This document shows, piece after piece, positions 1 to 64,000 of a stretch of DNA of 64,000 nucleotides. A program made the translations under genes and the position numbers. The stretch is taken from contig DZBU01000001.1 of assembly GCA_022730015.1 (NCBI GenBank), positions 1,307 to 65,306 on the forward strand. The letters are read 5' to 3'. Each line of letters starts with the position of its first letter. The first letter of the stretch is position 1. The DNA is from Candidatus Elulimicrobium sp. Lineage in GTDB: Bacteria > Patescibacteriota > Minisyncoccia > Phycocordibacterales > UBA918. The notes below the pieces were generated by a model. The model saw only the letters and a list, made by a program, of their open reading frames with translations, was not told the origin of the DNA and did no database searches.

Positions 1-1
1 T

Positions 2-760
2 GAAGAGTTTACCGTCTCGGCCGAGACCATTAAGGATGGGCTTCAGTATGTGAGCGTTAGCTTCAAAAATCAGGTTGGTTGGGGAGCGGTCACCAATCGT
101 AAGCTCAAGATTGACACCACTGCACCAGAACCGTTTGCTATCAATGTGCAAGCAGGCAATTCTCCAACTTCATTCCCGCTTCTACGGTTTGAGGCAAAGG
201 ATCTTACTTCTGGAATCGAATACTACGAGATGACGATCGCGGACAAAGAACCGCTTCGCATCACTCCAGACGAGGCACGACTTGGGTACATGCTTAAGGA
301 GCTTGAAGATGGTACCTACACGGTGAAGGTGGTTGCGACTGATATGGCTGGTAATGTTCGAGAGAGTAGTGTTGCGGTTTTGATCACTGCTGGTTGGGTT
401 AAGCCGATTGAAGTAGTAGAGGAAAGTTCATTCTGGGATTTTCTTACTCCGATCAACCTCTTCATCTTCTTCTTGATCGTCATTATTCTGCTTCAGGTTA
501 TATACTTCTGGTACGAGCACAAGGCACTCAAGGAACGAGAAGAGAAGCTTCGTCGAGAGATACGTGAGATTCAAGACCAGATGGAAAAGATCTTCTCGGC
601 ACTTCGGGATGAGATCTACGACCAGATCAATATGATCACTAAGCGCAAGCGACTATCAGCCAAAGAAAAAGAAGCGGTTGAGGCGCTCACGCAAGCACTC
701 GAAGTCTCAGAAACACTCATCGAGAAGGAAATCAATGATGTGAAGACTGTACTAAAATAA
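2..760 (+). CDS. 5'-truncated CDS: C-terminal part of a surface protein (Ig-like domain + TM helix + cytoplasmic coiled-coil tail). Paralog of the C-terminal half of the cohesin-like protein at 28320..30080.
   Basis: The frame is open from nt 2 with no stop before the track's GTG at 50. 'FKNQVGWGAVTNRKL...TAPEP...GTYTVKVVATDMAGN' aligns with 'FKNDEGWGKVTHYRL...VKPTA...GYHAVIVEAFDKAGN' of 28320..30080. A hydrophobic helix (INLFIFFLIVIILLQVIYFW) is followed by a K/E/R-rich heptad-like tail. Confidence 0.6.
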   Translation, partial: EEFTVSAETIKDGLQYVSVSFKNQVGWGAVTNRKLKIDTTAPEPFAINVQAGNSPTSFPLLRFEAKDLTSGIEYYEMTIADKEPLRITPDEARLGYMLKELEDGTYTVKVVATDMAGNVRESSVAVLITAGWVKPIEVVEESSFWDFLTPINLFIFFLIVIILLQVIYFWYEHKALKEREEKLRREIREIQDQMEKIFSALRDEIYDQINMITKRKRLSAKEKEAVEALTQALEVSETLIEKEINDVKTVLK

Positions 761-867
761 GGTTTTGTTACGGCGTCTGCTCCGCGAGTGTGCTAGAATA
801 CATTGACCAACTCAATAACTAGTAGGGGAGTCATATTTACGGAGTGATTTCCACAGTAGCAAGGTAA

Positions 868-898
868 TACCGCGCGTTCCCGAAGGGAACGCGCGGTA
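868..898 (+). terminator. Perfect 14-bp GC-rich stem with a 3-nt loop (taccgcgcgttccc-gaa-gggaacgcgcggta). It has no downstream T-tract, so it is a terminator or regulatory hairpin between the upstream gene and the giant ORF.
   Basis: Read directly as a reverse-complement match. It lies 108 nt after the stop at 760. Confidence 0.45.
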
Positions 899-933
899 TA
901 CTTATACTGCACCTCATTATACCTGCATGGTAT

Positions 934-3900
934 TTGGTGCATTGTGTAGTGAAGAAAAAACATCCTTACAACACAAACGGAAACAGAATAATAACGATAT
1001 TTAAGGCGCCAAAATGGATATTGCAGCGTTTTTCTAGTGCCACGTATGTACTATTTTTGATATTTACCCTGTTGGTATTTACCCATGCTGAAACCGCTTT
1101 TTCTAAACGACCGCTCGAGATAACATTTGGCACTCAGCAAACTCTCAATTTATTCCCAACTCAGGTTAATACCACTGATTGGGCTGGTATTGAAAACGTG
1201 CTTATCCAAGACCTTACTGACACAGCGTTGTATCAAGATTTTGGTGCTCGTACCTCAGCATACGTACCACAAGAAAAGTTGATCATTCCGAGCTCAGCGG
1301 GAGTGCCTACTGAGTATGTTCCGGTAATCGAAGGCGCGACGGCATCGTCTGTCGTAGACGGTCAGGCTGTTCCTGAGGAGGGCGGGGCTGGTGTCATAGG
1401 AAGTCAACCTGAAGTAGTGGCTCCGATCGAACCTACTCCAGAACAACTACCAGTAGAGACACAAGTTTCACCAGAACCAGGAGCAGTCTTAGAACCACCA
1501 GCAAATGAAAGTGTTGTTGAGCCAGTATCGATGATCGAGCCGAGCTCGACAGCCGTTTTCGCACCAGCCTGGGGACTGTTTCCGCTAGCGCAATTATCAG
1601 TCGTGACTTCAACAGAGACTGCCGCTCAAGATATTGTGGATGTCGCAGCGCCTACCGAAACAGCACAAACACCTGATACAGCTATCGTTGAAGACCTCTC
1701 TCAGCCGATCAGTGGCGTCGAGCAGGTGGTGGGGGTCGTATCGACTTCATCTGAAAGCGCGGCACCAGAACAATCATCTGCTGAAACTACGGTTACTGAA
1801 GGATCTGTTGTACCGCTAGCAACGCCAGCTGCCGCTACTGTAGAAACAGAAGTTCACGAGATCACTCTTTCAAATTTTGGTAGTGCACCACTTGAGCCTG
1901 GTCAGTTTGTTAACGGTATGCGTTTGACTCTTTCACTCGCTGCGCAGCTTGAGCAGCCGGCATCGGGAAGAATTCCGTACATTGAAGTATTGTATGGTGC
2001 TTCAAGTACACCCGAAGTGGTTGGTATGATCTTGCTCGAGGACGAGGTTTCAAATGCACTCAATGGCGGATACTTTTTCTTTGCGTTGCCGACTGTCTCA
2101 GATGTCTCGGAACTAGCAGATAAGACAGTCACCTTGCGCTACCATGGTGCGCACGATGACCTTGACGGCATGTTCCTTGATGCGGTTTGGCTTGAGATCG
2201 ATACTCGCACTGTTACCAAAGAAGACCTTCGTGCTCGTGGAATTGCCGGAGCGCTTGCAGAGTTACAACTTCCTTCAGTTACTACGCTCATTAGTGAAAA
2301 ATCAAATTTCCGTCGCGACGAGAATCCGATTTTCAACCTTCGCTATAATTCTCAGCGTAATTTCATCGTCCGCGGCCTGCGTCATATGTTTGGTCGAGAG
2401 CTGGTGTCGGTGGAATCAGTTGAGGTGCGTCATCGGTCGTTTGGATCGCTCGGCATCGAGCCAGAACTCACTGTTACCAAAGACGGTCTTTTGACCATCG
2501 AAATTCCTGATGCTTCGCTCAAAAACATGCGTCCAGGAGCATACGAGATCACTCTTACACTCAACGAGGGAGGACGAGAATTCACTGACACTTTTGATTT
2601 CCAGTGGGGAATCTTGACCATGAACCCGAATAAGTCTGAGTACCAAACGGGAGAGACGGCACATATTTCAATCGGAGCGTTGACGCCAAATGGTCATACG
2701 ATCTGTGAAGCGGCTCTCGATCTCTATGTGACCGACCCGACAGGGATAATCTCTCGCTACGCTGTGAATCCATCGGGTCAGTGTAACGGTAACAATGTGG
2801 TCGATGTGCCTGATTTCAGTGCACTGGTACCGGTAGTTGAACCTGGTGTTTATGAATTATACCTAGAGCGTCTAGATGATGCTGGTGCGGTGCTTGGTTT
2901 TACTACTGATACATTTAACTCTGTTACAAATCAAGAGTTGTCAATCGAGCGCACTGGTCCAACTCGTATCTATCCACCAGCACCGTATCCGATGACGTTG
3001 ACCGTTTCAACGACTAAATCATTTATCGGTACACTCACTGAAACCGTACCAGCTAGCTTTGGTATTTATGATACTGACGCGTACATTGTTTCAGACGGTG
3101 TGTGGCAGACACTGACCTGGGATCTTTCTATCCTCGGCGCTGGTAAGGAGAGTGTGAGCTATCGCTTTGATGCCCCAGACATTTCACCGTATCTATTTAC
3201 ACTCGGTCCGGCACGACTCGATACTGAGAGAGTTGCTCCAGCCGACATACCAAACGCCTCGACTTCGGCTACAAGCTCACCAGGGATTTCTTCTCCAGGT
3301 ACGAACGTATTCATCGAACATCGCCGCTGGCAGATCGCTTCTGACGCGGTAGGTAAGATGTTGCTTTTCTGGCCAGACGGAGCGACCGTACCGGCCGGTT
3401 GGCTGTGTGTGTCGTGTACTTCTGGCGAGCCATTCTTCCAGCGTTTTGTCATGGGTAGCTCAACCTACAATACTACTGGTGGTGCAGCTACACATACTCA
3501 TACTGCAACTGGCTCGGTGCTTGCTACTTCAGACATCACAACTGAAAACACGGGATCAGGTGTAATCGCAATCGGTACGCACACCCATACGTATACTCCT
3601 ACGATTAGTGCCGTTTCTAATTTGCCAGCATACCGACAGTTACGAGTGATCCGCTACGATGCTGCAGCAGGGGAACCACCAACTATTCCAGCCGGCGCGA
3701 TTGGCGTCTTTGATGTTGCCTCTTCCTCGCTACCAAGTGGCTGGAATCGTTATGCAGCGCAAGATGGTCGGTACATTTATGGTGAAAACACGCCAGGTAC
3801 AACTGGAGGATCAAATACTCATACTCACACCATTACTGGTACAGTCGATGCTGCTTCAGGAGGAAGCTACCAGAGTCGCGGCCCTGACGCTGCGAACGGT

Positions 3901-6900
3901 TCATCGCCAACTCATACGCACACGGTGAGTAGTAGTACGGGCAGTGTTTCAAACGAACCACCATACATAGAGGTTTTGCTTGGACAGATCACTAGTGATG
4001 CAGTGCCGCCAAACGGTCTCATTGCTATGTGGGATGAGGCAGTCGATAGTGGTTGGCTAGATGTTTCTTCTGGTCCTACTGATCCATTCAATCAACGTTT
4101 TCTTAAAGCCTCGACCACATATGGCGGCACCAACGACACTCGTTCACATGCGCACAGTAATGTGACGGGACTCACGTCGTCTGTACCGAGTGTTACTGTC
4201 ACTACGGCTCGTGCTGGCTCGGGTGGTGCAAGTGATGTGCACACGCACTCCGTTTCGGTTACTGATTTTTCTATCAGTGATCATCTACCACCGTATCTCA
4301 CGGTAGTCTTTGGGAAACGACAAGGAAATGATCCTGTGTATCAGCAAGTGTCTTCACGTTGGTATACCAACACCAACGCAGAGACACCAACTGATGCGTG
4401 GCCAAGTGGCGCACTTAATCTTATTGAACGTGAGCCGATCACTGCAACGAGTACTCCGGTCAAGGATGGGGATGAAGTTCGATTACGTCTTAATGTTGGG
4501 GTGTTAAATGCGACCTCGACGGTTGGCAGTAGTTTTAAATTGCAGTACGCAGCAGCTGCGGTGTGTAGCACGGCAACTGGCTGGGCAGATGTTGGTGATA
4601 CGGCTTCAACGACTCTGTGGCGTGGCTATAACAATACCTCGGTAAATGATCATGTGACACTGTCGACTTTACTCTTGAGTTCTTCAACAGTTACCGCAAC
4701 GTATGAAGAAAATGGATACGCGACCAGTACCCCAAACAATATTCCTGTCGCTGGGTATGGTGAGTGGGATTTTGTCTTGCAGCAAAATGGCGCACTAGCG
4801 GGCACTAACTACTGTTTCCGTTTAGTAGAGAATGATGGAACAGCTTTCCTTTCCTATACACATTATCCGCAGCTTTACACCAACGAAGCGCCGGCTGCTC
4901 CAGCGCTCCAAAAATTATTTGATAACGAAAAAACGGCTTCTACCACCCCATGGTTCTACTTCCTTGCGACTGATGCTGAGGGTGAGAAGGTGCATTACGA
5001 GATTGAGATTGATAATGATTTTACCTTTGCTTCACCGGTTATTGATCGTAATACCATTTCTAATTCTGCAGAGTTTGAAAACCAAGTTCTCATTTCTGAT
5101 AAGGCACCGTTTAGACAAGGTGAGTTGATTGAATTTATCCCTACCACCGCACTCAGTAACGGCACGACATACTATTGGCGTGTACGTGGCCAAGATCCAG
5201 AAGGGTCAGCTGATTGGGGTGAGTGGTCGACTATTCGAAGCTTTACTATCGATAATACTCTCGACGCGAGCGCTTGGTACCAGACTCAAGATGAACAGTT
5301 TGATACAAATATACTTGCTGGCGTACAGACAGGAAGCGATCAGATGGTGCTTATCAGTGGTTCTTCAACTGGTTCGATGATCAGTACACCGATTGATTTC
5401 ACTGATGGTGATCGTGGTACTGCGTGGGATAGCTTAGTGTTTGCTGATACGGAAACCACTGGCTCGATCTCATACCAAATTCAGTATCTCGATAACACAA
5501 GTACGTGGACACTCGTTCCAGAGAGTGCGCTCCCAGGAAACGGTACTGGCTTCGGCACATCACCGGTGTCACTGCTTGGACTTGATGTCGGAGTATACTC
5601 ACAGTTGCGCATTATCGCGAACTTCACCAATACTGGCGGTTCACCATCACTACAAGATTGGACGCTATATTGGGGTTATCGAGTAGAGACTCCGATCATT
5701 GCAAAGCTTTTCCCGAATGAGCAAGTGGGTACTACCACGCCATCATTTGAATTCAGAACCAGTGATCCGCAAAGTGACAGTTTGACCTACCAAATACAAT
5801 GGTCGCTAACCCCAGATTTCGCAGCATCAACGACTCGCTCATCTGATGTTGATCTTGGTTTTTCAAATATTGATGCTGGTGCTGATCTTGACCCGTTTAA
5901 TTCGGATGACAGTATCCAATTTACACTTCAGTCTGCTGACGCGCTGACGGGTACGACTACCTACTGGTGGCGAGTACGCGCTAAGGACACGACCGGTGAT
6001 AACGCGTGGTCATTTTGGACAGATGCACAAAGCTTTACTGTCATTCCAGGTACTGAGGTCTCTACTTGGTTCCAAACTACCGAGGAGCAATTTGCCAGTA
6101 ACATTCTCTCTGGAACGATTGCTCTGGCCTCTGACGCGGTGTCAGTAGCTACTACCGCAAGTGAAGCGATGATCGTCTATGGTGAAGGAACCGAAACAGC
6201 GCCACGATACAGACAATGGGACGGTACGAATTTGAGTACGGAAAGCACGCTTCTCGATATTGGTGCGCCAACCAGATGGGCAGTCGTACGAGCTGCCACT
6301 ACTCGGGAAGAATATGTAGCAGCAACTGTAGGAACAGATGCTGACGTGAATGTCCAAGTGTTTGCCACTGGGGAATGGGGAAATCAGGTAGAACTGACAA
6401 CAAATGTTGGAAGTGTTGCTGCTCGTGGGATTGATGTCGCGTACGAGACAACTTCTGGTGATGCTTTGGTCGTCTACTGCGACGGAGATGCTGATCCTAG
6501 CTATTATCTATGGGACGGAACAAGTTGGACAAGTGGTGGCACCATTAATCTCGCGTCTACAAATAATTGTGAATGGATTAAACTAGCTTCAGATCCGGTT
6601 TCTAACGAGATCATCCTAATGGCCCGTGATTCAGATGGTACTGTAGCTACTTCCTATGAGTTACAAGTTTGGAACGGATCTGCGTGGGGTAACTCTACAA
6701 CGCAGGGTGGTGCACGAAACAGCGCGTACGAAACCATGGCGCTTGGCTATGAAGCTAGTGGCGGTCAGGCGCTCTCAGTTTCTGGCGATGGTAACCCAAT
6801 ACGATTTGAATATAACAGTTGGAACGGTACCGCTTGGGCCGGTCTTACTACGAATACTACGATTACGGATAACCTGATCTGGGCTGAATTGAGCAATGAT

Positions 6901-9900
6901 GATGGTACCGATAATATGGCGATGTGTTACGTCAACGAATCAACAAATATTGGAGCGATCCGTTGGAACGGTACTGCATGGACGGGACAAACTAATCTTG
7001 ATACGGCTGGCAATTCTATTGCAGATCGCTCAGTTTCTTGTGTCTATGAAACTACAGCTGGTCGTGATGGTAACCTGCTTGCTGTCTATAGCGACACAAC
7101 TAATGCCCGTTACCAGGTTTGGAATGGCACGACATGGTCAGCTGAGGCATCAATTGGTACGATTACAAGTGTGTCCACTATTCAGGCGATTCGAACGGGA
7201 GCAGGTAGTGTCCTTGGTCTATTTTACGATGATGTAAATGATCGTATCGACTTTTCAGCTTGGAACGGTACGACATGGAGTACAGCAGCAACGATCGAGG
7301 CAAATGGTTCAGTTGATGCGGCGCCATATGGACAACCATTCTTTGCTGCACCACGCAACGATGGTACTGAAGGTACCACCATTGTTAGCCCAGGTGTGGA
7401 TTTCAACGCCGGAGTAGGACCATACTGGAAGACATTCTCATGGAACGATACTGTGCCGGGAACAAGTCAAATTCTATATCATTTGCAGTATCAGACGGCG
7501 ACGGGCAGCTGGGCATTTATTCAGAATGCTGCCTTGCCGGGTAACGAAGTAGGAACGACGACTGGCCCGTTCGATCTTTCTGCTCTCGATACAAATACAT
7601 ACAATGTTATTCGACCGTATGCTGAACTTTCTTGTGACGGATCAGGAAACTGTCCTTCGATTGAAGATTGGAAGATCGAGTGGGCGGGTGGTATTACTAT
7701 TTCAGGTGCCATCCAAGGATATGACCAATCAACAAACGTAACGAGCGGTACCGTCGCTGTGTCGGTCAATGGTGTTTTACAAACTGGAAAGACAGGTGCT
7801 GTTAGTGGCGGTACATGGAGCATTAGTAACGTTACGGTATTCCCTGGGGATGTGGTTTCAGTTTTTGTTACCGCAGCAGCGGATTCGAATGAAGCAGTGG
7901 CAATCGCTCGGTACGATGGGCAAGGAGATATGGATGGTTTGGTTTTGTACGAACGACATCTCACGCTTGGCTCGAATGATGCGACAACCACACCATTCAC
8001 GAATGCTGACATTGGACTCTATGATTCCACAAACACGGAAGACGTATTTTTTGCTGTAACTACTGATACGCTTTCGGTCTGTGCTGCTGGTGACTGTACT
8101 GATGCTGAGTTGTTTATCAAATCGGGAGCATACTACACTCCGGGAGGACGTATCGTAACGCATGATTTTGAAAATAACGGTACTTTCACTGCCGGCTCAT
8201 TCACGCACGAAATAAATGGATCTTGGGACAATAATGCGACAACGACCATGACTGGTTCAGCTGTTGTCTTTGCTGCCACTAGTACAACCGAGACGATTGA
8301 TAGTACTGGGGCGGTAAGTGCAAGTTTCAACAATACTACCTTTGGTACTACGACGGGAAGTGGAGTATGGAATCTCCCTTCCGAACTAGATGTAAACGGC
8401 AATCTAACTGTGTCCCTCGGTACGTTGGCGCGCGGTTCAACTAGCATCACGATAGGTGGCAATTTGGTCACTGGCGCCAATGGATATTGGACCGGCATTG
8501 GCACTACGACTTTTGATGGTGGCACGGCTGCAACGTGGAATGATCAAAACACAACAAAACAAAATGTCGGGCGGGTGGTAATAGATGGTACTAGCAAGGC
8601 AGTCAGTTTGGCTGGCAATGTCGCGACTGAGTCTGTGACCATTGGTACCAATGACACCTTTGATGCTTCGACGGGTAGCTATGACATCATGGTCTATGAC
8701 AGTTGGCTCAATCAAAACAATTTCGTAGCACGTAGTGGTGAAGTTATCTTTGCCGCAACTTCTAGTGGTAAGACCATCACGACAACAGGAGATGCGTTCT
8801 ATGACTTGTCCTTCACTGGTGTAGGTGGCGGTTGGTCGTTCACCGAGTCGACGTTACTGGTGAATAATGATCTCACTATTGCGACCGGAACAGTGACATT
8901 ACCAACCGCCACCACAACTATTGCTGGATCATTCAATGCAACTGGTGGTTCGTTTGCACATAATAATGGAACGCTGTACTTCACTTCGGCGGCGGCAGAA
9001 ACAATCACCTTCAATGGCGGTTTATTCACCAACGTCGCCCACGATCTCACTTTTAATGGTGGTGGTAGCTGGACCGTGAATGATACTAATGCTACGAGCA
9101 CTAACGATGTACGGGTGACTCAAGGTACGCTTAATTTCCCGACTGGCGTCTTCGCAATCGGCGGTACGCTGGTAGATGGTGGTGGTGTGTACACAGGCGG
9201 TGTAGGAACGGTACTTTTTTACAGCAGTGCAGCTGAGGTGCTTACTCCTGGTGGTTCGAGTTTTAATAATGTCACGTTTGCTGGCTCCGGTTCCTGGTCG
9301 TTCTCAGACTCAAACGTAGATGCAAATGGTGATTTGGTGGTACAGCAAGGAATACTCACTTTGCCAAATGGCGCCTTTACCTTGGGTGGCTCATATGACA
9401 ACAATGCAACGGTTGTACCTGGTACTGGGGTGCTCACCTTTGATGCGGCGGGTACCGGTAGGACTGTCGATTTTGGTGCCTCGAGCTTGTATGACGTTGA
9501 CTTTAATAGTGCGACTGGTGGTTGGACCGTCACCGCACCAGCTACGACAACACGCAATTTCTCTCTCACAAATACCGATACATGGACACTTGCGAGCGGA
9601 CAAGTGCTTTCAGTTGCCGGTACGTTTAGTAATAGCGTGGGTGGTGCCTCTACTACCTGGACTGGTTCGGCACTCAGTCTAGAAGCTGGAAGCTATAGTC
9701 TCAATACCAAGACTAACAATGGAGACACTTACGAGACAGTGAGAATTGCAGCCGGCACAAACATAGCGATGTGGAATTCATCAGCTGCATCATATACGGT
9801 TGACGCTGCTGGCTCACTTTACTCACAAGACCATGCTGGAATCGATGGTGACCTATACATCTTTGGAGCGTATACAAGAGGTAGTGGCACAGAGTATTGG

Positions 9901-12900
9901 AGTTACACTCAAGACTTCGATGGCGCTAGTCTTTCTGGAAGTGAGCGTCAAGTTGATGTTCGCTTTGCCTCTGGTGCGAGTGCGACTTTTTCTGGGGCAA
10001 CAGTTGAAGTAATCGGAACAAGTACTGCTTCTACAACGATCGCCAACCAGGGCGCTGGTACTTACGCTGTAAATGTTAGTGGAGGCACAACAACGGCGCA
10101 GTATTATGAGTTCGCTGATCTTGGTTTAACTGGTGTAACTCTTAGTAATGCGGTACAAGTTTCTGAGCTCAGTGACGGTTCCTATACGGTTGCTGCTCCA
10201 GGGGGCACAGCACTCACGCTTTCTTCAACAACCATCGATGCGAACCCAGGCAAGCAGATATTTAACGTTACTTTTGCTACGACAACAGTTATTACGGCAA
10301 CAAACGTCACCCAAAATGATGGAGTACCGTCTTCGTTCTGGTGGTTCCGTGATGGCTACGGAAATCTCTACGGCGAGGGGTACGACAATGATACTGGCGA
10401 TCCTGGTTCAGTGCGCTTTGATGATAGTTCACTGGTGATCACTATTGTTGGTACGGTGTACAGTGATGCGGGAACGACACCTATTGTCGGTGGTACTTGT
10501 GACGGAATCACTCCGGTAGTACGAGTAATGGTTGGTGGAGTGCTTGCTACAACAACCAGCTGTAGTAATGTCGATGGTTCATACACAGCCTCTGGTGTGG
10601 TAGTGATTGGTGATCCAACTGTTACTGTTTTCCTCAATGACGCTTCGGGTGGACAAAAGGGAAGTACAATCACTCGGACACCAACTGGAGACATCCTCGA
10701 TATGGATATTTACACCAATCGTGTAATCGTTCGTAATGAAGATATTGATGCACTAACCATTGGAAACTTGGCTGCATATGATAGTAGTGATGATGCTGAC
10801 TTACGCTTCAGTGCGGCAACCTCTACTAGTGTTGATAGTTTGAATGTGTTTGCTGGCAATGAGCTCTTTGTCTTTGCTTCGTCGACTTTTACACCAGGTG
10901 GGGTAGTGACGCTCGCGGCGAATACGGCCGCCAATAGTTACGATGGTACGTTGTATCTAGCTGGTGATGCGACGTTCAACGCACACAGTACCTCGACCGT
11001 AACGATTGGCGGCCGCCTCGAACTCGAAGCTGGTGCGGTCTTCAATGCCGCGAGCACGACCGTACTTATGAACGCCACAACGTCTGGCAAGAGTATCACT
11101 GCACCGAGTGAGATTATGTTCAATGAGCTCGTCTTCAATGGGGTGAGTGGCGGTTGGAATCTAGGGGCTGACATTCGCGTGAATGGTGATATGACCATCA
11201 CAGCTGGTACGGTCACTGGTACTGGTGATATCTATCTGCCAAACGGTTCGCTCTACGGTAATGGTGTGCTTTCACTTGGTGCTGGTACAACCACGCTCGC
11301 GGCCGCTAATTCACTTGGTGGCAATAGTGCTTGGACCTTCTATGATCTTGAACTTGGAGACACGCTCCAGGTCGGTACTACCACACCACTTTTCACTAGT
11401 ACCACCACCGTCTCTGGTCGTCTTACTATCAATGCTGCTCATTATCTTGATGCTGGTAATACAAGTTGGGATCTCTCTGGAGCCGGCATCGTCTTTGTAG
11501 AGAATGGCACTTTTATCGAAGATACCAGCACGATCCGCTACAGTGGCGCCGGCGCCAGTGTGCTCGCTACTCAATATTACAACTTAGACATCAACGCTGG
11601 TGCCAGCTCACAAACCTACATCGCGACTGGTCTTGGACTTATCGTCGATAATGATCTCACGATTGGTGGTGACGCCGCATCAACATTCGATCTCGCTACC
11701 AACGATCCGCTGCTCGATGTCAATGGTGATGTGATCATTCACAGTAATGGCACTTTGGCTGCAAGCGATACGGGCACGTTCACCATTGCGGGGAGTTATG
11801 ATAATAATGGTGTTTTTACCAGTAACTCTGGAACAACTACTTTCGATGGTTCAGGTGCAACCACAATCGCTGCGGGAAGTAGCAGTTTTGGTTCGGTGCT
11901 TGTCAATGGGACTGGCAACGTGACCGTGAGTGAGCATGCAACGGCAACCAGCAACTTCACGTTAAATGCCGCCAATACCTTCACAGTCTCGAGTGGTCAG
12001 TCACTCGCGATCGGCACAAAATTCTTTAATGCGATTGGTGGTGCAGCGACCACTTGGACTGATTCGACCCTTCGTCTTTACGGTGGTGGTAACTACAGTA
12101 TCAATGTCGCAACTACCAGCGACACGTACGCTACGCTAGATATTGAAGGCACGACGCAGATACGCATGTGGAATTCTGATGCTGCTACCTACGATGTTGC
12201 TTCAACCGGTTCGCTGTACTCACAAGACCATGCCAGTGTTGATGGTGATCTGTATATCTGGGGTGCGTACAACCAAACTAATGCCAACGATTACTGGAGC
12301 TATGTGACTGACTTCGATGGTGCCGCACTAGGCAGCCCACGCAAGGTCGATGTGTACCTTGCCTCGGGTGCGAGTGTGACCGTGACTGGTGGCACCTTTG
12401 CAGTATTCGGCGGCACCACGGCATCAACAACAATCCAGAATCAGGGTTCTGGCTCATATGGAATCGTTGTTGGTGGCAATGCGTCGTCTTCGTTTGAATA
12501 TGCAGAGACGCGTGATATGAACAGCGCTGGCCTTACTTTTACTGGCGGAGCCAAGGTCAACAAACTCTCCTACAATGATTTTTCTGTTTCGCAAAACGGC
12601 GGCACCACAATTATGATCGGTGGCACTGTCATCACTGCCAATCCAGCTAAAAACTTTACTAATAATCGGTTTTGGCTTGATGGTGTTGGTAGCGGCTTCA
12701 ACGTGACAGCGACGGGTACTAGCGTCAGTTCATGGCGTTTCGTGAATCATTACGGTGACATTGACGGTGAGTCATTTGATGTAGATCCAAACGGCGACCC
12801 AGGCTACGTCGCGTGGGATAATTCTGCCGCTCTTATCACCATTTCAGGTAATGTGTACAGCGACGAGGGTTCGACTGTTTCGGGCGTTTGTGACGGAACG

Positions 12901-15900
12901 ACAGGCAATATTCGTCTGGTGGTGGCTGGACTTTCGTCTGCTACCTCAAGTTGTAATGCTAGTACCGGCTACTACCAATTCACTAATGTTGCGTACGGCC
13001 CGACCGATCCGTTGATTGTCTACATTGACGGGGAAACCGAAAAGGGAACTTCAGTCACTAAGGAACCAGTTTCTAACATCAACGATCTTCATGTTTATGA
13101 AAATCGAATTATCGTTCGACACGAAAATACCGATCCAATGACGGTCGCTGACATGGCAGTTTACGATTCATCAGATGATGCAGATGTTCCATTTACTGCA
13201 GTAGATTCTGGTACGGACACACTGACGCTTCCAACTAATCGTAAATTACTCGTCTGGACCAATAAGGAATTTGCACCAAATGGTAATGTCACGGTCAGTG
13301 GTGGTGGAGCCGGTGCAGCCTACGATGGCACTCTTGAGCTTCAAACTGGCGCGACTTGGTCTGGCTCGGGAGCTGAATCGCTAGATATTGGTGGTAGCTT
13401 ACTGGCTGGTTCTGGTGCAGCTTTTGTGTCTGCAAACAATGGTACGACAACATTTACTACGACTGGCGCTAATCGTACTATCGACCTCAATGCCGCTGAT
13501 CTCAATAATGCTGCCTTTACCGGAAGTGGCAGCTGGACGGTTACTGACACAACATTTACCGTTGGTGGCAATTTTACGCAAACTAATGGTGTCCTCACTT
13601 TCCCTACCGCAACGACAACTTTCGGTGGTTCATTACAGGTTAGCGGTGGTAGCTTTAATTCAAATAACGGAATCACCCTCTTTAACGGTAGTGGTGCTCA
13701 GGTGATTGCACTGGCTGGTTCTTCGCTGGCAGCGGTGCAGTTCGTGAGTGGTAATTACAGTTTTAGCGATACGGCAGCGACTACTACCAAGTCGATTACT
13801 ATCTTGGGTGGAACAGTAACACTCCCAAGTGGTACGCTCACTGTTGGTGGAGACTTCGAAAACGTTGCAGGCGTTATCGCACACAACACGAATGAACTTA
13901 TCATGACGAGCACAACTATCGCACTCGTGCAGGCGTCTAGTTCAGACTTATACAGTGTTCGCTTTACTGGCGGTGGTGCCTATGAATTTACCGATGATAG
14001 CATCGCGTTACTTGGTAGTCTTACAATTGATGCTGGAGCGGTGCAGCTGGCTTCGGGTACGCTTTCAATCGGTGGCACCTTTGACGCTGCTGGTGGCACA
14101 TTTGATCACGCCACTGGTACGATCCTTTTCAATTCAGCCGATGGGGGAGAGTTCGTCGATGCTGGTGTTAGTCCTTTCTATAATGTTTCATTTAGTGCAC
14201 CCGCAGGCGGATACACGCTTGTGAGTGACGCTACGACTACCAATCACTTCACCCTGTCAGCTGTGAACAGTTTCACCACCCTTAGTGGTACGACGCTGGT
14301 TGTACAAGGAGTCTTCCTCAATCAGGTTGGTGGTGCTAATACCAACTGGGCTGGTAGCACCCTAGTGCTTGATGGAGCAAATGCATACACAGTAAATACT
14401 AAAATCGCTGGCGGTGATCAGTACGATACGCTTATCGTTGGTGAAAATAGTGACATTCGATTCTGGAATTCGGCAGCTACTACGACTACAGTTAATCAAA
14501 GTGCTTCAGTGTACTCACAAGATCACGCTAGTGCTAACGGTAGCCTTTACATTTTTGGTGATTTCCATATAGGGACTACAACTGAATACTGGAGTTATGC
14601 GACTGATTTTGATGGTTCCTCACTTACTGGTAGTGAACGATTAGTAACTGTTGCACATGCAACCAACGCCACGACGTCAGTTGATGGTGGTACGCTTCGA
14701 ATAGTTGGTATTACTGGGAATGAGACGACAATCACTAATCAGGGTACTGGCACCTATGCACTCAATGTTTCGGCTGGTACCTTGTTGGCACAATATTACA
14801 AATTCCGAAATCTTAATATTGAGGGACTTGCTCTCACAGGAACTCCCGTCATATCATCACTTGCATACGGAGATTTCGAATTGGCAGTATCAGGAGGCAC
14901 ACTCATGACAGTGGCATCAACCACACTCAACGCAAACGCCTCAATGGTATTCACAGGAAATCGTTTTGCTACTACCACCGCGATCACTGGTTACAACGTA
15001 ACATTAGTTGGTTCAACGAGTAATGCGTGGACTTTTGTCTCACATACAGGCAACTTAGATGGAGAAGATTTCGACGCTGATGGTGTGACAGCTTGTGGTT
15101 CGATCCGCTGGAGTGACAGTGCGTGTCTTCTTACCCAGCAGACGAACTATCGCTGGCGCAATGATGATGGGGGGCTCGGAGTACCAAATAATGAGTGGTA
15201 TGACGCAAGCTGGGACGCCCGCACATTTATTCGTGTAAGAAATGTTGATGCTACGAGCTATACTGATGCGGTGGTGAAAGTACCGGTTACTTACGATAGT
15301 GACATGCAAGCAGACTTTGATGACCTTCGTTTCACTGCAGGCGATGGAACAACAGTGCTTTCACACTGGCTTGGTTCTTCAACGGATAGTATTGCAGCTG
15401 AAGTTTGGGTAAAGATCCCTACGCTTGCTGCTGAGAGTACGACAAACATCTTCATGTACTACAACAATCCGTCTGCTACGACGATCAGCTCGAGTACGGC
15501 AGTCTTTATTGCTGCTGACGATTTTGAAACTGGTTCACTTGCTGCCTACAGTGGTCAGACGAGTCTCTTTACCGTCGGTACCACTTTCGCCAATGACGGT
15601 GTGTATGGGCTCGATAACAGCGGTGATGAAAGTGGCAGAGCTAATACTGGTGGTATCTATCGTTTCGATCAGGTGGTTGGCCAAGGGGAAACTTTCCGCT
15701 ACGCTCAATATGTCGATACTGTCGCAGGTTCTGGCGATGAAACCTGTACACTTTTCGGTGTTCAGTCACCTGGTTCCACCAACGAAAATTATGCAGTCTG
15801 TATTGAGCAATTCGGAACAGATCGTCTATCGTTGGTCCGTGATGCGATCGATAATGACACCTCAGGTGTGGTTTTGGCTTCCACGACAGTGAGTTACGCA

Positions 15901-17424
15901 ACGGGTTGGTATACCGTGGAGGTTGATTGGGGAATTGACGACAGTTTCTTAGTCTCGCTATATGATGCCTCAGGGACTTTAGTTGCGACAACTTCCGCTA
16001 CCGATAGTAATTATTCTACTGGTGGTATTGGATTTACTTACTGGTTTCATTACGGTGGTTGGGATAGTGTCAGCTCTCGCCCAACATTAACAACGGAACC
16101 AACAATACTGCTTGGTGTAGAGCAGACTGATGGAGGCGCAACCTGGAAAGCAGCGCAAAACACTGCTGCTACTTATGATACGAGTGATGTTGCTCGACTG
16201 CGCTTCGCGATTGAAAATACCGGTCTTGCCATTGTTGATCAACAATTCCTTCTTGAGTATGCATCGATGGACAGCGCTCCAAGTTGTGAAGCGGTCGATC
16301 CAACTGCCTATATTTCAGTACCTGTACAGGCAAGTTGTGGTACTGCTCCAGTGTGTATGCAATCGTCCACGCTCATTACCAATGGTGCAGGAACGATTGA
16401 TCTTCTGACTGGGGTGGAAGGAGTGTTTGTTCCTGGCGAAGCTCGCGAAGATCCAACAAATATCACTAGCGCGATCGATATCGATCAGAATCAATACACT
16501 GAACTGGAATACGCAATCACTCCGACCACAAACGTTACTGATGAAAACCTTTGTTTCCGAGTTACCGATAATGGTGCTGAATACGATACGTATCTCCAGG
16601 TGGCTCAAATGAATCTGCGCTTCGTGCCGGTGGTCAGTACGATCACTTTGAATGATGGTCAACCGATCTCGCTCTTGCCAGGAACTACCACTAGGGTTTA
16701 TGCGACAGGTACCGTAAGTGATCTTAATGGCTATGCAGATTTGGTGTACGCGACTTCAACTATCTATCGTGGTGGTGTTGCTGGTGGAGCATCGTGTACA
16801 CCAAACAATAACAACTGTTACGTTTCTACGACAGAAACAGCGGCTTGTTCGTTTGTCGATTGTTTGGGTGAAAGTTGCACGGTCGAGTGTTTCGCTGATA
16901 TTTATTTCCACGCTGACCCAACCGATGCTGGTGATTACGTGGGACAAGAATGGTTTGCTTTTGTTGAAGTAGAGGACGCTACTGCTGGGTATGATTTTGC
17001 AACCTCACCTGGAGTGACCCTGAGCACTCTCCGAGCGATCGAAGTAAATGGTGCGATCGACTATGGTGCACTCGCGGTGAATGCTGATACTGGATCGTAC
17101 AATGCATCAACATCGATTTTAAATCTTGGTAATGTGGGAATCGATATTGAAATCACAGGTACTGATCTTTCGGACGGTCTCTCATCGGTTATTCCGGTTG
17201 ATAAGCAAAAGTTCGCTACCTCTACCTTTACGTACTCAGCCTGTGGTGCAAGTTGTGAATTGCTTTCAAGTACAACTCCAGTCTCGATTGATGTCGATCT
17301 TGGTAAACCAGCGACTGATAATCCACCAATTTCTGATGATGTCTATTGGGGTATCGCGGTACCGATCGGTGTCAGTAGTGTGCCTCACCAAGGAATTAAC
17401 GTCTTTACGCCAGTCACACCGTAA
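934..17424 (+). CDS. Giant secreted multidomain surface/adhesin-like protein (5,496 aa as tracked). The likely true start is TTG 1021, giving MQRFSSATYVLFLIFTLLVFTHA|ETAF as a signal peptide.
   Basis: Single uninterrupted ORF of 16.5 kb. It has a signal-peptide-like h-region, a P/E/V/T-rich linker, recognisable domains (see findings) and a C-terminal module shared with three other proteins in the window. Confidence 0.85.
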   Translation: MVHCVVKKKHPYNTNGNRIITIFKAPKWILQRFSSATYVLFLIFTLLVFTHAETAFSKRPLEITFGTQQTLNLFPTQVNTTDWAGIENVLIQDLTDTALYQDFGARTSAYVPQEKLIIPSSAGVPTEYVPVIEGATASSVVDGQAVPEEGGAGVIGSQPEVVAPIEPTPEQLPVETQVSPEPGAVLEPPANESVVEPVSMIEPSSTAVFAPAWGLFPLAQLSVVTSTETAAQDIVDVAAPTETAQTPDTAIVEDLSQPISGVEQVVGVVSTSSESAAPEQSSAETTVTEGSVVPLATPAAATVETEVHEITLSNFGSAPLEPGQFVNGMRLTLSLAAQLEQPASGRIPYIEVLYGASSTPEVVGMILLEDEVSNALNGGYFFFALPTVSDVSELADKTVTLRYHGAHDDLDGMFLDAVWLEIDTRTVTKEDLRARGIAGALAELQLPSVTTLISEKSNFRRDENPIFNLRYNSQRNFIVRGLRHMFGRELVSVESVEVRHRSFGSLGIEPELTVTKDGLLTIEIPDASLKNMRPGAYEITLTLNEGGREFTDTFDFQWGILTMNPNKSEYQTGETAHISIGALTPNGHTICEAALDLYVTDPTGIISRYAVNPSGQCNGNNVVDVPDFSALVPVVEPGVYELYLERLDDAGAVLGFTTDTFNSVTNQELSIERTGPTRIYPPAPYPMTLTVSTTKSFIGTLTETVPASFGIYDTDAYIVSDGVWQTLTWDLSILGAGKESVSYRFDAPDISPYLFTLGPARLDTERVAPADIPNASTSATSSPGISSPGTNVFIEHRRWQIASDAVGKMLLFWPDGATVPAGWLCVSCTSGEPFFQRFVMGSSTYNTTGGAATHTHTATGSVLATSDITTENTGSGVIAIGTHTHTYTPTISAVSNLPAYRQLRVIRYDAAAGEPPTIPAGAIGVFDVASSSLPSGWNRYAAQDGRYIYGENTPGTTGGSNTHTHTITGTVDAASGGSYQSRGPDAANGSSPTHTHTVSSSTGSVSNEPPYIEVLLGQITSDAVPPNGLIAMWDEAVDSGWLDVSSGPTDPFNQRFLKASTTYGGTNDTRSHAHSNVTGLTSSVPSVTVTTARAGSGGASDVHTHSVSVTDFSISDHLPPYLTVVFGKRQGNDPVYQQVSSRWYTNTNAETPTDAWPSGALNLIEREPITATSTPVKDGDEVRLRLNVGVLNATSTVGSSFKLQYAAAAVCSTATGWADVGDTASTTLWRGYNNTSVNDHVTLSTLLLSSSTVTATYEENGYATSTPNNIPVAGYGEWDFVLQQNGALAGTNYCFRLVENDGTAFLSYTHYPQLYTNEAPAAPALQKLFDNEKTASTTPWFYFLATDAEGEKVHYEIEIDNDFTFASPVIDRNTISNSAEFENQVLISDKAPFRQGELIEFIPTTALSNGTTYYWRVRGQDPEGSADWGEWSTIRSFTIDNTLDASAWYQTQDEQFDTNILAGVQTGSDQMVLISGSSTGSMISTPIDFTDGDRGTAWDSLVFADTETTGSISYQIQYLDNTSTWTLVPESALPGNGTGFGTSPVSLLGLDVGVYSQLRIIANFTNTGGSPSLQDWTLYWGYRVETPIIAKLFPNEQVGTTTPSFEFRTSDPQSDSLTYQIQWSLTPDFAASTTRSSDVDLGFSNIDAGADLDPFNSDDSIQFTLQSADALTGTTTYWWRVRAKDTTGDNAWSFWTDAQSFTVIPGTEVSTWFQTTEEQFASNILSGTIALASDAVSVATTASEAMIVYGEGTETAPRYRQWDGTNLSTESTLLDIGAPTRWAVVRAATTREEYVAATVGTDADVNVQVFATGEWGNQVELTTNVGSVAARGIDVAYETTSGDALVVYCDGDADPSYYLWDGTSWTSGGTINLASTNNCEWIKLASDPVSNEIILMARDSDGTVATSYELQVWNGSAWGNSTTQGGARNSAYETMALGYEASGGQALSVSGDGNPIRFEYNSWNGTAWAGLTTNTTITDNLIWAELSNDDGTDNMAMCYVNESTNIGAIRWNGTAWTGQTNLDTAGNSIADRSVSCVYETTAGRDGNLLAVYSDTTNARYQVWNGTTWSAEASIGTITSVSTIQAIRTGAGSVLGLFYDDVNDRIDFSAWNGTTWSTAATIEANGSVDAAPYGQPFFAAPRNDGTEGTTIVSPGVDFNAGVGPYWKTFSWNDTVPGTSQILYHLQYQTATGSWAFIQNAALPGNEVGTTTGPFDLSALDTNTYNVIRPYAELSCDGSGNCPSIEDWKIEWAGGITISGAIQGYDQSTNVTSGTVAVSVNGVLQTGKTGAVSGGTWSISNVTVFPGDVVSVFVTAAADSNEAVAIARYDGQGDMDGLVLYERHLTLGSNDATTTPFTNADIGLYDSTNTEDVFFAVTTDTLSVCAAGDCTDAELFIKSGAYYTPGGRIVTHDFENNGTFTAGSFTHEINGSWDNNATTTMTGSAVVFAATSTTETIDSTGAVSASFNNTTFGTTTGSGVWNLPSELDVNGNLTVSLGTLARGSTSITIGGNLVTGANGYWTGIGTTTFDGGTAATWNDQNTTKQNVGRVVIDGTSKAVSLAGNVATESVTIGTNDTFDASTGSYDIMVYDSWLNQNNFVARSGEVIFAATSSGKTITTTGDAFYDLSFTGVGGGWSFTESTLLVNNDLTIATGTVTLPTATTTIAGSFNATGGSFAHNNGTLYFTSAAAETITFNGGLFTNVAHDLTFNGGGSWTVNDTNATSTNDVRVTQGTLNFPTGVFAIGGTLVDGGGVYTGGVGTVLFYSSAAEVLTPGGSSFNNVTFAGSGSWSFSDSNVDANGDLVVQQGILTLPNGAFTLGGSYDNNATVVPGTGVLTFDAAGTGRTVDFGASSLYDVDFNSATGGWTVTAPATTTRNFSLTNTDTWTLASGQVLSVAGTFSNSVGGASTTWTGSALSLEAGSYSLNTKTNNGDTYETVRIAAGTNIAMWNSSAASYTVDAAGSLYSQDHAGIDGDLYIFGAYTRGSGTEYWSYTQDFDGASLSGSERQVDVRFASGASATFSGATVEVIGTSTASTTIANQGAGTYAVNVSGGTTTAQYYEFADLGLTGVTLSNAVQVSELSDGSYTVAAPGGTALTLSSTTIDANPGKQIFNVTFATTTVITATNVTQNDGVPSSFWWFRDGYGNLYGEGYDNDTGDPGSVRFDDSSLVITIVGTVYSDAGTTPIVGGTCDGITPVVRVMVGGVLATTTSCSNVDGSYTASGVVVIGDPTVTVFLNDASGGQKGSTITRTPTGDILDMDIYTNRVIVRNEDIDALTIGNLAAYDSSDDADLRFSAATSTSVDSLNVFAGNELFVFASSTFTPGGVVTLAANTAANSYDGTLYLAGDATFNAHSTSTVTIGGRLELEAGAVFNAASTTVLMNATTSGKSITAPSEIMFNELVFNGVSGGWNLGADIRVNGDMTITAGTVTGTGDIYLPNGSLYGNGVLSLGAGTTTLAAANSLGGNSAWTFYDLELGDTLQVGTTTPLFTSTTTVSGRLTINAAHYLDAGNTSWDLSGAGIVFVENGTFIEDTSTIRYSGAGASVLATQYYNLDINAGASSQTYIATGLGLIVDNDLTIGGDAASTFDLATNDPLLDVNGDVIIHSNGTLAASDTGTFTIAGSYDNNGVFTSNSGTTTFDGSGATTIAAGSSSFGSVLVNGTGNVTVSEHATATSNFTLNAANTFTVSSGQSLAIGTKFFNAIGGAATTWTDSTLRLYGGGNYSINVATTSDTYATLDIEGTTQIRMWNSDAATYDVASTGSLYSQDHASVDGDLYIWGAYNQTNANDYWSYVTDFDGAALGSPRKVDVYLASGASVTVTGGTFAVFGGTTASTTIQNQGSGSYGIVVGGNASSSFEYAETRDMNSAGLTFTGGAKVNKLSYNDFSVSQNGGTTIMIGGTVITANPAKNFTNNRFWLDGVGSGFNVTATGTSVSSWRFVNHYGDIDGESFDVDPNGDPGYVAWDNSAALITISGNVYSDEGSTVSGVCDGTTGNIRLVVAGLSSATSSCNASTGYYQFTNVAYGPTDPLIVYIDGETEKGTSVTKEPVSNINDLHVYENRIIVRHENTDPMTVADMAVYDSSDDADVPFTAVDSGTDTLTLPTNRKLLVWTNKEFAPNGNVTVSGGGAGAAYDGTLELQTGATWSGSGAESLDIGGSLLAGSGAAFVSANNGTTTFTTTGANRTIDLNAADLNNAAFTGSGSWTVTDTTFTVGGNFTQTNGVLTFPTATTTFGGSLQVSGGSFNSNNGITLFNGSGAQVIALAGSSLAAVQFVSGNYSFSDTAATTTKSITILGGTVTLPSGTLTVGGDFENVAGVIAHNTNELIMTSTTIALVQASSSDLYSVRFTGGGAYEFTDDSIALLGSLTIDAGAVQLASGTLSIGGTFDAAGGTFDHATGTILFNSADGGEFVDAGVSPFYNVSFSAPAGGYTLVSDATTTNHFTLSAVNSFTTLSGTTLVVQGVFLNQVGGANTNWAGSTLVLDGANAYTVNTKIAGGDQYDTLIVGENSDIRFWNSAATTTTVNQSASVYSQDHASANGSLYIFGDFHIGTTTEYWSYATDFDGSSLTGSERLVTVAHATNATTSVDGGTLRIVGITGNETTITNQGTGTYALNVSAGTLLAQYYKFRNLNIEGLALTGTPVISSLAYGDFELAVSGGTLMTVASTTLNANASMVFTGNRFATTTAITGYNVTLVGSTSNAWTFVSHTGNLDGEDFDADGVTACGSIRWSDSACLLTQQTNYRWRNDDGGLGVPNNEWYDASWDARTFIRVRNVDATSYTDAVVKVPVTYDSDMQADFDDLRFTAGDGTTVLSHWLGSSTDSIAAEVWVKIPTLAAESTTNIFMYYNNPSATTISSSTAVFIAADDFETGSLAAYSGQTSLFTVGTTFANDGVYGLDNSGDESGRANTGGIYRFDQVVGQGETFRYAQYVDTVAGSGDETCTLFGVQSPGSTNENYAVCIEQFGTDRLSLVRDAIDNDTSGVVLASTTVSYATGWYTVEVDWGIDDSFLVSLYDASGTLVATTSATDSNYSTGGIGFTYWFHYGGWDSVSSRPTLTTEPTILLGVEQTDGGATWKAAQNTAATYDTSDVARLRFAIENTGLAIVDQQFLLEYASMDSAPSCEAVDPTAYISVPVQASCGTAPVCMQSSTLITNGAGTIDLLTGVEGVFVPGEAREDPTNITSAIDIDQNQYTELEYAITPTTNVTDENLCFRVTDNGAEYDTYLQVAQMNLRFVPVVSTITLNDGQPISLLPGTTTRVYATGTVSDLNGYADLVYATSTIYRGGVAGGASCTPNNNNCYVSTTETAACSFVDCLGESCTVECFADIYFHADPTDAGDYVGQEWFAFVEVEDATAGYDFATSPGVTLSTLRAIEVNGAIDYGALAVNADTGSYNASTSILNLGNVGIDIEITGTDLSDGLSSVIPVDKQKFATSTFTYSACGASCELLSSTTPVSIDVDLGKPATDNPPISDDVYWGIAVPIGVSSVPHQGINVFTPVTP
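3300..4330 (+). repeat. Three tandem phage tail-collar (MdpB-like) domain repeats inside the giant ORF.
   Basis: Three units of the form '...P.GW(L)...C..C/...FxQRF..GxxxxYGGT...THTHT' each end in 'PPY[IL]xVL/VFG': 'PAGWLCVSCTSGEPFFQRFVMGSSTYNTTGGAATHTHT', 'LPSGWNRY...GGSNTHTHT...PPYIEVLLG', 'DSGWLDVSSGPTDPFNQRFLKASTTYGGTNDTRSHAHS...PPYLTVVFG'. Confidence 0.6.
6160..7330 (+). repeat. Seven ~50-aa 'W[ND]GTxW' repeats, a predicted 7-bladed beta-propeller, inside the giant ORF.
   Basis: YRQWDGTNL, YLWDGTSWT, QVWNGSAWG, NSWNGTAWAG, IRWNGTAWTG, YQVWNGTTWS, SAWNGTTWS occur at regular ~50-55 aa spacing. Confidence 0.5.
8070..15120 (+). repeat. Three divergent tandem intragenic super-repeats (~2.3-2.4 kb each; the third is truncated). 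Each is a PATR-like parallel beta-helix section, then a 'W[TA][GD]S.L.L.G..Y..N......Y.T..........WNS.A.......S.YSQDHA...G.LYI[FW]G' domain, then a carboxypeptidase-regulatory-like 'VYSD.G...V...CDG' domain.
   Basis: Protein-level register anchors: WTGSALSLEAG at nt ~9660, WTDSTLRLYGG at ~12052, WAGSTLVLDGA at ~14348. All three copies contain 'SLYSQDHA', and the DNA shows 'tactcacaagaccatgc' and variants. The beta-helix parts show 'NVTFAGSGSWSF...GTLTLP.G.F..GG' type ~25-aa periodicity. Confidence 0.55.
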
Positions 17425-17451
17425 GTAATGGTATGATTACTGATAAATAGT

Positions 17452-19014
17452 ATGCAGCAGTTCATCAGCTTCGTTTCTCTTGTGATTCTTGTTTTTACTA
17501 ATCAGCCAGGTTTTTTGTTTGCACAAACAACAGACAAGGAAGCTCCAGATATCACCAACGTCGAGGTCTCACAAGTTTCCGAGACTAGTGTCACCGTCAC
17601 TTGGGAGACCGACGAATCTTCAGATTCAACGGTTAACTATGGTTTACAGCCTGACTACGGTATCGTCCGCATACCGGTTGCTGATCGAACACAGCACTCC
17701 ATCACGCTAGATCGGCTAGAACCTGGACGAGTCTATTATTTCCGTGTGGTGTCTGCCGACGATAGTGGTAACCAAGGAATTTCAGCTGATTATCGAGTAC
17801 AGACATCAGGTACACCGCAGACTGGTGAGGGAAGTGGTACAGGGCAGTCAACGGCTCAGGGGCAAGGACAGGGAGCAATGGCTGGTGATGGTAGTAGTAG
17901 CCAAACTCAATCTGAAACGGAATCAACGACCAGCTCACAATCACAGTCTCAAACTCAAACGACACAAGAGATCGTTGAACAGATCAATCAAATCACTGAT
18001 CCGCAGCAGCTTAAAGAGATCGTCAACGAAACCGTAAAAGCGATTCAGGGTATTACAGAGGACCTTACTATTGTTGGTCCTCCAACCGTTATTCCAGAGA
18101 CAACTACTGCGCTTGTACGCTGGACAACTGATCGAGAGGCGTCATCTAAAGTCATCTTTTCTCCATCGCGTGGTTTTGATGGAGCAACTTTTGCATACGC
18201 ACAGGAATCAACACAAGGAAACACTACTGATCATGAGGTGCAACTGATCGGACTGTCTGCCTTTACTGATTACAGTTTTAAAGTGATTTCAACCGATACC
18301 TACGGTATTACGGGTGAAAGTCGCACGTTCACCTTTCAGACAAAAGCCACCATGCCAGAAATTCGAAATTTGCGAGTGCTAAAAGTGGAAGAAGATGCAG
18401 CTACCTTGGCCTGGGATACAAACGTACCAACCAAAGCCTTGATTGAGTATCAAGATCAAACTACTGGAGAACAGCAATCAGTGGGAAGACCAACCCTTGC
18501 AACCACGCACCAGATGCGTCTGTCTAACCTAACGCTTGGTACACGTTACGTTGCTTTCGTGACTGCTGAAAACTCAGGTGGTGACCGAGTGCGAAGTCAA
18601 CCGGTCCAGTTCATTACAGTTCGTGACACCGCAGCGCCGATCATTACTAACGTGACCAATGAATCAACTCTTTTCCCGGGTGGAGAATCACGTATTCAAA
18701 CTATCGTGGCGTGGGACACCGACGAATCATCGTCGTGTCTGATGACTTATCAGGAAGGTGTCGCAGGAGGTACTGAAGCGTACACGATTGAAAAAGAACA
18801 AATATCATATAACACGAAACACGTTGAAGTGATTGTCGATTTTGCACCGGCAACGGTATACCAGTTTTATCTAACTTGTACCGATGAGGCAGGAAATGCG
18901 GTAAAGTCAGAGAATTTTGTGCTGTTCACTCCGATTCAAGAGAAGAACATCATTGACTTGATCCTAGAAAACTTCCAAAGCACATTTGGGTGGGTTAAAA
19001 ATATCGGAGGCTAA
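17452..19014 (+). CDS. Secreted protein with four fibronectin-III / purple-acid-phosphatase-N-like domains and a Q/S/T/G-rich linker.
   Basis: Signal peptide MQQFISFVSLVILVFTNQPGFLFAQT. Repeated 'VTVTWETDESSDS.V.YG...HS..L..L.PGR.YYFRV.S.D..GN' units. Confidence 0.8.
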   Translation: MQQFISFVSLVILVFTNQPGFLFAQTTDKEAPDITNVEVSQVSETSVTVTWETDESSDSTVNYGLQPDYGIVRIPVADRTQHSITLDRLEPGRVYYFRVVSADDSGNQGISADYRVQTSGTPQTGEGSGTGQSTAQGQGQGAMAGDGSSSQTQSETESTTSSQSQSQTQTTQEIVEQINQITDPQQLKEIVNETVKAIQGITEDLTIVGPPTVIPETTTALVRWTTDREASSKVIFSPSRGFDGATFAYAQESTQGNTTDHEVQLIGLSAFTDYSFKVISTDTYGITGESRTFTFQTKATMPEIRNLRVLKVEEDAATLAWDTNVPTKALIEYQDQTTGEQQSVGRPTLATTHQMRLSNLTLGTRYVAFVTAENSGGDRVRSQPVQFITVRDTAAPIITNVTNESTLFPGGESRIQTIVAWDTDESSSCLMTYQEGVAGGTEAYTIEKEQISYNTKHVEVIVDFAPATVYQFYLTCTDEAGNAVKSENFVLFTPIQEKNIIDLILENFQSTFGWVKNIGG

Positions 19015-19075
19015 GCAGACTACATCTGTGGATGGAAGAGAGTGATATTTGTGTGGGCGATGCAATAATAGGGTA

Positions 19076-20398
19076 ATGGCAAAACCACTCATTGTTGCTC
19101 GTGATCTTTCGATCATCTATAACAAAGGAAAATCAAATGAGTTTAAAGCCCTGCAGGGTGTAAATACTGATATCTATGAAGGTGAATACATCATTTTGTT
19201 CGGCCCGTCTGGTTGTGGCAAGTCGACACTTATGTACTCCATTCAAGGGTCACTTCCACCTGGTGAAGGGACACTCCTGATTAAGGGTGACGATGTGTAT
19301 TCATATCCGCCGTCAGAGCGCGTGTATTTTCAACGATATGTGATGGGAATTATTTTCCAATCTTTCAATCTTATCGGTTCGCTTTCCGTACTCGACAACG
19401 TTGCGCTACCGATGATCTTTTGTGATACCGACAAGACCACGCGCAACCGTCGCGCGCAATCACTGCTTGATCGATTTGGGGTAGGACATGTTTCTCACAA
19501 ACTTCCGGCTATGCTTTCGGGGGGTCAGCAGCAGCGTGTGTCAGTAGCTCGGTCGATGGTTAACGATCCAAAGATCCTTCTGGCTGACGAACCAACTGGA
19601 AACCTGGACTCAGTTTCAACGCAACAGGTAATGGATAAGATTGATGAGATAAATACGTTCGATCGTCGAACTATTATTATGGTGTCTCACAACGCTGCTC
19701 ACTTGAGTTACGCACACCGAGTATATTATTTGAAGGATGGTTTTATTGTCCGTGAGGTTGTTAATCCACAGCGCAAACAGATCAAACCAGTGCGCGAAGG
19801 TGAAACCATTGTGACAGAGCTTGAGCAGCTTGCTCGACTGTATCCTTATGACTCAGTGGAGACTTTACGAGTAAAGAGCATGGTAAATTTCCTGACTCAG
19901 GAGTTCACATTTGATCAGATCATTCGTATTGAACGAGCGATTGGGTTGTTTATTCAGGGACGAGTTGACCGAGATAGTCTGATCAAAAGTTTGATTCTAT
20001 CACCGGAACGCGGGGGAGTTGGTATCTCAGAGCGTGAAGCGAGGGCGATGGCAACCACGGCCGAAAAAATGATTGATCGTTCGGCTGACATCAAGCGTTT
20101 TCGTGCTCGTAAAGACAACGACAATATTTTCTTCAGTCAGCACAAACTAGCAGAACGAATGCGAGACCATTTGGTACACGAGTTCAGGATCAAGCTCACA
20201 AAAGAACAGGATGAAAACTTGATTGAACTCATTGCTGATCGCGTGACCGGTGTGGTCACTCAAGAAGAATTAAACGAACGTCTTGCAAAAGGGGTGCGAG
20301 CTCGCGGTTTGGCTTTGAGTGAAAAAGAGGCTGATACGATGACTCGTTATTTCGAGAAAATCATCGCCCAGGGAGTAGATGTGAGTTACAAGAATTAA
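19076..20398 (+). CDS. ABC transporter ATP-binding protein (MacB/FtsE/LolD-like NBD) with an unusual ~220-aa helical C-terminal extension.
   Basis: Walker A GPSGCGKST, ABC signature LSGGQQQRVSVARS, Walker B ILLADEPTGNLD, H-loop SHN. I prefer ATG 19076 (MAKPLIVARDL) over the tracked 19049 start. Confidence 0.85.
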   Translation: MAKPLIVARDLSIIYNKGKSNEFKALQGVNTDIYEGEYIILFGPSGCGKSTLMYSIQGSLPPGEGTLLIKGDDVYSYPPSERVYFQRYVMGIIFQSFNLIGSLSVLDNVALPMIFCDTDKTTRNRRAQSLLDRFGVGHVSHKLPAMLSGGQQQRVSVARSMVNDPKILLADEPTGNLDSVSTQQVMDKIDEINTFDRRTIIMVSHNAAHLSYAHRVYYLKDGFIVREVVNPQRKQIKPVREGETIVTELEQLARLYPYDSVETLRVKSMVNFLTQEFTFDQIIRIERAIGLFIQGRVDRDSLIKSLILSPERGGVGISEREARAMATTAEKMIDRSADIKRFRARKDNDNIFFSQHKLAERMRDHLVHEFRIKLTKEQDENLIELIADRVTGVVTQEELNERLAKGVRARGLALSEKEADTMTRYFEKIIAQGVDVSYKN

Positions 20399-20427
20399 TT
20401 ATTGCGCTGGTGTGCGATAATGGATGA

Positions 20428-21642
20428 GTGAGAGTGCAAGATCTAGCACAACTTTCGACACGTATGTTCAAAACCAACCCGCTACGAACGTGGTTGACGA
20501 TTTTAGGTATGGGCGTTGGTACAGGAGCAGTGGTTGTTTTGGTAGGGCTGGGGTTCGGTTTGCAGCAGATCATTCTAGAGCAGATCGTGTTCGGTGAGAC
20601 ACTGCTTTCGCTGGGGGTATCGTCGACCGGTGCTCAGGGGTTGCGACTAACTCCCGAGACAGTCGCTGAATTTGAAGCACAGGATGCAGTTCTTGATGCG
20701 GCGCCGCTCGCACGTTTCCCTGCGCTTGTCACCTATAAGGGTCTTACTGGAAACGTGTTCGTGCAAGGTGTCGAGCCACCGTATTTGCGCTTCGCTGGGG
20801 TGACAGCGGAAGCTGGGGATGTGTTTACTGACGATGATGCCGGTGACACTTCCAGTATCATGCTTTCTCCAGCGGTCTTAAAACTTTTTGGTATTGCTGA
20901 TGAGGAGGTTGCTAATTTTATTGGTCAAAAAGTATCCTTGCGACTTCTAGTGCCTGCCAATGACGGTACAGACAATGTCAATGAAATTCCAATTGATAAA
21001 GAGTACGTAGTCCGTGGTATTACCAAGGAACAGGGAGTTCTTAATGTCATGATGATGCTTCCTGAGCTTCGTAATTATGTTGCTGTTAATGAATACGAGC
21101 GGATCCAGGTACGAGTTGATTCAAATGAAAATCTACCGTTGGTTGAAAAAGCATTGATAGAGGAAGGGTATCGAGTATCCGCACTGTCAAAAACTGTTGA
21201 GCAAGCGTCAAAAATATTCCAAGGAATCCAGATCGTCTTGGCGACTTTTGGTGGTATCGCACTCATTGTGTCAGCGATCGGTATGTTCAACACGATGACC
21301 GTGACCTTGCTCGAGCGCACTAAAGAAATCGGTATTATGCGCACGATCGGTGCTTCTCCCAATGACGTAAAGTACCTGTTCGTTTCAGAATCGATCGTGG
21401 TGGGTTTTTTGGGAGGAGTGAGTGGTATTCTGATGGGGCTTACTATTGGAATTACAGTTAATTTGTTTTTGAATTTTATTGCCGGTCAATTCGGGGGACA
21501 GGCAGTAAAATTATTTTCATTTCCACTCGATTTCCTAACTTTTATTGCGCTCTTTTCAGCTGGAGTTGGTTATCTTACCGGGGTCTTTCCAGCCCGTCGA
21601 GCCTCAAAACTCAATCCGCTTGATGCTATCAAGTATGAATAG
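20428..21642 (+). CDS. ABC transporter permease, FtsX/MacB-like, with one N-terminal TM helix, a large extracytoplasmic domain and a 3-TM FtsX C-terminal domain.
   Basis: It directly follows the NBD gene. The N-terminal TM is LRTWLTILGMGVGTGAVVVLVGL. The C-terminus 'IALIVSAIGMFNTMTVTLLERTKEIGIMRTIGAS' is a typical FtsX motif region. Confidence 0.8.
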   Translation: MRVQDLAQLSTRMFKTNPLRTWLTILGMGVGTGAVVVLVGLGFGLQQIILEQIVFGETLLSLGVSSTGAQGLRLTPETVAEFEAQDAVLDAAPLARFPALVTYKGLTGNVFVQGVEPPYLRFAGVTAEAGDVFTDDDAGDTSSIMLSPAVLKLFGIADEEVANFIGQKVSLRLLVPANDGTDNVNEIPIDKEYVVRGITKEQGVLNVMMMLPELRNYVAVNEYERIQVRVDSNENLPLVEKALIEEGYRVSALSKTVEQASKIFQGIQIVLATFGGIALIVSAIGMFNTMTVTLLERTKEIGIMRTIGASPNDVKYLFVSESIVVGFLGGVSGILMGLTIGITVNLFLNFIAGQFGGQAVKLFSFPLDFLTFIALFSAGVGYLTGVFPARRASKLNPLDAIKYE

Positions 21643-21745
21643 ACATGAATATCCCTGTGTATAAATAGGTAAAATCATGTGTATAACTTGGTAATTACTC
21701 TCGCGCACCCTGTAAAATATGTATAAAGCTAATTAGTTATTTATT

Positions 21746-23602
21746 ATGTCGTACAACAACGAGAATCTGCCGCACTACGTTCGAACAGCAGGAAAGATAA
21801 CCATGATCACTGCCGTCGCAGGACTCCTGGTGTTCTTGTTTGCCTTCGTTTTTGATATTGGTACTCAGGAGCTCAATCGTGTCTCAGCTCAAACAGCCAC
21901 CACGACACTGACCGTGCTCAACACTCCTCCGGCATTCACTCTTAATCCGTATGAAGTTATTGAATCCTCGACATCAACTCCAACAAACTCAGGGAGCGTC
22001 ATTCAATGGTCTGCGATAGGTACAGATGCCAACGGTGCTGACTATTGGCTTCTGATCTGTAGCACAAGCGCTGTACCGACTCCCAATGCATCAGCAGCTC
22101 CGACCTGTGGTGCTGGTGCAGTGCAGTGGGGTGTCTCTGCACAAACGACAAGTGGAGCTCTCGCTACTGTTTCGACTACTACCCAGCAGTGGGGAGTTGG
22201 TCAGTTTGCAGAAGTGAATGTATGGTACGCATATGTTTGTGACGGTGACGCAGTAGACCCACGTTGTATCATTACACCAGAGCAGGGTGATTACGCGACA
22301 AGCTCTTCACCATTTAATATCAACAATCGTCCGGTGCTTGCCAACTTTGTCAATGACGGACCAGTAGACCCAGCCGGAGTATTGAATTTCTCCTCAACAT
22401 CAAGCGACCCTGACACAGCGGGTGGTGAAGACGACATACTCCTTGTAGTTTGTGGAACAAACACTGATTACAATGCAACCACTAACACCTGTAACAGTAA
22501 CTTCATTGCATCGACAACAATCAGTATGACTAGTGACGCGAGTGCGACCTACACCCTAGCGTCAATCGTTCGAGATGACACGTACGGAGCATACGGCTAC
22601 ATTGTTGACCAACACGGCCATGAAGCAACCGCAAACCCTCTCAATGCAGACTTTAACGTTAACAACGTTGCTCCGACTGTTCTTGGTGGTGATATAGACC
22701 TTAATGGAGGAGTGAATCTTTCTCTTTCAATTCCTGGTGGAGAAACTACCGGATTCACGCTTGGTTTTACAATTAGAGATGCCAATAGCTGTTTGAACGC
22801 TGCTTCTACAAGTGAGATAACTGCTTACGACGTTGCACTATTTAGATCTAGCTACGGAACTACCACCTGTAATGGTACCGGTGGATCATATGATCCAAAC
22901 TACTGTTATCCAAATGGCATTGCTACAACAACATGGAATCTGTCGTGTGCACCTACTACTACTTGCGCAAGTCCGCTCCAAGATTACATGGATTACACTT
23001 GTACCTTCCCACTATGGTTCGTAGCTGATCCAACCGATCCAGGACCTAATACGCCAGCATTATTTGCAGGTGACAATTGGTCAGTCGGTATTGCTGGGGA
23101 AGATGACGACACCTTGGTTGGAGCGATGTCGACCACCTCTAGTCCAGTTGAGTTGGTAAGCTTTAGTGCAATTGATATCCTCGATGCGCAAATCGCCTAC
23201 GGTGGGATTGAACCAGGAAACGATTCTGGAACCCTGTCCTCAACTTCTACTGCTCAAAACGTTGGTAATACCGGTCTTGATCAAGAAATCGTCGGTGAAT
23301 CCATGTGTGGTACCTTCTCAGTTTCAAATGAATGTATTACCTCAGCAACTTCAACTATTCCGGAGGATCAACAAAAATTCTCGACTACGTCTCTCGCTTA
23401 CGTAAGTCCGTTTGCCCAGATCCTTTCATCGACTACGCCAAACGAACTTGAACTTAACGTACCGAAGACAACATCAACATCAACTCCTAATGAGGGTACT
23501 ACTTACTGGGGTATCGCAGTTCCGATCACCATTACTCTGGCTGGAAACTACCAAGGTCTCAACACCTTTACTGCGGTAACGGCAGAAGCAGCAAACTGGT
23601 AA
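21746..23602 (+). CDS. Secreted/membrane-anchored Cys-rich surface protein with a WxL-like C-terminal module.
   Basis: N-terminal hydrophobic anchor ITMITAVAGLLVFLFAFVF and many paired Cys. The C-terminus '...AQNVGNTGLDQEIVGES...QQKFSTTSLAYVS...TTYWGIAVPITI...NTFTAV' is shared with the C-termini of 934..17424, 26030..27148 and 33372..38894. Confidence 0.7.
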   Translation: MSYNNENLPHYVRTAGKITMITAVAGLLVFLFAFVFDIGTQELNRVSAQTATTTLTVLNTPPAFTLNPYEVIESSTSTPTNSGSVIQWSAIGTDANGADYWLLICSTSAVPTPNASAAPTCGAGAVQWGVSAQTTSGALATVSTTTQQWGVGQFAEVNVWYAYVCDGDAVDPRCIITPEQGDYATSSSPFNINNRPVLANFVNDGPVDPAGVLNFSSTSSDPDTAGGEDDILLVVCGTNTDYNATTNTCNSNFIASTTISMTSDASATYTLASIVRDDTYGAYGYIVDQHGHEATANPLNADFNVNNVAPTVLGGDIDLNGGVNLSLSIPGGETTGFTLGFTIRDANSCLNAASTSEITAYDVALFRSSYGTTTCNGTGGSYDPNYCYPNGIATTTWNLSCAPTTTCASPLQDYMDYTCTFPLWFVADPTDPGPNTPALFAGDNWSVGIAGEDDDTLVGAMSTTSSPVELVSFSAIDILDAQIAYGGIEPGNDSGTLSSTSTAQNVGNTGLDQEIVGESMCGTFSVSNECITSATSTIPEDQQKFSTTSLAYVSPFAQILSSTTPNELELNVPKTTSTSTPNEGTTYWGIAVPITITLAGNYQGLNTFTAVTAEAANW

Positions 23603-23623
23603 TTGCTTTCAAAAGCATATAGC

Positions 23624-23675
23624 ACAACAACCATTGTTATTCGACAATGGTTGTTGCTTTTTATGCTCTTTTTTT
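23624..23675 (+). terminator. Rho-independent terminator.
   Basis: 12-bp stem acaacaaccattg/caatggttgttg with an 8-nt loop, followed by ctttttatgctcttttttt. Confidence 0.65.
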
Positions 23676-23696
23676 CGATAATAAGGAAACATATAC

Positions 23697-24644
23697 ATGG
23701 TTAAAATCCTGCGTAATCTCCTGATGATTGTTCTTCTAATGCCAGTGCTTTTTGTGAGCCTTGGTGTCACAGAAGTATTTGCCGGTTTCGGAATTACGCC
23801 TCCTTATGTTAGTAATACTAGCCTGACTAGAAATTCTACTTACGAACAGCAAGTCCTTCTAGTTCGTAGTGAAACTAACATTTCGCAGAAAGCGGAAATT
23901 ACTATTGATGCACCTGAGATACAAGATTGGATTCAAATTGTTGAAGGTGATGTCATCAAGATGCCTCGAGGTGAACAAAAGGTCCCAATGACCGTCCGTA
24001 TCACGGTACCTGAGGATGCTGAATTCAAGGATTATAAAGGAGCTATCCGTATCAGAACACTTCCTGATGACGATCAGGTTGCGCCTGGTGCAGTTAGTAT
24101 TTCTCTTGGTGCTCTGGTCGATATTGATCTGTCAGTCATTGATCGAAAGATCTTTGATTTTAGTGTGCGTAAGATCTCAGCTGCTGACCTCAATGAAGGA
24201 CATAAGCTTTTCTGGTTGTTCTTCCCTGGAAAGATCAATTTCGATATGATGATTGAGAATACGGGTAACGTCGATATTGTTCCGAGTAAAGTAGAATTCC
24301 GTATCTTTGATCGAGCTGGGAAGGTGTTGCTCGAAGAAACAAAGAATATTGGTAAAATCAAAAAGATTAAACCGTACGCCACGGAAACGGTGACGGCAGA
24401 ACTCCCAACCCGTTTACCCGCAGGTAGTTATGTGGCACGTTACCGAGTCTTCAACGGTGAGGATGTCAAACATGAAGGTGATATTAGTTTAAATATTCTT
24501 GCGGCGGGTACATTAGAGACTGCTAATTTCGGTTTTGCTGGACTCTCAATTGCTCATAAGGTATCAGTCTTGCTGCCTGTGTTTGCTCTTATCATTGCTG
24601 CAATCTATATCTGGCACATGCGTCGTCGATCATCAAGAAGGTAG
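23697..24644 (+). CDS. DUF916-like cell-surface protein: signal peptide, ~270-aa ectodomain, C-terminal TM helix and a short basic tail.
   Basis: N-terminus MVKILRNLLMIVLLMPVLFVSLGVTEVFA. The ectodomain starts 'GFGITPPYV...' in the same pattern as the 38900 and 39894 proteins. C-terminus VSVLLPVFALIIAAIYIWHMRRRSSRR. Confidence 0.65.
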   Translation: MVKILRNLLMIVLLMPVLFVSLGVTEVFAGFGITPPYVSNTSLTRNSTYEQQVLLVRSETNISQKAEITIDAPEIQDWIQIVEGDVIKMPRGEQKVPMTVRITVPEDAEFKDYKGAIRIRTLPDDDQVAPGAVSISLGALVDIDLSVIDRKIFDFSVRKISAADLNEGHKLFWLFFPGKINFDMMIENTGNVDIVPSKVEFRIFDRAGKVLLEETKNIGKIKKIKPYATETVTAELPTRLPAGSYVARYRVFNGEDVKHEGDISLNILAAGTLETANFGFAGLSIAHKVSVLLPVFALIIAAIYIWHMRRRSSRR

Positions 24645-24645
24645 T

Positions 24646-25752
24646 ATGAGACTATTCTGGCTACTTTTTTTAGGCACTATGATAGTGACGCCAGAAGCCG
24701 TCACTGCCCAGACTAATTTATATTCTACGACCACCCTGACAGTCAGTATCTGTGGTAATGAAATCGTTGATGATGGTGAACAGTGTGATGTACTAGGAGA
24801 AACTGGCGTGTACAGTCAGACGATTGCTGGACGACAGTGTACGGTCTCCTGCATGTTTGGGCCCTATTGCGGAGACGGTATTCTGCAAACTCTTAACGAG
24901 GAAGAGTGTGACGATGGTAACAATGATAATTTAGACTTCTGTTCTGCCCTATGTAAGATCGAACCGGCCGGTTCCGGTGGTGGTGGTTCGTCAGGTGGTG
25001 GTTCTGGCGGCGGCGGGGGAAGCTCTCGCGATCTTGGGGATACTATCATTAGTGTAATTGGACGTGCGTATCCTTCGCGAACAATTAATTTTTTACTTGA
25101 TACGGTTTCGGTCGGTTCCGTGCGTTCGAGTAGTGACGGACGCTTTGAATTTTCGACTGCTGCTTCGCCTGGTACTGCGACGCTTGGTATTTGGGCAACA
25201 GACGCTGATGGCAATCGTTCGATCACGCTCAACAATACCTTTGATATCACACAAGGTGCTATCACAAACCTTAACGGTATTATTCTTCCACCAACCCTAC
25301 GTGTGCCGTCACAAAATATTGATCCAGGTGCGGTGCTCATTGTCTCTGGTGAGAGTGTGCCGAATGCCTCGGTTGAACTGCATGTTGATAATAGTGCGAT
25401 AGTAGAAAGCGCCGCTGTTGGCGCGGATGGAAAATGGACCGTCTCACTTAATACCAGTCGTTTATCGATTGCGGAACATACGCTACGAGCACGCACTATA
25501 GTTGGCACCCCACCACTTACCACTACAAGTAGTTTCAGTTCGTCAATGCAACTATTTGTTGGTGTTGAAGGTCGTGCAACATCACCTTCTGACCTTAACC
25601 GAGACGGATCGGTCAATTTGATCGACTTTTCTATTATGATCTTTTGGTGGGGAACCAATGGTGGAGATTCTGATCCACCAGCTGACATAAATGGTAATGC
25701 TAGAGTCAGTCTTGAGGACTTTTCTATTCTACTGTTCAACTGGACTGGATGA
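24646..25752 (+). CDS. Secreted dockerin-bearing protein: Myxococcus-type Cys-rich repeats, a Gly/Ser linker, Ig-like region(s) and a C-terminal type-I dockerin-like pair.
   Basis: True start ATG 24646 (MRLFWLLFLGTMIVTPEAVTAQ), which overlaps the preceding stop. 'CGDGILQTLNEEECDDGNNDNLDFCSALC', 'GSGGGGSSGGGSGGGGGSS'. Dockerin repeats 'DLNRDGSVNLIDFSIMIFWW' and 'DINGNARVSLEDFSILLFNW'. The TGA stop shows the standard code. Confidence 0.75.
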   Translation: MRLFWLLFLGTMIVTPEAVTAQTNLYSTTTLTVSICGNEIVDDGEQCDVLGETGVYSQTIAGRQCTVSCMFGPYCGDGILQTLNEEECDDGNNDNLDFCSALCKIEPAGSGGGGSSGGGSGGGGGSSRDLGDTIISVIGRAYPSRTINFLLDTVSVGSVRSSSDGRFEFSTAASPGTATLGIWATDADGNRSITLNNTFDITQGAITNLNGIILPPTLRVPSQNIDPGAVLIVSGESVPNASVELHVDNSAIVESAAVGADGKWTVSLNTSRLSIAEHTLRARTIVGTPPLTTTSSFSSSMQLFVGVEGRATSPSDLNRDGSVNLIDFSIMIFWWGTNGGDSDPPADINGNARVSLEDFSILLFNWTG

Positions 25753-25759
25753 TGAAGTA

Positions 25760-25785
25760 AAAACAGCTGCCATGGCAGCTGTTTT
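25760..25785 (+). terminator. Rho-independent terminator (perfect palindrome aaaacagctgccatggcagctgtttt, then T-rich).
   Basis: Read directly. It follows the stop at 25752. Confidence 0.6.
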
Positions 25786-26029
25786 GTGTATAAGTGACAC
25801 ATAAATTTCTTTCGGCATCGTACAATGAATGAGTATCTGCAAAGGAGGTAATCAATTAGTATTACTGCACGCGCTTTTTTAGCACGTGAGCACTTCAGCC
25901 GAGTGTGACTTTGTAGGTATACTTACAGTACGCATACATTAGAAGCGGAGTGGAGACCACTTCTAAGCACGATATTTCGTCTGAATCCTCACTATATAAA
26001 TTCAGGCTGTAAGGTAATACAACGTAGAT

Positions 26030-27148
26030 ATGCACAGAGCGTCAAACACGTTCTCAGTGCTCCAAGCTACCGCAGCGATAGTTGCCATGGCCATCATTCT
26101 TTGGTCCCTTGGCATCTCATCGATCCGCTTCGCGGAAGCTGCAAATGTCACCTCATTTAGTGATACACTGTCGAGCTCAGCTCCGACAGTCGCATCAGAC
26201 CACACCATTACGTTTACTACTCCTACTGGAGTAACAAACGGACAGACGATCACTGTTGATTTCTCAAATGGTCCATTTGTAGTCGGTTCAGTTGATTTTA
26301 CTGATATCGACGTCGCAACAACCTCTGGTGAATTTACTCTAGCCGCTGACTGTGCAGGCACAGACATGGCTAGTGCAGCATTTGCTGGAACTCTTCTTAC
26401 CATCACGATGTGTGCTGGTGACGGAGGTCTTATTGTTGCAAATGGAACTACTACCATTCAGATTGGTTTGAATGCAGCTGGCGGTAACGCTCAGCTCACA
26501 AATCCAGCTATTGGTTCTTACGAAATCAATTTGACCGCTGGTGCGTCTGACTCAGGTTCGACTCGAGTAGCAATCATCAGTACAGTTAACGTCACTGCTT
26601 CTGTTGATACCCTCTTTACCTTCTCGGTAACTGGTGTCGCAGGAAACCAAACAGTGAACGGAACTACTACTGGAGCTACTACTACAGCAACACTCATTCC
26701 ATTTGGAGTGCTTGATGCTGGCGTAGCTAGTACTGCTGCTCAAGATCTTTCCATTGTCACAAACGCACGAAATGGTTTCGTCGTTACTGTGACTGCAGAC
26801 GGGCAGCTCGATTCATCAACCGGTGCTGACATTGATGGTTTCCGTAATGGAAACTACGCTGCAACACCAGTTGCGTGGGAAGGACCAAGTTCTGCAGTTG
26901 GCTCAGAAGAGACGTATGGTCACTGGGGTCTAACCTCAGACGATACTGACCACTTCGCAGCCACACAGACCTATGTGTCAGCCTCAACCACACCGGTTGA
27001 AGTGTTTACACACTCGGGTCCGACAGATGGAACAACTACCGGCCAGGGTACTACCCGCGTCGGATACACCGTACAAATCGGCTCGCTTCAAGAAGCAGCT
27101 GATGACTACACTGCTACGCTGACATACGTAGCAACGCCAGTTTTTTAA
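26030..27148 (+). CDS. Secreted protein with a WxL-like C-terminal module. The N-terminus resembles a SipW-cognate/TasA-type signal ('...IRFAEA|ANVTSFSDTLSSS').
   Basis: The signal has n/h/c regions. 'IVTNARNGFVVTVTADGQL', 'HWGLTSDD', and the C-terminus 'DDYTATLTYVATPVF' is comparable to 'AGDYQTSIVYMSIPVF' of the 33372 protein. Confidence 0.7.
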   Translation: MHRASNTFSVLQATAAIVAMAIILWSLGISSIRFAEAANVTSFSDTLSSSAPTVASDHTITFTTPTGVTNGQTITVDFSNGPFVVGSVDFTDIDVATTSGEFTLAADCAGTDMASAAFAGTLLTITMCAGDGGLIVANGTTTIQIGLNAAGGNAQLTNPAIGSYEINLTAGASDSGSTRVAIISTVNVTASVDTLFTFSVTGVAGNQTVNGTTTGATTTATLIPFGVLDAGVASTAAQDLSIVTNARNGFVVTVTADGQLDSSTGADIDGFRNGNYAATPVAWEGPSSAVGSEETYGHWGLTSDDTDHFAATQTYVSASTTPVEVFTHSGPTDGTTTGQGTTRVGYTVQIGSLQEAADDYTATLTYVATPVF

Positions 27149-27149
27149 A

Positions 27150-27215
27150 AAATTGGCTCCAAGCTTGGAGTAAAACAAAAAACCCTATCTCCCACCACGA
27201 GACGGGTTTTTTGTA
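27150..27215 (+). terminator. Terminator region: palindrome ctccaagcttggag plus the hairpin ccctatctcccaccacgagacggg followed by ttttttg.
   Basis: Read directly after the stop at 27148. Confidence 0.5.
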
Positions 27216-27263
27216 TGTGTACAGGACAGCGAGGAGACGTTAATCCACTGCTATACTAGTATC

Positions 27264-28310
27264 ATGAAATGGAACCTTACCTTTTTATCGCTGCTTTTTT
27301 TTGGGTTTGTAATTACGACACTTCCGCAGACAGTGACTGCTGCTTCACTCTATATTGATCCAGCGACCAGTGTCGTCAATCGTGGCGACTCGATTACCCT
27401 GGCAGTTCGCCTCGATACTGACGAGGAAAATGGTGAATGTGTAAACACTGTTGACGGAACCATAAAATATTCAGAAAACATTGAAGCAGTAGATACTTCA
27501 ATTGGTGATTCTATATTTCGTTTGTGGATAGAAGCGCCCACTATTAATCCTGCCGATCGTACGATTACTTTTGCTGGGGGGATACCAAATGGTTACTGTG
27601 GTCGAGTCGCTGGAGATCCACGTTTGACCAATGTGCTATTTGAGATTGTTTTGCAGTCACCAGGCTTTTCAGTGGGAAGCGGAGGAACAACGGCTACGAT
27701 CGATTTTGCTCCAGAAAGCTCAGCGCTTTTAAATGATGGGTTTGGTACTAAAGCTGAGCTCGTAACGTATCCTGCGAAAATTGAGCTTGATCCGCGACCT
27801 GGTACATCGCTACAAAATCCGTGGCGTGAAGAAGTGTTGACTGACAGTGTTCCACCAGAAGAATTTGTTATAAGCCTTCAGTTAAAAGGTGAAGTAAATG
27901 CTGATAAGCACTACATCACCTTTAGTACAAATGATAAACAAACTGGTATAGATCATTATGAAGTAATAGAAGAACCGCTGACACAGTTTGGCTCATTTCA
28001 GTGGGGGAGGGCGGATGCACCGTGGGTGATTGTAAATGAACCAGAAAATATAAGGTATGTTCTTAATGACCAGTCACTGAATAGTATCATTCGGGTTAAA
28101 GCGATCGACAAGGCTGGCAATGAGTATGTCGCAACGTTAATTCCAGATGATTCACTCCGAACAGTTTCAGGTGATCAGTTGCTCATCATCGTTGCTGGAG
28201 TTGGTGTTGTCATTTTGTTTGCTGTGATTGGATTAGTGGTCTGGTCACGAATACGAAATCGCCGCAAGACAATCGACGTTGCGTCTACAAAAAATGATGA
28301 GCAAGCATAA
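27264..28310 (+). CDS. Cohesin-domain surface protein (signal peptide, cohesin-like module, Ig-like region, C-terminal TM, short basic tail).
   Basis: Signal MKWNLTFLSLLFFGFVITTLPQTVTA. The cohesin-like 'ITLAVRLDTDE...VDGTIKYSENIEAVDTSIGDSIF...ITFAGGIPNGY...TNVLFEIVLQSPG' resembles the Pfam cohesin consensus as I recall it ('ikYDpsvLevvsv..G'). TM LIIVAGVGVVILFAVIGLVVW. Confidence 0.75.
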   Translation: MKWNLTFLSLLFFGFVITTLPQTVTAASLYIDPATSVVNRGDSITLAVRLDTDEENGECVNTVDGTIKYSENIEAVDTSIGDSIFRLWIEAPTINPADRTITFAGGIPNGYCGRVAGDPRLTNVLFEIVLQSPGFSVGSGGTTATIDFAPESSALLNDGFGTKAELVTYPAKIELDPRPGTSLQNPWREEVLTDSVPPEEFVISLQLKGEVNADKHYITFSTNDKQTGIDHYEVIEEPLTQFGSFQWGRADAPWVIVNEPENIRYVLNDQSLNSIIRVKAIDKAGNEYVATLIPDDSLRTVSGDQLLIIVAGVGVVILFAVIGLVVWSRIRNRRKTIDVASTKNDEQA

Positions 28311-28319
28311 AAAATCATT

Positions 28320-30080
28320 ATGAGCAGCACAACAAATAAACCACTACTTCAGATCACTCGTGCTGTTGCCGTGTTTGGGCTTTTGATTGCACTTTATTTA
28401 GGTGTTCCTAGTAATGCTGATGCTGCTTCACTAGGTTTGTCACCGAGTACTGGCGTTTATACTGCTAATGGAACATTCACTGCACGTGTCATTGTTAATA
28501 CGGATGGAAAATCAGTTAATGCAGCTGAAGGAACACTCTCTTTTAACCCACGTGAATTGTCGGTTGTTTCAGTCAATCGATCTGGTTCCATCTTTAACCT
28601 CTGGGTGACCGAACCAACCTTTTCAAATAGCGCAGGTACTATTTCGTTCAGTGGGGGACTCCCGTCAGGGTACACGGGATCTGCCGGAACGATCATGAAT
28701 GTCACTTTTCGAGCAGCCGGCGCGGGAACCGCTCGAGTAAATTTTAAAAATGGGTCAGTCTTAGCAAATGATGGGCGAGGGACCAATATTCTTACAACAA
28801 TGAATGGCGGCAACTACACCATTCAGGCCCAAGCGACTACTCCTGTGCCGGAAGAAATTGAGTATGTAGCTCCTGCCAACACGCCAGCAGCTCCGCAGGT
28901 CACTTCTTCTACCCACCCGGATCAGGCCGCTTGGCACCAGATGAAGGAGGCAACACTTACCTGGAATGTTCCTGTCGGAGTTACTGCAGTTCGGACATTA
29001 CTCGATCAAAATTCTACTTCGATCCCAACCAAAGTTTATGACGATCCGATCAGATCAATTACGTTATCTGACTTGCCTGAAGGTGTTTCTTATTTTCATA
29101 TACAGTTCAAAAACGATGAAGGTTGGGGTAAGGTAACACATTACCGTCTCGCGGTTGATTCAGTGAAGCCGACCGCCATAGATATCAAGCTGGCCGCTGA
29201 CGATCTTAGTAACCCACAGCAGTCACTCAAGATTACTGTTACTGATGAGACATCGGAAGTAACTAATTTTAAAGTTAAACTTGACGCAAGTGAACCGTTC
29301 GAATTTGTTGAAGAAACCGCTTCGTCAACGATTCCTCTGCCAGCGTTAGAGCCTGGATACCATGCAGTCATCGTAGAAGCGTTTGATAAGGCCGGAAACA
29401 GTATCGTGGGTACACATTCGTTTACGATCGAGGCGTTTGATCGACCACGATTTATTGAGTACCCACAGGAGATAAGCGAAGATGTCATCCCACTTATTAA
29501 AGGTCAAACTCGTCCAAATGCCCAGGTAGATATTTTTGTAACACCACTCGGCGCTGAGTCAGTGACATATTCGATAACTGCTAATGAGACTGGGGAATTC
29601 ATCTTTATCCCAAGCGGACGTTTTACAACCGGTGTCTATGAGATTGCTGCTCAAGCAACTGATACCTTTGGAGCCAGAAGTGATATCTCCGAGTCGATTC
29701 GAATTGCGGTACAGCAACCTGGCTTTATTCGCATCGGTTCGCTGATCGTTAATGTGCTCTCGGTGCTTATACCGCTCATTGTCCTCGCTGCGATACTTAT
29801 TATTGGTGTCTGGTATCTTATAGTCTATGCTCGACGATTCCGTCGACAGGTGACTGTAGAATCAATTGAGGCACTTGAGATGTTGCGTCGTGAGTTCACT
29901 GAACTCCAAACAACACTTTCTCATCAGGAGAACATTTTAGCTGATACTCGGACGGCAAAGAAGTTAACCAAAGCTGAATCAGCAATGATCGAAGCAATCG
30001 GTATTGCACTCAAATCTTCCCAGCAAAAAGTAGAAAAGGAAATCAAAGATATTACGGCACTGACTAATAAGAATAAGTAA
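28320..30080 (+). CDS. Cohesin-domain surface protein 2 (signal, cohesin-like module, Ig-like domains, TM, cytoplasmic coiled-coil tail).
   Basis: 'ARVIVNTDGKSVNAAEGTLSFNPRELSVVSVNRSGSIFNLWVTEP...ISFSGGLPSGYTGSAGTIMNVTFRAAGAG'. TM LIVNVLSVLIPLIVLAAILIIGVWYLIVY, then a heptad-like K/E tail. It lies 9 nt after the preceding gene, so the two are likely one operon. Confidence 0.75.
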   Translation: MSSTTNKPLLQITRAVAVFGLLIALYLGVPSNADAASLGLSPSTGVYTANGTFTARVIVNTDGKSVNAAEGTLSFNPRELSVVSVNRSGSIFNLWVTEPTFSNSAGTISFSGGLPSGYTGSAGTIMNVTFRAAGAGTARVNFKNGSVLANDGRGTNILTTMNGGNYTIQAQATTPVPEEIEYVAPANTPAAPQVTSSTHPDQAAWHQMKEATLTWNVPVGVTAVRTLLDQNSTSIPTKVYDDPIRSITLSDLPEGVSYFHIQFKNDEGWGKVTHYRLAVDSVKPTAIDIKLAADDLSNPQQSLKITVTDETSEVTNFKVKLDASEPFEFVEETASSTIPLPALEPGYHAVIVEAFDKAGNSIVGTHSFTIEAFDRPRFIEYPQEISEDVIPLIKGQTRPNAQVDIFVTPLGAESVTYSITANETGEFIFIPSGRFTTGVYEIAAQATDTFGARSDISESIRIAVQQPGFIRIGSLIVNVLSVLIPLIVLAAILIIGVWYLIVYARRFRRQVTVESIEALEMLRREFTELQTTLSHQENILADTRTAKKLTKAESAMIEAIGIALKSSQQKVEKEIKDITALTNKNK

Positions 30081-30086
30081 ATCATT

Positions 30087-30773
30087 ATGAAGCCATCACA
30101 ATTTTCAAAAAAAACAACGTTAACTATCGTAGGTATTGCTTCGGTGATTGTGATGTTGGGGATCGTTCTCGTTACTGTAATGGTAAATGCTCGTCTAGAA
30201 TCTCTTGAGCAAAATATTAGACTTACCATTGCAGATCAGGAGTCAACTTTGGTTGCGATCGCAGAGATCACCGCACGCAACGGAGCGGATGTTGTCACGG
30301 AATCAGTCATAAAAGATTGTACGACAGCCGAACGAGGAGAATTTGATGATCTTCTTGGTCGACTCAATAGTGGTCTTTCACGAACTGAGCTTGTTACTCT
30401 TGAGCGTTTATTCGGTCGATGCGGATCATTCTACGCAGAGCGAAAAGCGATCATGGTTGCTCGTTTGTCGCGAGAGATCGAAGTGTATACGGCTTATGTG
30501 GCTCAGCTCAGTGCAATACGTAATGAGGATCTTCTGGTTAGTTTTAAAGTAGAACGCTGGGAGGCACTTGCTACCGAGGAGCGTAAACAAAGTCAGCTAT
30601 TTGCTGAACTGGTGGCACTACAAGACCAAATTATTTCCACATTGCTCTCAGGTAAAAGCACTGCTTCACCTGAAATGCAAGAGATACTACAACAAGCACG
30701 CGAGACACAGGAAACGTTACTGGTCGCAAATAAGCAAACAGGAACTATCCGTGCAGAACTGATTTCATTGTAA
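30087..30773 (+). CDS. Small membrane-anchored coiled-coil protein (N-terminal TM, then an alpha-helical E/Q/L-rich region).
   Basis: TM LTIVGIASVIVMLGIVLVTVMV. It sits 6 nt after the previous stop and 5 nt before the next start, so it is operon-internal. Confidence 0.55.
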   Translation: MKPSQFSKKTTLTIVGIASVIVMLGIVLVTVMVNARLESLEQNIRLTIADQESTLVAIAEITARNGADVVTESVIKDCTTAERGEFDDLLGRLNSGLSRTELVTLERLFGRCGSFYAERKAIMVARLSREIEVYTAYVAQLSAIRNEDLLVSFKVERWEALATEERKQSQLFAELVALQDQIISTLLSGKSTASPEMQEILQQARETQETLLVANKQTGTIRAELISL

Positions 30774-30778
30774 TCGCC

Positions 30779-31522
30779 ATGGACACGATCCGTCGTCATA
30801 TTCAATCGTATACAAAGGCTAGGACGGGGAGTGCCACTGTTCATTTTTTATACCCCACTTTTTTCATGACGGCGATCATCTTTGCCATCGCGGTCACGAC
30901 TGGAAATGATGTCTCATATGTTCGCCTCGAAACTTCGGCGGCTACCGTTGAAGCTGGTAGCCGCTTCACTGTTGATGTGTATGCGTACGCTCATGTTCCG
31001 GTAAATGCCGTTGACATAACTTTACGCTTTGACTCCGCCGCGGTTGAGGTGCTAGAGGTTGATCGTGGACAGTCAGTGTTAACTATTTGGACAGAAGATC
31101 CAGTGATCGAAAAAGATAGGGTTATTCTCCGTGGGGGCACTTTTAGACGAGGGTTTATTAAAGAACATAAGATTGCCTCTATCGATCTAAAAGCAAAACA
31201 AACTGGTCAAAGTGACTTTAAAGCAACGGATGTCATGCTACTCGCGGGTGATGGAGCTGGTACCCCTGTCTCAGTGGCTGAAGCTCTCGATTCAGCGGTT
31301 AGCTTGTATATCTATGATGAAAATACTAGTCCCGAGAGTATCGGGGTGGATGTAAACGTCAAGATCCTTACTGATCTTGATGGTGACGGGAAGGTTACGC
31401 TTAAAGATATCAGCGCCTTCATGTCCTCATGGCATACAAAAGATAAAATGTATGATTTTAATGGCGATGGACGAATGAGTTTTCGTGATTTTTCGATAAT
31501 TTTAGCTACTTTCTTTTTTTAG
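30779..31522 (+). CDS. Membrane-anchored protein carrying both a cohesin-like module and a C-terminal dockerin-like pair (adaptor-type).
   Basis: 'TVDVYAYAHVPVNAVDITLRFDSAAVEVLEVDRGQSVLTIWTEDP'. Dockerin repeats 'DLDGDGKVTLKDISAFMSSW' and 'DFNGDGRMSFRDFSIILATF'. Confidence 0.75.
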   Translation: MDTIRRHIQSYTKARTGSATVHFLYPTFFMTAIIFAIAVTTGNDVSYVRLETSAATVEAGSRFTVDVYAYAHVPVNAVDITLRFDSAAVEVLEVDRGQSVLTIWTEDPVIEKDRVILRGGTFRRGFIKEHKIASIDLKAKQTGQSDFKATDVMLLAGDGAGTPVSVAEALDSAVSLYIYDENTSPESIGVDVNVKILTDLDGDGKVTLKDISAFMSSWHTKDKMYDFNGDGRMSFRDFSIILATFFF

Positions 31523-31635
31523 AGACTAACTCCTGTTGATAGTTTTACTCAAAAACCGTTTGGTCACCTGTTATTATTAGTTTGTGGTGTGCCTCGCCAC
31601 AACAACGTACAACGTAGAGCGTATTCATTCTTGTA

Positions 31636-33360
31636 ATGCGCTCGCAAAAACATTTTGGTACAAATCGGGGGAGCCACCATGCGTGGTTGTATTCTCTTGT
31701 GTTTAAAGGAAGATTCTCAGCGTTTGCTGTGGCTTTTTTGTTTTTGTCTTTTTTGATACAACCATTCCACCAAGCACTGGCCAACGAAGCGATTGAAGAA
31801 GTAGAAACTGAAGCTGTTTTGCCTGAAGAAGTTGCCGAGCAACTACCAAGTGTTGTTATTGAAGGAGAGACAGAGGAATTGACGACAGTTGATGAACTAA
31901 TAGAAGGGCAATCAGATTTAAATATTGAGGAGTCTGCGCCCGAGAGTATAGAGCAAGAGTTTTCTGTTGACCCTGTAATCAATGATGAATCTGCTGCTTC
32001 ACCAAACACGGGGACGAGCAATGATGGTGCGGAAATAATCGTGAATGAACAGCTTTCTGAACCATCTGTAATTTCTAAAGAAGAACAGCTTCCTGATGTT
32101 GTAACTACTGAAGCAAGTGAGTCAGCTGGTGGAGATTCCGGTTTAGATATCAGCGCAGAAGAGCAAGTGTCGAGCTCAAATATTGAAGATGACGATACCC
32201 CTTCAACATCCAATGAGCTAATCGACGAAAAAGCTATCGAAGCCGGAGTCAATGACCTGGTTGGTAGTGTGGTTAATGAAGTGGTTACGCTGACGAGGCA
32301 AATGGTAACTGAAGAGAATTTCTATCAGTTTAGTCGGCAGTCGTGTGTGGCAGTTGGTGACGGTACCTTTCACTGTACTTCTAAGGAGCGCGCTACGTTA
32401 GACCCAGATAGCGCTGTCTATGCCGATCGTGATGAGGCAGGAGATATGGAAATATACATGCGAACCTCAAAAGGCGATATTAAGCAGCTTTCTGATAATG
32501 ACTACGATGATACTGCTCCAGATATGGACCTCGCTTCTATGCGGGCAGTGTGGCAACGATTGGTTGACGGTCGTTATCAAATTATTTCGTATGATCTTGA
32601 GGAACGAAAAGAGACACAGCTTACATTTTCTCGTACCAACAGCATGGAGCCAAAAGTGGCAAAGGAGGGGGTGGTGTGGCAGGCGTGGGATGGTAATGAT
32701 TGGGAAATAATGTTTTTCGATGGTCAGGTCACTGATCAGATCACTGATAATGAAATACAAGATGTAACACCCGTTATCGAAGATGGCTACGTGCTATGGA
32801 GTGTCCTTGGAGGAGAAGCGTCAGAAGCTAGGGTCTACTCAATAGAAAGCGGAGAGCTCATGACCATTACTGGACATGAAGGTGGTGCTGTAGCAAACCC
32901 GCGCTTTGTGCTTGTGTACGATACTAAGTTCGATAATGGTGATGTGATCACGCAGGGTTTTGATCCAGTGACTGGTTTGGCGACACCGCTCTCATCAAAG
33001 CCCGCTGAGCTTCCGTTCAATATTCCAGAACCAGACCCAGTAGGTGAGATTAGAGCGTTGATACAAAATAAATCAACGCAAAAAGATAAAGAGGTGATAA
33101 CCGTACCGGTGACGACCGATGGAGGTGATTTAAATCTTGCCAGTACGAGCGTCACCACCACTGATACCCTCGTGCTTAGTGGTACAACTGATCTTGGTGA
33201 TGAGACGGCGATACTTTATACAGAGCCAGAACCAGATTTTGAACTGACTGAATATGACTTGGTGATCACTAAAGAGGCTAGTTCAACTAACTCTGTATTG
33301 AATCGACAATTTTATCTAGATATCGGAGCAGTTGAAAGTGCCTCAAGTACACAGCGCTAA
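31636..33360 (+). CDS. Secreted acidic (D/E/S-rich) protein with a C-terminal beta-propeller-like region. The likely true start is TTG/GTG near 31690-31705, giving the signal ...FSAFAVAFLFLSFLIQPFHQALA|NE.
   Basis: There is no internal Met after the tracked start. The N-terminal hydrophobic segment is followed by ~180 aa of acidic low complexity. Then 'VVWQAWDGNDWEIMFFDG', 'YVLWSVLGG' and 'RFVLVYD' type blade-like repeats. Confidence 0.6.
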   Translation: MRSQKHFGTNRGSHHAWLYSLVFKGRFSAFAVAFLFLSFLIQPFHQALANEAIEEVETEAVLPEEVAEQLPSVVIEGETEELTTVDELIEGQSDLNIEESAPESIEQEFSVDPVINDESAASPNTGTSNDGAEIIVNEQLSEPSVISKEEQLPDVVTTEASESAGGDSGLDISAEEQVSSSNIEDDDTPSTSNELIDEKAIEAGVNDLVGSVVNEVVTLTRQMVTEENFYQFSRQSCVAVGDGTFHCTSKERATLDPDSAVYADRDEAGDMEIYMRTSKGDIKQLSDNDYDDTAPDMDLASMRAVWQRLVDGRYQIISYDLEERKETQLTFSRTNSMEPKVAKEGVVWQAWDGNDWEIMFFDGQVTDQITDNEIQDVTPVIEDGYVLWSVLGGEASEARVYSIESGELMTITGHEGGAVANPRFVLVYDTKFDNGDVITQGFDPVTGLATPLSSKPAELPFNIPEPDPVGEIRALIQNKSTQKDKEVITVPVTTDGGDLNLASTSVTTTDTLVLSGTTDLGDETAILYTEPEPDFELTEYDLVITKEASSTNSVLNRQFYLDIGAVESASSTQR

Positions 33361-33371
33361 CATAGGTTTTT

Positions 33372-36300
33372 ATGGCGAGCTCACGTAAAATCAAGGAACC
33401 TATGACTTGGAGTAAGCGACAGCGAGATCGTTTGCTTTCGCCAGTGGCGGGGTTTATGATCGCGCTCCTTGCCACTCAGATGCTGCATGAGCTACTACCG
33501 ACACTTGTTCCACCGCTCGTACGCACTGTTGAAGCAGCGACTGCAACCATCGATCCAAATGGCGATATTGGTACTAATACCGGCACCCGTGTCACCTGTA
33601 CCGGCACGGTCTATTTTGAATGTCTTAATGATGCCGTACGTGATCCGTCAACTCCTAGCACAGCAGGTGATTATGTTGAGTATGCTGGCGGCAATCAGAC
33701 GAACTCGGACATGACATCGGTAACAAATGTTGCCACTGCTACGGCAATAGCCGTGAAGACGTACCATCAGGAAACGGGTACTAACATGACTCTGTCTGTT
33801 TCCTTGGTGAACGCAGCCGGTACGGTGATCGCTGGGCCGACAAGCGTCACTAATCGTGCTGTCACGCAGTGGGACACTATCACCTTCTCTGGTTTAACCT
33901 TAAATCAGGCAACGCTCGATGGTCTGTGGGTGCGCCAAACCTGTACACGCTCGGGTGGTAGCTCGGCCAACCGCTGTCGATCATTTGCCATGTACGCTGA
34001 TGTTACCTACGATCCGGTCATTAATGTAACCGTAAGCTCATTAGGAACTCAGCAAGATCTCGGTATCGCCACTTCTTCTGCTTATGTCGGAGGTAGCTTT
34101 GCCATTATTGAAAATACCTCTAGCCGCAGTATCACTTCGGTCACAGTCGCCGAACAGGGAACAGTTGATGCTCAAAATAGTTTGGACAACATAAAGCTCT
34201 ACTATGATTTAGACACTTCTAGTCCATATAACTGCTCGAGTGAATCATACGCCGGAACTGAGACGCAGTATGGAACTACTGACACTGATGGTTTTTCTAG
34301 TTCAAACGGCACCTCAGTGTTTACGGGCTCGGTGACCATCAGTACGACCCAGGCAATGTGTGTGTATGTCGTACTCGATGTTCTCAGCACGGCTACTGCA
34401 GGGGAGACCTTGGAAGTACAGATCACTGATCCGACTCTAGATGTGGTGGGAAGTGGTTCGCCGGTCATTAGTCCAGCGACAGCTGTGCTCCTTCCTGGGA
34501 CAACGACTCTGCGTAAGCCACTGCTGACGCAGGAGAACTATCACTGGCGAAATGATGACGGTAATGAAACCGCTGCTAGCTCAGCCACCGGAGGCAGTGA
34601 GAATACTTCGTACGCTACTTTTCCCAAAGCAGTCACTAAACGACTGCGCGTTGCGGTTTCCAATGAGGGAAATGCTGATTCAGCTGCCTCCCAATTTAGG
34701 CTTGAGTACGCGCAGAAAGTGACGACCTGTAGCGCGGCGACCGGCTGGACTGATGTCGGCGCGAGTACTGATGATTTTGATATGTCGCCAACTGGCAATA
34801 TTACTGACGGTGATAATTCAACAGATATCTCCAATGCCATTGGCGGTGTGACCAACCCTAACAGTAGTCTCTTGAGTTCAAACGGTGGTCTTCGTGATAC
34901 CAACTCGCAGACTGGTTCACTGACCTTGACGAGTACGCAGTTTGTCGAACTTGAGTATGCAATCATCGCAAGTAGTGGTCTTACCGACGGAACGACGTAC
35001 TGCTTCCGTGTGACCAATGCCGGTACGCCACTCCCGGCGTACACCAACTACCCAGAGGCCACCATTGCGGCAGATGTGCTGGTCGACTCGATCGGTTCGC
35101 AGACCACCACGGTCACCATTCCTACTACTGGTCAGTATGCTGGCGGAGCCTTCCGGGTCACCGACCTCACTGCGGGCGCTGGGACGATATCAAGTATTGC
35201 CATCACCGCCAGTGGGAGCATCGATATTCAAAATGATGTAGCAACTATCACGCTTCGTTACGACCTCGACACGAGTAATCCCTATACCTGTGACGATGTT
35301 TCGTATGCCAATACTGACGCGTCGTTTGGCAGTACGGTTGCAAATTTTAATGGTAGTAACAAAGCGACCTTCACCGGTTCAGTCAGTAATTCACCGACAC
35401 AAACGGTGTGTCTCTATGTCGAATACAACGTGGGCACGGGCGCCAGTAACGGTGAGTTGCTCGACCTTCGTATTGTTGATCCATCGAGTGAAGTGGTGAT
35501 CAGCGGTTCATCTGTGTCGCCTAATACTCCGGTCGATATCGGGGATGTGACAACTTTTGCGGCGCCGTATGTGGAGCAAGTTAACTATCACTGGCGTAAC
35601 AACGATGGTTCGGAAACAACCGCTAGCTCTGCCACGGGTGGGACACAGAACACTCCGCTCACTGAGGTGGCCAAGAATTCTACGTACCGACTGCGTTTTG
35701 CAGTGGCCAATACTGGTCTCACGACAGCACCAGAAACGCGCTATCAGCTCGAATGGGCGCAAAAGGTGAGCACGTGTAGCGCGGTGCCGGATATCGACTG
35801 GGAGCGTGCTGATACAATACTTGATGCCTGGCAAATGTCACCGACTGGTAACCTTACTGAAGGAAACGACACGACTGACATTGTAGAGAGTACGGGAGGG
35901 GTGGGGAACCCAGCTGCAACGTTTCTGGTTAATAATAACGGTGTCAACGATACGACAGACCTAACTGCCTCTTCGACATTGCCAGCTGACAATTACCTCG
36001 ACTTAGAATATTCGATCAGCGCCACCGATGATTCAGTGCAGGGGGCGACCTACTGTTTCCGAGTGAGTGCAGCTGGTAGTGCGTTAGTAAATTATACGAA
36101 TTATCCTGAGGTGAGTATCAAACTCGATACCGACTTCAAGGTACAACGAGGAGTATCGACGATTACTGGTGACACACTGACTATCACTGCTGGAGTTGAG
36201 TACGAGGCGCCACTTACCTCGAGTAGCTCGTTCATTCGTATCACCAACACGCAACTTACCGGTGCTGGGCCGAACACTGGCAACACCAACAGCAACGCCG

Positions 36301-38894
36301 ATGACGTGACGGTGTACATCACCAACCCGTCCAACATTTTGAGTAGCATTACTTTCGCACGCGGTATTGGTGCAGTGAGTAATACTCGCGTTTCTTGGGA
36401 GATCATCGAGTACACCGGTGTAGCTGGCGGTGAGAATGAGATCATTGTGCGGCAACAGGAGGCGATCTCGTACGGAGCAGCGAATACAGCAGTTAGTGGT
36501 ACAGTGACCAACACCATTGTGGATGATACCGATGTGGCCGTGTTCATCACTGGCCAGTTCAACGCTGATACAGGTCGTAACGCCTATGGTCAGGGATTTT
36601 CAATTGCCGCTTGGAACACTACCAATAATCAAGTAGACCTTACCCGTGGGCTTTCTGGTTCAGTTTCTAGTGTCAGCTATGCGCTCGTTGAGTTTACTGG
36701 AACCAACTGGAAGATCCAGCGAATTTCACATACGTACACAGCGGCTGGTGCAGTGGAGACCAGTGCCATGACTGCAGTGAATAGTCTCTCTCGTACCTTC
36801 ACACACACGCAAAAACTAACACCTTCGAACAACCACGCTGACATTGGTCACGAGGTCTGGCTCTCGGGTATTGGCCAGGTGTCATTCTTACTCGATGCGG
36901 CAGCGGCCACTCCAAGTGGACATACCTCAGTCGCATGGGTCATTGAGAATACCCAAACGCAAGGGTTGATCATGAAGGTGTCGCGTGCCAACAGCTCGCT
37001 TGCAGCGGGTGCCACAGCCCCCGAGACAAATAATCTCAATATCGGTGTCACTATTGCTGACCTTTCTACTGCTTCGCTATTTGTGAATAACCGCAGCGAT
37101 GGTGCGACCCGTTCCTTTCCAGAACCGATCCTGGGAGCACGATTGATTTCTACAACGCAGTACGAGCTCTGGCGAAGTGACACGAGTTCAAATCTTAACT
37201 ATCGTACCGAAGTGGTCGAGTGGCCAACCGCGGCACGAAAACTTGAACAAAACTATTTCCGCTTGTACGAGGATAACAATGCTCTCACTCCAACTGTTGC
37301 TTGGCCCGCGAGTGTGGGTACTCTCGGTGAAAATACGGAAATGACTGCCGATGACAACCCGCTGGCGCTTGGTGATACTGTGCGTATTAGAATGACCATT
37401 TCTGTCACAAGTTCAGTGATGCCATCTGCGCTGGATGCATTCCGTCTTGAGTATGCTGAACGAGTGACCACTTGTTCAGCAATTTCCACTTGGAGTGAAC
37501 TCGGCGAAGTTGGTAGTACAACCGCGTCATGGCGCGGAACCAATAACGCTCCGGTTGACGGTACGGCACTTTCGACTGAGCCTCCAACCGGTGGTGATCT
37601 TTTGATCTCGATCGCGACTGTGGCGGGTACGTACGAAGAAGAAAATAACTCTGCTCTCAACCCGTACATTGCATTCCCAGGAGATGAGGTCGAATACGAC
37701 TGGGTGGTGCAACATAACGGTGCCAAGGATAAAACTGCATACTGCTTCCGCATGGTGGAATCAACCGGAACTACGTTTGAAAACTATAATTTCTATCCAG
37801 TCATTAGAACGGTTGGCTATGAGCCGATCCTCAAAACGTGGCGTTGGTATGGAGATGAAAATAATCTCACACCAACCTCAGCCCTAGCGGCGGAAAACGT
37901 GGCGCCGATCGACATTCCAAACGAGGACATCATCAAGCTGCGGCTCACTCTGCGGGAAAGTTCTGGTGCAGCTGGAAATAACAATAAGTTTATCGTCCAG
38001 TACTCCGAATATGCAGATTTTTCAGTTGGAGTGCACACCCTCACCAGTACGAGCACCTGTCTTGAAAATTCATTGTGGTGTTACGCTGATGGAGCGGGAG
38101 TAGATAATCAGCTTATCAATGCTGCGGTTATTTCAGATGCCGCTACATGCACGGCTGGTGTTGGTGTTGGTTGTGGTACGCACAATGAAGGTACGAGTAC
38201 TGCCACTGCAACTTTTGATCAGGTGGCGTTTACTACCACGGAGTATGAATTTACTTTGCAACACGCGGGTGCACGTGCCAGTGCGGTGTACTACTTCCGA
38301 CTCTACGATAGTACTACGGCAGAGCTAGTCGGACTTGGAGCAACCTCTACGTACCCTTCACTTGTGACAGAGGGTGCACAACTTGTATCGACGCTAGCGG
38401 GTGTAGATGCAGGAACTGCTGTGGCGGGGATCATTGCTGATGCTACTACTACTCCAACTTCTATTGGTTTCGGCTCGTTGCCGTTTAATAATTCCTATGA
38501 AGCCGTGCAACGCATTACTGTGACTACCAACGCCACGGAGGGCTATCAGTTATTGATGTATGCAACACAGCAGTTGACAAATACATATGGCGATGTCGTT
38601 CCTCCTGTCACGAGTACCAATGCCGCGCCAGCTGGTTGGTCAAGTGGATGTGCGGCACCAGCGATCGGCTGTTTTGGCTATCACACCACAGATGCGACCT
38701 TAGAGGGCGGGTCCGGTCGATTTGCGCCGATTGATTCTTATGCTGCACTTGATACTGCGGCACAGGAGATAATGTACAGTTCGATTCCAGCTACTGACAC
38801 TCATGACATCGTGTATCGAGTACTTGTGACGGAACAACAACCAGCCGGAGATTATCAGACGAGTATTGTCTATATGTCCATCCCCGTTTTTTAA
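33372..38894 (+). CDS. Large (1,840 aa) secreted surface protein built from about four copies of an unnamed ~180-aa module and ending in a WxL-like C-terminal module.
   Basis: N-terminal TM/signal VAGFMIALLATQMLHELLPTLVPPL. Module starts ENYHWRNDDGNE, VNYHWRNNDGSE, NYFRLYEDNN and TWRWYGDENN, each containing 'RLR..V.N.G', 'LEYA.[KR]V.TCSA' and 'YCFR[VM]'. C-terminus '...GWSSGCAAPAIGC...DYQTSIVYMSIPVF'. Confidence 0.85.
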   Translation: MASSRKIKEPMTWSKRQRDRLLSPVAGFMIALLATQMLHELLPTLVPPLVRTVEAATATIDPNGDIGTNTGTRVTCTGTVYFECLNDAVRDPSTPSTAGDYVEYAGGNQTNSDMTSVTNVATATAIAVKTYHQETGTNMTLSVSLVNAAGTVIAGPTSVTNRAVTQWDTITFSGLTLNQATLDGLWVRQTCTRSGGSSANRCRSFAMYADVTYDPVINVTVSSLGTQQDLGIATSSAYVGGSFAIIENTSSRSITSVTVAEQGTVDAQNSLDNIKLYYDLDTSSPYNCSSESYAGTETQYGTTDTDGFSSSNGTSVFTGSVTISTTQAMCVYVVLDVLSTATAGETLEVQITDPTLDVVGSGSPVISPATAVLLPGTTTLRKPLLTQENYHWRNDDGNETAASSATGGSENTSYATFPKAVTKRLRVAVSNEGNADSAASQFRLEYAQKVTTCSAATGWTDVGASTDDFDMSPTGNITDGDNSTDISNAIGGVTNPNSSLLSSNGGLRDTNSQTGSLTLTSTQFVELEYAIIASSGLTDGTTYCFRVTNAGTPLPAYTNYPEATIAADVLVDSIGSQTTTVTIPTTGQYAGGAFRVTDLTAGAGTISSIAITASGSIDIQNDVATITLRYDLDTSNPYTCDDVSYANTDASFGSTVANFNGSNKATFTGSVSNSPTQTVCLYVEYNVGTGASNGELLDLRIVDPSSEVVISGSSVSPNTPVDIGDVTTFAAPYVEQVNYHWRNNDGSETTASSATGGTQNTPLTEVAKNSTYRLRFAVANTGLTTAPETRYQLEWAQKVSTCSAVPDIDWERADTILDAWQMSPTGNLTEGNDTTDIVESTGGVGNPAATFLVNNNGVNDTTDLTASSTLPADNYLDLEYSISATDDSVQGATYCFRVSAAGSALVNYTNYPEVSIKLDTDFKVQRGVSTITGDTLTITAGVEYEAPLTSSSSFIRITNTQLTGAGPNTGNTNSNADDVTVYITNPSNILSSITFARGIGAVSNTRVSWEIIEYTGVAGGENEIIVRQQEAISYGAANTAVSGTVTNTIVDDTDVAVFITGQFNADTGRNAYGQGFSIAAWNTTNNQVDLTRGLSGSVSSVSYALVEFTGTNWKIQRISHTYTAAGAVETSAMTAVNSLSRTFTHTQKLTPSNNHADIGHEVWLSGIGQVSFLLDAAAATPSGHTSVAWVIENTQTQGLIMKVSRANSSLAAGATAPETNNLNIGVTIADLSTASLFVNNRSDGATRSFPEPILGARLISTTQYELWRSDTSSNLNYRTEVVEWPTAARKLEQNYFRLYEDNNALTPTVAWPASVGTLGENTEMTADDNPLALGDTVRIRMTISVTSSVMPSALDAFRLEYAERVTTCSAISTWSELGEVGSTTASWRGTNNAPVDGTALSTEPPTGGDLLISIATVAGTYEEENNSALNPYIAFPGDEVEYDWVVQHNGAKDKTAYCFRMVESTGTTFENYNFYPVIRTVGYEPILKTWRWYGDENNLTPTSALAAENVAPIDIPNEDIIKLRLTLRESSGAAGNNNKFIVQYSEYADFSVGVHTLTSTSTCLENSLWCYADGAGVDNQLINAAVISDAATCTAGVGVGCGTHNEGTSTATATFDQVAFTTTEYEFTLQHAGARASAVYYFRLYDSTTAELVGLGATSTYPSLVTEGAQLVSTLAGVDAGTAVAGIIADATTTPTSIGFGSLPFNNSYEAVQRITVTTNATEGYQLLMYATQQLTNTYGDVVPPVTSTNAAPAGWSSGCAAPAIGCFGYHTTDATLEGGSGRFAPIDSYAALDTAAQEIMYSSIPATDTHDIVYRVLVTEQQPAGDYQTSIVYMSIPVF

Positions 38895-38899
38895 ATGGT

Positions 38900-39925
38900 A
38901 TGATAAAAAATATGCCTAAGAGAGTCCTAATTTTAGTTGCCCTTCTGCCACTTTTTTTGTTTACGCCAGTTTCTGTTTTGGCTGGGTCAGAGATATCTAT
39001 CAGACCACTACTTATTGATGAGGTGCTTGCTCCACGTGGGGTGGTCGAGAATACTGTCACGATCAAAAGCATATATGATTATCGTAAGGCGGTGGTATTT
39101 GCGACAGTCAATGAAATTACCCTAGATACTGCCGGTGAAATAAAAGAATTCGTCTCACCAGTAATGACTGACCGCACCAATACAGTAACCAGCTGGATCG
39201 AGGTCACTCGGGGGCGAATTGAGATTCCCGCTGGTGAGACTGCTGAGATCCCGCTAACCATCCGCGTACACCCATACGCAGAACCAGGGGAGTACCATGT
39301 TTTTGTTGGCTTTGTGGAAGCAGCAAATAGACCCAGCGCCGAAGCTAGTGCACTCGCGGGGGAAGCTAAAGGTGTCATTGTCAAAGTGGTGGTCGCTGAT
39401 GAGCGTGTCGACAGCATGCGCATTTCAAGTTTTGTTGTTGATCGCTTTGTCATCGACGATGCTGATCGAACGATCGCTGTCGAAGTTGAAAACAATGGTG
39501 ATATTGCCTCGGTACCGACTGGAGAGATTATTTTTTACGATTCACGAGGGATTGAGCTCACTTCAGTTCCAGTAAACGAAGCGGCCACGAGCGTCGCTCC
39601 AAGTGAAAAGATTACCTTGCAGACTACCATTCCGCTTCAAAATAACCTTGGAAAATATAAAGCGAACGTGTTCTTAAAATATGGGAAAGACCAGCAATCC
39701 TCACTGTACGACACAGCCTATTTTTATTTAATGCCGATTCACTTACTTTTGCTTGTATTTGGTGGTACGCTGGTCATTGCTATATTGATCGCACTTTTAT
39801 TCCGTCGTGTTTTTTTTCATCACGAGGAAGACCCGGAGTTTCAGGAGGTACCAATGTATGTTCGTGATGGTAATGATTCACAACCCAAAGACCATGATAT
39901 CGATCTCAAAAACATTTCTCAGTAG
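38900..39925 (+). CDS. DUF916-like cell-surface protein (signal peptide, ectodomain, C-terminal TM, charged tail).
   Basis: 'MIKNMPKRVLILVALLPLFLFTPVSVLAGSEISIRPLLIDEVLAPRG...' follows the DUF916 N-terminal pattern. TM LLLVFGGTLVIAILIALLF. It lies 5 nt after the 33372 gene. Confidence 0.7.
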   Translation: MIKNMPKRVLILVALLPLFLFTPVSVLAGSEISIRPLLIDEVLAPRGVVENTVTIKSIYDYRKAVVFATVNEITLDTAGEIKEFVSPVMTDRTNTVTSWIEVTRGRIEIPAGETAEIPLTIRVHPYAEPGEYHVFVGFVEAANRPSAEASALAGEAKGVIVKVVVADERVDSMRISSFVVDRFVIDDADRTIAVEVENNGDIASVPTGEIIFYDSRGIELTSVPVNEAATSVAPSEKITLQTTIPLQNNLGKYKANVFLKYGKDQQSSLYDTAYFYLMPIHLLLLVFGGTLVIAILIALLFRRVFFHHEEDPEFQEVPMYVRDGNDSQPKDHDIDLKNISQ

Positions 39926-41522
39926 CATCGCGTTCTTGTTTCTGCTTGTCATATTTCCGACAGCGGTACATGCACAAACCGAGACATTGACACTCAGTGT
40001 ATCGCCGACGCTATTTGAGATGACTGCCAATCCAGAGCAAGAATGGCTTAGTACTATTCGTGTTATCAATGCCAATCCCTACGATATAACCATTTACACT
40101 GATGTGGTTAATTTTGCACCACAGGGGGAGTCGGGGCAGGGTAAATTCTTACCAGTTCTTGACGAAGAAGCGGGTGGACAAACATTTGCTGAGTGGGTAA
40201 CACTTGATCAAACTGAATTGACGATACCAGCTGAACAAACCGCAGAGATACCGTTTCGGATCAAAGTCCCTGATAATGCACCACCTGGAGGACACTTTGG
40301 AGCAATTCTTATTGGGACAAAATCACTTGATACTGGATCGGGACAGACCGTAGTAGAAACATCACAGGTTGTTACGTCATTGGTCTTTCTTCGAGTAACA
40401 GGAGACATCATTGAGGATGGTGTTATTCGTGAATTCCGTAGCACGAAACTGATTGCAGAAAGACCAGAGATGGATTTTGAGTTACGTTTCCAAAACAAAG
40501 GAAACGTACATATATTGCCGCAAGGGGAGATCAAGATTTTTAATATGTGGGGAGAAGAGCGCGGTCTCATTCCAGTCAATCGACAGACATTGTTTGGCAA
40601 TGTTTTGCCGGATAGCATTCGAAAATATTCGTTCAGTTGGTCTGGTGAGTGGTCTTTGGCTGACATTGGTAGATATACTGTCGTAGCAACTTTGGCGTAC
40701 GGAGAGGGAAGTCGGCAGTTTGCTAGTGCCGAAACCGCCTTTTGGGTCATACCATGGAAGATTACCTTGACTGTACTTGCGATCCTTTTTGCATTCATAA
40801 CGTTCTTGGTTTGGTCGATCAAGTTATACATCAGAAAAATGCTGAAGATAGCAGGTGTATCAGCAGATTCACAACAAGTAAACCGCGTCGACTATCGTGT
40901 TAAGAAAAACAGAAGCGTGTCAATGGTAGCTCCCATCGAGGAGGGAATACTTGATCTGCGGGCTCGTTTCCAAGACTCAGACTCGCTCAGAGAAAAACTC
41001 TCGAGTACATTGGCTTTTGTTTCAAAATATCGAATATTCTTCTCGTTGCTGATCCTGGTAGTGCTATTTGTGATCGCAATTATTTGGTATATCACCGCCG
41101 CCTCGACAAGTGACCGACCGTACGAAGTCGTTATTGAGGGTCTCGAGCAAGATGTCACAATTTCTTCTGAACAGCTCCAATACGAGGCGCGTAAGGAAGA
41201 AGTTGCAGCCGACAATCCTGATCTATCAGCAAAAGAATTTCCTCCTATTAAGATCGTGAACCAGAGTGGTGTTCCAGGACTAGCGGCTGACTTGCGAATA
41301 AAGTTGGAAGCGGCTGGATATCCAGTGGCAGAACTTTCTACAGATTTGGAACGAATTGAAGCAAATACTGTTGTTGTGTATGCGCCAGAGTATGACACGC
41401 AAGCACTGGAACTGAGTGCTCAAGTATATGGTGCTCTGCTTTCTTCTTACGCCGAAGCTTCAGGTACCGAAACTCCTATCATCATATATGTCGGCAAAGA
41501 TCTCGAAAATGCGGTACAATAG
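39894..41522 (+). CDS. Second, larger DUF916-like membrane protein (signal peptide, DUF916-like ectodomain, TM, ~250-aa C-terminal domain).
   Basis: Preferred start ATG 39894 (MISISKTFLSSIAFLFLLVIFPTAVHA|QTETLTLSVSPTLFEMTANPEQEWLSTIRVINANPYDITI), which overlaps the preceding gene by 32 nt in another frame. Mid-protein TM ITLTVLAILFAFITFLVWSI. Confidence 0.65.
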   Translation: MISISKTFLSSIAFLFLLVIFPTAVHAQTETLTLSVSPTLFEMTANPEQEWLSTIRVINANPYDITIYTDVVNFAPQGESGQGKFLPVLDEEAGGQTFAEWVTLDQTELTIPAEQTAEIPFRIKVPDNAPPGGHFGAILIGTKSLDTGSGQTVVETSQVVTSLVFLRVTGDIIEDGVIREFRSTKLIAERPEMDFELRFQNKGNVHILPQGEIKIFNMWGEERGLIPVNRQTLFGNVLPDSIRKYSFSWSGEWSLADIGRYTVVATLAYGEGSRQFASAETAFWVIPWKITLTVLAILFAFITFLVWSIKLYIRKMLKIAGVSADSQQVNRVDYRVKKNRSVSMVAPIEEGILDLRARFQDSDSLREKLSSTLAFVSKYRIFFSLLILVVLFVIAIIWYITAASTSDRPYEVVIEGLEQDVTISSEQLQYEARKEEVAADNPDLSAKEFPPIKIVNQSGVPGLAADLRIKLEAAGYPVAELSTDLERIEANTVVVYAPEYDTQALELSAQVYGALLSSYAEASGTETPIIIYVGKDLENAVQ

Positions 41523-41553
41523 CTGAACGATTACTCATTTAACACATAAAACT

Positions 41554-42036
41554 ATGAGTCAAAGATCTATTATTCTTATCGTCAGCTTTTTTGTGCTGAT
41601 CGTGGTAGGTATGTTCATGTACGCTAATCTAAAGAAATCTGAGCTGGAACAAGCTGCTGTTATTCCACCTGTAATTGAAGAAACCCAAGAGATTCCTTAC
41701 GCAGACATCACTCGAATTGACGCAAAGCACTATTACATTGACGGTGTGCACACTCTAGTCGGTGAACTTGCTTTTCCAACCCCGTGTGACCTGCTCCAGG
41801 CTGATGCGAGAGTGATGGAATCATATCCAGAGCAAGTCGTTGTCGATTTTACCGTGATTAACACCGCTGATATGTGCGCACAGGTAATCACAAATCAACG
41901 TTTTCGAGTTGATTTCTCTGCTGCAAGCCAGGCGAGTATAAGCGCCCGTTTTATGGGTCGTGACATAGAACTTAACCTTATTCCAGCGGGGCCAGAAGAA
42001 CGACCAGAGGATTTTGAATTATTTATAAAAGGCTAG
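41554..42036 (+). CDS. Small membrane-anchored protein of unknown function.
   Basis: N-terminal TM IILIVSFFVLIVVGMFMYA. It contains two Cys and has no family I recognise. Confidence 0.5.
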   Translation: MSQRSIILIVSFFVLIVVGMFMYANLKKSELEQAAVIPPVIEETQEIPYADITRIDAKHYYIDGVHTLVGELAFPTPCDLLQADARVMESYPEQVVVDFTVINTADMCAQVITNQRFRVDFSAASQASISARFMGRDIELNLIPAGPEERPEDFELFIKG

Positions 42037-42041
42037 ATCCA

Positions 42042-42611
42042 ATGAAGCAGTTCTCTCGAGACAGGGTCGCGACATTCATTGTAATTGGAGTAATTCTCCT
42101 CGTTGCTTTGGTGTACACACTGTTTGTGATCAGTCAAAACAAACGAGAACAAGCTAATGACAATCCTGCCAACCAGGCTTTGCAGGTGGCTGCTGATGAA
42201 GTGCCCTACACTGACCTTGCTGGGAATCCGCTGTCCTTAGATGAGTATGTAGGAAAGGTGTTGGTTGTTAATTCATGGGCAAGCTGGAGTCCAGATTCTG
42301 CTACTGAGCTAAAAATCTTTGCCGCACTTCGCTCAAAATATGACCTTGATGAAGTTGTGATACTGGCGATCAATCGCGCGGAACCCCAAACTACTGCTGA
42401 GCGCTACCTGCGTACCTTAGCGGTGTCTGATCAGGTGCAGCTAGTTCTTGATCCGACTGATCGATACTATCGATCAATTGGCGGCTTCGCGATGCCAGAA
42501 ACGATCATTTACGATCGAAAGGGAGGTATCGTTCACCATCAGCGCGGCCCGCTAACCGCAGATCAAGCGTCCGTCTATATTGACCAAGCACTGTCCAAAC
42601 AAGATGAGTAG
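42042..42611 (+). CDS. Membrane-anchored TlpA/ResA-like thioredoxin-fold protein whose CxxC active site is replaced by SxxS (WASWSPDS). It is probably redox-inactive.
   Basis: N-terminal TM. 'KVLVVNSWASWSPDSATELKIF...VVILAINRAEP' matches the TlpA-family 'V.VNFWA.WC.PC..E.P' region except that both Cys positions are Ser. Confidence 0.7.
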   Translation: MKQFSRDRVATFIVIGVILLVALVYTLFVISQNKREQANDNPANQALQVAADEVPYTDLAGNPLSLDEYVGKVLVVNSWASWSPDSATELKIFAALRSKYDLDEVVILAINRAEPQTTAERYLRTLAVSDQVQLVLDPTDRYYRSIGGFAMPETIIYDRKGGIVHHQRGPLTADQASVYIDQALSKQDE

Positions 42612-42617
42612 GGTGTG

Positions 42618-42645
42618 CTTTACAGACAGTTAACTCATGATATAA
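42618..42645 (+). promoter_or_regulatory. Sigma70-type promoter: -35 TTTACA, 16-nt spacer, extended -10 TGaTATAAT.
   Basis: Read directly: tttaca 42618-42623, tgatataat 42637-42645. Confidence 0.5.
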
Positions 42646-42736
42646 TTTGCACGGATTGGCAAGAGTCCGTTCGCGACCATCCACCTTTACGTGGAGCCTC
42701 TGTCGAAAGAGGTTTCAAAGTCGCAAGTGAGAAGGT

Positions 42737-42892
42737 ATGTTCAAAGCCATCGGATTCTTGATAGTTCTTTATGGACTGTCACATTTCTTTTCCTCAGCAT
42801 TTATAGCTCTCGATAGTGCTGCGAGCGCATCATTTAAAACACTCGAGACTGCGGCAATCGTGTCGCAAATGCAACTGCAGGAGAAATTGTAG
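42737..42892 (+). CDS. Candidate 51-aa small hydrophobic protein (MFKAIGFLIVLYGLSHFFSSAFIALDS...), not in the ORF track because it is under 60 aa.
   Basis: ATG at 42737 follows GAGAAGG. One predicted TM helix. It is flanked by the promoter at 42618-42645 and a hairpin plus T-run at 42903-42935. Confidence 0.3.
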   Translation: MFKAIGFLIVLYGLSHFFSSAFIALDSAASASFKTLETAAIVSQMQLQEKL

Positions 42893-42902
42893 ATATAGAG
42901 GA

Positions 42903-42935
42903 TCATGCCTGTGCATGGTCCTTTTTGTATCCATA
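42903..42935 (+). terminator. Hairpin ggatcatgcc-tgt-gcatggtcc followed by tttttg.
   Basis: Read directly. The stem has one mismatch. Confidence 0.4.
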
Positions 42936-42957
42936 GGGAATACTGTATACTAGCAAT

Positions 42958-44013
42958 ATGCAACTTAGTCGTGTGGTTCAATACGTATTTTTCTTCGCGC
43001 TGCTGCTGCTTGCGGGGTACATGGTATGGCTCATCATGCAGCCCTTTGTAACCGCATTAGCACTCTCGCTCATTATTGTTACGATCTGTCACCCGCTTTA
43101 CATGCAAATTAAGAAACGAGTGCCTAGGCAAAATAAATCGATTGCTGCATTCTTGACAACGTTTTTAGTGTTACTGGTTATTATTATTCCAGTCATCCTC
43201 CTTTCTTCGCTGGTAGTGCGAGAGATTGTTACTTTTTATCAGGATCTTGACGCTGGTAACCTTTCGCTCCAGTCGGGAATTACGACAATTGAAGCCCGCA
43301 TTCAAGCCTTCGTTCCTAATTTTAAGATTGATCTCAACGAACAAATAAAACAAACGGCCCAATGGTTAACTGGTAGTTTGGGGGCAATATTCAAAGGAAC
43401 ACTTTCTACTATTTTCATATTCTTCATATCGCTGATCGGTTCGTTCTATTTTTTTCGTGACGGCAGAGACTTTCTGCAGGTGTTGATTAAGGCTAGCCCG
43501 CTTCCAGATCGCGAAGATCAGGCGATTTTACAGCGGTTAGCTAAAGCAATTCGAGCCGTTGCGACTGGGACAGTGCTTGTTGCTCTGATTCAGGGGTCTC
43601 TGGTTGCTATCGGGTTCACCATCTTTGGTGTAGATCGAGCTATTCTTTGGGGTTCAATAGCAGCATTGGGGGCACTTATGCCAGGTCTTGGTACAACCAT
43701 CGTGACAGCGCCAGCCATCGTTTACCTCTTCTACGTAGGTGAGCTTTTCAGTGCTTTTGGTTTGCTGATCTGGTCAATGCTCATCGTTGGTCTGGTCGAC
43801 AACCTCATTGGTCCGTATCTCATCGGTCGAGGTAATAATCTTCATCCGTTCATTGTACTCATCTCAGTACTTGGTGGTATTGCGCTATTTGGACCGATTG
43901 GATTTATTATTGGCCCAGTTATAGTGACGCTTTTTTTGGTCTTGCTTGAAATATATAATCAGTATGTTGTGCAGGATAAATCAATCGACGAAGCTGTTAA
44001 AATCAAACTATGA
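42958..44013 (+). CDS. AI-2E family transporter (PerM/YhhT/TqsA-like, UPF0118) membrane protein.
   Basis: About 8 predicted TM segments in ~350 aa. The characteristic C-terminal region is 'GGIALFGPIGFIIGPVIVTLFLVLLEIY'. Confidence 0.75.
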   Translation: MQLSRVVQYVFFFALLLLAGYMVWLIMQPFVTALALSLIIVTICHPLYMQIKKRVPRQNKSIAAFLTTFLVLLVIIIPVILLSSLVVREIVTFYQDLDAGNLSLQSGITTIEARIQAFVPNFKIDLNEQIKQTAQWLTGSLGAIFKGTLSTIFIFFISLIGSFYFFRDGRDFLQVLIKASPLPDREDQAILQRLAKAIRAVATGTVLVALIQGSLVAIGFTIFGVDRAILWGSIAALGALMPGLGTTIVTAPAIVYLFYVGELFSAFGLLIWSMLIVGLVDNLIGPYLIGRGNNLHPFIVLISVLGGIALFGPIGFIIGPVIVTLFLVLLEIYNQYVVQDKSIDEAVKIKL

Positions 44014-44429
44014 TCTCACGAAAACACGTCGAAACTATTCTTAAAATTAACGGTGTTTCACCAACGTCAGAAGACGAGCAGATAAGATCAATTCTACTAA
44101 GTGCTCGTTACTCAAAAGATGAAGTTGACACTGCGCTCATGGTTTTGCGTGAGGATACGAAAACTAAGGTCACTAGAGTAGATGGTTTACATAAAGTATT
44201 TCGAACAGGAGAATCTCTTCGATCAGAAGAGATTGCAAATCTCCTTGGAATTGAAGTAACAATGGAAGATCGAATCGAAGAGCGAAATAAGCAACGCGCC
44301 ATCTCTTTTGCGCAGTATTTATCAGTATGGATACTATCCGTAGTTCTTGCGGTTTCGGGGATACTTTTTTACATGTACTTGCATAAAGTTGGTGTTTTTC
44401 ATCCCAGCGTCCAGTTAACACATCTATGA
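44010..44429 (+). CDS. Small protein with a C-terminal TM helix, unknown function. Its start overlaps the previous stop (ATGA coupling).
   Basis: ATGA overlap at 44010-44013. C-terminal TM YLSVWILSVVLAVSGILFYMYL. Confidence 0.5.
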   Translation: MISRKHVETILKINGVSPTSEDEQIRSILLSARYSKDEVDTALMVLREDTKTKVTRVDGLHKVFRTGESLRSEEIANLLGIEVTMEDRIEERNKQRAISFAQYLSVWILSVVLAVSGILFYMYLHKVGVFHPSVQLTHL

Positions 44430-45562
44430 TGCCTGCTGTTGTGTCACAGTCAGTCTCAGTTTTGCTGTTCGTTTTACTAATAGTTCAATTAGTGTCCCTC
44501 GAGCAAACGTTTTTATTGCCACAGCAAAGTTATGGTGTCGTTAAGGATGTGAAGACTGCAGCCTGGGAAAGTGCAGACACCAGCATGCCGACTGCCTTAT
44601 TTGCGTCAAATCCACTCGAGCGAGACTCACTTTTGTTTGTCGGGGACGTGCTATTAGCAAGAAACATTGAATCCTTAATGTTACGAAACGGTGAAAATTA
44701 TCCGTTTGCTGGTATTGACCTCGCTTCGTTCTCGCGATCAGGATACGTGATTGGAAACTTTGAATCGAGTGTTCCAGAAATACATCAACCAACAGCGACA
44801 GGAGAATTGCAGTTTTCAGTTAATGAAAAAATTTTACCCAGCCTAAGACAAGCAGGTTTCACGCATCTTTCACTTGCCAATAATCATGCTCTGGATTTCG
44901 GAGCAAAGAATTTTACTTACACAACGCAGGCTCTAACAAAGAGCGACATTATCACCTTCGGCCATCCTTCAAAAATTAACAATGATTCAGTTGTCTTTCT
45001 TGAAGCAGAGGAAGTCATCGTGGCACTGATCGGCATACATACGCTCACACACAAACCAACAGCTGCTGCGCTTGCCGAAATTTTTTCGTATGCCAGCGCC
45101 AGAAGTGATCTGCAGATCGCCTACGTCCACTGGGGTACAGAATATAAAAAAAGTAATGATCAGTCGCAACGAAATTTTGCAGAAGCGCTTGTTGCGGCCG
45201 GTGCAGATCTGATCATCGGACATCACCCACATGTAGTACAGAACGTTGACCTCATAGGTGATGTCCCAGTTTTTTACTCACTCGGAAACTACATTTTTGA
45301 TCAATATTTCTCAGCAGAGACACAAGAAGGGCTTGTGTTACATCTTGATCTAGCGACTGAGCCAATGTTGTACCTGCTTCCCGTCACCAGCCAAGCATCA
45401 CTTTCGCAGCCTCAGCTGATGAATGAACAAGAACATTTCTCGTTCTTGCAAAAACTGGCAACACAAAGCGATCCAAAACTCGCTGAGGGTATTGCGCAGG
45501 GTATCTTGCCGCTGAATAGTTTGGTTGCAACTTCATCAAAAATAGCTATGATGGTGAGATAA
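44426..45562 (+). CDS. CapA/PgsA-like metallophosphatase-fold protein (poly-gamma-glutamate capsule biosynthesis CapA family).
   Basis: N-terminal TM. Motifs 'FVGDVLLAR', 'LSLANNHALDFG', 'IGHHPHVVQ' and 'SLGNYIFDQ' match the CapA-family metal-binding motifs. Confidence 0.7.
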   Translation: MMPAVVSQSVSVLLFVLLIVQLVSLEQTFLLPQQSYGVVKDVKTAAWESADTSMPTALFASNPLERDSLLFVGDVLLARNIESLMLRNGENYPFAGIDLASFSRSGYVIGNFESSVPEIHQPTATGELQFSVNEKILPSLRQAGFTHLSLANNHALDFGAKNFTYTTQALTKSDIITFGHPSKINNDSVVFLEAEEVIVALIGIHTLTHKPTAAALAEIFSYASARSDLQIAYVHWGTEYKKSNDQSQRNFAEALVAAGADLIIGHHPHVVQNVDLIGDVPVFYSLGNYIFDQYFSAETQEGLVLHLDLATEPMLYLLPVTSQASLSQPQLMNEQEHFSFLQKLATQSDPKLAEGIAQGILPLNSLVATSSKIAMMVR

Positions 45563-45572
45563 ATCATCGTGT

Positions 45573-46124
45573 ATGTTTAATAAATTTGAATTGATGGGAG
45601 CAGCCGCTAGTGTATTTTTAATGCTTCTTGGGTTATATCTGGTTGAGGTGAAAACTACGCTGTTTCGACCTTTGGAGACCAATATGAAAGCCCAAGTGGT
45701 TAGCACTATTGATCCAGGAGTTGTGGTGGTTGGCCAGACAGATGATGTCCAAGCTGCTCGCACGGAGGCGTATTTAGAAGCAACTAATAGTCAAGGTAAT
45801 TTCTATCGTATGGTCATTGATGATATTAAATTTGGAACCGGCGCTGAGGTTCAGGAAGGTGATACTGTTTCTGTGCATTACATTGGTACATTGCAAAATG
45901 GTCAGGAGTTTGATAATTCCAACAAACGCGGCATACCATTTGAATTCACCGTTGGTGCTGGTCAGGTGATTGAGGGTTGGGAGAAGGGGGTTCTTGGGAT
46001 GAAAATCGGAGGACAGCGTACACTCGTCATACCACCCGAAATGGCGTACGGAGAACAGGGGGTTGGACCAATTCCTGGGAACGCTACCTTGGTCTTTGTG
46101 ATCGAGCTGCTAGCTATTAAGTAG
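45573..46124 (+). CDS. Membrane-anchored FKBP-type peptidyl-prolyl cis-trans isomerase.
   Basis: N-terminal hydrophobic anchor, then the canonical FKBP domain 'GDTVSVHYIGTLQNGQEFDNS...FEFTVGAGQVIEGWEKGVLGMKIGGQRTLVIPPEMAYGEQG'. Confidence 0.85.
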   Translation: MFNKFELMGAAASVFLMLLGLYLVEVKTTLFRPLETNMKAQVVSTIDPGVVVVGQTDDVQAARTEAYLEATNSQGNFYRMVIDDIKFGTGAEVQEGDTVSVHYIGTLQNGQEFDNSNKRGIPFEFTVGAGQVIEGWEKGVLGMKIGGQRTLVIPPEMAYGEQGVGPIPGNATLVFVIELLAIK

Positions 46125-46140
46125 GTTTGTTTAAAGAAGA

Positions 46141-46180
46141 GATCAAGTATTACGATACACCGGCCCTGAAAGGCCGGTGT
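46141..46180 (+). terminator. Perfect 17-bp stem with a 6-nt loop (attacgatacaccggcc-ctgaaa-ggccggtgtatcgtaat) and no T-tract. It is a terminator or attenuator-like hairpin that overlaps the tracked 5' extension of tgt.
   Basis: Read directly as a reverse-complement match. Confidence 0.45.
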
Positions 46181-46206
46181 ATCGTAATGGAGTCGAAAAG
46201 TTGTCT

Positions 46207-47409
46207 ATGAACACATCACCAATATCCTTCACTATAGAAAAACGTATACCAGGTACGCTCGGTCGGGCTGGTGTCATTCATACTCCACACGGCGATATTG
46301 AAACACCAGCTTTTGTGGCTGTCGGAACAAAAGGTACGGTAAAAAGCATTAAGCCGGAGGACATGCGAGATTACGTAGGTAATCAAGTTGCTCTCGCTAA
46401 CACCTATCATCTATTTTTGCAGCCAGGAGCGGATGTCATAAAAGAGGCGGGAGGGCTACATGCTTTTGCTAATTGGCAGCTACCTACTATGACGGACAGT
46501 GGAGGGTTTCAAGTGTTTTCACTCGGTGCAGCATTTGGAAAAGGAGTGACTAAATTTGCGAAGGGAGAAGCCGCTGAGACAACTGAAAAACAAAGTCTTA
46601 ATGTGTACTCCAAAGAATTGGCAGCGGAACACGGGAAATTGTGTGTAATTGACGAAGAAGGGGTGACCTTCACATCACATCTTGATGGCTCAATGCACCG
46701 CTTTACTGCAGAACGTTCGATTGAGATTCAACATCAGATCGGGGCTGATATCATCATTGCTTTTGATGAATGCACCAGTCCAACTGCAAGCAAGGAGTAC
46801 CAACGTGAAGCGATGGATCGGACGCATCGTTGGGCAAAGCGCAGTATTCTGGCACATAAACAAGATTATGCTTCTCTCAAGAAGCAAGGTCTGTACGGTG
46901 TAGTGCAAGGAGGTAGACATCTTGATTTGCGTGAGGAGAGTGCACGAGCGCTTTCAGCGATGGATTTTGATGGGTTCGGGATTGGAGGCAGCTTCACTAA
47001 AGAAGATCTGGGAGACGCCCTGCGCGTCGTTAATGAAATTCTTCCTGAAGATAAGCCTCGGCATTTGCTTGGTATTGGAGAACCGGAAGATATTACAGAG
47101 GGGGTGAAGCTTGGTTGTGACACCTTTGACTGTGTTGCGCCAACGCGAATCGCGCGAACCGGCACGATCTATGAGCGGACAAATCAGGGTCATCAGCGTA
47201 CAAATCTCCTCAATAGTCGATATCAGCGAGATTTTAGTAAACCAGACGAGTCATGCGATTGCTACGTTTGTAAAAATTATACGAAAGCCTATCTGGCACA
47301 CCTGTTTAGGAGTCAGGAAATGCTTGGGGCACACCTAGCGTCTCTACATAACCTTTACTACATTGTAAATTTTACCAAGCGCCTCCGGGAAGAGATCTTA
47401 AGCAGATAG
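46207..47409 (+). CDS. tgt: Queuine tRNA-ribosyltransferase.
   Basis: 'LGIGEPEDITEGVKLGCDTFDCVAPTRIARTG' and the Zn-site 'CDCYVCKNYTKAYLAHLF...H'. ATG 46207 (MNTSPISF) is preferred over the tracked start, which runs through the hairpin. Confidence 0.88.
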   Translation: MNTSPISFTIEKRIPGTLGRAGVIHTPHGDIETPAFVAVGTKGTVKSIKPEDMRDYVGNQVALANTYHLFLQPGADVIKEAGGLHAFANWQLPTMTDSGGFQVFSLGAAFGKGVTKFAKGEAAETTEKQSLNVYSKELAAEHGKLCVIDEEGVTFTSHLDGSMHRFTAERSIEIQHQIGADIIIAFDECTSPTASKEYQREAMDRTHRWAKRSILAHKQDYASLKKQGLYGVVQGGRHLDLREESARALSAMDFDGFGIGGSFTKEDLGDALRVVNEILPEDKPRHLLGIGEPEDITEGVKLGCDTFDCVAPTRIARTGTIYERTNQGHQRTNLLNSRYQRDFSKPDESCDCYVCKNYTKAYLAHLFRSQEMLGAHLASLHNLYYIVNFTKRLREEILSR

Positions 47410-47475
47410 AGGCAAAACTTGATTTCTTACAAAACTATGGCATTGTGTACGTAGTTAACTTTCAAGGAGTCCATC

Positions 47476-48123
47476 ATGGACATCGTTCTTAATGACCTCA
47501 GACGGGTTATCGATAAACATCGATACCGACATCAACTAGAAAGGCGAGTTTCAAGGATCTTTGGCGAAGGTTCTGATAAGTATTGTGTGATCATGTTAAC
47601 CATTGATTTGGTGGCAGAAACACACAACAACGGTCTTCGGAACAACGGGGACCTTCTAAAATCACATGAGTTTGCGATGTTTACTATTGCACTTGTCTAT
47701 TGTGGAATAAGAGACCTATCAATACTTTTGGCCATACTTTTACACGACATGATCGAGGATTATCCAGAGATCTGGTCACCTTGGCTCATTGCCGAGCGTT
47801 TTGGTCAGGAAGTGCTCAGGATTGACCTTGCCGTCACAAAGCCCGATAAAAGCACCTTCACCACTGAAGCGGAGTACGAAGAAGTAATTTTTGATAGTGT
47901 TCTATCCGGTGGGTGGAAAGCGGTTGTCGTCAAGTGTATTGATCGTCTTCACAACATGCTGACTCTCTATGGCGGCAAAGATAAGATGGTTAATAAGGTG
48001 TTGCAAACCATTAAGTTCGTTCTTCCGATGTCGGCGAATATCCAATTCCTAACCTTCGAACTCATGTCAGCAACGACAGAGCAAATGAGTCGTCTAGAAA
48101 TGGAACAAGACCGATTCCTGTAG
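47476..48123 (+). CDS. HD-domain hydrolase of the RelA/SpoT (ppGpp hydrolase) type, stand-alone.
   Basis: 'LLHDMIEDYPE' (HD motif) and 'KCIDRLHNMLTL' (compare the SpoT/RelA hydrolase 'K.ADRLHNMRTL'). Confidence 0.6.
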   Translation: MDIVLNDLRRVIDKHRYRHQLERRVSRIFGEGSDKYCVIMLTIDLVAETHNNGLRNNGDLLKSHEFAMFTIALVYCGIRDLSILLAILLHDMIEDYPEIWSPWLIAERFGQEVLRIDLAVTKPDKSTFTTEAEYEEVIFDSVLSGGWKAVVVKCIDRLHNMLTLYGGKDKMVNKVLQTIKFVLPMSANIQFLTFELMSATTEQMSRLEMEQDRFL

Positions 48124-48153
48124 CCAAGACACATCGTGTCTTGGCTTTTTTTA
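48122..48153 (+). terminator. Rho-independent terminator: agccaagacac-atc-gtgtcttggct followed by ttttttatt.
   Basis: Read directly. The 11-bp perfect stem starts at the stop codon of the HD gene. Confidence 0.65.
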
Positions 48154-48180
48154 TTTACTATCGCGGGGTATAGTAGCAAC

Positions 48181-50202
48181 GTGAAATTCAATATCTCAAC
48201 TGAAAAAACTCCGGCGGGAGATCAACCGCAAGCCATCGCGTCTCTGCTCGATGGTATTGCTGCTGGACATAAGCATCAGACGCTTTTAGGTGTGACTGGA
48301 TCTGGTAAGACTTTTACTGCGGCCAACGTCATTCAGGCTGTGCAGAAACCGACCCTAGTGATCGCGCACAATAAAACATTGGCCGCACAATTAGCGCAGG
48401 AATACCGTGATTTCTTTCCTGAAAACGCGGTGCACTATTTCGTTTCGTATTATGACTATTATCAACCAGAGGCCTACATGCCGACGAGTGATACTTATAT
48501 AGAAAAAGAAGCGCAGATCAACGAAGAGATCGATCGCCTTCGGCACGCGTCCACACAGGCATTACTTACCAGAAAAGACGTTATTATTGTAGCTTCTGTT
48601 TCCTGCATCTATGGACTTGGTTCACCGGCTGAATACGAACGAAAACATCTTAAGATCGAGCGGGGATTCATGACGACACGTACCGATATGCTGCGAACAC
48701 TGGTTGATCTCTATTTTGAGCGAACTAACGCTGATCTTTCACCAGGCCAATTCCGGGCAGTTGGTAATACGGTTGAGATCATGCCAACAAACGAACGGGT
48801 CATCTGTCGTCTTGGCTTTAACGCAACGGGAGTTGCTTCAATAACCAAGATCGATGCTGTGACCCGTGCAATCATCGATGAACCTGATCGATTTTTCCTT
48901 TTTCCAGCAAAACACTTCGTCACTCCAGAAGATGAGCGAAAAGTTGCCATTGCTGACATCAAGCTTGAACTTGATGAACAGCTTAAGAAATTTAAAAAAG
49001 AAGGAAAGATCCTAGAAGCGGAACGCCTCAGACGTCGCACCGAACACGACCTCGCACTGATCAGAGAGATCGGATACTGTAATGGTATTGAAAATTACTC
49101 ACGTCATTTTGACCGCCGCAAACCTGGAGAAGCGCCATATACGCTACTTTCGTATTTTCCACACACAGAAAATGGCGACCCAGATTTTCTAACAATTATT
49201 GATGAATCACACGTTACTATCCCGCAGCTCAACGGTATGTATGCTGGTGATCGTTCTCGAAAAAATACTCTCGTTGAATTTGGCTTTCGACTTCCGAGTG
49301 CTGTCGATAACCGACCACTACAGTTTCCTGAGTTTGAAGAGCGAGTGGGGCAGGTGATCTATACCACAGCAACGCCTGGTAAGTACGAATATGTAAAACT
49401 GCAAGAACTTGACAGTAAACCAGTTGAACAAATTATTCGACCGACGGGACTAATCGACCCCGAGATTGATGTTCGTGGTGTTATCGAGAAGGGTATATAT
49501 CCTGGTCAGGTTAAAGATTTCATTGAAGAATCAGTTGCGGTGATCAAAAGAAGTGCTCGCGTGCTTGTTACAACACTTACTAAGCAGATGGCTGAAGACC
49601 TAGCTGAATTTCTTACTGAAAAAAATGTGAAAGCCAAGTACATTCATAGTGACGTTGGTACTATGGAACGAATTGAGATCCTTACTGCTTTCAGAAAAGG
49701 CGATTTTGATTGTTTGGTGGGCGTTAACCTTTTACGAGAAGGACTTGATCTTCCCGAGGTAGAATTGGTGGCGATAATGGATGCGGATAAAGAAGGATTT
49801 CTCCGCAGTGAGACTGCTCTCATCCAAACTATTGGACGCGCAGCTCGCAACGTGAACGGTCGTGTCATTTTGTATGCTGATGAATCCACTAAAGCACTTG
49901 AATATGCGATAGGGGAAACCAACCGCCGCCGGGCTATTCAGCTAGTGTACAACAAAACACATAACATTACTCCAAAGACAATTATAAAAGAAATTCGTTC
50001 AATCGCAGATCAGATGCGAACAGAACACCAAGAGACAGTTGACACGCTTCTTAAAATTGACCGTGAGTTATATAAGAAAAACCCTAAAAAGGTTATCAAA
50101 GAAAAGCGCAGACAGATGGAGGAAGCTGTAGCTGCTCTAGACTTTGAAACAGCAGCTATCGTTCGAGATGAAATTCTTTACCTCGAAAAATCAAATCAGT
50201 AG
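48181..50202 (+). CDS. uvrB: Excinuclease ABC subunit B.
   Basis: 'KTPAGDQPQAI..L..GI..G...Q.LLGVTGSGKTFT', helicase motifs, 'YVSYYDYYQPEAY' and the C-terminal UVR motif 'AAALDFETAAIVRDEI'. GTG 48181 is the preferred start. The tracked 48136 start runs through the terminator. Confidence 0.9.
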   Translation: MKFNISTEKTPAGDQPQAIASLLDGIAAGHKHQTLLGVTGSGKTFTAANVIQAVQKPTLVIAHNKTLAAQLAQEYRDFFPENAVHYFVSYYDYYQPEAYMPTSDTYIEKEAQINEEIDRLRHASTQALLTRKDVIIVASVSCIYGLGSPAEYERKHLKIERGFMTTRTDMLRTLVDLYFERTNADLSPGQFRAVGNTVEIMPTNERVICRLGFNATGVASITKIDAVTRAIIDEPDRFFLFPAKHFVTPEDERKVAIADIKLELDEQLKKFKKEGKILEAERLRRRTEHDLALIREIGYCNGIENYSRHFDRRKPGEAPYTLLSYFPHTENGDPDFLTIIDESHVTIPQLNGMYAGDRSRKNTLVEFGFRLPSAVDNRPLQFPEFEERVGQVIYTTATPGKYEYVKLQELDSKPVEQIIRPTGLIDPEIDVRGVIEKGIYPGQVKDFIEESVAVIKRSARVLVTTLTKQMAEDLAEFLTEKNVKAKYIHSDVGTMERIEILTAFRKGDFDCLVGVNLLREGLDLPEVELVAIMDADKEGFLRSETALIQTIGRAARNVNGRVILYADESTKALEYAIGETNRRRAIQLVYNKTHNITPKTIIKEIRSIADQMRTEHQETVDTLLKIDRELYKKNPKKVIKEKRRQMEEAVAALDFETAAIVRDEILYLEKSNQ

Positions 50203-50255
50203 TTCCTGTGGGTTAGTGACTGAACTCTATTCGGCTAAAATGATACTATACAAGC

Positions 50256-51068
50256 ATGTCAATACTCACTAATAAAAACGTCCTCATAATAACTGGTGAA
50301 GGAAATTCTTTGCTTGATGAATTGAGTGAGTCACTCGAAGCTCATGGGGCAAAGGTGACAAAAATTTTATGCTCGAAACTTTCTTCCGCTCTGCTTGAAG
50401 AACAACAGCCTGATGTAATGCTTTGTAACTGCATGCGTGCGTCAGATGATGAGTTCTCAACAACCTTCGATGTATTACGTGAGTTCGCTACGCGTGATCC
50501 AATACCAGTTTTCACCCTTATCCAAGACACACCCGAGACGATCCAGAACGCTTTATCGCTCGGTGTTACTGACTACATCACCCCACAGGAAGATGTTCGT
50601 TCAATCCTCGCTAAGATCAAGGCTGTTTTTGGTGAGGGGGACATGTTCTCGGGTAATGCTGCTATAGACATTACTCCCAATGAAGCTCATGTTACCACTT
50701 CAGGCATCCGTGTCTTTGTCGTAGAAGATGATCCGTTGCTTAGGAATCTTCTCTCTATGAAGCTTGATAGATCTCGTTTTCCTTATGAATTTAGTAATGA
50801 TGGCAGTGACGCTGTTCCCTTGATGTATCAGTTTAAACCTGATGTCATCATATTGGACCTTATGCTACCGGGGCGAAGTGGATTTGAAGTGCTTGCGGAA
50901 ATTAAAGCAGATGAAAAATTGAAAGACATTCCAGTCATTGTATTTTCTAATCGTGATGGTCGAGAAGACAGACAAAAAGCGAGTGAGCTTGGTGCTAGAG
51001 GTTTTTACGTAAAGGCGATGACAGATCTTTCAGAGCTGATAGAAACTATAGAATCGCTGGTTGCGTGA
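50256..51068 (+). CDS. Response-regulator receiver protein with no output domain: a degenerate N-terminal pseudo-receiver plus a canonical C-terminal REC domain.
   Basis: The second domain 'VFVVEDDPLLRNLL...PDVIILDLMLPGRSGFEVL...IPVIVFSNR...GARGFYVKA' has the conserved D, D and K. The first domain has 'DVMLCNCM' where the phospho-acceptor Asp is expected. Confidence 0.7.
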   Translation: MSILTNKNVLIITGEGNSLLDELSESLEAHGAKVTKILCSKLSSALLEEQQPDVMLCNCMRASDDEFSTTFDVLREFATRDPIPVFTLIQDTPETIQNALSLGVTDYITPQEDVRSILAKIKAVFGEGDMFSGNAAIDITPNEAHVTTSGIRVFVVEDDPLLRNLLSMKLDRSRFPYEFSNDGSDAVPLMYQFKPDVIILDLMLPGRSGFEVLAEIKADEKLKDIPVIVFSNRDGREDRQKASELGARGFYVKAMTDLSELIETIESLVA

Positions 51069-51105
51069 TTTATCGACAGTCGACGTCGGTTCTGTCGTCT
51101 AGGTC

Positions 51106-53472
51106 GTGTATACTTTTAATAATATGACTATCGCTAAGAATCCGCGACAAAATACACGAAGTGTAAAATCTAGCACGACCTCTGCTGCAAAAAAAACGGG
51201 CGGTATTGTAGCAAAGTCAAAGTCACGTTCTGCCATTGATACACGCGTGCGTACTAAAAAGACAATTGCGTCACCTCGCAAAAAAAATCCAACTTCAGCG
51301 AAACGGACACATATTGAGAAGGATAAGCAGAATACTAAACTGCCACCGGTGCACCTCCCAACAAACATGAGCAAACGGGCAGTAGAGAAAAGTGCTGTGC
51401 TGATGCAAGAGTTTGAACACTATTTTAGCGATGCTATGTATCGTATCGCGTATGTTGCTGGTCTTTGTTTCATTTTAGTTGGTGCCACATATGCCTCGAT
51501 TGGTTTGATTGAAAATCCGATTCAACAAAAGGCGACCTTGACTGAAGCTGTCGATTTAAGCAGTGAAGGATTGGTTGCTGAACCGGTAAATACGATTGTA
51601 GAACAAATACCACCTTCCGAGTTCGAGTATCTCACAGACGTTCCTAAAAACATCACTGAGGCGACAGAAGTTTATTTCGAAGTTTCGCATGCCGATGAGA
51701 TAATACCCAAGCTTGTAGTAGTGGGTAAGATTGGTTTTATAGATTTACCAGCTGAAAAAATTTCAGACTTAAAGTATAGAGTCATTATTCCGGTCAAATC
51801 ACTTGCAACAAACTATTATGAACTGCGCGTTTATGTTAAACCAGCTGACGGATCCGATCAGTACGTTGAGCGCACGAACCAATTTTTCGTTGGAAGTACT
51901 GATGTTGAAAAGTGGTTTAATGAGCAACTTCTTAAAGAAGCTGTCCTTGACGAGGAAGGCAATATAGCTGAAGGCACATCGAACAACACAGGAAATGTAA
52001 CAGATGCTGCAGATACTGATGGACAAGGTGATACACCTATCAATGGAACAGGTCAGACAGAGGTGTCAAAATTTGAGATAAAATCTCGAGCTTCTGTTTT
52101 GGTGGGTATTGCAAATGTCGACGTAGCAGTGTCTGAAGATGCAACCGATATTACTTTGTACGCGAGACGCATTGACGAACAAAACTCCTCTCTAGTTGAT
52201 ATAGCAGAAAAACATTTTGAGAATAGTTGGATATTTACGTTCGATTCCACTAAACTTCTAAATGGTGAATATGAATTTTTTGCGCAGACAAAGATTGGCG
52301 TTGGCACGCGACTTTCAAATTCACTAAAGCTTTCTGTCAGTAACGTTGTTACTAATAAAAGTGGTGATGATTTCCAAATCGAACTACCTAACAAACTGGA
52401 AGAACCTGAAGCTTCCGACAGCAGTACTGAGCCATACACTCCTACGGTTACTTTTGATGAAAGAGTGTCAGACGAGACAAAAGCGCTCATTGCTGACAAT
52501 CGGGAAGATTTCAACGAACTATTAACTAATTATGCTGCTGCTAAGCAGGCAGGGGATGAGTCACTGATCAGAGTCGCAAAAGAAGCGCTTGACGCTCTAC
52601 AGGAGACAATCCTTCTTGATGTTCATCGCGAGGATCGCGTGCGTGATATTTCAGATACGATTAGTGACGAGCTTGCTAATCGCGTTCTTGATCTACAAAA
52701 CAGAATTGATACGTTTGATGAGTTGCGTAAGCAGCGTTCGAACGGAGCTATTACAGTCGACACAGATGGTGATGGTGTTTCGAATATGGATGAATCAAAA
52801 CTTTACAAAACAGACCCTGGTTTAGCTGATACTGATGACGATGGTGTAGCAGATGGTATTGAGATCATGCGAGGTTACAATCCAAGCGATGCAACGCCAG
52901 AGGCTGTCATCCGTTTTGAATCGCCCAAAGAAACATTTGGTCTAACTCGTCATGATGCGCTTGAAATCGCTGAGGTGATCCCACTAATTACTAATGGTAT
53001 TACTGATGAGCAGACATCTGTTGCGGCTGAGATAAGGGGTAAAGGTTTGCCAAATAGTTTTGTAACTTTATATGTATTCAGTACTCCGACAGTGGTCACG
53101 GTCAAAACTGATGCAGATGGTTACTTTGTATACACTTTTGATAAAGAGCTTGAGGATGGGCAACACGATGTTTATGTAACTCTAACAGATAATGTTGGCG
53201 CGATCATTGCACAAAGTAATCCGTTTACTTTTGTGAAGGAAGCACAGGCATTTACTCCAGTTTCTGCTGCCGACGAAGCAGCACTCTCTCCTCAACCGAT
53301 CACTGAGGATCCGGGGAAGGGGTATGCTTTAGCTATTGGTGTCGGCATCCTCGGGTTTGGGCTGATCTTGTTAATGCTTGGCATTAGCCTTCGAAAAGAA
53401 GAGAATGGTGAAGTTATTATCATAGAAAAACCGCTGCCTCCTGAAAAAAACGTGACTTCTGAAAGTCTATGA
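51106..53472 (+). CDS. Bitopic/secreted large protein: basic N-terminal tail, TM, ~650-aa extracytoplasmic region with thrombospondin-type-3-like Ca-binding repeats, C-terminal TM.
   Basis: TM IAYVAGLCFILVGATYASIGLI. 'DTDGDGVSNMDESKLYKTDPGLADTDDDGVADGIE'. C-terminal TM GYALAIGVGILGFGLILLMLGI. Confidence 0.65.
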   Translation: MYTFNNMTIAKNPRQNTRSVKSSTTSAAKKTGGIVAKSKSRSAIDTRVRTKKTIASPRKKNPTSAKRTHIEKDKQNTKLPPVHLPTNMSKRAVEKSAVLMQEFEHYFSDAMYRIAYVAGLCFILVGATYASIGLIENPIQQKATLTEAVDLSSEGLVAEPVNTIVEQIPPSEFEYLTDVPKNITEATEVYFEVSHADEIIPKLVVVGKIGFIDLPAEKISDLKYRVIIPVKSLATNYYELRVYVKPADGSDQYVERTNQFFVGSTDVEKWFNEQLLKEAVLDEEGNIAEGTSNNTGNVTDAADTDGQGDTPINGTGQTEVSKFEIKSRASVLVGIANVDVAVSEDATDITLYARRIDEQNSSLVDIAEKHFENSWIFTFDSTKLLNGEYEFFAQTKIGVGTRLSNSLKLSVSNVVTNKSGDDFQIELPNKLEEPEASDSSTEPYTPTVTFDERVSDETKALIADNREDFNELLTNYAAAKQAGDESLIRVAKEALDALQETILLDVHREDRVRDISDTISDELANRVLDLQNRIDTFDELRKQRSNGAITVDTDGDGVSNMDESKLYKTDPGLADTDDDGVADGIEIMRGYNPSDATPEAVIRFESPKETFGLTRHDALEIAEVIPLITNGITDEQTSVAAEIRGKGLPNSFVTLYVFSTPTVVTVKTDADGYFVYTFDKELEDGQHDVYVTLTDNVGAIIAQSNPFTFVKEAQAFTPVSAADEAALSPQPITEDPGKGYALAIGVGILGFGLILLMLGISLRKEENGEVIIIEKPLPPEKNVTSESL

Positions 53473-54827
53473 TTTCTCAGCTCTTACAAATTTTAGAAAG
53501 AGGCTTCAAGGTCATGCGTCTAAGTTCCCGCATGTTCCTGGTAGGGATTTTGGTATTCGTTTTTCCTCTTTTATACATTTGGGCCGCCCAAACCTTCTAT
53601 AGCACTGCTTATGATAATGTTCAAACTATACTCAAGTACGAAGTTGGAATCGTTAGTGATAGCCTGCAAGCCGTATTGGTCAGTACTAACGCAGACAAGG
53701 ATGTCTTGAATGCAGCGATAAAAGTCATTGTGAGTGAGAATGTTGAAACTGACCCTGTGGATATCACAGCCATTCGTATCTATACTGAGACTGCCAACGG
53801 AATGGTAGTTTTGGCTGCCGATCGTGACGAGTTTGTCGGGGAATTCGATCCATCAGCTGAAGACTTAAAAGAGATGGGTTTTACTAATACTAGACCATTT
53901 CATCAACGTGAGTCAGTGTCAAATGGTGATCGTATCTGGAGTGCATACAAACGCGTGGAAGTAGACAATCATTTCTATTACATCACCTCGGAATTTAATT
54001 TAGCTCAACTAGATAAGACTATGGCTTTTCGAAAACAGCAATCATATCTAGGTCTTACAGGGATATTTCTTTTTTTGATTGCACTAGCCTACTGGCTAAA
54101 TCGCCAGGTGCACTGGGAAAAACGTTATGAAAGACAAGTTGAGCTTTTAAATGAACGAGATCTCTTCTCGAACATGATTGCACACGAGTTTCGGTCACCG
54201 CTGACGGCAATCAAAGGATATGCGAGTTTTTTAGAGGAGTCTCAAACATTGCTCCCAGACGAGCGTCGTTTTGTTGGTAACATTAGACAATCGGCGGAAC
54301 ATCTAGTTGCCCTCGTCAGTGATTTTCTGGAGGTCGCTCGCCTGCAATCGGGTAAACTAAAAATTGAAAGACAGGACATCGATGTGAGAACGGTTGTTTT
54401 CACTGTGCTCGAAAACTTACGTGGTATGGCAACTGAAAAGGGTCTTAAACTCGAAGTTGATCCAATGTCAGATCCAATCATGTTTAAAACTGACCCAGCT
54501 CGACTGCAACAAGTTTTGACAAATTTGGTGACAAATTCTATCAAATACACCCAAACAGGCTCGATACGACTACGTTGTTCAGTCGATTATAAAGCAGTTA
54601 GTGTTCGTGTCATGGACACTGGCATGGGCATTAGTGCCGAGGATCAGCAAAAGCTTTTTGCTCCCTTTACACGAGTTGGTGGTGTTGATGCAAGCTCGAT
54701 CACTGGTACTGGCCTCGGCATGTACATCACTAAGCAGCTGGTAACCTTGCTTGGTGGTACGATCGGGGTTGAATCAATAAAGGGAGTTGGTAGTCATGTC
54801 GTTGTAACTCTTTCAGAATCAAAATAA
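53469..54827 (+). CDS. Sensor histidine kinase with two TMs flanking a ~170-aa extracytoplasmic sensor domain. Probable start ATG 53514.
   Basis: H-box 'HEFRSPLTAIKGYASFL'. N-box 'LTNLVTNSIKYT'. G-boxes 'MDTGMGIS' and 'GTGLGMYITKQLVTLLGGTIGVES'. Confidence 0.8.
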   Translation: MISQLLQILERGFKVMRLSSRMFLVGILVFVFPLLYIWAAQTFYSTAYDNVQTILKYEVGIVSDSLQAVLVSTNADKDVLNAAIKVIVSENVETDPVDITAIRIYTETANGMVVLAADRDEFVGEFDPSAEDLKEMGFTNTRPFHQRESVSNGDRIWSAYKRVEVDNHFYYITSEFNLAQLDKTMAFRKQQSYLGLTGIFLFLIALAYWLNRQVHWEKRYERQVELLNERDLFSNMIAHEFRSPLTAIKGYASFLEESQTLLPDERRFVGNIRQSAEHLVALVSDFLEVARLQSGKLKIERQDIDVRTVVFTVLENLRGMATEKGLKLEVDPMSDPIMFKTDPARLQQVLTNLVTNSIKYTQTGSIRLRCSVDYKAVSVRVMDTGMGISAEDQQKLFAPFTRVGGVDASSITGTGLGMYITKQLVTLLGGTIGVESIKGVGSHVVVTLSESK

Positions 54828-54856
54828 TTGCTCATATTGTAGTTATTTGTATAATG

Positions 54857-54866
54857 ACGACATACA
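54857..54866 (+). promoter_or_regulatory. Extended -10 element tTGTATAAT upstream of uvrA.
   Basis: Read directly. It lies ~73 nt upstream of ATG 54939. Confidence 0.4.
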
Positions 54867-54938
54867 AACCTTCACCGTCATGTGGAGGTGTTGTGGTATG
54901 GAGACAACTGGTTTACTAGGAGATATTTAGAAAAACAC

Positions 54939-57587
54939 ATGGCTGAAGCACGTAAAAAGCAAGTGAAGACAAAATGGGAAGAGCCAGCTGGTGCTGAAGT
55001 CCCGAAGATTATTGTTCGTGGTGCACGAACACATAATTTAAAAAATATCGACGTGGAAATGCCGCGAGGAAAGATGATCGCAATCACCGGACCCTCTGGC
55101 TCTGGAAAATCCTCGCTAGCATTTGATACTATTTTTGCTGAGGGGCAGCGACGTTATGTTGAATCACTTTCTCCGTACGCCCGACAATTTCTTAATAAGA
55201 TGCAAAAACCAGACGTTGACGAGATTTCTGGTTTGTCACCAGCGATCTCAATCGACCAGAAATCTGCATCAAGAAACCCGCGGTCAACCGTTGCTACTAT
55301 CACCGAAATCTACGACTATCTTCGTATTGTCTATGCCCGCATTGGCCAGCCATACTGCCTTGATGTGGATACGCCCATTCAGCGACTTTCTCAAGATGAA
55401 ATATTAAATTTAGTACTGAAATCAATTGAGGACAAGGAAGTGAAGGCGGCTACCAAAAAACAGTCAGAGCAGGTATTGGGAATAGAAGTTTCCAAGGGAA
55501 GAGTAGCGATCTTTTCACCACTGGTGGTTGGCCGAAAAGGAGAATACTATCAATTACTTTACGACCTGCTCGGGAAGGGTTACGAAACAGTCAAGATCGA
55601 TGGTCAGATTAAGCAGCTTCGAGAACGAATTGAGCTCTCAAAGACCAAGCGTCATGACATCGATGTTTTGATTGATGAGATTTACGTAAGTGAATTTACA
55701 TTTGATCCAAAAGGTTCCCGGGAGCGTCTTTCTGAAGCTGTCGAGCTGGCGCTCCATGAGTCTAATGGTTTGGTAAAAATAGAAAGCCCAGACGGTGCAG
55801 AGCGTATTTTGTCGGCAAAATTTATCTGCCCAGTTGATGGCTCCTCGTTCCCCGAGGTCGAACCACGCCTCTTTTCCTTTAACTCACCGTACGGTGCCTG
55901 TCAGGAGTGTAATGGTCTTGGGGTCGTTGGTATTTTTCAAAATGATGAGTGTCCTGTATGTAAAGGAGCTCGCCTACGCCGCGAAGCGCTTCGCGTGTAT
56001 CTTGGCGGTGATGGTACAAAAAATCTCGGAACAAACATCGTTGATTTTACTAGAATGACAGTAGCCGAAGCGGCTGACTTTGTCGAAAATTTAAAGCTGA
56101 CTAAAAAACAGGAAGAGATTGCCTGGCCAGCACTGCGAGAAGTCATCGAGCGCCTCGATTTCATGAAGGATGTAGGTATTGAATACCTGACGCTAGACCG
56201 TCGTGCAAACACGCTTTCAGGGGGTGAAGCTCAGCGTATCCGCCTGGCTTCACAGCTCGGGTCTGGCTTGGTGGGTGCATTGTATGTGCTCGATGAACCA
56301 ACGATCGGTCTACATCAACGAGATAATGACAAGTTAATAAAAACACTACGAGAACTACGTGATCTCGGGAATACCATCATTGTCGTCGAGCATGATGAGG
56401 ACACTATTCATGCTTCAGATTACCTAATTGATATCGGACCAGGGGCTGGGGTGCACGGAGGAAATGTTATTGTTTCTGACTACTTACAGAAGCTGCTTTC
56501 AGATAAGAAAAATAAGTCTGGTTCGGTAACACTCGACTATCTGCGAGGTGACCGAAGGATTGAGATTCCCGAACGCCGAACCGGCGAAAAAGGGAAGATA
56601 CAGATTAAAGGTGGAAAGGCGTTCAATATAAAAAATATGAATGTCGATATCCCACTCGGTCGTTTAATATGTGTCACCGGCGTCTCAGGCTCTGGAAAAT
56701 CAACCTTCATGTATGAAATCGTCGACAGAAATCTTAAGGCGAGACTTGAAAAGCGGTATCGAACAGCTAAGACGTACAACTGCACCAGTTTTATAGGTAC
56801 TGAATATTTAGGTCGCTCCGTGCTGATTGATCAGTCTCCGATTGGTCGTACACCGCGTTCCAACCCAGCTACTTACACTGGGTCGTTTACCCACATTAGA
56901 GATCTCTTTGCGGCGACCAGTGAAGCTAAAGCACGTGGCTGGAAACCAGGACGCTTTAGCTTCAACGTAAAAGGCGGTCGCTGTGAAGCATGTCAGGGAA
57001 ACGGCGAAATCGCGGTAGAAATGCACTTCTTGCCGACAGTATATGTCACGTGCGATGTGTGTGATGGTAAGCGTTTTACCAAAGAGACTCTGGAGATCTA
57101 CTACAAAAAGAAAAATATCTATGAAGTGCTTCATATGACCATCGAGGAAGCGCATGATTTTTTCATCGACGTTCCTGCCATTGAAGAGCGCCTACGATCG
57201 TTGCTTGATGTTGGACTGGGATACCTCGAACTTGGTCAAAGTGCTACTACGCTCTCTGGCGGTGAAGCACAACGAGTAAAGATCGCTTCTGAGCTTTATC
57301 GTCCACACACGCAAAAAACTATTTACCTGCTTGATGAACCGACGATCGGACTGCACTATGAAGATGTTCGAAAATTAATCGAGATATTGCAGCAACTAGT
57401 TAACCAGGGAAATACTGTAATGGTCATTGAGCACAATCTCGATCTTGTTAAAAGCGCTGACTATCTCATTGATATCGGACCTGAAGGTGGAACGGGCGGA
57501 GGAGAGATAGTTGCTAAAGGAACTCCTGAACAAGTGGCTGAAAATCCAAAGTCCCATACCGGTCGCTATTTGAAACGCATCCTATAA
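54939..57587 (+). CDS. uvrA: Excinuclease ABC subunit A (tandem ABC ATPase with Zn-finger insertions). At ~882 aa it is slightly short.
   Basis: Two Walker A sites ([19 protein letters not shown]), two ABC signatures ([24 protein letters not shown]) and CxxC pairs (CQECNG...[14 protein letters not shown]...CDVCDG). Start ATG 54939 (MAEARKKQ). Confidence 0.9.
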
Positions 57588-57592
57588 AGCCC

Positions 57593-58828
57593 ATGAAAAG
57601 AGTTGACCTAACTGTAAGAAACCTACCGGATGCACCAGGGGTGTACTTCTTTTTGGGAGCCAGAAAAAAAATCTTATACATTGGAAAAGCGACATCATTG
57701 CGCAATCGCGTTCGAAGCTATTTCTCAGAGGATATAAAAGAAAAACGTTCTGAGTTGATCGAGAAGATGGTGGCTGAGGCAGCTACGGTTGAGTGTACAG
57801 AGACAGACAGCGTGCTTGAAGCATTGATCCTCGAGACTAATCTGATTCGTACACATAAACCGCTCTATAATACCCGAAGCAAAGATGATAAGAGCTACAA
57901 TCATCTCGTTATCACAAACGAGGAGTGGCCTCGAGTCATGGTCGTTCGGGGTAAGGATCTCACAAACGATTTCATGAAGTATGAAGTCAAGTACCATTTC
58001 GGGCCGTTCCCTAGTGGGACACTCCTTCGTGATGCGCTTAAAATAGTTAGAAAATTATTTCGTTTTTATGATACAAAAGTGCCACTCAGTGAGGCAAAGA
58101 GTAAACTACATAAAGGCAAGATCGATTTCAATCGTCAGATTGGTCTTTACCCTGATCAAGTGTCAAAGAAAGAATACGCTCGTACAATCAAGCATTTGAA
58201 GCTCTTTTTTGAAGGAAAAAAAACACAGATCATAGCTGAGCTTGAAAGGGAGATGATGCGACATGCTAAGGCTGAACGTTTTGAAGAAGCACAACAAGCG
58301 AAAAGTCAGATCTTTGCTTTGCAGCATATCCAAGATATTGCCCTGATTAAAAACGAGTCACGGGTGTATCGTGATGAGAAACGAGTTCGGATTGAAGCCT
58401 ACGATATTGCTCACCTGCAAGGCACCGATATGGTGGGGGTGATGACGGTGATAGAAAGTGGCGAACCTGTAAAGGGTGAATATAGAAAATTTAAGATTGA
58501 ATCACTGACCAATGCGAACGATCCTGCAGCATTGAAGGAAGTATTATCTCGTAGACTGACTCATGAGGAATGGCCACTGCCGCAAGTAATCGTTGTCGAT
58601 GGTGCTGTTATACAGAAAAACGTAGCTGAACGAGTGCTTAAAGAATACAGTTTAGTAATTCCTGTGGTTGCGGTCGTCAAAGACGACCGTCACAAACCAA
58701 TTCGACTGATTGGTTCGAAGGAACTTCTTGAAACACATCAACAATCAATACTTCTTGCTAATGCTGAATCACACCGCTTCGCCATCAGTTACCATCGTGA
58801 AAAGCGTCGCAAGCGAACACGAGCGTAA
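57593..58828 (+). CDS. uvrC: Short UvrC-type excinuclease subunit (GIY-YIG + UVR + RNase-H-like domains; no C-terminal (HhH)2).
   Basis: GIY-YIG 'GVYFF...ILYIGKATSLRNRVRSYF'. UVR-like 'EREMMRHAKAERFEEAQQAKSQIFALQHI'. C-terminus '...VVVDGAVIQ...ANAESHRFAISYHREKRRK'. It is 411 aa against the usual ~600. Confidence 0.75.
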   Translation: MKRVDLTVRNLPDAPGVYFFLGARKKILYIGKATSLRNRVRSYFSEDIKEKRSELIEKMVAEAATVECTETDSVLEALILETNLIRTHKPLYNTRSKDDKSYNHLVITNEEWPRVMVVRGKDLTNDFMKYEVKYHFGPFPSGTLLRDALKIVRKLFRFYDTKVPLSEAKSKLHKGKIDFNRQIGLYPDQVSKKEYARTIKHLKLFFEGKKTQIIAELEREMMRHAKAERFEEAQQAKSQIFALQHIQDIALIKNESRVYRDEKRVRIEAYDIAHLQGTDMVGVMTVIESGEPVKGEYRKFKIESLTNANDPAALKEVLSRRLTHEEWPLPQVIVVDGAVIQKNVAERVLKEYSLVIPVVAVVKDDRHKPIRLIGSKELLETHQQSILLANAESHRFAISYHREKRRKRTRA

Positions 58829-58859
58829 CCTGCGTAGATTTAACACAGTTTCAAACAAC

Positions 58860-59759
58860 ATGAATCAAAAAAGTACGACAATAGGATTTATTGGACAGGG
58901 TTGGATCGGCAGGCATTATGCAGATGATTTTGAAAACCGCGGATATGTGACTGTTCGCTACGCACTAGAGGAACCTTATAAGCAAAATCAGGCAAGGATC
59001 GCTACCTGTCGCATCACGCTTATTGCTGTACCCACGCCGACTACTCCACATGGTTTTGATGACAGTATCCTCAAGGATGCACTGCTCAATATTGGTGCAG
59101 GAAACATTGCTGTTATTAAGTCGACAACAACTCCTGGCCTCGTGGCACAACTACAAAATGAGTTTCCTAACATATTCATTCTCCATAGTCCTGAATTCTT
59201 GGTTGAAAGAACAGCCGCTTATGATGCCGCTTATCCAAATCGTAATATTATTGGTGTTCCTGTTGATACGGAAGAATATCGAGCCCTGGCAAAAGAAATC
59301 CTTGCTGTACTTCCAAAAGCTCCATATGAAGCGATTATGACAACCCACGAATCAGAGCTAGTAAAATATGCAGGAAATTGCTTTCTTTATACTAAAGTAC
59401 TATTCATGAATATCTTGTACGATGTGGTAACCAAAGGTGGCGGTAATTTTGAGTCCGTTCGTGACGCACTTGCGCATGATCCGCGTATCGGGGAAAGCCA
59501 CACCAAACCAATCCATTACAGCGGTCACCAGGAAAATATCGGCGAAATAAAGCGTGGTGCTGGTGGACATTGCTTCATTAAAGATTTCGAGGCCTTTAGA
59601 CACCATTATCAGGGTGTCATTGGTTCTGACACTGGCTATGAACTTCTATCAAAGATGGTTGAGTTTAATAATGAATTACTGCGTACTTCAGGGAAAGACC
59701 TAGATCTGCTTGAAGGTGTGTACGGCAGTGGAGTGCTGAAGTCTGATCATTGCCTATAA
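58860..59759 (+). CDS. Nucleotide-sugar (UDP-glucose/GDP-mannose) dehydrogenase family protein, short form lacking the usual C-terminal domain.
   Basis: Rossmann 'IGFIGQGWIG'. Central-domain motif 'ESELVKYAGNCFLYTKVLFMNILYDV'. The catalytic-Cys motif 'GAGGHCFIKD' matches the canonical 'GGSCFPKD'. Only ~55 aa follow it. Start ATG 58860; the tracked 5' extension overlaps uvrC. Confidence 0.6.
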   Translation: MNQKSTTIGFIGQGWIGRHYADDFENRGYVTVRYALEEPYKQNQARIATCRITLIAVPTPTTPHGFDDSILKDALLNIGAGNIAVIKSTTTPGLVAQLQNEFPNIFILHSPEFLVERTAAYDAAYPNRNIIGVPVDTEEYRALAKEILAVLPKAPYEAIMTTHESELVKYAGNCFLYTKVLFMNILYDVVTKGGGNFESVRDALAHDPRIGESHTKPIHYSGHQENIGEIKRGAGGHCFIKDFEAFRHHYQGVIGSDTGYELLSKMVEFNNELLRTSGKDLDLLEGVYGSGVLKSDHCL

Positions 59760-59770
59760 GATGATATACT

Positions 59771-60742
59771 TTGAGCACTATGAAACGTGTCGCTGTTTTG
59801 CGAGGTGGTCCAAGTGACGAATATGCTGTCTCCATGCAGACTGGACGGGGTGTACTCGAAGCTTTGCAACAGCTAGAGTATCCGAGTAAAGACATTGTGA
59901 TAACAAAAAGAGGCGAGTGGCTTGAGGATGGGTACGTCAAACAGCCAGAGCGAGCATTAGAAGCAATCGATGTGGTCTTTGTGGCACTCCACGGTACCTA
60001 CGGTGAAGACGGTCAGATACAACGTATTCTCGAGCGAAAACTAGTCCCTTTTACTGGCAGTCGAGCCTTACCTTCGGCCATAGCCTTCAATAAAGAACTT
60101 ACCAAACATACACTTTTGCCACATGGCATACGCATGCCCAAGCATCGTAAACTACGTCGTGTTGACTTTACTGGTACCGAGAGTGAACGAGCACTACTTT
60201 TTGCTGAAATTGGCCCCGAGCTTTTTATAAAACCAGTAGCAAGCGGCTCATCATTCGGGGCCCGTTATGTTCCCAATGATGAAATCCTTCAAATAGCACT
60301 GCAGGACATATTCACCCAGTATGAGCAAGTCTTAGTTGAAGAATATATTCGAGGAAGGGAAGCGACGGTTGGAGTTTTGAGTGATTTCAGGTCGGAACAA
60401 AGCTATGTTCTGCCAACGATTGAGGTTGTTCCGCCAAATGGTGAGCCATTCTTTTCTCATGAAAATAAGTACAATGGTATGACACAAGAAATAATTCCAG
60501 GCAGGTTCTCATACCACGAGAAAGCAGAATTATCTCGCCTTGCTGCTTTAGTTCACAATGTTATCGATTGTCGACACTACTCAAGAAGTGATTTCATTAT
60601 TCGGGATGAAGAGGTTTATTTCCTTGAAGTTAATACCCTCCCTGGCCTCACTAATGAATCGCTATTTCCCAAAGCGGCTGCTGCGGTAGGACTTTCCTAT
60701 ACAGATCTAATCGGTCATCTGGTCGAGCGCGCCACTTGGTAA
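59771..60742 (+). CDS. ddl: D-alanine--D-alanine ligase.
   Basis: 'VAVLRGGPSDEYAVS', 'VFVALHGTYGEDGQIQRILE', 'FIKPVASGSSFG', 'EVNTLPGLTNESLFPK': the Ddl N-terminal, ATP-grasp and C-terminal motifs. Confidence 0.85.
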   Translation: MSTMKRVAVLRGGPSDEYAVSMQTGRGVLEALQQLEYPSKDIVITKRGEWLEDGYVKQPERALEAIDVVFVALHGTYGEDGQIQRILERKLVPFTGSRALPSAIAFNKELTKHTLLPHGIRMPKHRKLRRVDFTGTESERALLFAEIGPELFIKPVASGSSFGARYVPNDEILQIALQDIFTQYEQVLVEEYIRGREATVGVLSDFRSEQSYVLPTIEVVPPNGEPFFSHENKYNGMTQEIIPGRFSYHEKAELSRLAALVHNVIDCRHYSRSDFIIRDEEVYFLEVNTLPGLTNESLFPKAAAAVGLSYTDLIGHLVERATW

Positions 60743-60769
60743 TATTGGTGGCAAAAATACCTTGACTTC

Positions 60770-60798
60770 AGAGTTAGAGACCCGTATTATGGTGCGAC
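60770..60798 (+). promoter_or_regulatory. Near-consensus sigma70 promoter TTGACT-17 nt-TATTAT, driving a ~95-nt structured leader before tRNA-Ala.
   Basis: Read directly. The leader contains the GNRA-capped hairpin cagtaagc-GAAA-gcttgctg. Confidence 0.55.
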
Positions 60799-60900
60799 TT
60801 GAGTTTGTCTCAGGTAGTGCTGGCCCCCAGTAAGCGAAAGCTTGCTGACCCAGCTCGATGAGTGAATGTGAATGCAAGCATTCCCACTTCTCATCTCGCT

Positions 60901-60973
60901 GGGCCCGTAGCTCACTTGGTAGAGCGCCTCATTTGCACTGAGGAGGCAGGGAGTTCGAATCTTCTCGGGTCCA
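60901..60973 (+). tRNA. tRNA-Ala (anticodon TGC).
   Basis: Manual cloverleaf. Acceptor GGGCCCG/CGGGTCC has the G3:U70 Ala identity pair. D-arm GCTC-ACTTGGTA-GAGC. Anticodon arm CCTCA-TTTGCAC-TGAGG. T-arm GGGAG-TTCGAAT-CTTCT has two G:U pairs. Discriminator A. CCA is not encoded. Confidence 0.8.
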
Positions 60974-60976
60974 CAA

Positions 60977-61015
60977 TGAAGGCCGGTGAAACGTAAGTTT
61001 TACCGGCCTTTGTTA
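60977..61015 (+). terminator. Terminator hairpin aggccggtgaaac-gtaa-gttttaccggcct followed by a T-rich tract.
   Basis: Read directly. One G:U pair in the stem. Confidence 0.55.
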
Positions 61016-61087
61016 TTGCGGGTGTTTGTATCACTGATCCTTAGGGCCAGTTGCCTAGTAAAAACTATTGAAATTATTGCGTTAGTC

Positions 61088-61110
61088 TTGCGAGATTCGT
61101 GAAAACGTGT
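61088..61110 (+). promoter_or_regulatory. Promoter TTGCGA-17 nt-(TGt)CATAAT, ~14 nt upstream of the 61124 start codon (very short leader).
   Basis: Read directly. Confidence 0.45.
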
Positions 61111-61123
61111 CATAATTAAAACA

Positions 61124-61813
61124 ATGAATAACTTCAAATCAAGTGGTCCGGGAGGATTACGAGGCCGTCGTGAATTTATCGGTGGGCGTCCAAAATCGGA
61201 TGGGGAGTACGGGCCAAAGAAGCAGTTTGATAAGAAGCCTTTTGGTGGAAATCGTGGTGGCTTCGGAGGAGGAAATCGTGGTGGAGATCAGGGTAGAGGT
61301 CGTGGCAATTTTGGAGGAGGAAATCGTGGTGGAGATCGTCGCGATGTAGAGATGCATAAAGCAATTTGTTCTACTTGCGGCAAGCCATGTGAGGTACCGT
61401 TTCGACCAGACGGATCAAAGCCTGTGCTCTGTAGTGAATGTTTTGGAAAAACAAAATCTGATGACCGAGGTGGTTTTGAGAATCGTGATCGTTTCTCGAG
61501 TCATCGGCCGCAGCGTGACAATGATCGAAAATTTGATGCTCCACAAAAAGATCGAACCCCGAGCCCGGAGATGAAGGCATTGCAACAGCAAGTTTCATCT
61601 TTAGAGAATAAGCTAGATGAAATTCTTTTAATTTTAAAGAACCCCTCTCCAGAGAAAGTTATAAAAGAAAAAGGGGCAACAACACCAGTTCAAGAAGTGG
61701 TTTCAGCCAAACCTGACACCAAGAAAAAAGTTGCAAAGAAAGTTGCTGTGAAGAAAACAGTAGCAAAGAAGGCTGTGAAGAAAGTTGCAAAAAAGGTGGT
61801 GAAAAAGAAATAG
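61124..61813 (+). CDS. Gly/Arg-rich (RGG-box) protein with a central C4 zinc ribbon and a Lys/Ala/Val-rich histone-H1-like C-terminal tail. Probably binds nucleic acid.
   Basis: 'GGNRGGFGGGNRGGDQGRGRGNFGGGNRGGDRR', 'CSTCGKPCEVPFRPDGSKPVLCSEC', and a tail of 'KKVAKKVAVKKTVAKKAVKKVAKKVVKKK'. Confidence 0.7.
   Translation: MNNFKSSGPGGLRGRREFIGGRPKSDGEYGPKKQFDKKPFGGNRGGFGGGNRGGDQGRGRGNFGGGNRGGDRRDVEMHKAICSTCGKPCEVPFRPDGSKPVLCSECFGKTKSDDRGGFENRDRFSSHRPQRDNDRKFDAPQKDRTPSPEMKALQQQVSSLENKLDEILLILKNPSPEKVIKEKGATTPVQEVVSAKPDTKKKVAKKVAVKKTVAKKAVKKVAKKVVKKK
61265..61337 (+). repeat. Two perfect 25-nt direct repeats (ggaggaggaaatcgtggtggagatc) 48 nt apart, encoding the GGGNRGGD units.
   Basis: Read directly: 61265-61289 and 61313-61337. 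Confidence 0.7.
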
Positions 61814-61845
61814 GCTCTATATTGCAAACCATAAATCGCTCAAAA

Positions 61846-61872
61846 AGACGGCCTTCTGGTCGTCTTTTTGTT
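61846..61872 (+). terminator. Rho-independent terminator agacggcc-ttct-ggtcgtct followed by ttttgttg.
   Basis: Read directly. One G:U pair. Confidence 0.6.
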
Positions 61873-61956
61873 GCGTCTTCTTCCTGACAGGGGTGGTCGT
61901 GAATGATATACTAAGGAAATTACAATTTATATTCTGATTTCTAGATACGAAACTAT

Positions 61957-62727
61957 ATGCAGAAACCTTTAAAAATACTTCTACTTCTTCTCGCCGGCAT
62001 TCTCTTGGTACTGGTCGTACTTTGGATAAGCAATAAAAATAATGAGACCTCAACAGAAACTGTTGACACCTCCGAAATTGTTCCCGTTGAAGACCCACTT
62101 GATACTGTTTTAACTTTTTACAACGATTGGCTGCAAGCAGAGCAGAGTACAACAACTGATCCAATTCTAGCTGGTCTCCTCGATAGTCAAGTCTTATCAC
62201 CTGAAGTACGTGCAAATCTGGAAAAAGCACTAGCAGAGCAGTCCGAAGGATCCCTGAATCCTGTACTATGTCAGCCTACTGTACCTGCCAGAATTGGTGC
62301 TAAAGTGCTGTTTACTTTGGATACGCAGGCACAGATTATGGTGCTTGCTCGTGGGGGAGAAGAAAAATCAGCATACCAAGCAGTGGTAACCCTCAAAGCA
62401 GTAGACGGCATGTGGCGTATTGCTGAAATCGCTTGTGCAGAGGGAGATGTGGCACCTGAACGAGAGCACGATTTTGAACGAGAGGGCTTCCTTCTCAAGA
62501 GCGTACCACCGCCACTTGATCCACAGTACTGGCACCTAGTATACGAGGAAAACGGACAGCTTGGTCACACTGTTCCACTACTTTTTAGCAACGAAAGCAT
62601 CTGTGTCACTGCAAATGGGAGTGAATCAAATTGTGATGTCTCACAATTTACTGAAGCAGCAAGGGTACTCCTTCAAGCTGATATGATTGAGGTTGGTGCA
62701 CAAGTAAAACGAATTCAGTTCAAGTAA
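61957..62727 (+). CDS. N-terminally membrane-anchored protein of unknown function.
   Basis: TM ILLLLLAGILLVLVVLWI. It has four Cys. An extended -10 tgatatact lies upstream at ~61897. Confidence 0.55.
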   Translation: MQKPLKILLLLLAGILLVLVVLWISNKNNETSTETVDTSEIVPVEDPLDTVLTFYNDWLQAEQSTTTDPILAGLLDSQVLSPEVRANLEKALAEQSEGSLNPVLCQPTVPARIGAKVLFTLDTQAQIMVLARGGEEKSAYQAVVTLKAVDGMWRIAEIACAEGDVAPEREHDFEREGFLLKSVPPPLDPQYWHLVYEENGQLGHTVPLLFSNESICVTANGSESNCDVSQFTEAARVLLQADMIEVGAQVKRIQFK

Positions 62728-62750
62728 TAACATTTATACCTTTTCTGAGT

Positions 62751-63026
62751 GTGACAAAAGACCAACTCAATGAAATTGACAAAAATATGGTGCTACTGGT
62801 GGATATTCGTGAGCCAGAAGAACTTTGTGTGACGCCAACGGTACCCGGAGCAATCAACATTCCAATGAGCAAGCTTGGCGAAGTAATAGGAACTCTCACC
62901 CTTCCTCAAGACAAGAAGATTGTAACGATCTGTCGAAGCGGCGGGCGTTGCTTTATGGTAAATCAAGTCCTAAAAGCACACGGTTACGATGTTGATTATC
63001 TGGAAGGAGGTGTTATTTCTCTGTAA
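62751..63026 (+). CDS. Single-domain rhodanese-like sulfurtransferase.
   Basis: 'LVDIREPEE...GAINIP...KKIVTICRSGGRC' with the active-site Cys in the CRSGGR loop. Confidence 0.8.
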   Translation: MTKDQLNEIDKNMVLLVDIREPEELCVTPTVPGAINIPMSKLGEVIGTLTLPQDKKIVTICRSGGRCFMVNQVLKAHGYDVDYLEGGVISL

Positions 63027-63074
63027 AGCTAGTAGCTAGAGGTTTTGGTATTTTGTGCTACAATTTTGCCGCTT

Positions 63075-63147
63075 GGGCCCTTAGCTCATTCGGTAGAGCG
63101 CTTCCATGGCATGGAAGAGGCGAGCGGTTCGAATCCGCTAGGGTCCA
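63075..63147 (+). tRNA. tRNA-Ala (anticodon GGC).
   Basis: Manual cloverleaf. Acceptor GGGCCCT/AGGGTCC with G3:U70. D-arm GCTC-ATTCGGTA-GAGC. Anticodon arm CTTCC-ATGGCAT-GGAAG. T-arm AGCGG-TTCGAAT-CCGCT. Discriminator A. An extended -10 tgctacaat lies at 63056-63064. Confidence 0.85.
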
Positions 63148-63152
63148 CAAAT

Positions 63153-63182
63153 AAAATTGCGCTCGTCAGCGCAATTTTTTGT
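63153..63182 (+). terminator. Rho-independent terminator aaattgcgc-tcgtca-gcgcaatttttt. It can serve bidirectionally for the convergent minus-strand gene.
   Basis: Read directly. Confidence 0.65.
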
Positions 63183-63190
63183 TATAAATA

Positions 63191-63901
63191 TTAATCAAGT
63201 AACTCACGTAACTTGCTATACGTGTCGTTGTGGTCTTTAACTGCCACTGTTTCAATCACTCCAATGACTGCCTCATCGTTACCGCCGGGATAGAGTCCAT
63301 CTCCAAAATAGATACATTCATCCTTGTCCCAGCTCATGAGATCGATCAGTCTCTGTACGTTTGTACCTTTGTGACGATCCTTATGAATATAATCAAGGCT
63401 GGTTGATCCACCAATTTTCACGATTAATTCTGCTGATTGAAATGGTATTTGTGCCATGAGCGCTTCTCGCTTTTTACGATCGGGATCATAGGCCACTTTA
63501 TGTTCTACTGGTGCGGTGTTACCAATCGGACTGAAAGTGATCTGAGAACCACGATCCTCGATCGGTGTCCAGTCGTGATTGAGGTCGTGATCAAGAATAG
63601 TAATTATTGATTGTATATGATCCATGATCTCAGCACGATGTGCCTCATCAAGGGGGATATTCCAAAGCTCATTATTCTCAATGTCAGTCGCATGATTTCC
63701 ATTTTGGCCAAGTGTATATGAAGGCAGATCTTTGCTCTGCCACATGATTTTCTGAACTTCTTGACCAGAGACAATAATGATATCGTGTGGTAGCTCGTTA
63801 AGAAGAGAGTACATTTCAGGCAGGATCGGTTGTCGTGCTGGCGCGATCGTTTGATCCATATCAAAAAAGAAGTGTTTGTATTGTTTCATCCCCTGTAGCA
63901 T
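63191..63901 (-). CDS. HAD-superfamily hydrolase (phosphatase/phosphomutase-like).
   Basis: Motif I 'FFFDMDQTI' (DxDxT). Motif IV-like 'YFGDGLYPGGNDE'. It is the only convincing minus-strand gene in the window. Confidence 0.7.
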   Translation of the reverse strand: MLQGMKQYKHFFFDMDQTIAPARQPILPEMYSLLNELPHDIIIVSGQEVQKIMWQSKDLPSYTLGQNGNHATDIENNELWNIPLDEAHRAEIMDHIQSIITILDHDLNHDWTPIEDRGSQITFSPIGNTAPVEHKVAYDPDRKKREALMAQIPFQSAELIVKIGGSTSLDYIHKDRHKGTNVQRLIDLMSWDKDECIYFGDGLYPGGNDEAVIGVIETVAVKDHNDTYSKLRELLD

Positions 63902-64000
63902 ATACGATTTTTATATTCAGTAAATACACAACCACGGGTAACTATTGTCTATGGTACTTGCTATTATTTAGCCATGACACTATTTCTCGCTTTCGTTTCG

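Follow-up and report, generated by a model that had tools for sequence, protein, structure and literature searches.

The window analysed here is a 64,000-nt stretch of Candidatus Elulimicrobium sp. (GCA_022730015.1, contig DZBU01000001.1, positions 1,307-65,306 of the forward strand). Between positions 24646 and 31522 it holds six genes, rather than the five adjacent genes counted in a preliminary description of this DNA, and four of the six carry cohesin or dockerin modules (Table 1); those at 26030 and 30087 carry neither. All seven peptides quoted in that description were located in the ORFs to which it had assigned them. The system reaches past this block, with a fourth cohesin protein at the left edge of the window and a third dockerin protein upstream in relatives. 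[quoted passage not shown] Minus-strand ORFs lying across genes, among them 24864-25802 and 31545-32252, were taken as shadows of conserved, domain-bearing plus-strand genes.

Table 1. Features of the cohesin-dockerin locus, in window coordinates
Feature	Position	Strand	Content and basis
coh~509 (fourth cohesin-anchor protein), C-terminal half	2..760	+	Ig/FN3-like domain, TM helix, cytoplasmic helical tail
ABC ATPase and MacB/FtsX-type permease	19049..21642	+	Pfam ABC_tran, MacB_PCD and FtsX; synteny; upstream within the window
doc368	24646..25752	+	Secreted; Pfam and NCBIfam matches
doc368 dockerin module	25591..25749	+	F-hand Ca loops 25591-25626 and 25684-25719; regular expression with shuffle control
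g372	26030..27148	+	N-terminal TM/signal segment; no cohesin or dockerin; position in gene order conserved
coh348	27264..28310	+	Signal peptide, cohesin-fold module ~27336-27800, second β domain, C-terminal TM helix, short basic tail
coh586	28320..30080	+	Signal peptide, cohesin module ~28422-28829, Ig-like domains (Big_13, OmpL47-type), TM helix, cytoplasmic helical tail
g228	30087..30773	+	N-terminal TM anchor, helical domain with two conserved Cys
cohdoc247	30779..31522	+	N-terminal hydrophobic anchor, cohesin ~30908-31288, ~30-aa linker, dockerin 31367-31519 (Ca loops 31373, 31454)

Doc368 comprises a signal peptide, Cys-rich acidic repeats (DUF4215/myxo_disulf_rpt), a Gly/Ser linker and a pair of Ig-like domains (Big_6), and ends in a dockerin. 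A regular expression for the 12-residue F-hand Ca loop, applied to all six frames of the 64 kb, returned exactly four matches (25591, 25684, 31373 and 31454), with 0.12-0.15 expected from shuffled controls (maximum 2). The four loops form two tandem pairs at the C-termini of doc368 and cohdoc247, and have the type I dockerin layout: two tandem segments of ~22 residues, each a Ca loop with D or N at positions 1, 3 and 5 and D at position 12, followed by a helix and lacking an entering helix. In doc368, the helix after each loop reads DFSI(M/L)(I/L)F(W/N)W. Pfam Dockerin_1 (PF00404, curated cut-off 22.9 bits) matches doc368 at 27.0 bits and cohdoc247 at 22.9 bits, exactly at the cut-off; motif and profile agree on the duplicated Ca-binding segments that had been reported in these two proteins. 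NCBIfam adds only a sub-threshold match to a GC-type dockerin. At the family level, Dockerin_1 is found in 41 of 41 doc368 orthologues (best E 6.5e-10) and 36 of 38 cohdoc247 sequences, and the third dockerin protein, in a 96%-identical relative, scores 37.6 bits.

The dockerins are nearly invariant across related species. In doc368 this is the best-conserved segment (0.77-0.98 identity), with Ca-ligand positions D316, D320, D327, D347, N351 and D358 invariant in 41 sequences and with conservation extending to helix positions beyond the ligands. The doc368 dockerin is 80% identical to that of doc~633, and the stalk-plus-dockerin C-terminal half of doc368 is only ~40% identical to that of the related protein P0249. 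Judged from these alignments, a dockerin whose conservation outstrips that of its stalk shows signs of a conserved interface. Different heads are borne on the same stalk and dockerin, a modular build. The cohdoc247 dockerin is of a different type, being 43-47% identical to the other two, with a Ca-loop spacing of 27 residues as against 31 in doc368; its best Pfam matches are EF-hand models (27.1 bits), slightly above Dockerin_1.

Against Pfam Cohesin (PF00963, curated cut-off 24.1 bits), coh586 scores 24.0 bits and cohdoc247 22.7 bits, both just below the cut-off, and coh348 has no match. Their families gave matches at E≤0.01 for 23 of 36 coh586 orthologues (best E 1.5e-11) and 23 of 38 cohdoc247 sequences (best E 5e-8), full-length coh~509 orthologues score above the cut-off (30.2-30.4 bits), and the coh348 family returned 0 of 40 even at E≤1. 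The three modules in the window are nevertheless mutually homologous (BLASTP E-values of 9e-18, 4e-7 and 1e-5; hhalign probabilities of 99.7 and 98.2), and the motifs S-x-F/L-x-L/I-W and L-x-x-D-G-x-G-T are common to all four cohesins; the strands bearing these motifs are conserved, at most an indirect sign of a Ca2+-dependent dockerin-binding face on the 8-3-6-5 sheet. A direct search of PDB sequences with coh586 found no match, the coh348 family profile retrieved no PDB sequence at all, and that of cohdoc247 retrieved no cohesins, only EF-hand proteins for the dockerin part, so sequence alone could not settle the fold. With models of coh348 and cohdoc247, the top of the structure match lists consisted of solved cohesins only; for cohdoc247 the top 50 PDB matches are all cohesins, the best being 2vo8 (TM 0.83). 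These two modules are modelled as a flattened β-sandwich (jelly-roll) superimposable on solved cohesins. The cohesin-like modules first noted in coh348, coh586 and cohdoc247 are borne out by mutual homology and, for coh348 and cohdoc247, by modelled fold, and cohdoc247 does combine both module types. Profile, homology and, for the cohesins, modelled fold mark both module types as genuine; by profile search at the family level four of the five modules were recovered, the coh348 module being rescued by fold and homology only. The coh348-type cohesins constitute a subfamily invisible to current profiles, an addition to the cohesin-dockerin field.

Judged by hydropathy, all of the modules lie outside the cell, given their signal peptides and TM anchors. 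The preliminary description had the cohesin proteins TM-anchored with cytoplasmic coiled-coil tails. A TM helix is present in both coh348 (residues 308-326) and coh586 (residues 479-497), but only coh586 has such a tail, a helical segment of ~90 aa (29811-30077); that of coh348 spans ~22 aa, and the anchor of cohdoc247 is N-terminal. The TM helix and tail of coh586 are homologous to those of the first ORF in the window (E 2e-6). This ORF is 65% identical over 252 aa to the C-terminal half of a 509-aa protein in a related locus (L065) and belongs to coh~509 (~509 aa), which is cut by the left edge so that its cohesin module falls outside the window.

Of the two module-free proteins, g372 has an N-terminal half homologous to the head domain that ~620-aa dockerin proteins encoded in these genomes carry on a dockerin stalk (BLASTP 1e-11 to the P0249 head), and g228 always lies between coh586 and cohdoc247 (58 loci); neither matches a Pfam or NCBIfam family. 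The "WxL-like cassettes" named earlier found no Pfam WxL support, with no match for the proteins at 26030 and 21746 (E≤1) or 33372 (E≤0.01). Only the 39807-41522 protein reaches the cut-off for WxLIP_PGBD (DUF916; a CscA-like protein feature), at 27.3 bits exactly on it, and it also matches LytR_C; the proteins at 23697 and 38900 have no WxLIP_PGBD match.

An exact-match search of metagenome contigs with the left end of the window gave no match, and the upstream genes of this genome are therefore read from the 96%-identical relative (L071). In 49 of 49 metagenome loci with enough upstream DNA, coh~509 is immediately preceded by a ~620-aa dockerin protein (doc~620) and HSP20, and a giant gene lies downstream in 44 of 49 with enough downstream DNA; the order doc~620, HSP20, coh~509, giant gene recurred in four of four contig look-ups. 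Every relative locus extending that far has the FtsX gene at its upstream edge. A promoter and terminator scan yielded fewer promoter-like sites than shuffled sequence and nothing informative near 26030.

Cohesins and dockerins are the characteristic modules of polysaccharide-degrading complexes of the cellulosome or amylosome type, and the inspected 64 kb are part of a genome of ~1 Mb, in which enzymes could be encoded elsewhere; one relative has a weak Cellulase/GH39 match ~7 kb upstream of its dockerin gene. Against this, a Pfam search of all genes in the window turned up no GH, CE, PL, CBM or other CAZyme domain, in line with the earlier remark that glycoside hydrolases are absent. All three dockerins identified sit on non-catalytic proteins with Cys-rich repeats or Ig-domain stalks, and the nearest dockerin proteins inspected from among 1.84e9 representatives likewise show these architectures, with no catalytic domain. 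The four cohesin proteins bear one cohesin module apiece and no CBM, with no tandem-cohesin scaffoldin among them, and Pfam and NCBIfam searches found no SLH modules or LPXTG sortase signal, the anchors being TM helices. We therefore regard a degradative complex as highly improbable.

The folds could instead be real without the modules being partners, the cohesins serving as generic β-sandwich tips of membrane-anchored adhesins for a host or wall ligand and the dockerins, as Ca2+-stabilised modules, binding something else such as glycan, peptidoglycan or a host surface. The coh348 family's invisibility to the cohesin profile and the imbalance of four cohesins to three dockerins would fit such an arrangement, as would the many orphan cohesin-like and dockerin-like modules; Peer et al. 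reportedly noted in 2009 that orphans with no known partner are common. Strict side-by-side co-conservation of both module types in every genome examined argues otherwise, as does the standing of the dockerin, helix positions included, as the most conserved part of its protein, and we consider this arrangement unlikely. Another option is that cohdoc247 polymerises head-to-tail, the dockerin of one copy engaging the cohesin of the next, into a membrane chain or lattice, with the remaining cohesin and dockerin proteins as its caps or decorations. Cohdoc247 has one module of each kind joined by a ~30-aa linker, its dockerin differs in type from the other two, and it is unusually conserved in sequence and length: homologues of ~247 aa form 754 clusters, the best 120 of which are 59-100% identical and 217-261 aa long. 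There is a precedent in Ruminococcus bromii Amy4, whose cohesin recognises its own dockerin (PMC4611034). The N-terminal hydrophobic anchor would, however, restrict cohdoc247 to a membrane-bound array, and its model places the dockerin without confidence, the two predicted helices (208-220 and 235-246) having pLDDT below 55; such polymerisation seems quite unlikely.

Given that the proteins are either secreted or anchored in the membrane, they are most economically read as docking parts in surface assembly, and with no enzymes attached and sockets held in the membrane the product is most likely a fixed cell-surface structure. On balance, we think that the set is probably a non-cellulosomal, enzyme-free, Ca-dependent docking scaffold that tethers Ig-stalked heads to the membrane within a conserved 45-60 kb envelope locus. 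In this scaffold, coh348, coh586 and coh~509 would be type-I membrane proteins, each holding one cohesin atop an Ig-like stalk, and secreted proteins with a C-terminal Ca2+-binding dockerin would plug into them. The docked proteins would be doc368, with its Cys-rich head, and the ~620-aa protein just outside the window, whose head resembles the N-terminal half of g372, both heads being carried on a Gly-linker/Ig/Ig stalk. Cohdoc247, with one cohesin and one divergent dockerin, may act as an adaptor or a self-associating link. Module identity, topology, the lack of enzymes, the shared gene order and the extreme dockerin conservation are observed here, and binding, pairing and biological role are inferred. 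The docking set would form one block of a vertically inherited locus, which also contains the giant protein, the MacB-type ABC transporter, T/S-rich surface proteins and a peptidoglycan-binding protein and whose probable role is in organising the envelope, in attaching to a partner cell, or both. We speculate further, as an unlikely extension, that the set could be the load-bearing core of a lineage-defining Paceibacteria surface organelle, serving for host attachment or forming an envelope lattice, and coupled across the membrane such that the coh586 and coh~509 tails and the MacB-type transporter let the cell assemble, remodel or release heads from inside. If so, the plug-and-socket principle of cellulosomes would be newly used as essential envelope architecture in CPR bacteria.

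The CPR, or Patescibacteria, make up a large share of bacterial diversity and are regarded as living attached to other cells. To our knowledge, almost none of the proteins making up their surface have been identified, and literature searches on cohesins and dockerins in CPR, Parcubacteria, Patescibacteria and Kaiserbacteria found no relevant paper and none describing this system. The four cohesins and three dockerins, whose topology is predicted and which have clear orthologues in 61 species or more, form a defined, conserved set of small modules amenable to experiment, and a map of their binding would give a first view of how a Paceibacteria surface complex is wired. To the cohesin-dockerin field the set brings a TM-anchored system free of enzymes, one that is conserved by vertical descent and not accessory.

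Single-cohesin anchors are familiar from Clostridium thermocellum, in which the SLH wall-anchored OlpA and OlpC dock enzymes or scaffoldins of the cellulosome. Compared with these (PDB 3ul4, 4dh2), anchoring here is by TM helices, two of which continue into a conserved cytoplasmic tail, and the proteins proposed to dock lack a catalytic domain. The non-cellulosomal cohesin and dockerin of Archaeoglobus fulgidus (PDB 2xdh) are an archaeal pair that differs in anchoring and partners, and we know of no description of that pair within a large, lineage-wide conserved envelope locus. A wider set of non-cellulosomal cohesin and dockerin modules was reportedly described by Peer et al. in 2009. The toxin and glycosidase complexes of Clostridium perfringens (2vo8, 2jh2, 2w1n) likewise use single non-cellulosomal cohesins, and the cohdoc247 model finds its best Foldseek match in 2vo8; there, however, the cohesins lie inside secreted glycoside hydrolases and link enzymes, whereas here they sit on membrane anchors and their putative partners are non-catalytic. 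The R. bromii amylosome also has single-cohesin proteins and a cell-surface anchor protein, Sca2, and its Amy4, with a mutually recognising cohesin and dockerin (PMC4611034), parallels cohdoc247. The amylosome carries CBM-bearing GH13 amylases as cargo and has its Sca2 anchored by sortase, in contrast to the enzyme-free, TM-anchored set described here.

The interval 24646-31522 encodes a genuine cohesin-dockerin set. The preliminary description recognised it correctly, with minor errors and an underestimate of its extent, and the peptides quoted there are all found in the window. The interval holds six genes rather than five. All window genes lie on the + strand, and the ATG at the start of doc368, a dockerin protein, agrees with the 366-383 aa length of most of its orthologues.

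Coordinates of the genes and features discussed in the text
Feature	Positions	Strand	Length	Remarks
Edge ORF	2-760	+		left-truncated
Giant secreted protein	934-17424	+	5496 aa	DUF2341 and Ig_Rha78A_N matches
ABC ATPase of MacB/FtsX pair	19049-20398	+
Protein with giant-like C-terminus	21746-23602	+
Terminator-like hairpin	23625-23656	+		14-bp stem, then T-run
doc368	24646-25752	+	368 aa	dockerin
372-aa protein	26030-27148	+	372 aa
coh348	27264-28310	+	348 aa	cohesin
coh586	28320-30080	+	586 aa	cohesin
228-aa protein	30087-30773	+	228 aa
cohdoc247	30779-31522	+	247 aa	cohesin and dockerin
Protein sharing C-terminal motif with 372-aa protein	33372-38894	+
WxLIP_PGBD/LytR_C protein	39807-41522	+
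Thioredoxin-fold protein	42042-42611	+		Redoxin/AhpC-TSA
Response regulator	50256-51068	+
Big_13 protein	51106-53472	+	788 aa	Ig-like domain
Histidine kinase	53469-54827	+

A regular expression for the 12-residue F-hand Ca loop, applied to six reading frames over the whole 64 kb, gave exactly four matches, one tandem pair at the very C-terminus of doc368 and one at that of cohdoc247, against a mean of 0.12-0.15 (maximum 2) in shuffled DNA or shuffled proteins. By Pfam, Dockerin_1 scored 27.0 bits in doc368 and 22.9 bits, the cut-off itself, in cohdoc247, with matches in 41/41 and 36/38 of their orthologues, respectively (best 6.5e-10 and 1.4e-7). The Ca-ligand positions and the helices that follow them are invariant or nearly so among orthologues, and no segment of doc368 is more conserved than its dockerin, at 0.77-0.98 identity per 20-aa block. 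The cohdoc247 dockerin is more compact, with loop starts 27 residues apart versus 31 in doc368; EF-hand models score slightly above Dockerin_1 on it, and confidence in its modelled structure is low.

Pfam Cohesin fell just below its 24.1-bit cut-off in coh586 (24.0) and cohdoc247 (22.7) and matched 23/36 and 23/38 of their orthologues (best 1.5e-11 and 5e-8). It gave no match in coh348 and none in 40 members of its family, even at E<=1. The cohesin modules of all three proteins are mutually homologous by BLASTP (9e-18, 4e-7 and 1e-5) and by hhalign, with probabilities of 99.7 (E 2e-25) and 98.2 (E 5e-14). In the cohdoc247 model, pLDDT is 70-86 within the cohesin part, and the first 50 PDB matches are all cohesins, the best being C. 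perfringens 2vo8 (TM 0.83). Profile searches, the check by which the preliminary description could have failed, recovered four of the five modules first described at family level, the one in coh348 being assigned only by fold and homology.

Topology was derived from a Kyte-Doolittle scan. Protein doc368 has a cleavable-type signal peptide with no further hydrophobic segment, and is therefore secreted. Both coh348 and coh586 combine an N-terminal signal peptide with a single C-terminal TM helix, which places the cohesin on an Ig-like stalk, at the end away from the membrane. Past this helix, coh586 carries a helical, charged cytoplasmic tail of ~90 aa with conserved motifs and coh348 only ~22 residues, so the coiled-coil tails earlier ascribed to these proteins are true of one of the two. 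The basic N-terminus of cohdoc247 is accompanied by one hydrophobic segment, predicted to be either a signal anchor or an uncleaved signal. The 228-aa protein is helical, with an N-terminal anchor and two highly conserved cysteines (C78/C112); in coh348, C59/C112 are invariant. Together with the Cys-rich repeats of doc368, these pairs point to disulfides outside the cytoplasm. The window also holds a thioredoxin-fold protein gene.

The system extends past the left edge of the window. A phmmer search with the 64-aa dockerin of doc368 against 1.84e9 representatives returned many ~570-650-aa proteins with a C-terminal dockerin 60-75% identical, encoded by genomes that also contain the operon. In one of these, P0249, the C-half (Gly linker, two Ig domains, dockerin) is homologous to doc368 (E 3e-49) and the N-terminal head to the N-half of the 372-aa protein (E 1e-11); one stalk and plug therefore carries different heads. 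On 4/4 contigs looked up, the order is ~620-aa dockerin protein (doc~620), HSP20, ~510-aa cohesin protein and giant protein, and the operon lies on one of the four as well (L040 and L065). Over 252 aa, the edge ORF shares 65% identity with the C-half of the ~510-aa protein, and the TM helix and tail that it encodes are homologous to the corresponding parts of coh586 (E 2e-6). Judged by this homology, the ORF encodes the C-terminal half of coh~509, a fourth cohesin anchor with a full length of ~509 aa.

With this ORF we retrieved 80 metagenome loci and counted neighbours only where there was enough DNA: doc~620 and HSP20 lie directly upstream of its homologue in 49/49, and the giant gene downstream in 44/49. 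In L071, the locus of a 96%-identical relative, the upstream dockerin protein (doc633) and the cohesin protein both exceed their cut-offs (Dockerin_1 37.6 bits; Cohesin 30.2 bits). From the edge ORF and its neighbours in relatives, the full set therefore comprises four single-cohesin proteins and three dockerins, more than first described. Because the third dockerin would lie outside the window, and the left-edge sequence had no exact match in metagenome contigs, we infer the presence of this dockerin in this genome from the relatives. The HSP20 gene (L064-L067; L071:4735-5202), whose product is presumably cytoplasmic, always separates the secreted dockerin protein from the cohesin anchor (49/49 loci). 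In one relative, a set of type IV pilus genes (T2SSE, T2SSF, PilM, N_methyl pilins; L064:288-7551) precedes the gene for the ~620-aa dockerin protein by a few kb.

Homologues of cohdoc247 form 754 clusters, the best 120 of which are 59-100% identical and 217-261 aa long, the few named ones among these 120 being labelled Kaiserbacteria, Nomurabacteria or Parcubacteria; coh348 has 1219 clusters. Scanning a single genome for each species yielded 61 loci, including the complete 0.99-Mb chromosome CP060229.1, all but one labelled Patescibacteria/Paceibacteria or just 'bacterium'. By tblastn of the window proteins against these loci, gene order is the same on every contig of sufficient length (FtsX - 618 - 315 - doc368 - 372 - coh348 - coh586 - 228 - cohdoc247 - 574 - 1840 - 341 - 571), with proteins at 40-80% identity and nearly fixed lengths. 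This is a vertically inherited core locus rather than a variable adhesin island. Two coh586 orthologues (L028:7501-9243 and L059:7473-9281) have one in-frame stop codon each, which could reflect a pseudogene, an assembly error or recoding.

Pfam WxL gives no support to the WxL-like flanks of the preliminary description. The WxLIP_PGBD cut-off is reached only by the protein whose gene closes the conserved locus, at 27.3 bits, exactly the cut-off; it has a C-terminal LytR_C and three hydrophobic segments. No WxL domain was found by Pfam in the two proteins called WxL-like, the 372-aa protein and the 33372-38894 product. They share a C-terminal motif, Y-x-(A/T)-(T/S)-(L/I)-x-Y-(V/M)-(A/S)-(T/I)-P-V-F, which may be an undescribed sorting or anchoring motif. 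The C-terminus of the giant protein (YWGIAVP...) resembles that of the 21746-23602 protein, and orthologues of the giant protein in relatives reach 5600-7240 aa. The ABC ATPase has a helical C-terminal extension of ~260 aa past the ABC domain, a candidate cytoplasmic partner for the conserved cohesin-anchor tails. The strong hairpin lies between the 618-aa and 315-aa genes of an otherwise tightly packed, co-directional array. The Big_13 gene is flanked by response-regulator and histidine-kinase genes. Housekeeping genes (Tgt, UvrABC, Ddl, a two-component system, two tRNA-Ala genes) occur in the window outside the surface locus.

We think it probable that these proteins form an enzyme-free docking scaffold on the membrane. 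Module identity, topology, the lack of enzymes, co-conservation and the conservation of the dockerins are observed; binding, pairing and role are predictions. Membrane-anchored single cohesins would act as sockets, into which secreted, non-catalytic Ig-stalked head proteins would plug via Ca2+-loaded dockerins, with cohdoc247 as a link or extension of the array. The block would act inside an envelope locus of 45-60 kb, whose other products include the 5496-aa protein, FN3 proteins, a MacB-type ABC transporter, T/S-rich proteins and the WxLIP_PGBD/LytR_C protein. The cohesins of coh586 and coh~509 are 49% identical, versus 36% for coh348 with coh586, 29% for coh348 with coh~509 and 25-34% for cohdoc247 with the other three; S-x-(F/L)-x-(L/I)-W and L-x-x-D-G-x-G-T are common to all four. 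The doc368 and doc633 dockerins are 80% identical, and that of cohdoc247 is only 43-47% identical to these two. From the sub-type identities and shared motifs we infer two binding specificities: the near-identical doc368 and doc633 dockerins would bind cohesins of the coh586/coh~509 type, and the cohdoc247 dockerin would have another partner, either coh348 or the cohesin of cohdoc247 itself. For the latter there is a precedent in R. bromii Amy4, whose cohesin recognises its own dockerin (PMC4611034).

The main rival to the docking scaffold holds that the modules are real folds yet not partners; the two kinds of module are kept together across loci, and we regard this reading as unlikely. Self-polymerisation of cohdoc247, which carries both module types, would be a variant of the docking scaffold and seems to us rather improbable. 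We consider a complex for polysaccharide degradation very unlikely; all sizeable window ORFs were scanned with Pfam, and none matched a glycoside hydrolase, esterase, lyase or CBM, bearing out the earlier observation that glycoside hydrolases are absent.

It is already known that cohesin and dockerin modules are widespread outside cellulosomes. We found no paper describing a cohesin-dockerin system in CPR bacteria, and the classic genome paper on Parcubacteria (PMC4508563) refers to nothing beyond type IV pili and large adhesin-like proteins. The Paceibacteria set is neither a cellulosome nor an amylosome; the defining features examined (dockerin-tagged CAZymes, tandem-cohesin scaffoldin with CBM, SLH or sortase anchoring) are all absent here. 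It is an enzyme-free, TM-anchored, lineage-conserved cohesin-dockerin set with predicted docking. Its single-cohesin anchoring proteins resemble OlpA and OlpC of C. thermocellum, and in its proposed way of working it also parallels the amylosome of R. bromii and the pairs known outside cellulosomes from A. fulgidus and C. perfringens.

What the first reader, a model, noticed from the sequence alone, without database searches (positions are those of the whole stretch)
38900..41522. DUF916-like single-pass membrane proteins sit immediately downstream of the WxL-like giants, recreating Csc-type cell-surface-complex synteny
Three proteins have the DUF916 architecture: 23697..24644, 38900..39925 and 39894..41522. 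Each has a signal peptide, an ectodomain beginning '(F/I)S(V/I).P...E..A.P', and a C-terminal TM with a basic or charged tail. Each cluster follows a WxL-like protein by ≤100 nt. This is the order of the Lactobacillales/Enterococcus Csc/Elr loci (WxL proteins + DUF916 CscA). I believe this is a Csc-like surface complex transplanted into a CPR-type genome and enlarged to 1.8- and 5.5-kaa subunits. I am not aware of such a locus having been described.
Basis: partly seen in the sequence, partly recalled or inferred. Interest (0 to 1): 0.8.

Follow-up and report, generated by a model that had tools for sequence, protein, structure and literature searches.

The report
Membrane-anchored pilus chaperone/anchor pair in CPR
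Two neighbouring genes of a tiny uncultured (CPR) bacterium encode membrane-anchored, two-domain proteins distantly related to the DUF916/WxLIP proteins of lactic acid bacteria. They sit directly behind a giant surface protein that ends in a pilin-type domain, so the locus looks like a variant of the recently described CPR 'Pam' pilus system, not a transplanted Csc/WxL complex.

Summary
The three genes exist and are paralogues. Each has a signal peptide, two Ig-like beta-sandwich domains and a TM helix. B (39894-41522) is not single-pass: it has a second TM and an external LytR_C domain.

The DUF916 likeness holds, but remotely. B reaches Pfam PF06030 by 0.1 bit, and 18 of 120 B homologues carry that hit. 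The best solved-structure matches to the model of A are E. faecium WxLIP chains. DUF3324 is not detected.

The "WxL-like" partner is not supported: PF13731 hits 0 of 84 family members. The last ~150 residues of the 1840-aa giant match NCBIfam CPR_Pam_pilin_C (41 of 42 members, all below cut-off), and the model resembles donor-strand-exchange pilins.

The pairing is conserved: giant-A-B in 20 of 20 species loci, and a second C-terminal domain followed by C in 69 of 69 metagenome loci.

Best reading: a Paceibacteria variant of the Pam pilus/adhesin system (2026 preprint). A and B would be membrane-anchored chaperones or anchors that complete the pilin domain of the giant by strand complementation.

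Rating: new variant of a known kind. The possible bridge between the WxLIP/WxL and Pam systems is the interesting part.

The parts
38900..39925 (+). A: 341-aa protein with a signal peptide, two tandem Ig-like beta-sandwich domains (residues ~32-165 and ~173-277), a TM helix (274-307) and a 35-aa cytoplasmic tail. A public gene call starts at the ATG at 38912 (337 aa).
   Evidence: 390 homologues; the named ones are CPR; AF2 model, pLDDT 84; best PDB fold matches are WxLIP 9i25_C/9i1y at E 6e-12; then RbmA at 1e-9; CsuC and DraB chaperones at ~5e-7.
39125..39199 (+). A residues 76-100 (DTAGEIKEFVSPVMTDRTNTVTSWI): a hairpin loop in domain 1. It is the most conserved stretch of the family and the least confidently modelled part of the ectodomain. 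Proposed donor or binding element (inferred).
   Evidence: the blocks at residues 81-100 have mean majority-residue frequency 0.89-0.91, the highest in the protein; pLDDT is 60-74 there, with residues 88-91 below 50; the loop is present in B and absent in C. Analogy: the WxLIP hairpin that orders on binding WxL (PMC10599100).
39894..41522 (+). B: 542-aa paralogue of A. It has a signal peptide, two Ig-like domains, TM1, a cytoplasmic loop, TM2 and an extracellular LytR_C domain. It overlaps the end of A by 32 nt.
40005..40310 (+). B residues 38-139: match to Pfam PF06030 (WxLIP_PGBD, formerly DUF916).
   Evidence: E 3.7e-6, 27.4 bits against a gathering cut-off of 27.3, profile positions 16-118 of 121; 18 of 120 B homologues carry a precomputed PF06030 hit, and JGI names one of them 'DUF916/LytR'.
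40737..41111 (+). B TM1 (residues 282-313), cytoplasmic loop and TM2 (residues 372-406).
   Evidence: hydropathy. The charge distribution seen fits this topology.
41247..41501 (+). B residues 452-536: LytR_C domain (PF13399), predicted to lie outside the membrane.
   Evidence: 2.2e-8, 35.3 bits against a cut-off of 22.2. Present in nearly all B homologues.
33372..38894 (+). G2: 1840-aa surface protein with internal repeats, ending in a pilin-type C-terminal domain.
   Evidence: orthologues with full-length ORFs of 1842-2147 aa sit directly upstream of A in every locus that includes upstream DNA.
38454..38894 (+). C-terminal domain of G2 (type-1 CTD, last ~147 aa): a distant member of the Pam pilin C-terminal domain, a truncated-Ig pilin-like fold. 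The protein ends on the last strand (..AGDYQTSIVYMSIPVF*).
38382..38402 (+). Strand LVSTLAG just before the CTD of G2. It is conserved as (P)STLTFxIxG in the small pilins and is a candidate 'linker' donor strand as in Pam pilins (inferred).
   Evidence: strand at residues 30-36 of the modelled segment, in the 10-residue block (31-40) with mean pLDDT 96; conservation. Preprint description of the linker strand.
26030..27148 (+). p26030: 372-aa small pilin-like protein with a signal peptide, an N-terminal domain and the same type-1 CTD as G2.
   Evidence: an HMM built without this protein scores it at 82 bits (2.3e-26); homologues occur as three tandem small pilins next to a large CTD-bearing protein in L026.
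23697..24644 (+). C: 315-aa third paralogue with a signal peptide, two Ig-like domains, a TM (281-309) and a basic tail. It lacks the hairpin loop of A and B.
   Evidence: (A3 HMM, 2.5e-6).
21746..23602 (+). p21746: 618-aa protein with an N-terminal TM or signal anchor and a type-2 C-terminal domain (22913-23602). It lies directly upstream of C.
   Evidence: E 1e-21 to the C-terminus of G1; 69 of 69 loci keep the pair.
934..17424 (+). G1: 5496-aa giant with the type-2 C-terminal domain (16735-17424).
31636..33360 (+). p31636: 574-aa conserved gene ending 11 nt upstream of G2. It is part of the tightly packed block 31636-42611.
   Evidence: (proteins of 559-617 aa at the same place in relatives).
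41554..42611 (+). Two conserved downstream genes: a 160-aa protein with an N-terminal TM (41554-42036), and a 189-aa thioredoxin-fold (Redoxin/AhpC-TSA) protein with a hydrophobic N-terminal segment (42042-42611). The gaps before them are 31 nt and 5 nt.
   Evidence: TM at residues 1-27 of the 160-aa protein; the best promoter-like site in the region comes only after 42611.

Best explanation
Genes A and B encode Sec-exported, membrane-anchored proteins with two Ig-like domains. They are the Paceibacteria counterpart of the membrane-anchored PapD-like and RbmA-like proteins PamC, PamD and PamR of the CPR Pam pilus system. At the fold level, and marginally at the sequence level, they also belong with DUF916/WxLIP proteins.

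Shown: A and B lie in one tightly packed, conserved block behind G2. G2 is a 1840-aa surface protein whose last ~150 residues are a Pam-pilin-type truncated-Ig domain. The same domain ends the small pilin-like protein p26030.

Inferred: after export, the open groove of that pilin domain is completed by a beta-strand from A and/or B. The most likely donor is the invariant, disordered hairpin at A residues ~78-100. This would chaperone the subunit, or tether the adhesin or filament permanently to the membrane. B would add a hold on the cell wall through its external LytR_C domain. G2 and p26030 may also join to each other through their conserved pre-CTD strand.

The p21746-C pair is a second, more divergent module of the same design. 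Its C-terminal domain is of unknown fold, and its anchor protein lacks the hairpin.
For: - Architecture and paralogy of A, B and C.
- DUF916 link: PF06030 in B at the gathering threshold, and in 18 of 120 B homologues.
- Fold of A: the WxLIP chains 9i25_C/9i1y rank first (E 6e-12), RbmA next (1e-9), and the CsuC and DraB chaperones are also found (5e-7).
- G2 C-terminal domain: NF058581 CPR_Pam_pilin_C covers the whole model, with 41 of 42 family members hitting. The AF2 model (pLDDT 88) is closest to donor-strand-exchange subunits: TLP-1b, CsuA/B, AbpA, Fim/Pap and TasA.
- The same domain occurs in p26030, and in three tandem small pilins next to a large CTD-bearing protein in L026.
- Conserved order: giant-A-B in 20 of 20 species loci with upstream DNA.
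- Tight spacing: gaps of 5-31 nt, an A/B overlap of 32 nt, and no strong promoter-like site until 42619.
- The most conserved segment of A is a low-confidence loop. This matches the WxLIP hairpin that orders on binding WxL (PMC10599100).
- The Pam preprint describes exactly this parts list: pilins with an N-terminal domain, a linker and a truncated-Ig CTD; TM-anchored two-domain chaperones; and an RbmA-like TM-anchored terminator.
Against: - The NF058581 scores are all below NCBI's 55-bit cut-off (the window copy scores 23.6 bits).
- No NCBIfam model hit A, B or C, or their families. I could not obtain the PamC, PamD or PamR sequences for a direct comparison.
- No complex was modelled, so strand donation by A or B is inference only.
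- TM-scores to WxLIP are low (0.31-0.41), and generic tandem-Ig proteins follow closely in the hit list.
- The relatives that keep the synteny are close (35-69% identity for A; 60-85% for C) and also keep the flanking housekeeping genes. Conserved order alone is therefore weak evidence of a functional link.
- Subunits of 1840 and 5496 aa are far larger than any described Pam pilin.
- The type-2 C-terminal domain shows no detectable relation to the type-1 domain (hhalign probability 0.3%).
Confidence: 0.55

Rival explanations
1. One reading: a true Csc/Elr-type WxL surface complex. A, B and C would be WxLIP (CscA) orthologues that hold WxL-domain proteins non-covalently at the surface. Nothing polymerises, and the system was acquired from Firmicutes and then enlarged.
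For: PF06030 hit in B. WxLIP chains are the best fold match to A. The architecture of signal peptide, two Ig domains and a TM helix is the same (PMC10599100). The gene order, with a large protein carrying a special C-terminal domain followed by the anchor, is conserved. The WxLIP-WxL interaction is itself predicted to work by strand completion of an incomplete sandwich, so the mechanism would be nearly the same.
Against: PF13731 (WxL) hits 0 of 84 members of the two C-terminal domain families and none of the window proteins. No Trp-x-Leu pair is present. PF11797 (DUF3324) is absent. The NQIDKxxxYFDLK motif is absent. The WxL chain of 9i25 is not among the best fold matches of the G2 C-terminal domain. 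Profiles of A and B do not hit the WxLIP PDB chains. Every listed homologue that carries a name, and every titled related locus, is from CPR/Patescibacteria, which argues against recent transfer.
Confidence: 0.2
2. A, B and C are envelope proteins that do not interact with the giants. Examples would be Ig-like wall or S-layer-associated spacers, with B acting as a Cei/LytR_C-type envelope-integrity protein. The conserved neighbourhood would simply reflect the general collinearity of these small genomes.
For: The relatives examined also conserve the unrelated downstream genes for redoxin, an AI-2E transporter, TGT and UvrB. Several B homologues hit NCBIfam 'envelope integrity protein Cei' and AmaP weakly through their C-terminal halves. 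Tandem Ig folds are common, and many generic ones score well against the model of A.
Against: The same design, a C-terminal-domain protein followed by a TM-anchored two-Ig protein, occurs twice in the window with different C-terminal domain types. The spacing (5-nt gap, 32-nt overlap) suggests translational coupling. The most conserved part of A is an exposed disordered loop, which fits a protein-binding element better than a spacer. The G2 C-terminal domain belongs to a fold class that needs a complementing strand.
Confidence: 0.15
3. A and B are dedicated folding chaperones only. They would be released from G2 after export, and G2 would be anchored or polymerised by something else. Candidates are its own N-terminal hydrophobic segment, or the cohesin-dockerin proteins encoded upstream.
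For: Fold matches of A to the CsuC and DraB periplasmic chaperones. The Pam model gives PamC and PamD a transient role. Cohesin- and dockerin-type domains occur at 24535-31522.
Against: Nothing here separates transient from permanent binding. The LytR_C domain of B, and the fact that the TM helix follows domain 2 without a linker, fit a fixed anchor at least as well.
Confidence: 0.1

Closest known systems
Pam pilus system of Ca. Mycosynbacter amalyticus (Saccharimonadia), preprint 10.64898/2026.03.03.709456: pilins PamA/B/E, tip PamT, TM-anchored chaperones PamC/D and the RbmA-like TM-anchored terminator PamR
   Same: Both are in CPR bacteria. The pilin-type C-terminal truncated-Ig domain is recognised by the same NCBIfam model, NF058581. 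A conserved strand precedes the CTD. Small pilin paralogues of ~35-40 kDa exist (p26030 and the L026 trio). Neighbouring genes encode two-Ig-domain proteins with a C-terminal TM helix whose fold matches include RbmA and PapD-type chaperones. There is no usher and no outer membrane.
   Different: The class is different (Paceibacteria/Parcubacteria-type names; the preprint reports mainly Saccharimonadia and Microgenomatia). Scores are below the family cut-off. The CTD is fused to a 1840-aa protein. One anchor protein carries a second TM and a LytR_C domain. The anchor proteins score on DUF916, which the preprint does not mention. Homology of A and B to PamC, PamD and PamR is untested.
WxLIP / CscA (DUF916 PGBD + DUF3324 HBD + TM helix) of Enterococcus, Lactiplantibacillus and Listeria WxL clusters (PMC10599100; PDB 9i1y, 9i25)
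   Same: The layout of signal peptide, two Ig-like domains and a TM helix is the same, and so is the size (A is 341 aa; WxLIPs are 337-365 aa). PF06030 matches B at threshold. WxLIP is the best fold match to A. A hairpin loop in domain 1 is disordered when the protein is modelled alone. The gene lies next to genes for large surface proteins that carry a special C-terminal domain.
   Different: Structure-based alignment shows 16% identity. There is no PF11797 hit, no NQIDKxxxYFDLK motif and no WxL (PF13731) partner. The phylum is different. B has an added TM and a LytR_C domain.
Chaperone-usher pili (PapD/FimC chaperones; Pap, Fim and Csu pilins; two-domain tip adhesins FimH and PapG)
   Different: The cell is a monoderm with no usher. 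The chaperone-like proteins are membrane-anchored. There is no sequence relation.
TLP-1a/b pond-water fibrils (CryoSeek, PMC11494351; PDB 9ikk) and TasA / archaeal bundling pili
   Different: 13% identity. The closest predicted structure for TLP-1 was a Flavobacteriales protein. These filaments are chaperone-free or use other factors.

Membership tests
WxLIP / CscA (DUF916-DUF3324-TMH) | N-terminal signal peptide | tested here: met
   Hydrophobic N-terminal segments followed by A-x-A-like sites in A, B and C. No dedicated signal-peptide predictor was available.
WxLIP / CscA (DUF916-DUF3324-TMH) | PGBD domain: match to Pfam PF06030 (DUF916) | tested here: inconclusive
   B scores 27.4 bits against a cut-off of 27.3 (E 3.7e-6), and 18 of 120 B homologues carry the hit. 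A and C have no hit at E<=1. None of the 120 listed A homologues has a precomputed PF06030 hit.
WxLIP / CscA (DUF916-DUF3324-TMH) | HBD domain: match to Pfam PF11797 (DUF3324) | tested here: not met
   No hit in A, B or C at E<=1, and none among the precomputed domains of 240 listed homologues. A second Ig-like domain is nevertheless present in the model.
WxLIP / CscA (DUF916-DUF3324-TMH) | C-terminal TM helix directly after the second domain | tested here: met
   A 274-307, C 281-309, B 282-313. B continues with a second TM and a LytR_C domain.
WxLIP / CscA (DUF916-DUF3324-TMH) | Conserved N-terminal NQIDKxxxYFDLK motif (PMC10599100) | tested here: not met
   The mature N-termini read SEISIRPLLIDEVLAPRG (A), LSVSPTLFEMTANPEQ (B) and FGITPPYVSNTSL (C).
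WxLIP / CscA (DUF916-DUF3324-TMH) | Fold like solved WxLIP (9i1y, 9i25) | tested here: met
   Foldseek ranks 1-3, E 6e-12 to 2e-11, 266-270 aligned columns, TM-score 0.31-0.41. The next match is RbmA at 1.3e-9. This was tested for A only.
WxLIP / CscA (DUF916-DUF3324-TMH) | Clustered with at least two WxL-domain (PF13731) proteins | tested here: not met
   No PF13731 hit in G1, G2, p21746 or p26030, nor in 84 members of their C-terminal domain families.
WxL domain proteins (CscB/C) | C-terminal domain matching PF13731 with two Trp-x-Leu motifs | tested here: not met
   No profile hit. The positions that look analogous carry Tyr (GYQL, VYMS). The WxL chain of 9i25 is absent from the top fold matches.
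CPR Pam pilus system | Pilin C-terminal truncated-Ig domain (NCBIfam NF058581 CPR_Pam_pilin_C) | tested here: inconclusive
   G2 C-terminus: E 4.6e-5, 23.6 bits, model positions 3-148 of 148, below the 55-bit cut-off. 41 of 42 family members hit at E<=0.01, best 3.6e-13. p26030 alone gives no direct hit but shares the domain with G2.
CPR Pam pilus system | Donor-strand-exchange pilin fold of the CTD | tested here: met
   [not shown]
CPR Pam pilus system | Operon-encoded two-Ig-domain chaperone or terminator proteins with a C-terminal TM helix (PamC, PamD, PamR) | tested here: met
   This architecture is seen in A, B and C. Fold matches include RbmA (1.3e-9) and the CsuC and DraB chaperones (5e-7). 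The genes lie directly downstream of the CTD-bearing gene.
CPR Pam pilus system | Sequence or profile homology of A, B and C to PamC, PamD or PamR | not testable with these tools
   The M. amalyticus sequences could not be fetched. No NCBIfam model hit A, B or C, or their families.
CPR Pam pilus system | Assembly into extracellular filaments | not testable with these tools
   This needs microscopy or biochemistry.
LytR_C domain proteins | Match to PF13399 | tested here: met
   B residues 452-536, 35.3 bits against a cut-off of 22.2.

The most novel reading that the evidence does not exclude
The Firmicutes Csc/WxL-WxLIP clusters and the CPR Pam pili could be two branches of one ancient monoderm surface-assembly system. 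In such a system a membrane-anchored two-Ig-domain protein (DUF916/WxLIP, equivalent to PamC/D/R) completes a truncated-Ig C-terminal domain (WxL, equivalent to the Pam pilin CTD) by strand donation. This Paceibacteria locus would be the bridging form. Its anchor protein scores on the DUF916 profile while its partner scores on the Pam pilin profile. The same module would also be used to mount multi-thousand-residue adhesins, including through a second, uncharacterised C-terminal domain found in 865 protein clusters.
Probability: 0.3. Interest if true: 0.75.

Novelty: new variant of a known kind. Interest (0 to 1): 0.55.

Why it matters
CPR bacteria are thought to live attached to host cells, and how they attach is largely unknown. 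If this reading is right, it has four consequences:
- The newly described Pam-type, chaperone-assisted strand-exchange system would extend into the large Paceibacteria class.
- The system would be used to mount giant adhesins, not only thin pili.
- The orphan DUF916/WxLIP family of Gram-positive bacteria would be tied to pilus chaperones. That would give both fields a shared, testable mechanism, namely strand completion by a membrane-anchored two-Ig protein.
- A widespread, unnamed C-terminal domain (865 clusters, in proteins of up to 7622 aa) would be flagged as a likely second handle of this kind.

Tried and rejected
- Profiles of the A, B and G2-CTD families and of the small pilins were searched against all PDB sequences. 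They found no WxLIP, WxL or Pam chain at E<=10. The single B sequence also found nothing relevant.
- The afdb50 fold library was unavailable, so predicted WxL and DUF916 structures could not be compared.
- Pfam on G2, on the four C-terminal regions, and on 84 members of the two CTD families gave no WxL hit and no other informative family.
- NCBIfam on the A and B families gave only noise, plus weak Cei and AmaP hits to the C-terminal half of B.
- hhalign of the type-2 CTD against the type-1 CTD gave probability 0.3%. Only the last hairpin aligned, so I do not claim that the two are related.
- The promoter and terminator scan was no better than shuffled sequence, so it only weakly supports a single operon.
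- Literature searches linking WxL or DUF916 with CPR found nothing relevant.
- I considered recent horizontal transfer from Lactobacillales and rejected it. Identity to WxLIP is 16%, and all named homologues and titled loci are CPR/Patescibacteria.


Full report
**What is there**

The window comes from a CPR/Patescibacteria genome. Sources name homologues of the proteins as Candidatus Kaiserbacteria, Nomurabacteria, Parcubacteria or Paceibacteria.

The finding covers two genes:
- A (38900-39925, 341 aa).
- B (39894-41522, 542 aa), which overlaps the end of A by 32 nt.

A third gene, C (23697-24644, 315 aa), was named as similar.

All three are paralogues:
- BLASTP gives A/B 3e-14 over about 300 residues, A/C 6e-5 and B/C 1e-5.
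- The A-family and B-family HMMs cross-hit at 1e-19 to 1e-31 in every related locus.

An AlphaFold2 model of A was built from 41 homologues (pLDDT 84). It shows a signal peptide and two beta-sandwich domains (about residues 32-165 and 173-277). A TM helix starts immediately after the last strand. Hydropathy agrees for A and C.

After its first TM (282-313) come a basic loop of about 60 residues, a second TM (372-406) and a LytR_C domain (PF13399, 2.2e-8). That domain should lie outside the cell.

**Is it DUF916-like?**

Partly, and only remotely.
- B matches Pfam PF06030 (WxLIP_PGBD, formerly DUF916) over profile positions 16-118 of 121. The score is 27.4 bits against a gathering cut-off of 27.3.
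- 18 of the 120 listed B homologues carry the same precomputed hit. JGI already names one of them 'DUF916/LytR'.
- A and C do not score on PF06030. Nothing scores on PF11797 (DUF3324).
- At the fold level, the three best PDB matches to the model of A are the E. faecium WxLIP chains 9i25_C and 9i1y (E 6e-12, 16% identity, 266 aligned columns).
- Next come RbmA (1.3e-9), PapD-like/ASH domains and, further down, the pilus chaperones CsuC and DraB (about 5e-7).
- Family profiles do not reach the WxLIP sequences in the PDB.
- The conserved NQIDKxxxYFDLK motif of WxLIPs (PMC10599100) is absent.

**Are the upstream giants WxL-like?**

No profile evidence supports this.
- PF13731 hits none of the window proteins.
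- It also hits none of 42 members of the G2 C-terminal domain family, and none of 42 members of the G1/p21746 C-terminal domain family, at E<=0.1.

Instead, the last ~147 residues of G2 match NCBIfam NF058581, 'CPR_Pam_pilin_C'.
- The match covers the whole model (E 4.6e-5, 23.6 bits, below the 55-bit cut-off).
- 41 of 42 family members hit it, with a best E-value of 3.6e-13.

The AF2 model of this domain (pLDDT 88) is closest to subunits that assemble by donor-strand exchange:
- Foldseek: CfaB and the TasA fibre.

The WxL chain of 9i25 is in neither top list.

The same domain ends a small protein, p26030 (26030-27148, 372 aa). An HMM built without p26030 scores it at 82 bits. In another metagenomic locus (L026), a large protein with this domain is followed by three tandem small pilin-like paralogues that also have it. 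A conserved strand, (P)STLTFxIxG, or LVSTLAG in G2, precedes the domain.

**The known system this resembles**

A 2026 preprint (10.64898/2026.03.03.709456) solved the Pam pili of the Saccharibacterium Ca. Mycosynbacter amalyticus. Its parts list is:
- A tip subunit, PamT.
- Two PapD/FimC-like chaperones (PamC, PamD) that unusually carry a C-terminal TM helix.
- An RbmA-like, TM-anchored terminator, PamR.

The window locus has the same parts list. The preprint does not mention DUF916, WxL, LytR or Paceibacteria. I found no paper linking DUF916 with CPR.

**Conservation of the pairing**

- In every one of the 20 GTDB species-representative loci that include upstream DNA, the order is giant with the type-1 C-terminal domain, then A, then B. 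Gaps are very short or the genes overlap.
- For C, all 69 metagenome loci with at least 900 nt of upstream DNA have a protein of ~620-650 aa with the type-2 C-terminal domain ending just upstream.
- These relatives are fairly close: 35-69% identity for A and 60-85% for C. The relatives of A examined also keep the flanking housekeeping genes. Synteny alone is therefore only moderate evidence.
- In the window, the block 31636-42611 is tightly packed. The best promoter-like site lies just after it.

**Mechanism (inferred)**

The most conserved part of A is residues 81-100, with majority-residue frequency about 0.9. This coincides with the least confident part of the modelled ectodomain (pLDDT 60-74, with residues 88-91 below 50). 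A conserved, exposed, unstructured hairpin of this kind is what WxLIP is predicted to use to complete the WxL sandwich.

B has the equivalent loop. C lacks it.

I therefore propose that A and/or B complete the open groove of the G2 and p26030 pilin domains after Sec export. They would act as a membrane-anchored chaperone and/or a terminal anchor. B would also be fixed to the wall by its LytR_C domain.

No complex was modelled, so this step is inference. Whether G2 is a tip-like adhesin, a filament subunit with a giant head, or a directly anchored fibre cannot be decided here.

**The second module**

The C-terminal domain shared by G1 and p21746 (E 1e-21) is found in 865 representative protein clusters. 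In the hits listed it is nearly always at the extreme C-terminus, in proteins of up to 7622 residues. It has no Pfam or NCBIfam family and no detectable relation to the type-1 domain. Its strict pairing with C suggests a similar handle-and-anchor logic, but its fold was not determined.

**Verdict**

The DUF916-type anchors and the conserved pairing are supported. The WxL partners, the transplanted Csc complex and the claim that no such locus has been described are not.
- The locus is best filed as a new variant of the Pam-type strand-exchange pilus/adhesin system.
- The open and more interesting possibility is that it links that system to the WxLIP/WxL clusters of Firmicutes.

Noticed in passing
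window 16735-17424 and 22913-23602: G1 and p21746 share a ~220-aa C-terminal domain that ends in YWGIAVP...G.N.FT.V. A profile of it finds 865 representative clusters (654 at E<=1e-10). In the listed hits the domain is nearly always at the very C-terminus, in proteins of up to 7622 aa. No Pfam or NCBIfam family matches, so this is a widespread unnamed domain.
   Followed up: partly
window 24535-31522: A run of genes with cohesin-like and dockerin-like domains plus Big_13/Big_6 domains lies between the two modules: 24535-25752 (dockerin), 28320-30080 (cohesin), 30779-31522 (cohesin and dockerin) and 27264-28310 (related to the cohesin protein). This suggests a cohesin-dockerin surface scaffold in a CPR genome.
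   Followed up: no
window 19049-21642: A MacB-type ABC transporter (ATPase at 19049-20398; MacB_PCD/FtsX permease at 20428-21642) and a triple-FN3 protein (17452-19014) lie between giant G1 and p21746. Any role in export or processing of the surface proteins is unknown.
   Followed up: no
window 39840-39925: The cytoplasmic tail of A carries a strongly conserved motif (MYVRDG..P.P.DHDIDLKN). The ATG start of B lies inside the codons for its His-Asp pair (gacCATGat). Part of the tail's conservation may therefore reflect the overlapping start of B, i.e. translational coupling, and not a cytoplasmic partner.
   Followed up: partly
[not shown]
   Followed up: partly
L026 1-6984: A metagenomic contig carries a large protein with G2-like repeats and a type-1 CTD, then a 230-aa Cys-rich protein with an N-terminal TM, then three tandem small pilin-like genes (349, 391 and 335 aa). 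The pilin-like proteins share a conserved mature N-terminus (A-A-S-L-x-x-x-S-D-x-L-S-x-S...H-T-I-x-F-T) that p26030 also has. The contig ends before any chaperone-like gene could be seen.
   Followed up: partly
window 33372-38294 and 934-17424: G2 contains repeated modules of about 350 aa that end in Y(Y/C)FR(L/V/M) motifs. These are also found in G1 (BLASTP E 1.6e-27). The type-1 CTD has two nearly invariant cysteines (GC.....GCFGYH). A membrane-tethered redoxin (42042-42611) is conserved two genes downstream of B.
   Followed up: no
window 42619-42646: This is the only near-consensus sigma-70-like site in 30500-43200 (TTTACA, 16-nt spacer, TG, TATAAT; 11 of 12 positions). It lies just after the redoxin gene and before the AI-2E transporter gene, which marks a likely end of the transcription unit.
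   Followed up: no

Follow-up and report, generated by a model that had tools for sequence, protein, structure and literature searches.

Does the short stretch between the Redoxin gene and the AI-2E transporter gene of this contig yield a small RNA or a small membrane protein, and what does its structured leader do? We addressed both questions in the window, that is, the whole 64-kb stretch of DNA analysed here, and in loci related to it. A first-pass annotation had described an orphan promoter, a leader, an ORF and a terminator, and all four are present where it had placed them or a few bases away (Table 1). The answers bear on the Parcubacteria of the Candidate Phyla Radiation (CPR), which are uncultivated, have tiny genomes, in part lack an anti-Shine–Dalgarno sequence, and about whose post-transcriptional regulation very little is known.

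Table 1. Features of the sORF locus, in the numbering of the window.
Feature	Position	Strand	Sequence or description	Basis
Sigma-70-type promoter	42619..42646	+	−35 TTTACA (42619–42624), 16-nt spacer, extended −10 TGaTATAAT (TG, 42638–39; TATAAT, 42641–42646); 11/12 matches	Sequence match
Predicted transcription start	42653	+	G	Promoter geometry, 7 nt past −10
5'-terminal segment	42653..42669	+	Hairpin P0 or upstream strand of H0	Folding
Local hairpin P0	42653–57 / 42664–68	+	GGAUU / AGUCC	Minimum-free-energy (MFE) fold
Three-way junction P1–P3	42673..42724	+		Covariance model (CM) and compensatory changes
P1	42673–77 / 42720–24	+	GCGAC/GUCGC	
P2	42680–84 / 42691–95	+	UCCAC-CUUUAC-GUGGA, loop CUUUAC	
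P3	42696–701 / 42708–13	+	GCCUCU-GUCGAA-AGAGGU, loop GUCGAA	
J3/1	within 42673..42724	+	UUCAAA, junction strand	
Single-stranded stretch between P1 and H0	42725..42750	+	26 nt: A/C-rich linker, AUG (42737), codons 2–5	Folding
sORF	42737..42892	+	51 codons, MFKAIGFLIVLYGLSHFFSSAFIALDSAASASFKTLETAAIVSQMQLQEKL; predicted single-pass membrane protein	Translation, conservation, AlphaFold
H0, downstream strand	42751..42767	+	CGGAUUCUUG.A.UAGUUC; ORF nt +15..+31, codons 5–11	Pairs with 42653–42669
Intrinsic terminator	42900..42926	+	9-bp hairpin GGAUCAUGC-CUGU-GCAUGGUCC (42900–08 / 42913–21, loop CUGU; whole hairpin 42900–42921), then UUUUU (42922–42926)	
Separate promoter of the next gene	42944..42960	+	Extended −10 TGTATACT, outside the sORF transcript	6 nt before AI-2E transporter ATG

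Promoter, terminator and gene context

The promoter had been called strong, and TTTACA-16-TGaTATAAT indeed ranks best of the sigma-70-type promoters in the window. It is the sole plus-strand site in those 64 kb that combines at least 11 of 12 matches with an extended −10, where first-order Markov shuffles lead one to expect 0.07. In 39 of 41 related loci the −10 box ends 81–110 nt upstream of the ATG, most often (31 loci) in the bin from −100 to −91. Transcription had been taken to begin at about 42652; the site holds, and the predicted base shifts to G42653, which is the first base of both P0 and H0, the alternative 5' helices described below. The equivalent start position reads AG in 30 of 48 relatives, the −10 box having been picked in each by a crude automatic rule.

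The terminator is likewise present, its hairpin beginning 3 nt earlier than had been given; a simple terminator scanner overlooked it. Of the 43 related loci scanned, 39 have a hairpin and T-run 0–13 nt past the stop codon, and their stem sequences differ. Downstream, a −10-like hexamer, mostly TATACT, stands 5–8 nt ahead of the AI-2E transporter start codon in 35 of 39 loci. A promoter this close to the ATG implies a leaderless transporter mRNA and, because the next gene thus has a promoter of its own, the sORF forms its own transcription unit. An operon with the transporter is ruled out by the terminator, by the transporter's leaderless promoter and by stand-alone occurrences of the sORF. 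Judged from its sequence, the locus is an autonomous monocistronic gene with its own strong promoter and terminator and a predicted transcript of ∼275 nt. The fold of the whole transcript (284 nt) has a z-score of −4.0 against dinucleotide shuffles.

Both the hairpins and the ORF are conserved in relatives: more than 45 related loci were found in Paceibacteria/Parcubacteria genomes and metagenomes, and all elements of the locus keep their positions across them. The genes keep the order Redoxin–sORF–AI-2E transporter, and the gene for the AI-2E family transporter adjoins the sORF in nearly all loci; at L048–50 and L056 the neighbours differ, yet the leader and terminator of the sORF are retained. 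Each locus has a single sORF, and its syntenic position is shared by most loci, among them those of most of the distant family members of roughly 40% identity; the gene is conserved over its full length. Such single-copy, syntenic, full-length conservation points to a vertically inherited housekeeping gene and not a patchy or multicopy addiction module.

The small ORF and its predicted protein

The ORF encodes the 51 residues that had been read from it. Pairwise divergence among related loci is 0.32, 0.19 and 0.585 at the first, second and third codon positions, 16 columns are invariant across 14 sequences of the protein, and no frameshift or stop variant that retains the leader was seen in 48 non-redundant loci. 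We conclude from these comparisons that the sORF is under protein-level purifying selection, and hence protein-coding. The family comprises at least 128 clusters at 50% identity, each of about 50 aa. Homologues share 65–80% identity, and more distant members stand at roughly 40%. Profile searches of Pfam and NCBIfam with the window protein found no match, 54 family members searched against the same collections gave scattered single-member matches, each with E above 0.009, and the best hit of a PDB search with the sORF protein, at E = 1.9, was no match. An antisense ORF at 42769..42981, previously judged unlikely, is interrupted by stops in relatives.

AlphaFold models the protein as one continuous helix over residues 2–50 (pLDDT 94.4) with an N-terminal transmembrane segment; a fold search was omitted because the model is a single helix. 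Kyte–Doolittle hydropathy, with a 19-residue window, peaks at 1.89 over residues 7–25. Positive charge at the N-terminus is seen in 96% of members, whose C-terminal parts have a net charge that averages −2.3, a bias of the positive-inside kind. On these predictions residues ∼4–25 would be the membrane span of one long helix, with the basic N-terminus inside and an acidic, Ala-rich, amphipathic C-terminal half outside, which probably packs against itself or a partner. Purifying selection, a large ∼50-aa family and a predicted N-terminal helix of transmembrane grade thus uphold the suggestion of a small-membrane-protein gene, and comparison of the related loci indicates that the 51-residue membrane protein is conserved in the uncultivated Parcubacteria, tiny CPR bacteria. 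The family, currently annotated ‘hypothetical’ or overlooked, is conserved and probably highly expressed, and its alignment could seed a new Pfam family.

A three-way junction in the leader

The leader had been put at ∼85 nt; it measures 84 nt, and its helices are exactly those proposed. In isolation it folds with a z-score of −2.6 against dinucleotide shuffles. The covariance model matches the window at 42665–42739 with 69 bits and, over 248 kb of sequence searched, gives one match per locus, always ahead of the sORF. The covariation analysis that had been suggested validates P1–P3: 16 of the 18 junction pairs show compensatory changes, 87.6% of cells are paired as compared with 33–46% in slid controls, and the observed score was attained in none of 500 shuffles. 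On this comparative evidence the three-way junction is a real and well-supported RNA motif.

Two kinds of loop are conserved, one A/U-rich and of the ‘AUUUAG’ type, the other GNRA-like, N[U/G]CGAN. A UUUA[G/C] or AUUAG loop occurs in 30 of 48 loci, against a background of 13%, and the loop of P3 behaves like a GNRA/UMAC-like tetraloop together with its closing pair. In a subfamily of 12 loci P2 is entirely missing, which means that the junction cannot be an invariant pocket; the P3 loops also differ in this subfamily and in some distant members, P2 being missing there too. An all-against-all scan of column covariation for pseudoknots or tertiary pairs found nothing beyond P1–P3, and a pairing of the P3 loop with the ‘CCGAC’ segment, inspected by eye, showed no covariation.

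A search of the whole window with Rfam at gathering thresholds returned two tRNAs only; relaxing the limit to E = 10 over 42500–43050 gave no match to the leader, and the leaders of 10 related loci matched nothing. Likenesses to the hammerhead, the T-loop and guanidine-II, prompted by the loops, were dropped, the P3 loop being tetraloop-like and without an Rfam match. Guanidine-II (mini-ykkC) needs two hairpins with ACGR tetraloops, whereas here N[U/G]CGAN is found in P3 only and the P2 loop is A/U-rich. As far as these database searches reach, the fold of the leader RNA is previously undescribed. The locus thus yields a well-supported, undescribed structured RNA motif, whose alignment could be the starting point of a new Rfam family.

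Two alternative pairings of the 5' end

One helix had been overlooked. This helix, H0, joins the ∼17 nt at the very start of the transcript to codons 5–11 of the sORF, and in the window its base pairs have probabilities of about 1.0. The same nucleotides are used by the local hairpin P0, so the two are mutually exclusive; the junction with H0 has a folding energy of −39.6 kcal/mol, against −31.6 kcal/mol for the junction with P0. When the transcript is folded sequentially, P0 is part of the MFE fold until ORF nt +26, after which H0 takes its place, over an estimated direct-path barrier of about 13 kcal/mol in the window. Folding predicts a hairpin close to the 5' end in only about two thirds of the relatives, and support for P0 across them is no more than moderate.

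Is H0 maintained by evolution? The informative test is an energy-based permutation, in which the duplex energy of leaders with their own ORFs is −16.2 kcal/mol, as compared with −12.45 ± 0.46 kcal/mol for permuted partners; a value as low was reached in 0 of 5000 permutations, and two control segments gave no such effect. Synonymous third positions co-vary with the leader, a Gly codon appearing as GGA, GGU or GGC opposite UCC, ACC or GCC, and in a second subfamily, which has a different N-terminus, leader CUGAUUC lies opposite GAAUCAG. Of 47 loci, 30, distant ones included, have at least six expected H0 pairs in their folding ensembles; H0 is nevertheless heterogeneous, and about one locus in three has it in weak form or not at all. 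A statistic based on the longest contiguous helix discriminates weakly (8.27 vs 7.24 bp), and a synonymous-recoding test gave a modest signal (mean z −0.63, Fisher p 3e-4) from sequences that are not independent of one another. We conclude that H0 co-evolves with the ORF, and that it is probably the functional core of the leader element.

The start-codon region

Between the helices, the single-stranded stretch that holds the AUG is conserved at roughly 22–32 nt, and a YAA[C/A/U] motif lies at −18 to −8 in 41 of 48 loci. No Shine–Dalgarno motif precedes any gene in the window, so that its absence here is not special to the sORF. A subgroup of Parcubacteria is reported to have lost the anti-Shine–Dalgarno sequence (PMC9297842). 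With a predicted accessibility of about 0.47, an intermediate value, the start region gives no indication for or against sequestration. H0 leaves the AUG uncovered; it starts at +15 in the window, a distance that the 30S subunit perhaps tolerates, and could therefore present the start codon and not block it.

Discussion

We hold with high confidence, on the comparative analysis above, that the conserved anatomy of the locus and the coding status of its ORF are as described. What the leader does is a separate matter, and the model that we propose for it is as follows. The first ∼115 nt of the mRNA would be one conserved domain in which H0 closes the three-way junction. During synthesis, P0 and the junction would form first and leave the start region free; after synthesis of ∼26 nt of the ORF, the stabler H0 could displace P0, clamping the ribosome landing site over its downstream half and hiding the 5' end. 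Through this replacement and clamp, translation would be gated by RNA folding, either kinetically or via a putative factor that reads the conserved loops, and the paired 5' end and the terminator would also stabilise the mRNA. Three elements of this model we infer: repression, and not presentation, of the start codon by H0; a kinetic trap in the form of P0; and a factor bound to the conserved loops. The leader fold probably clamps the first codons and controls translation. Taken alone, the gating mechanism has in our view somewhat less than an even chance of being correct; conserved anatomy, a 51-residue membrane protein and structure-gated translation, taken together, we judge slightly more probable than the contrary. 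An extension of the model, which we think unlikely, is a switch suited to bacteria without Shine–Dalgarno pairing, in which the junction reads a ligand, a protein or the ribosome and so sets the closure of H0. If it were true, an abundant, clade-defining membrane peptide of episymbiotic CPR bacteria would be made only from nascent transcripts or upon a signal.

Other readings of the leader account for part of these observations. It could be purely architectural, a ribonuclease-resistant 5' domain that keeps the start region unpaired for high constitutive expression and does no switching. The near-consensus promoter and strong terminator would suit this, as would a 5' nucleotide paired in P0 and in H0 alike, the location of the AUG in a conserved single strand between helices, and a genome with leaderless genes and no Shine–Dalgarno motifs. 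A stabiliser, however, needs neither conserved UUUA[G/C]/AUUAG and NCGA loops, nor a helix whose pairing follows synonymous changes across codons 4–9, nor two mutually exclusive 5' conformers, and we think a solely architectural role unlikely. Alternatively, the junction may serve as the aptamer in a riboswitch of a new class, where binding of a small molecule or an ion would stabilise it and shift the balance of P0 and H0, so that a metabolite controls translation of the small membrane protein. It is compact (∼52 nt) and strongly covarying, has conserved loop and junction nucleotides, matches no known family and lies directly upstream of the start codon, beside a mutually exclusive pair of helices. 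Riboswitches usually control several related genes, whereas this junction precedes a single gene family, once per locus, in the 248 kb searched. The loss of P2 and the differing P3 loops of the 12-locus subfamily and some distant members also fit poorly with a conserved binding pocket, and no classical expression platform was found, be it an internal terminator or sequestration of the start codon by a P1 strand. We regard a riboswitch as improbable.

Two further readings concern the product. The sORF could be a type I toxin of the Hok, TisB or AapA kind, silenced by its folded mRNA, with an antisense or trans-acting RNA antitoxin that escaped detection. Its peptide is small, hydrophobic and single-helix, and the long-range interaction and possible metastable hairpin of the mRNA recall those of type I toxin mRNAs (PMC6733600). 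Against this, no antisense promoter occupies a conserved position among 41 relatives, the promoter-like sites of the minus strand being scattered; there is no conserved antisense ORF; a divergent sRNA gene has no room, since the end of the upstream gene and the −35 box are 8 nt apart; and the occurrence of the gene, one full-length copy per mostly syntenic locus, is neither patchy nor multicopy. A toxin is accordingly very unlikely. The transcript could also act chiefly as a regulatory sRNA, or have two functions as SgrS and RNAIII do, its loops pairing with other mRNAs and its ORF being secondary or spurious. It is short, lies between a promoter and a terminator, and exposes conserved loops, one of which carries a YUNR-like UUUA motif. 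No complementary target came to light, however, and no covarying pairs were found outside the helices. The sRNA had been one of the two identities first proposed for the locus, and as its primary identity it is unsupported because the ORF, with its clear coding signature and at least 128 clusters, is the best-conserved part of the transcript. This reading, too, we consider very unlikely.

Several known systems resemble the locus in part. Like AcrZ, KdpF, MgtS and MgrB, the sORF protein has ∼50 residues and one predicted transmembrane helix, and a transporter gene (AI-2E) is adjacent; unlike them, it has no sequence homology to any described family, is transcribed apart from the transporter and is also found without it. 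Three-way-junction riboswitches such as the purine class share the compact junction with conserved loops just upstream of the start, whereas the sORF leader lacks an Rfam match, serves one gene only and can dispense with P2 in a subfamily. Alternative pairings that involve the initiation region are found also in the rpoS leader and the cspA thermosensor, translational leaders that are opened by trans factors. The type I toxins (hok/Sok, tisB/IstR-1, aapA/IsoA) share a small hydrophobic membrane peptide and a highly folded mRNA, in which long-range pairing and transient hairpins control ribosome access (PMC6733600). The sORF differs from them in having no conserved antisense RNA gene or promoter and in being single-copy, syntenic and vertically inherited down to about 40% identity.

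The structure-gated model finds a close parallel in the leader of the maturation (A-protein) gene of the Leviviruses MS2, fr and KU1, in which an upstream complement near the 5' end pairs over a long distance with the initiation region and closes a multi-armed leader. The upstream strand can instead be held in a small 5' hairpin that excludes this helix, with the result that translation is possible only on freshly made RNA (PMC4615214). The phage helix covers a Shine–Dalgarno sequence, whereas H0 covers codons 5–11 in an mRNA that has none; the phage leader, part of a viral genome, is a cloverleaf with four arms, whereas here a three-way junction lies in a cellular mRNA; the two share no sequence or covariance-model similarity; and kinetic control has been shown experimentally for MS2, whereas here we infer it. 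The topology is nevertheless the same, the strand at 42653–69, H0, the three-way junction and P0 each having a counterpart. Translation of the sORF is most likely structure-gated in the absence of Shine–Dalgarno sites, in a manner resembling the MS2 maturation-gene leader. The locus would then offer a rare cellular clamp between a 5' end and a coding region, in an RNA and a protein small enough for direct in vitro tests and with an architecture that matches the classic ‘delayed folding’ leader of MS2.

A conserved small-protein gene

The 51-codon sORF belongs to a large family of small proteins. A word-indexed search returned seven clusters of 50–57-aa proteins with 65–80% identity to its product, one labelled hypothetical protein from a metagenome-assembled 'Candidatus Pacebacteria' genome; an exhaustive profile search returned 128 clusters (50% identity; E up to 1e-3), 61 of them also at E up to 1e-10. 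Virtually all of these proteins are ~48–55 aa in size; longer calls, reaching ~100 aa, align to the profile through their C-terminal ~50 residues only and look like over-extended start codons. A further 86 came from a second search that started from distant members, the named ones being Pacebacteria, Paceibacterota or Minisyncoccia. A few members come from bins assigned to Acidimicrobiales, Patiriisocius or Azotimanducaceae, where mis-binning is the probable cause, and the JGI name 'Mg2+/Co2+ transporter CorB' of the 50-aa member P0136 is almost certainly an error of automated annotation. Pfam, NCBIfam and PDB profile searches gave no match to the small protein.

Among 32 distinct sORF genes, pairwise divergence was 0.32, 0.19 and 0.585 at the three successive codon positions, the signature of purifying selection on the protein, and several relatives carry in-frame stops just 5′ of the ATG. 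Judged by sequence comparison, the sORF is a real gene. A small-membrane-protein gene, one of two identities offered by the first-pass annotation, is the right reading, given the coding signature, the large family of ~50-aa proteins and a predicted transmembrane helix; an antisense ORF (42769..42981), already called unlikely, is broken by stops in relatives.

AlphaFold2, with a 54-sequence alignment, predicted a single unbroken helix over residues 2–50 (mean pLDDT 94.4). Hydropathy of residues 7–25 reaches 1.89, 96% of members have a positively charged N-terminus and the mean net charge of the C-terminal half is −2.3; hydropathy and charge pattern argue for a single-pass, N-in, C-out protein. 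Conserved small residues at i, i+3/4, i+7 spacing (G6, G13, A28/29, A39/40) suggest to us tight helix–helix packing.

The transcription unit and its relatives

The promoter, leader, ORF and terminator listed by the first-pass annotation are all present in the 345-nt gap. The promoter, whose spacer contains the short palindromes AGTTAACT and TCATGA, is the sole + strand site of its quality in the 64-kb window (0.07 expected from first-order Markov shuffles), and the predicted start gives a leader of 84 nt. Folding compared with dinucleotide shuffles gave z = −2.6 for the isolated leader and −4.0 for the whole 284-nt transcript. No Rfam family was matched at E up to 10.

Features of the sORF locus, its relatives and the surrounding window
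Feature	Position	Strand	Remarks
Membrane-anchored thioredoxin-like gene (Redoxin/AhpC-TSA)	end 42611		left border of 345-nt gap
Promoter	TTTACA 42619-24; TGaTATAAT 42638-46	+	16-nt spacer; 11/12 consensus matches, extended −10
Predicted transcription start	G42653	+	from promoter geometry
H0 5′ strand	42653-69		GGAUUG.G.CAAGAGUCCG; first 17 nt of transcript
Covariance-model match	42665-42739		69 bits
sORF	42737-42892	+	51 codons
H0 3′ strand	42751-67 (ORF nt +15..+31)		CGGAUUCUUG.A.UAGUUC; complementary to 42653-69
Intra-ORF hairpin	42759-42790		9 bp (UGAUAGUUC...GGACUGUCA), then CAUUUCUUUU
Terminator	42900-21; UUUUU 42922-26	+	9-bp G+C-rich hairpin
AI-2E gene extended −10	42944-51		TGTATACT; 6 nt before ATG; conserved
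AI-2E family transporter gene	start 42958		right border of 345-nt gap
sORF, L048-L050	1480-1644		stand-alone
sORF, L056	3001-3156		stand-alone
Promoter-spacer palindrome	L030 1385-1398; L035 1386-1399; L039 1386-1399; L041 874-887; L045 1388-1401; L056 2896-2909
MRKGIRSG-type loci	L023-L027, L032-L034, L036, L040, L046-L052		protein start four residues earlier
Giant ORFs	934-17424; 33372-38894	+	5496 aa; 1840 aa
tRNA-Ala genes	60901-60974; 63075-63148		anticodons UGC and GGC; 2 kb apart

Among 56 related loci gathered from genome and metagenome collections, the −10 box ends 81–110 nt 5′ of the sORF ATG in 39 of 41 non-redundant loci (31 in the −100..−91 bin); inferred leaders are ~77–99 nt long (median 89), and with automatic choice of the −10 box their predicted first two nucleotides are 'AG' in 30/48 loci. 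A hairpin and T-run lie 0–13 nt after the stop codon in 39 of 43 scanned loci, the stem sequences differing. Where downstream sequence is present, the AI-2E gene lies 50–80 nt 3′ of the sORF, except in stand-alone loci. In 35 of 39 loci a separate −10-like hexamer (TATACT in most cases, often TGTATACT) lies just 5–8 nt ahead of the AI-2E start codon, which implies a leaderless AI-2E mRNA. The sORF terminator T-run overlaps the expected place of the AI-2E −35 box. In two independent lineages (L048–50; L056) the sORF has unrelated neighbours, one lineage having a methyltransferase-like ORF and the other ClpB, miaA and a T4SS-pilin-like gene, with promoter, leader and terminator all retained; since neither Redoxin nor AI-2E neighbours are found there, the transporter link is not obligatory. 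On this comparative evidence the sORF forms a separate transcription unit.

In six related loci the promoter spacer carries the palindrome TAGCA(T/A)AT(A)TGCTA, once per locus and nowhere else, resembling the operator of a dimeric transcription factor; the window lacks this palindrome, and L004 has CATGATTAATTAATCATG. At L040 312-539, ~240 nt upstream of the sORF, a weak match to the cspA thermoregulator family of Rfam fell below threshold, at 29.7 bits (E = 1.6e-4; gathering score 78).

A three-way junction in the leader

Alignment of 32 distinct leaders revealed many compensatory changes in P1 and P3, helices of a three-way junction. A covariance model built with P1, P2 and P3 found exactly one match per locus, always directly 5′ of the sORF, and recognized the distant members L053 and L056 too. 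In the model-fitted alignment, which is biased towards structure, 16 of 18 junction pairs showed both-sided changes, 87.6% of cells were paired as against 33–46% with partners slid 1–3 columns, and the covariation score was reached by 0/500 column shuffles; the slid controls and an independent MAFFT/RNAalifold result were concordant.

The P2 loop is A/U-rich (UUUA[G/C] or AUUAG in 30/48 loci against a 13% background), and the conserved P3 loop, N[U/G]CGAN, can be read as a GNRA-like tetraloop on a covarying closing pair. Other conserved unpaired nucleotides are GUUUC in J3/1, the strand joining P3 to P1, and GCAA after P1. A 12-locus subfamily with an N-terminal MRKGIRSG extension keeps P1 and P3, lacks P2 and shows an AUUUAG-like motif in an internal loop; distant L055 resembles its leader, and L054 is rearranged. 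Also conserved in this subfamily leader is CUGAUYC, which is complementary to the added Gly-Ile-Arg codons. The libraries searched contain no description of either the small-protein family or the leader RNA.

A long-range helix between leader and coding region

The structured leader of the first-pass annotation was borne out, but pairing of the transcript 5′ end with codons 5–11 (helix H0) had gone unnoticed. H0 pair probabilities were ~1.0 in the 123-nt 5′ region of the window transcript; junction and H0 are compatible at −39.6 kcal/mol (unconstrained MFE −40.8), and a state with P0, a local hairpin of the same 5′ nucleotides, is 8 kcal/mol less stable (−31.6). Because P0 and H0 use a common strand, they are mutually exclusive. 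In the predicted equilibrium fold P1 and H0 flank an unpaired stretch of 26 nt (42725-50) that contains the AUG.

The complementarity recurs in relatives despite different sequences: AUCCGAUGGC with GCCAUCGGAU, AGGAAUCCAAUUGCU with GGCAAUUGGAUUCCU, CAGAAAACCAA with UUGGUUUUCUG, ACCAAUAGC with GCUAUUGGU and, in the MRKGIRSG subfamily, UUCUGAUUCC with GGAAUCAGAA. At codons 4–7, synonymous third positions co-vary with the paired leader nucleotide. Leader–ORF duplexes reached −16.2 kcal/mol with their own partner as against −12.45 ± 0.46 with other loci's ORFs (0/5000 permutations as low), while the same test showed no effect for the junction segment against the ORF or the 5′ segment against ORF +61..+96. 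A synonymous-recoding test, on related sequences, was weaker (mean z −0.63, Fisher p 3e-4). Full-length ensembles gave at least 6 expected H0 pairs in 30/47 loci, distant ones included; about a third of loci have little H0, so the helix is recurrent, not universal. Its first ORF position is +15 in the window, against +7 to +10 in several relatives. The intra-ORF hairpin, terminator-like to a simple scanner, overlaps the distal part of the downstream strand, its U-run being conserved Phe-Phe codons.

Translation of the sORF

No Shine-Dalgarno-like motif precedes any of the ~35 long ORFs of the 64-kb window, which fits the reported absence of the anti-Shine-Dalgarno motif from a Parcubacteria subgroup (PMC9297842), and several window genes are leaderless, with TATACT-like boxes 6–7 nt before the start codon (e.g. 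27264 and 50256). Initiation must therefore rely on the start region being open and A/C-rich. Nearly all window genes lie on the + strand.

Sequential folding of the window transcript gave P0 plus P1–P3 up to ORF nt +20, with H0 displacing P0 once +26 was out; the direct-path barrier from P0 to H0 was ~13 kcal/mol. In Levivirus RNA, the multi-armed leader of the maturation gene is closed by pairing of an upstream complementary sequence, near the 5′ end, with the ribosome-binding site; a metastable hairpin that holds this sequence restricts translation to nascent RNA (PMC4615214). The predicted fold of the window leader matches this topology in its 5′ strand, H0, junction and P0. Folding order and topology together lead us to favour structure-gated translation of the sORF. 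H0 would bury the 5′ end and clamp the landing site of the ribosome over its downstream half, P0 would delay H0 formation, and the conserved junction loops would be contact points for a protein, ribosome or ligand tuning the balance. H0 may either repress initiation or merely frame the AUG, and control may be either kinetic or factor-dependent.

A purely architectural stabilizer or insulator, which we consider unlikely, would leave unexplained both the conserved loops and the co-evolving, mutually exclusive helices. A true riboswitch is somewhat less likely still, because the motif serves a single gene only and P2 is lost in one subfamily. Peptide and mRNA folding would both fit a type I toxin (PMC6733600), yet no conserved antisense gene or promoter was found at the sORF locus in 41 related loci, and conservation is vertical, syntenic and full-length, making a toxin improbable. 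Hardly any weight falls on a primarily non-coding sRNA, the other identity first offered, which the coding signature contradicts. A small membrane protein with a cis-acting folded leader and a long-distance interaction is of a known general kind; what is new here is its occurrence in a cellular mRNA, without a Shine-Dalgarno site, and with the clamp closing on the coding region.
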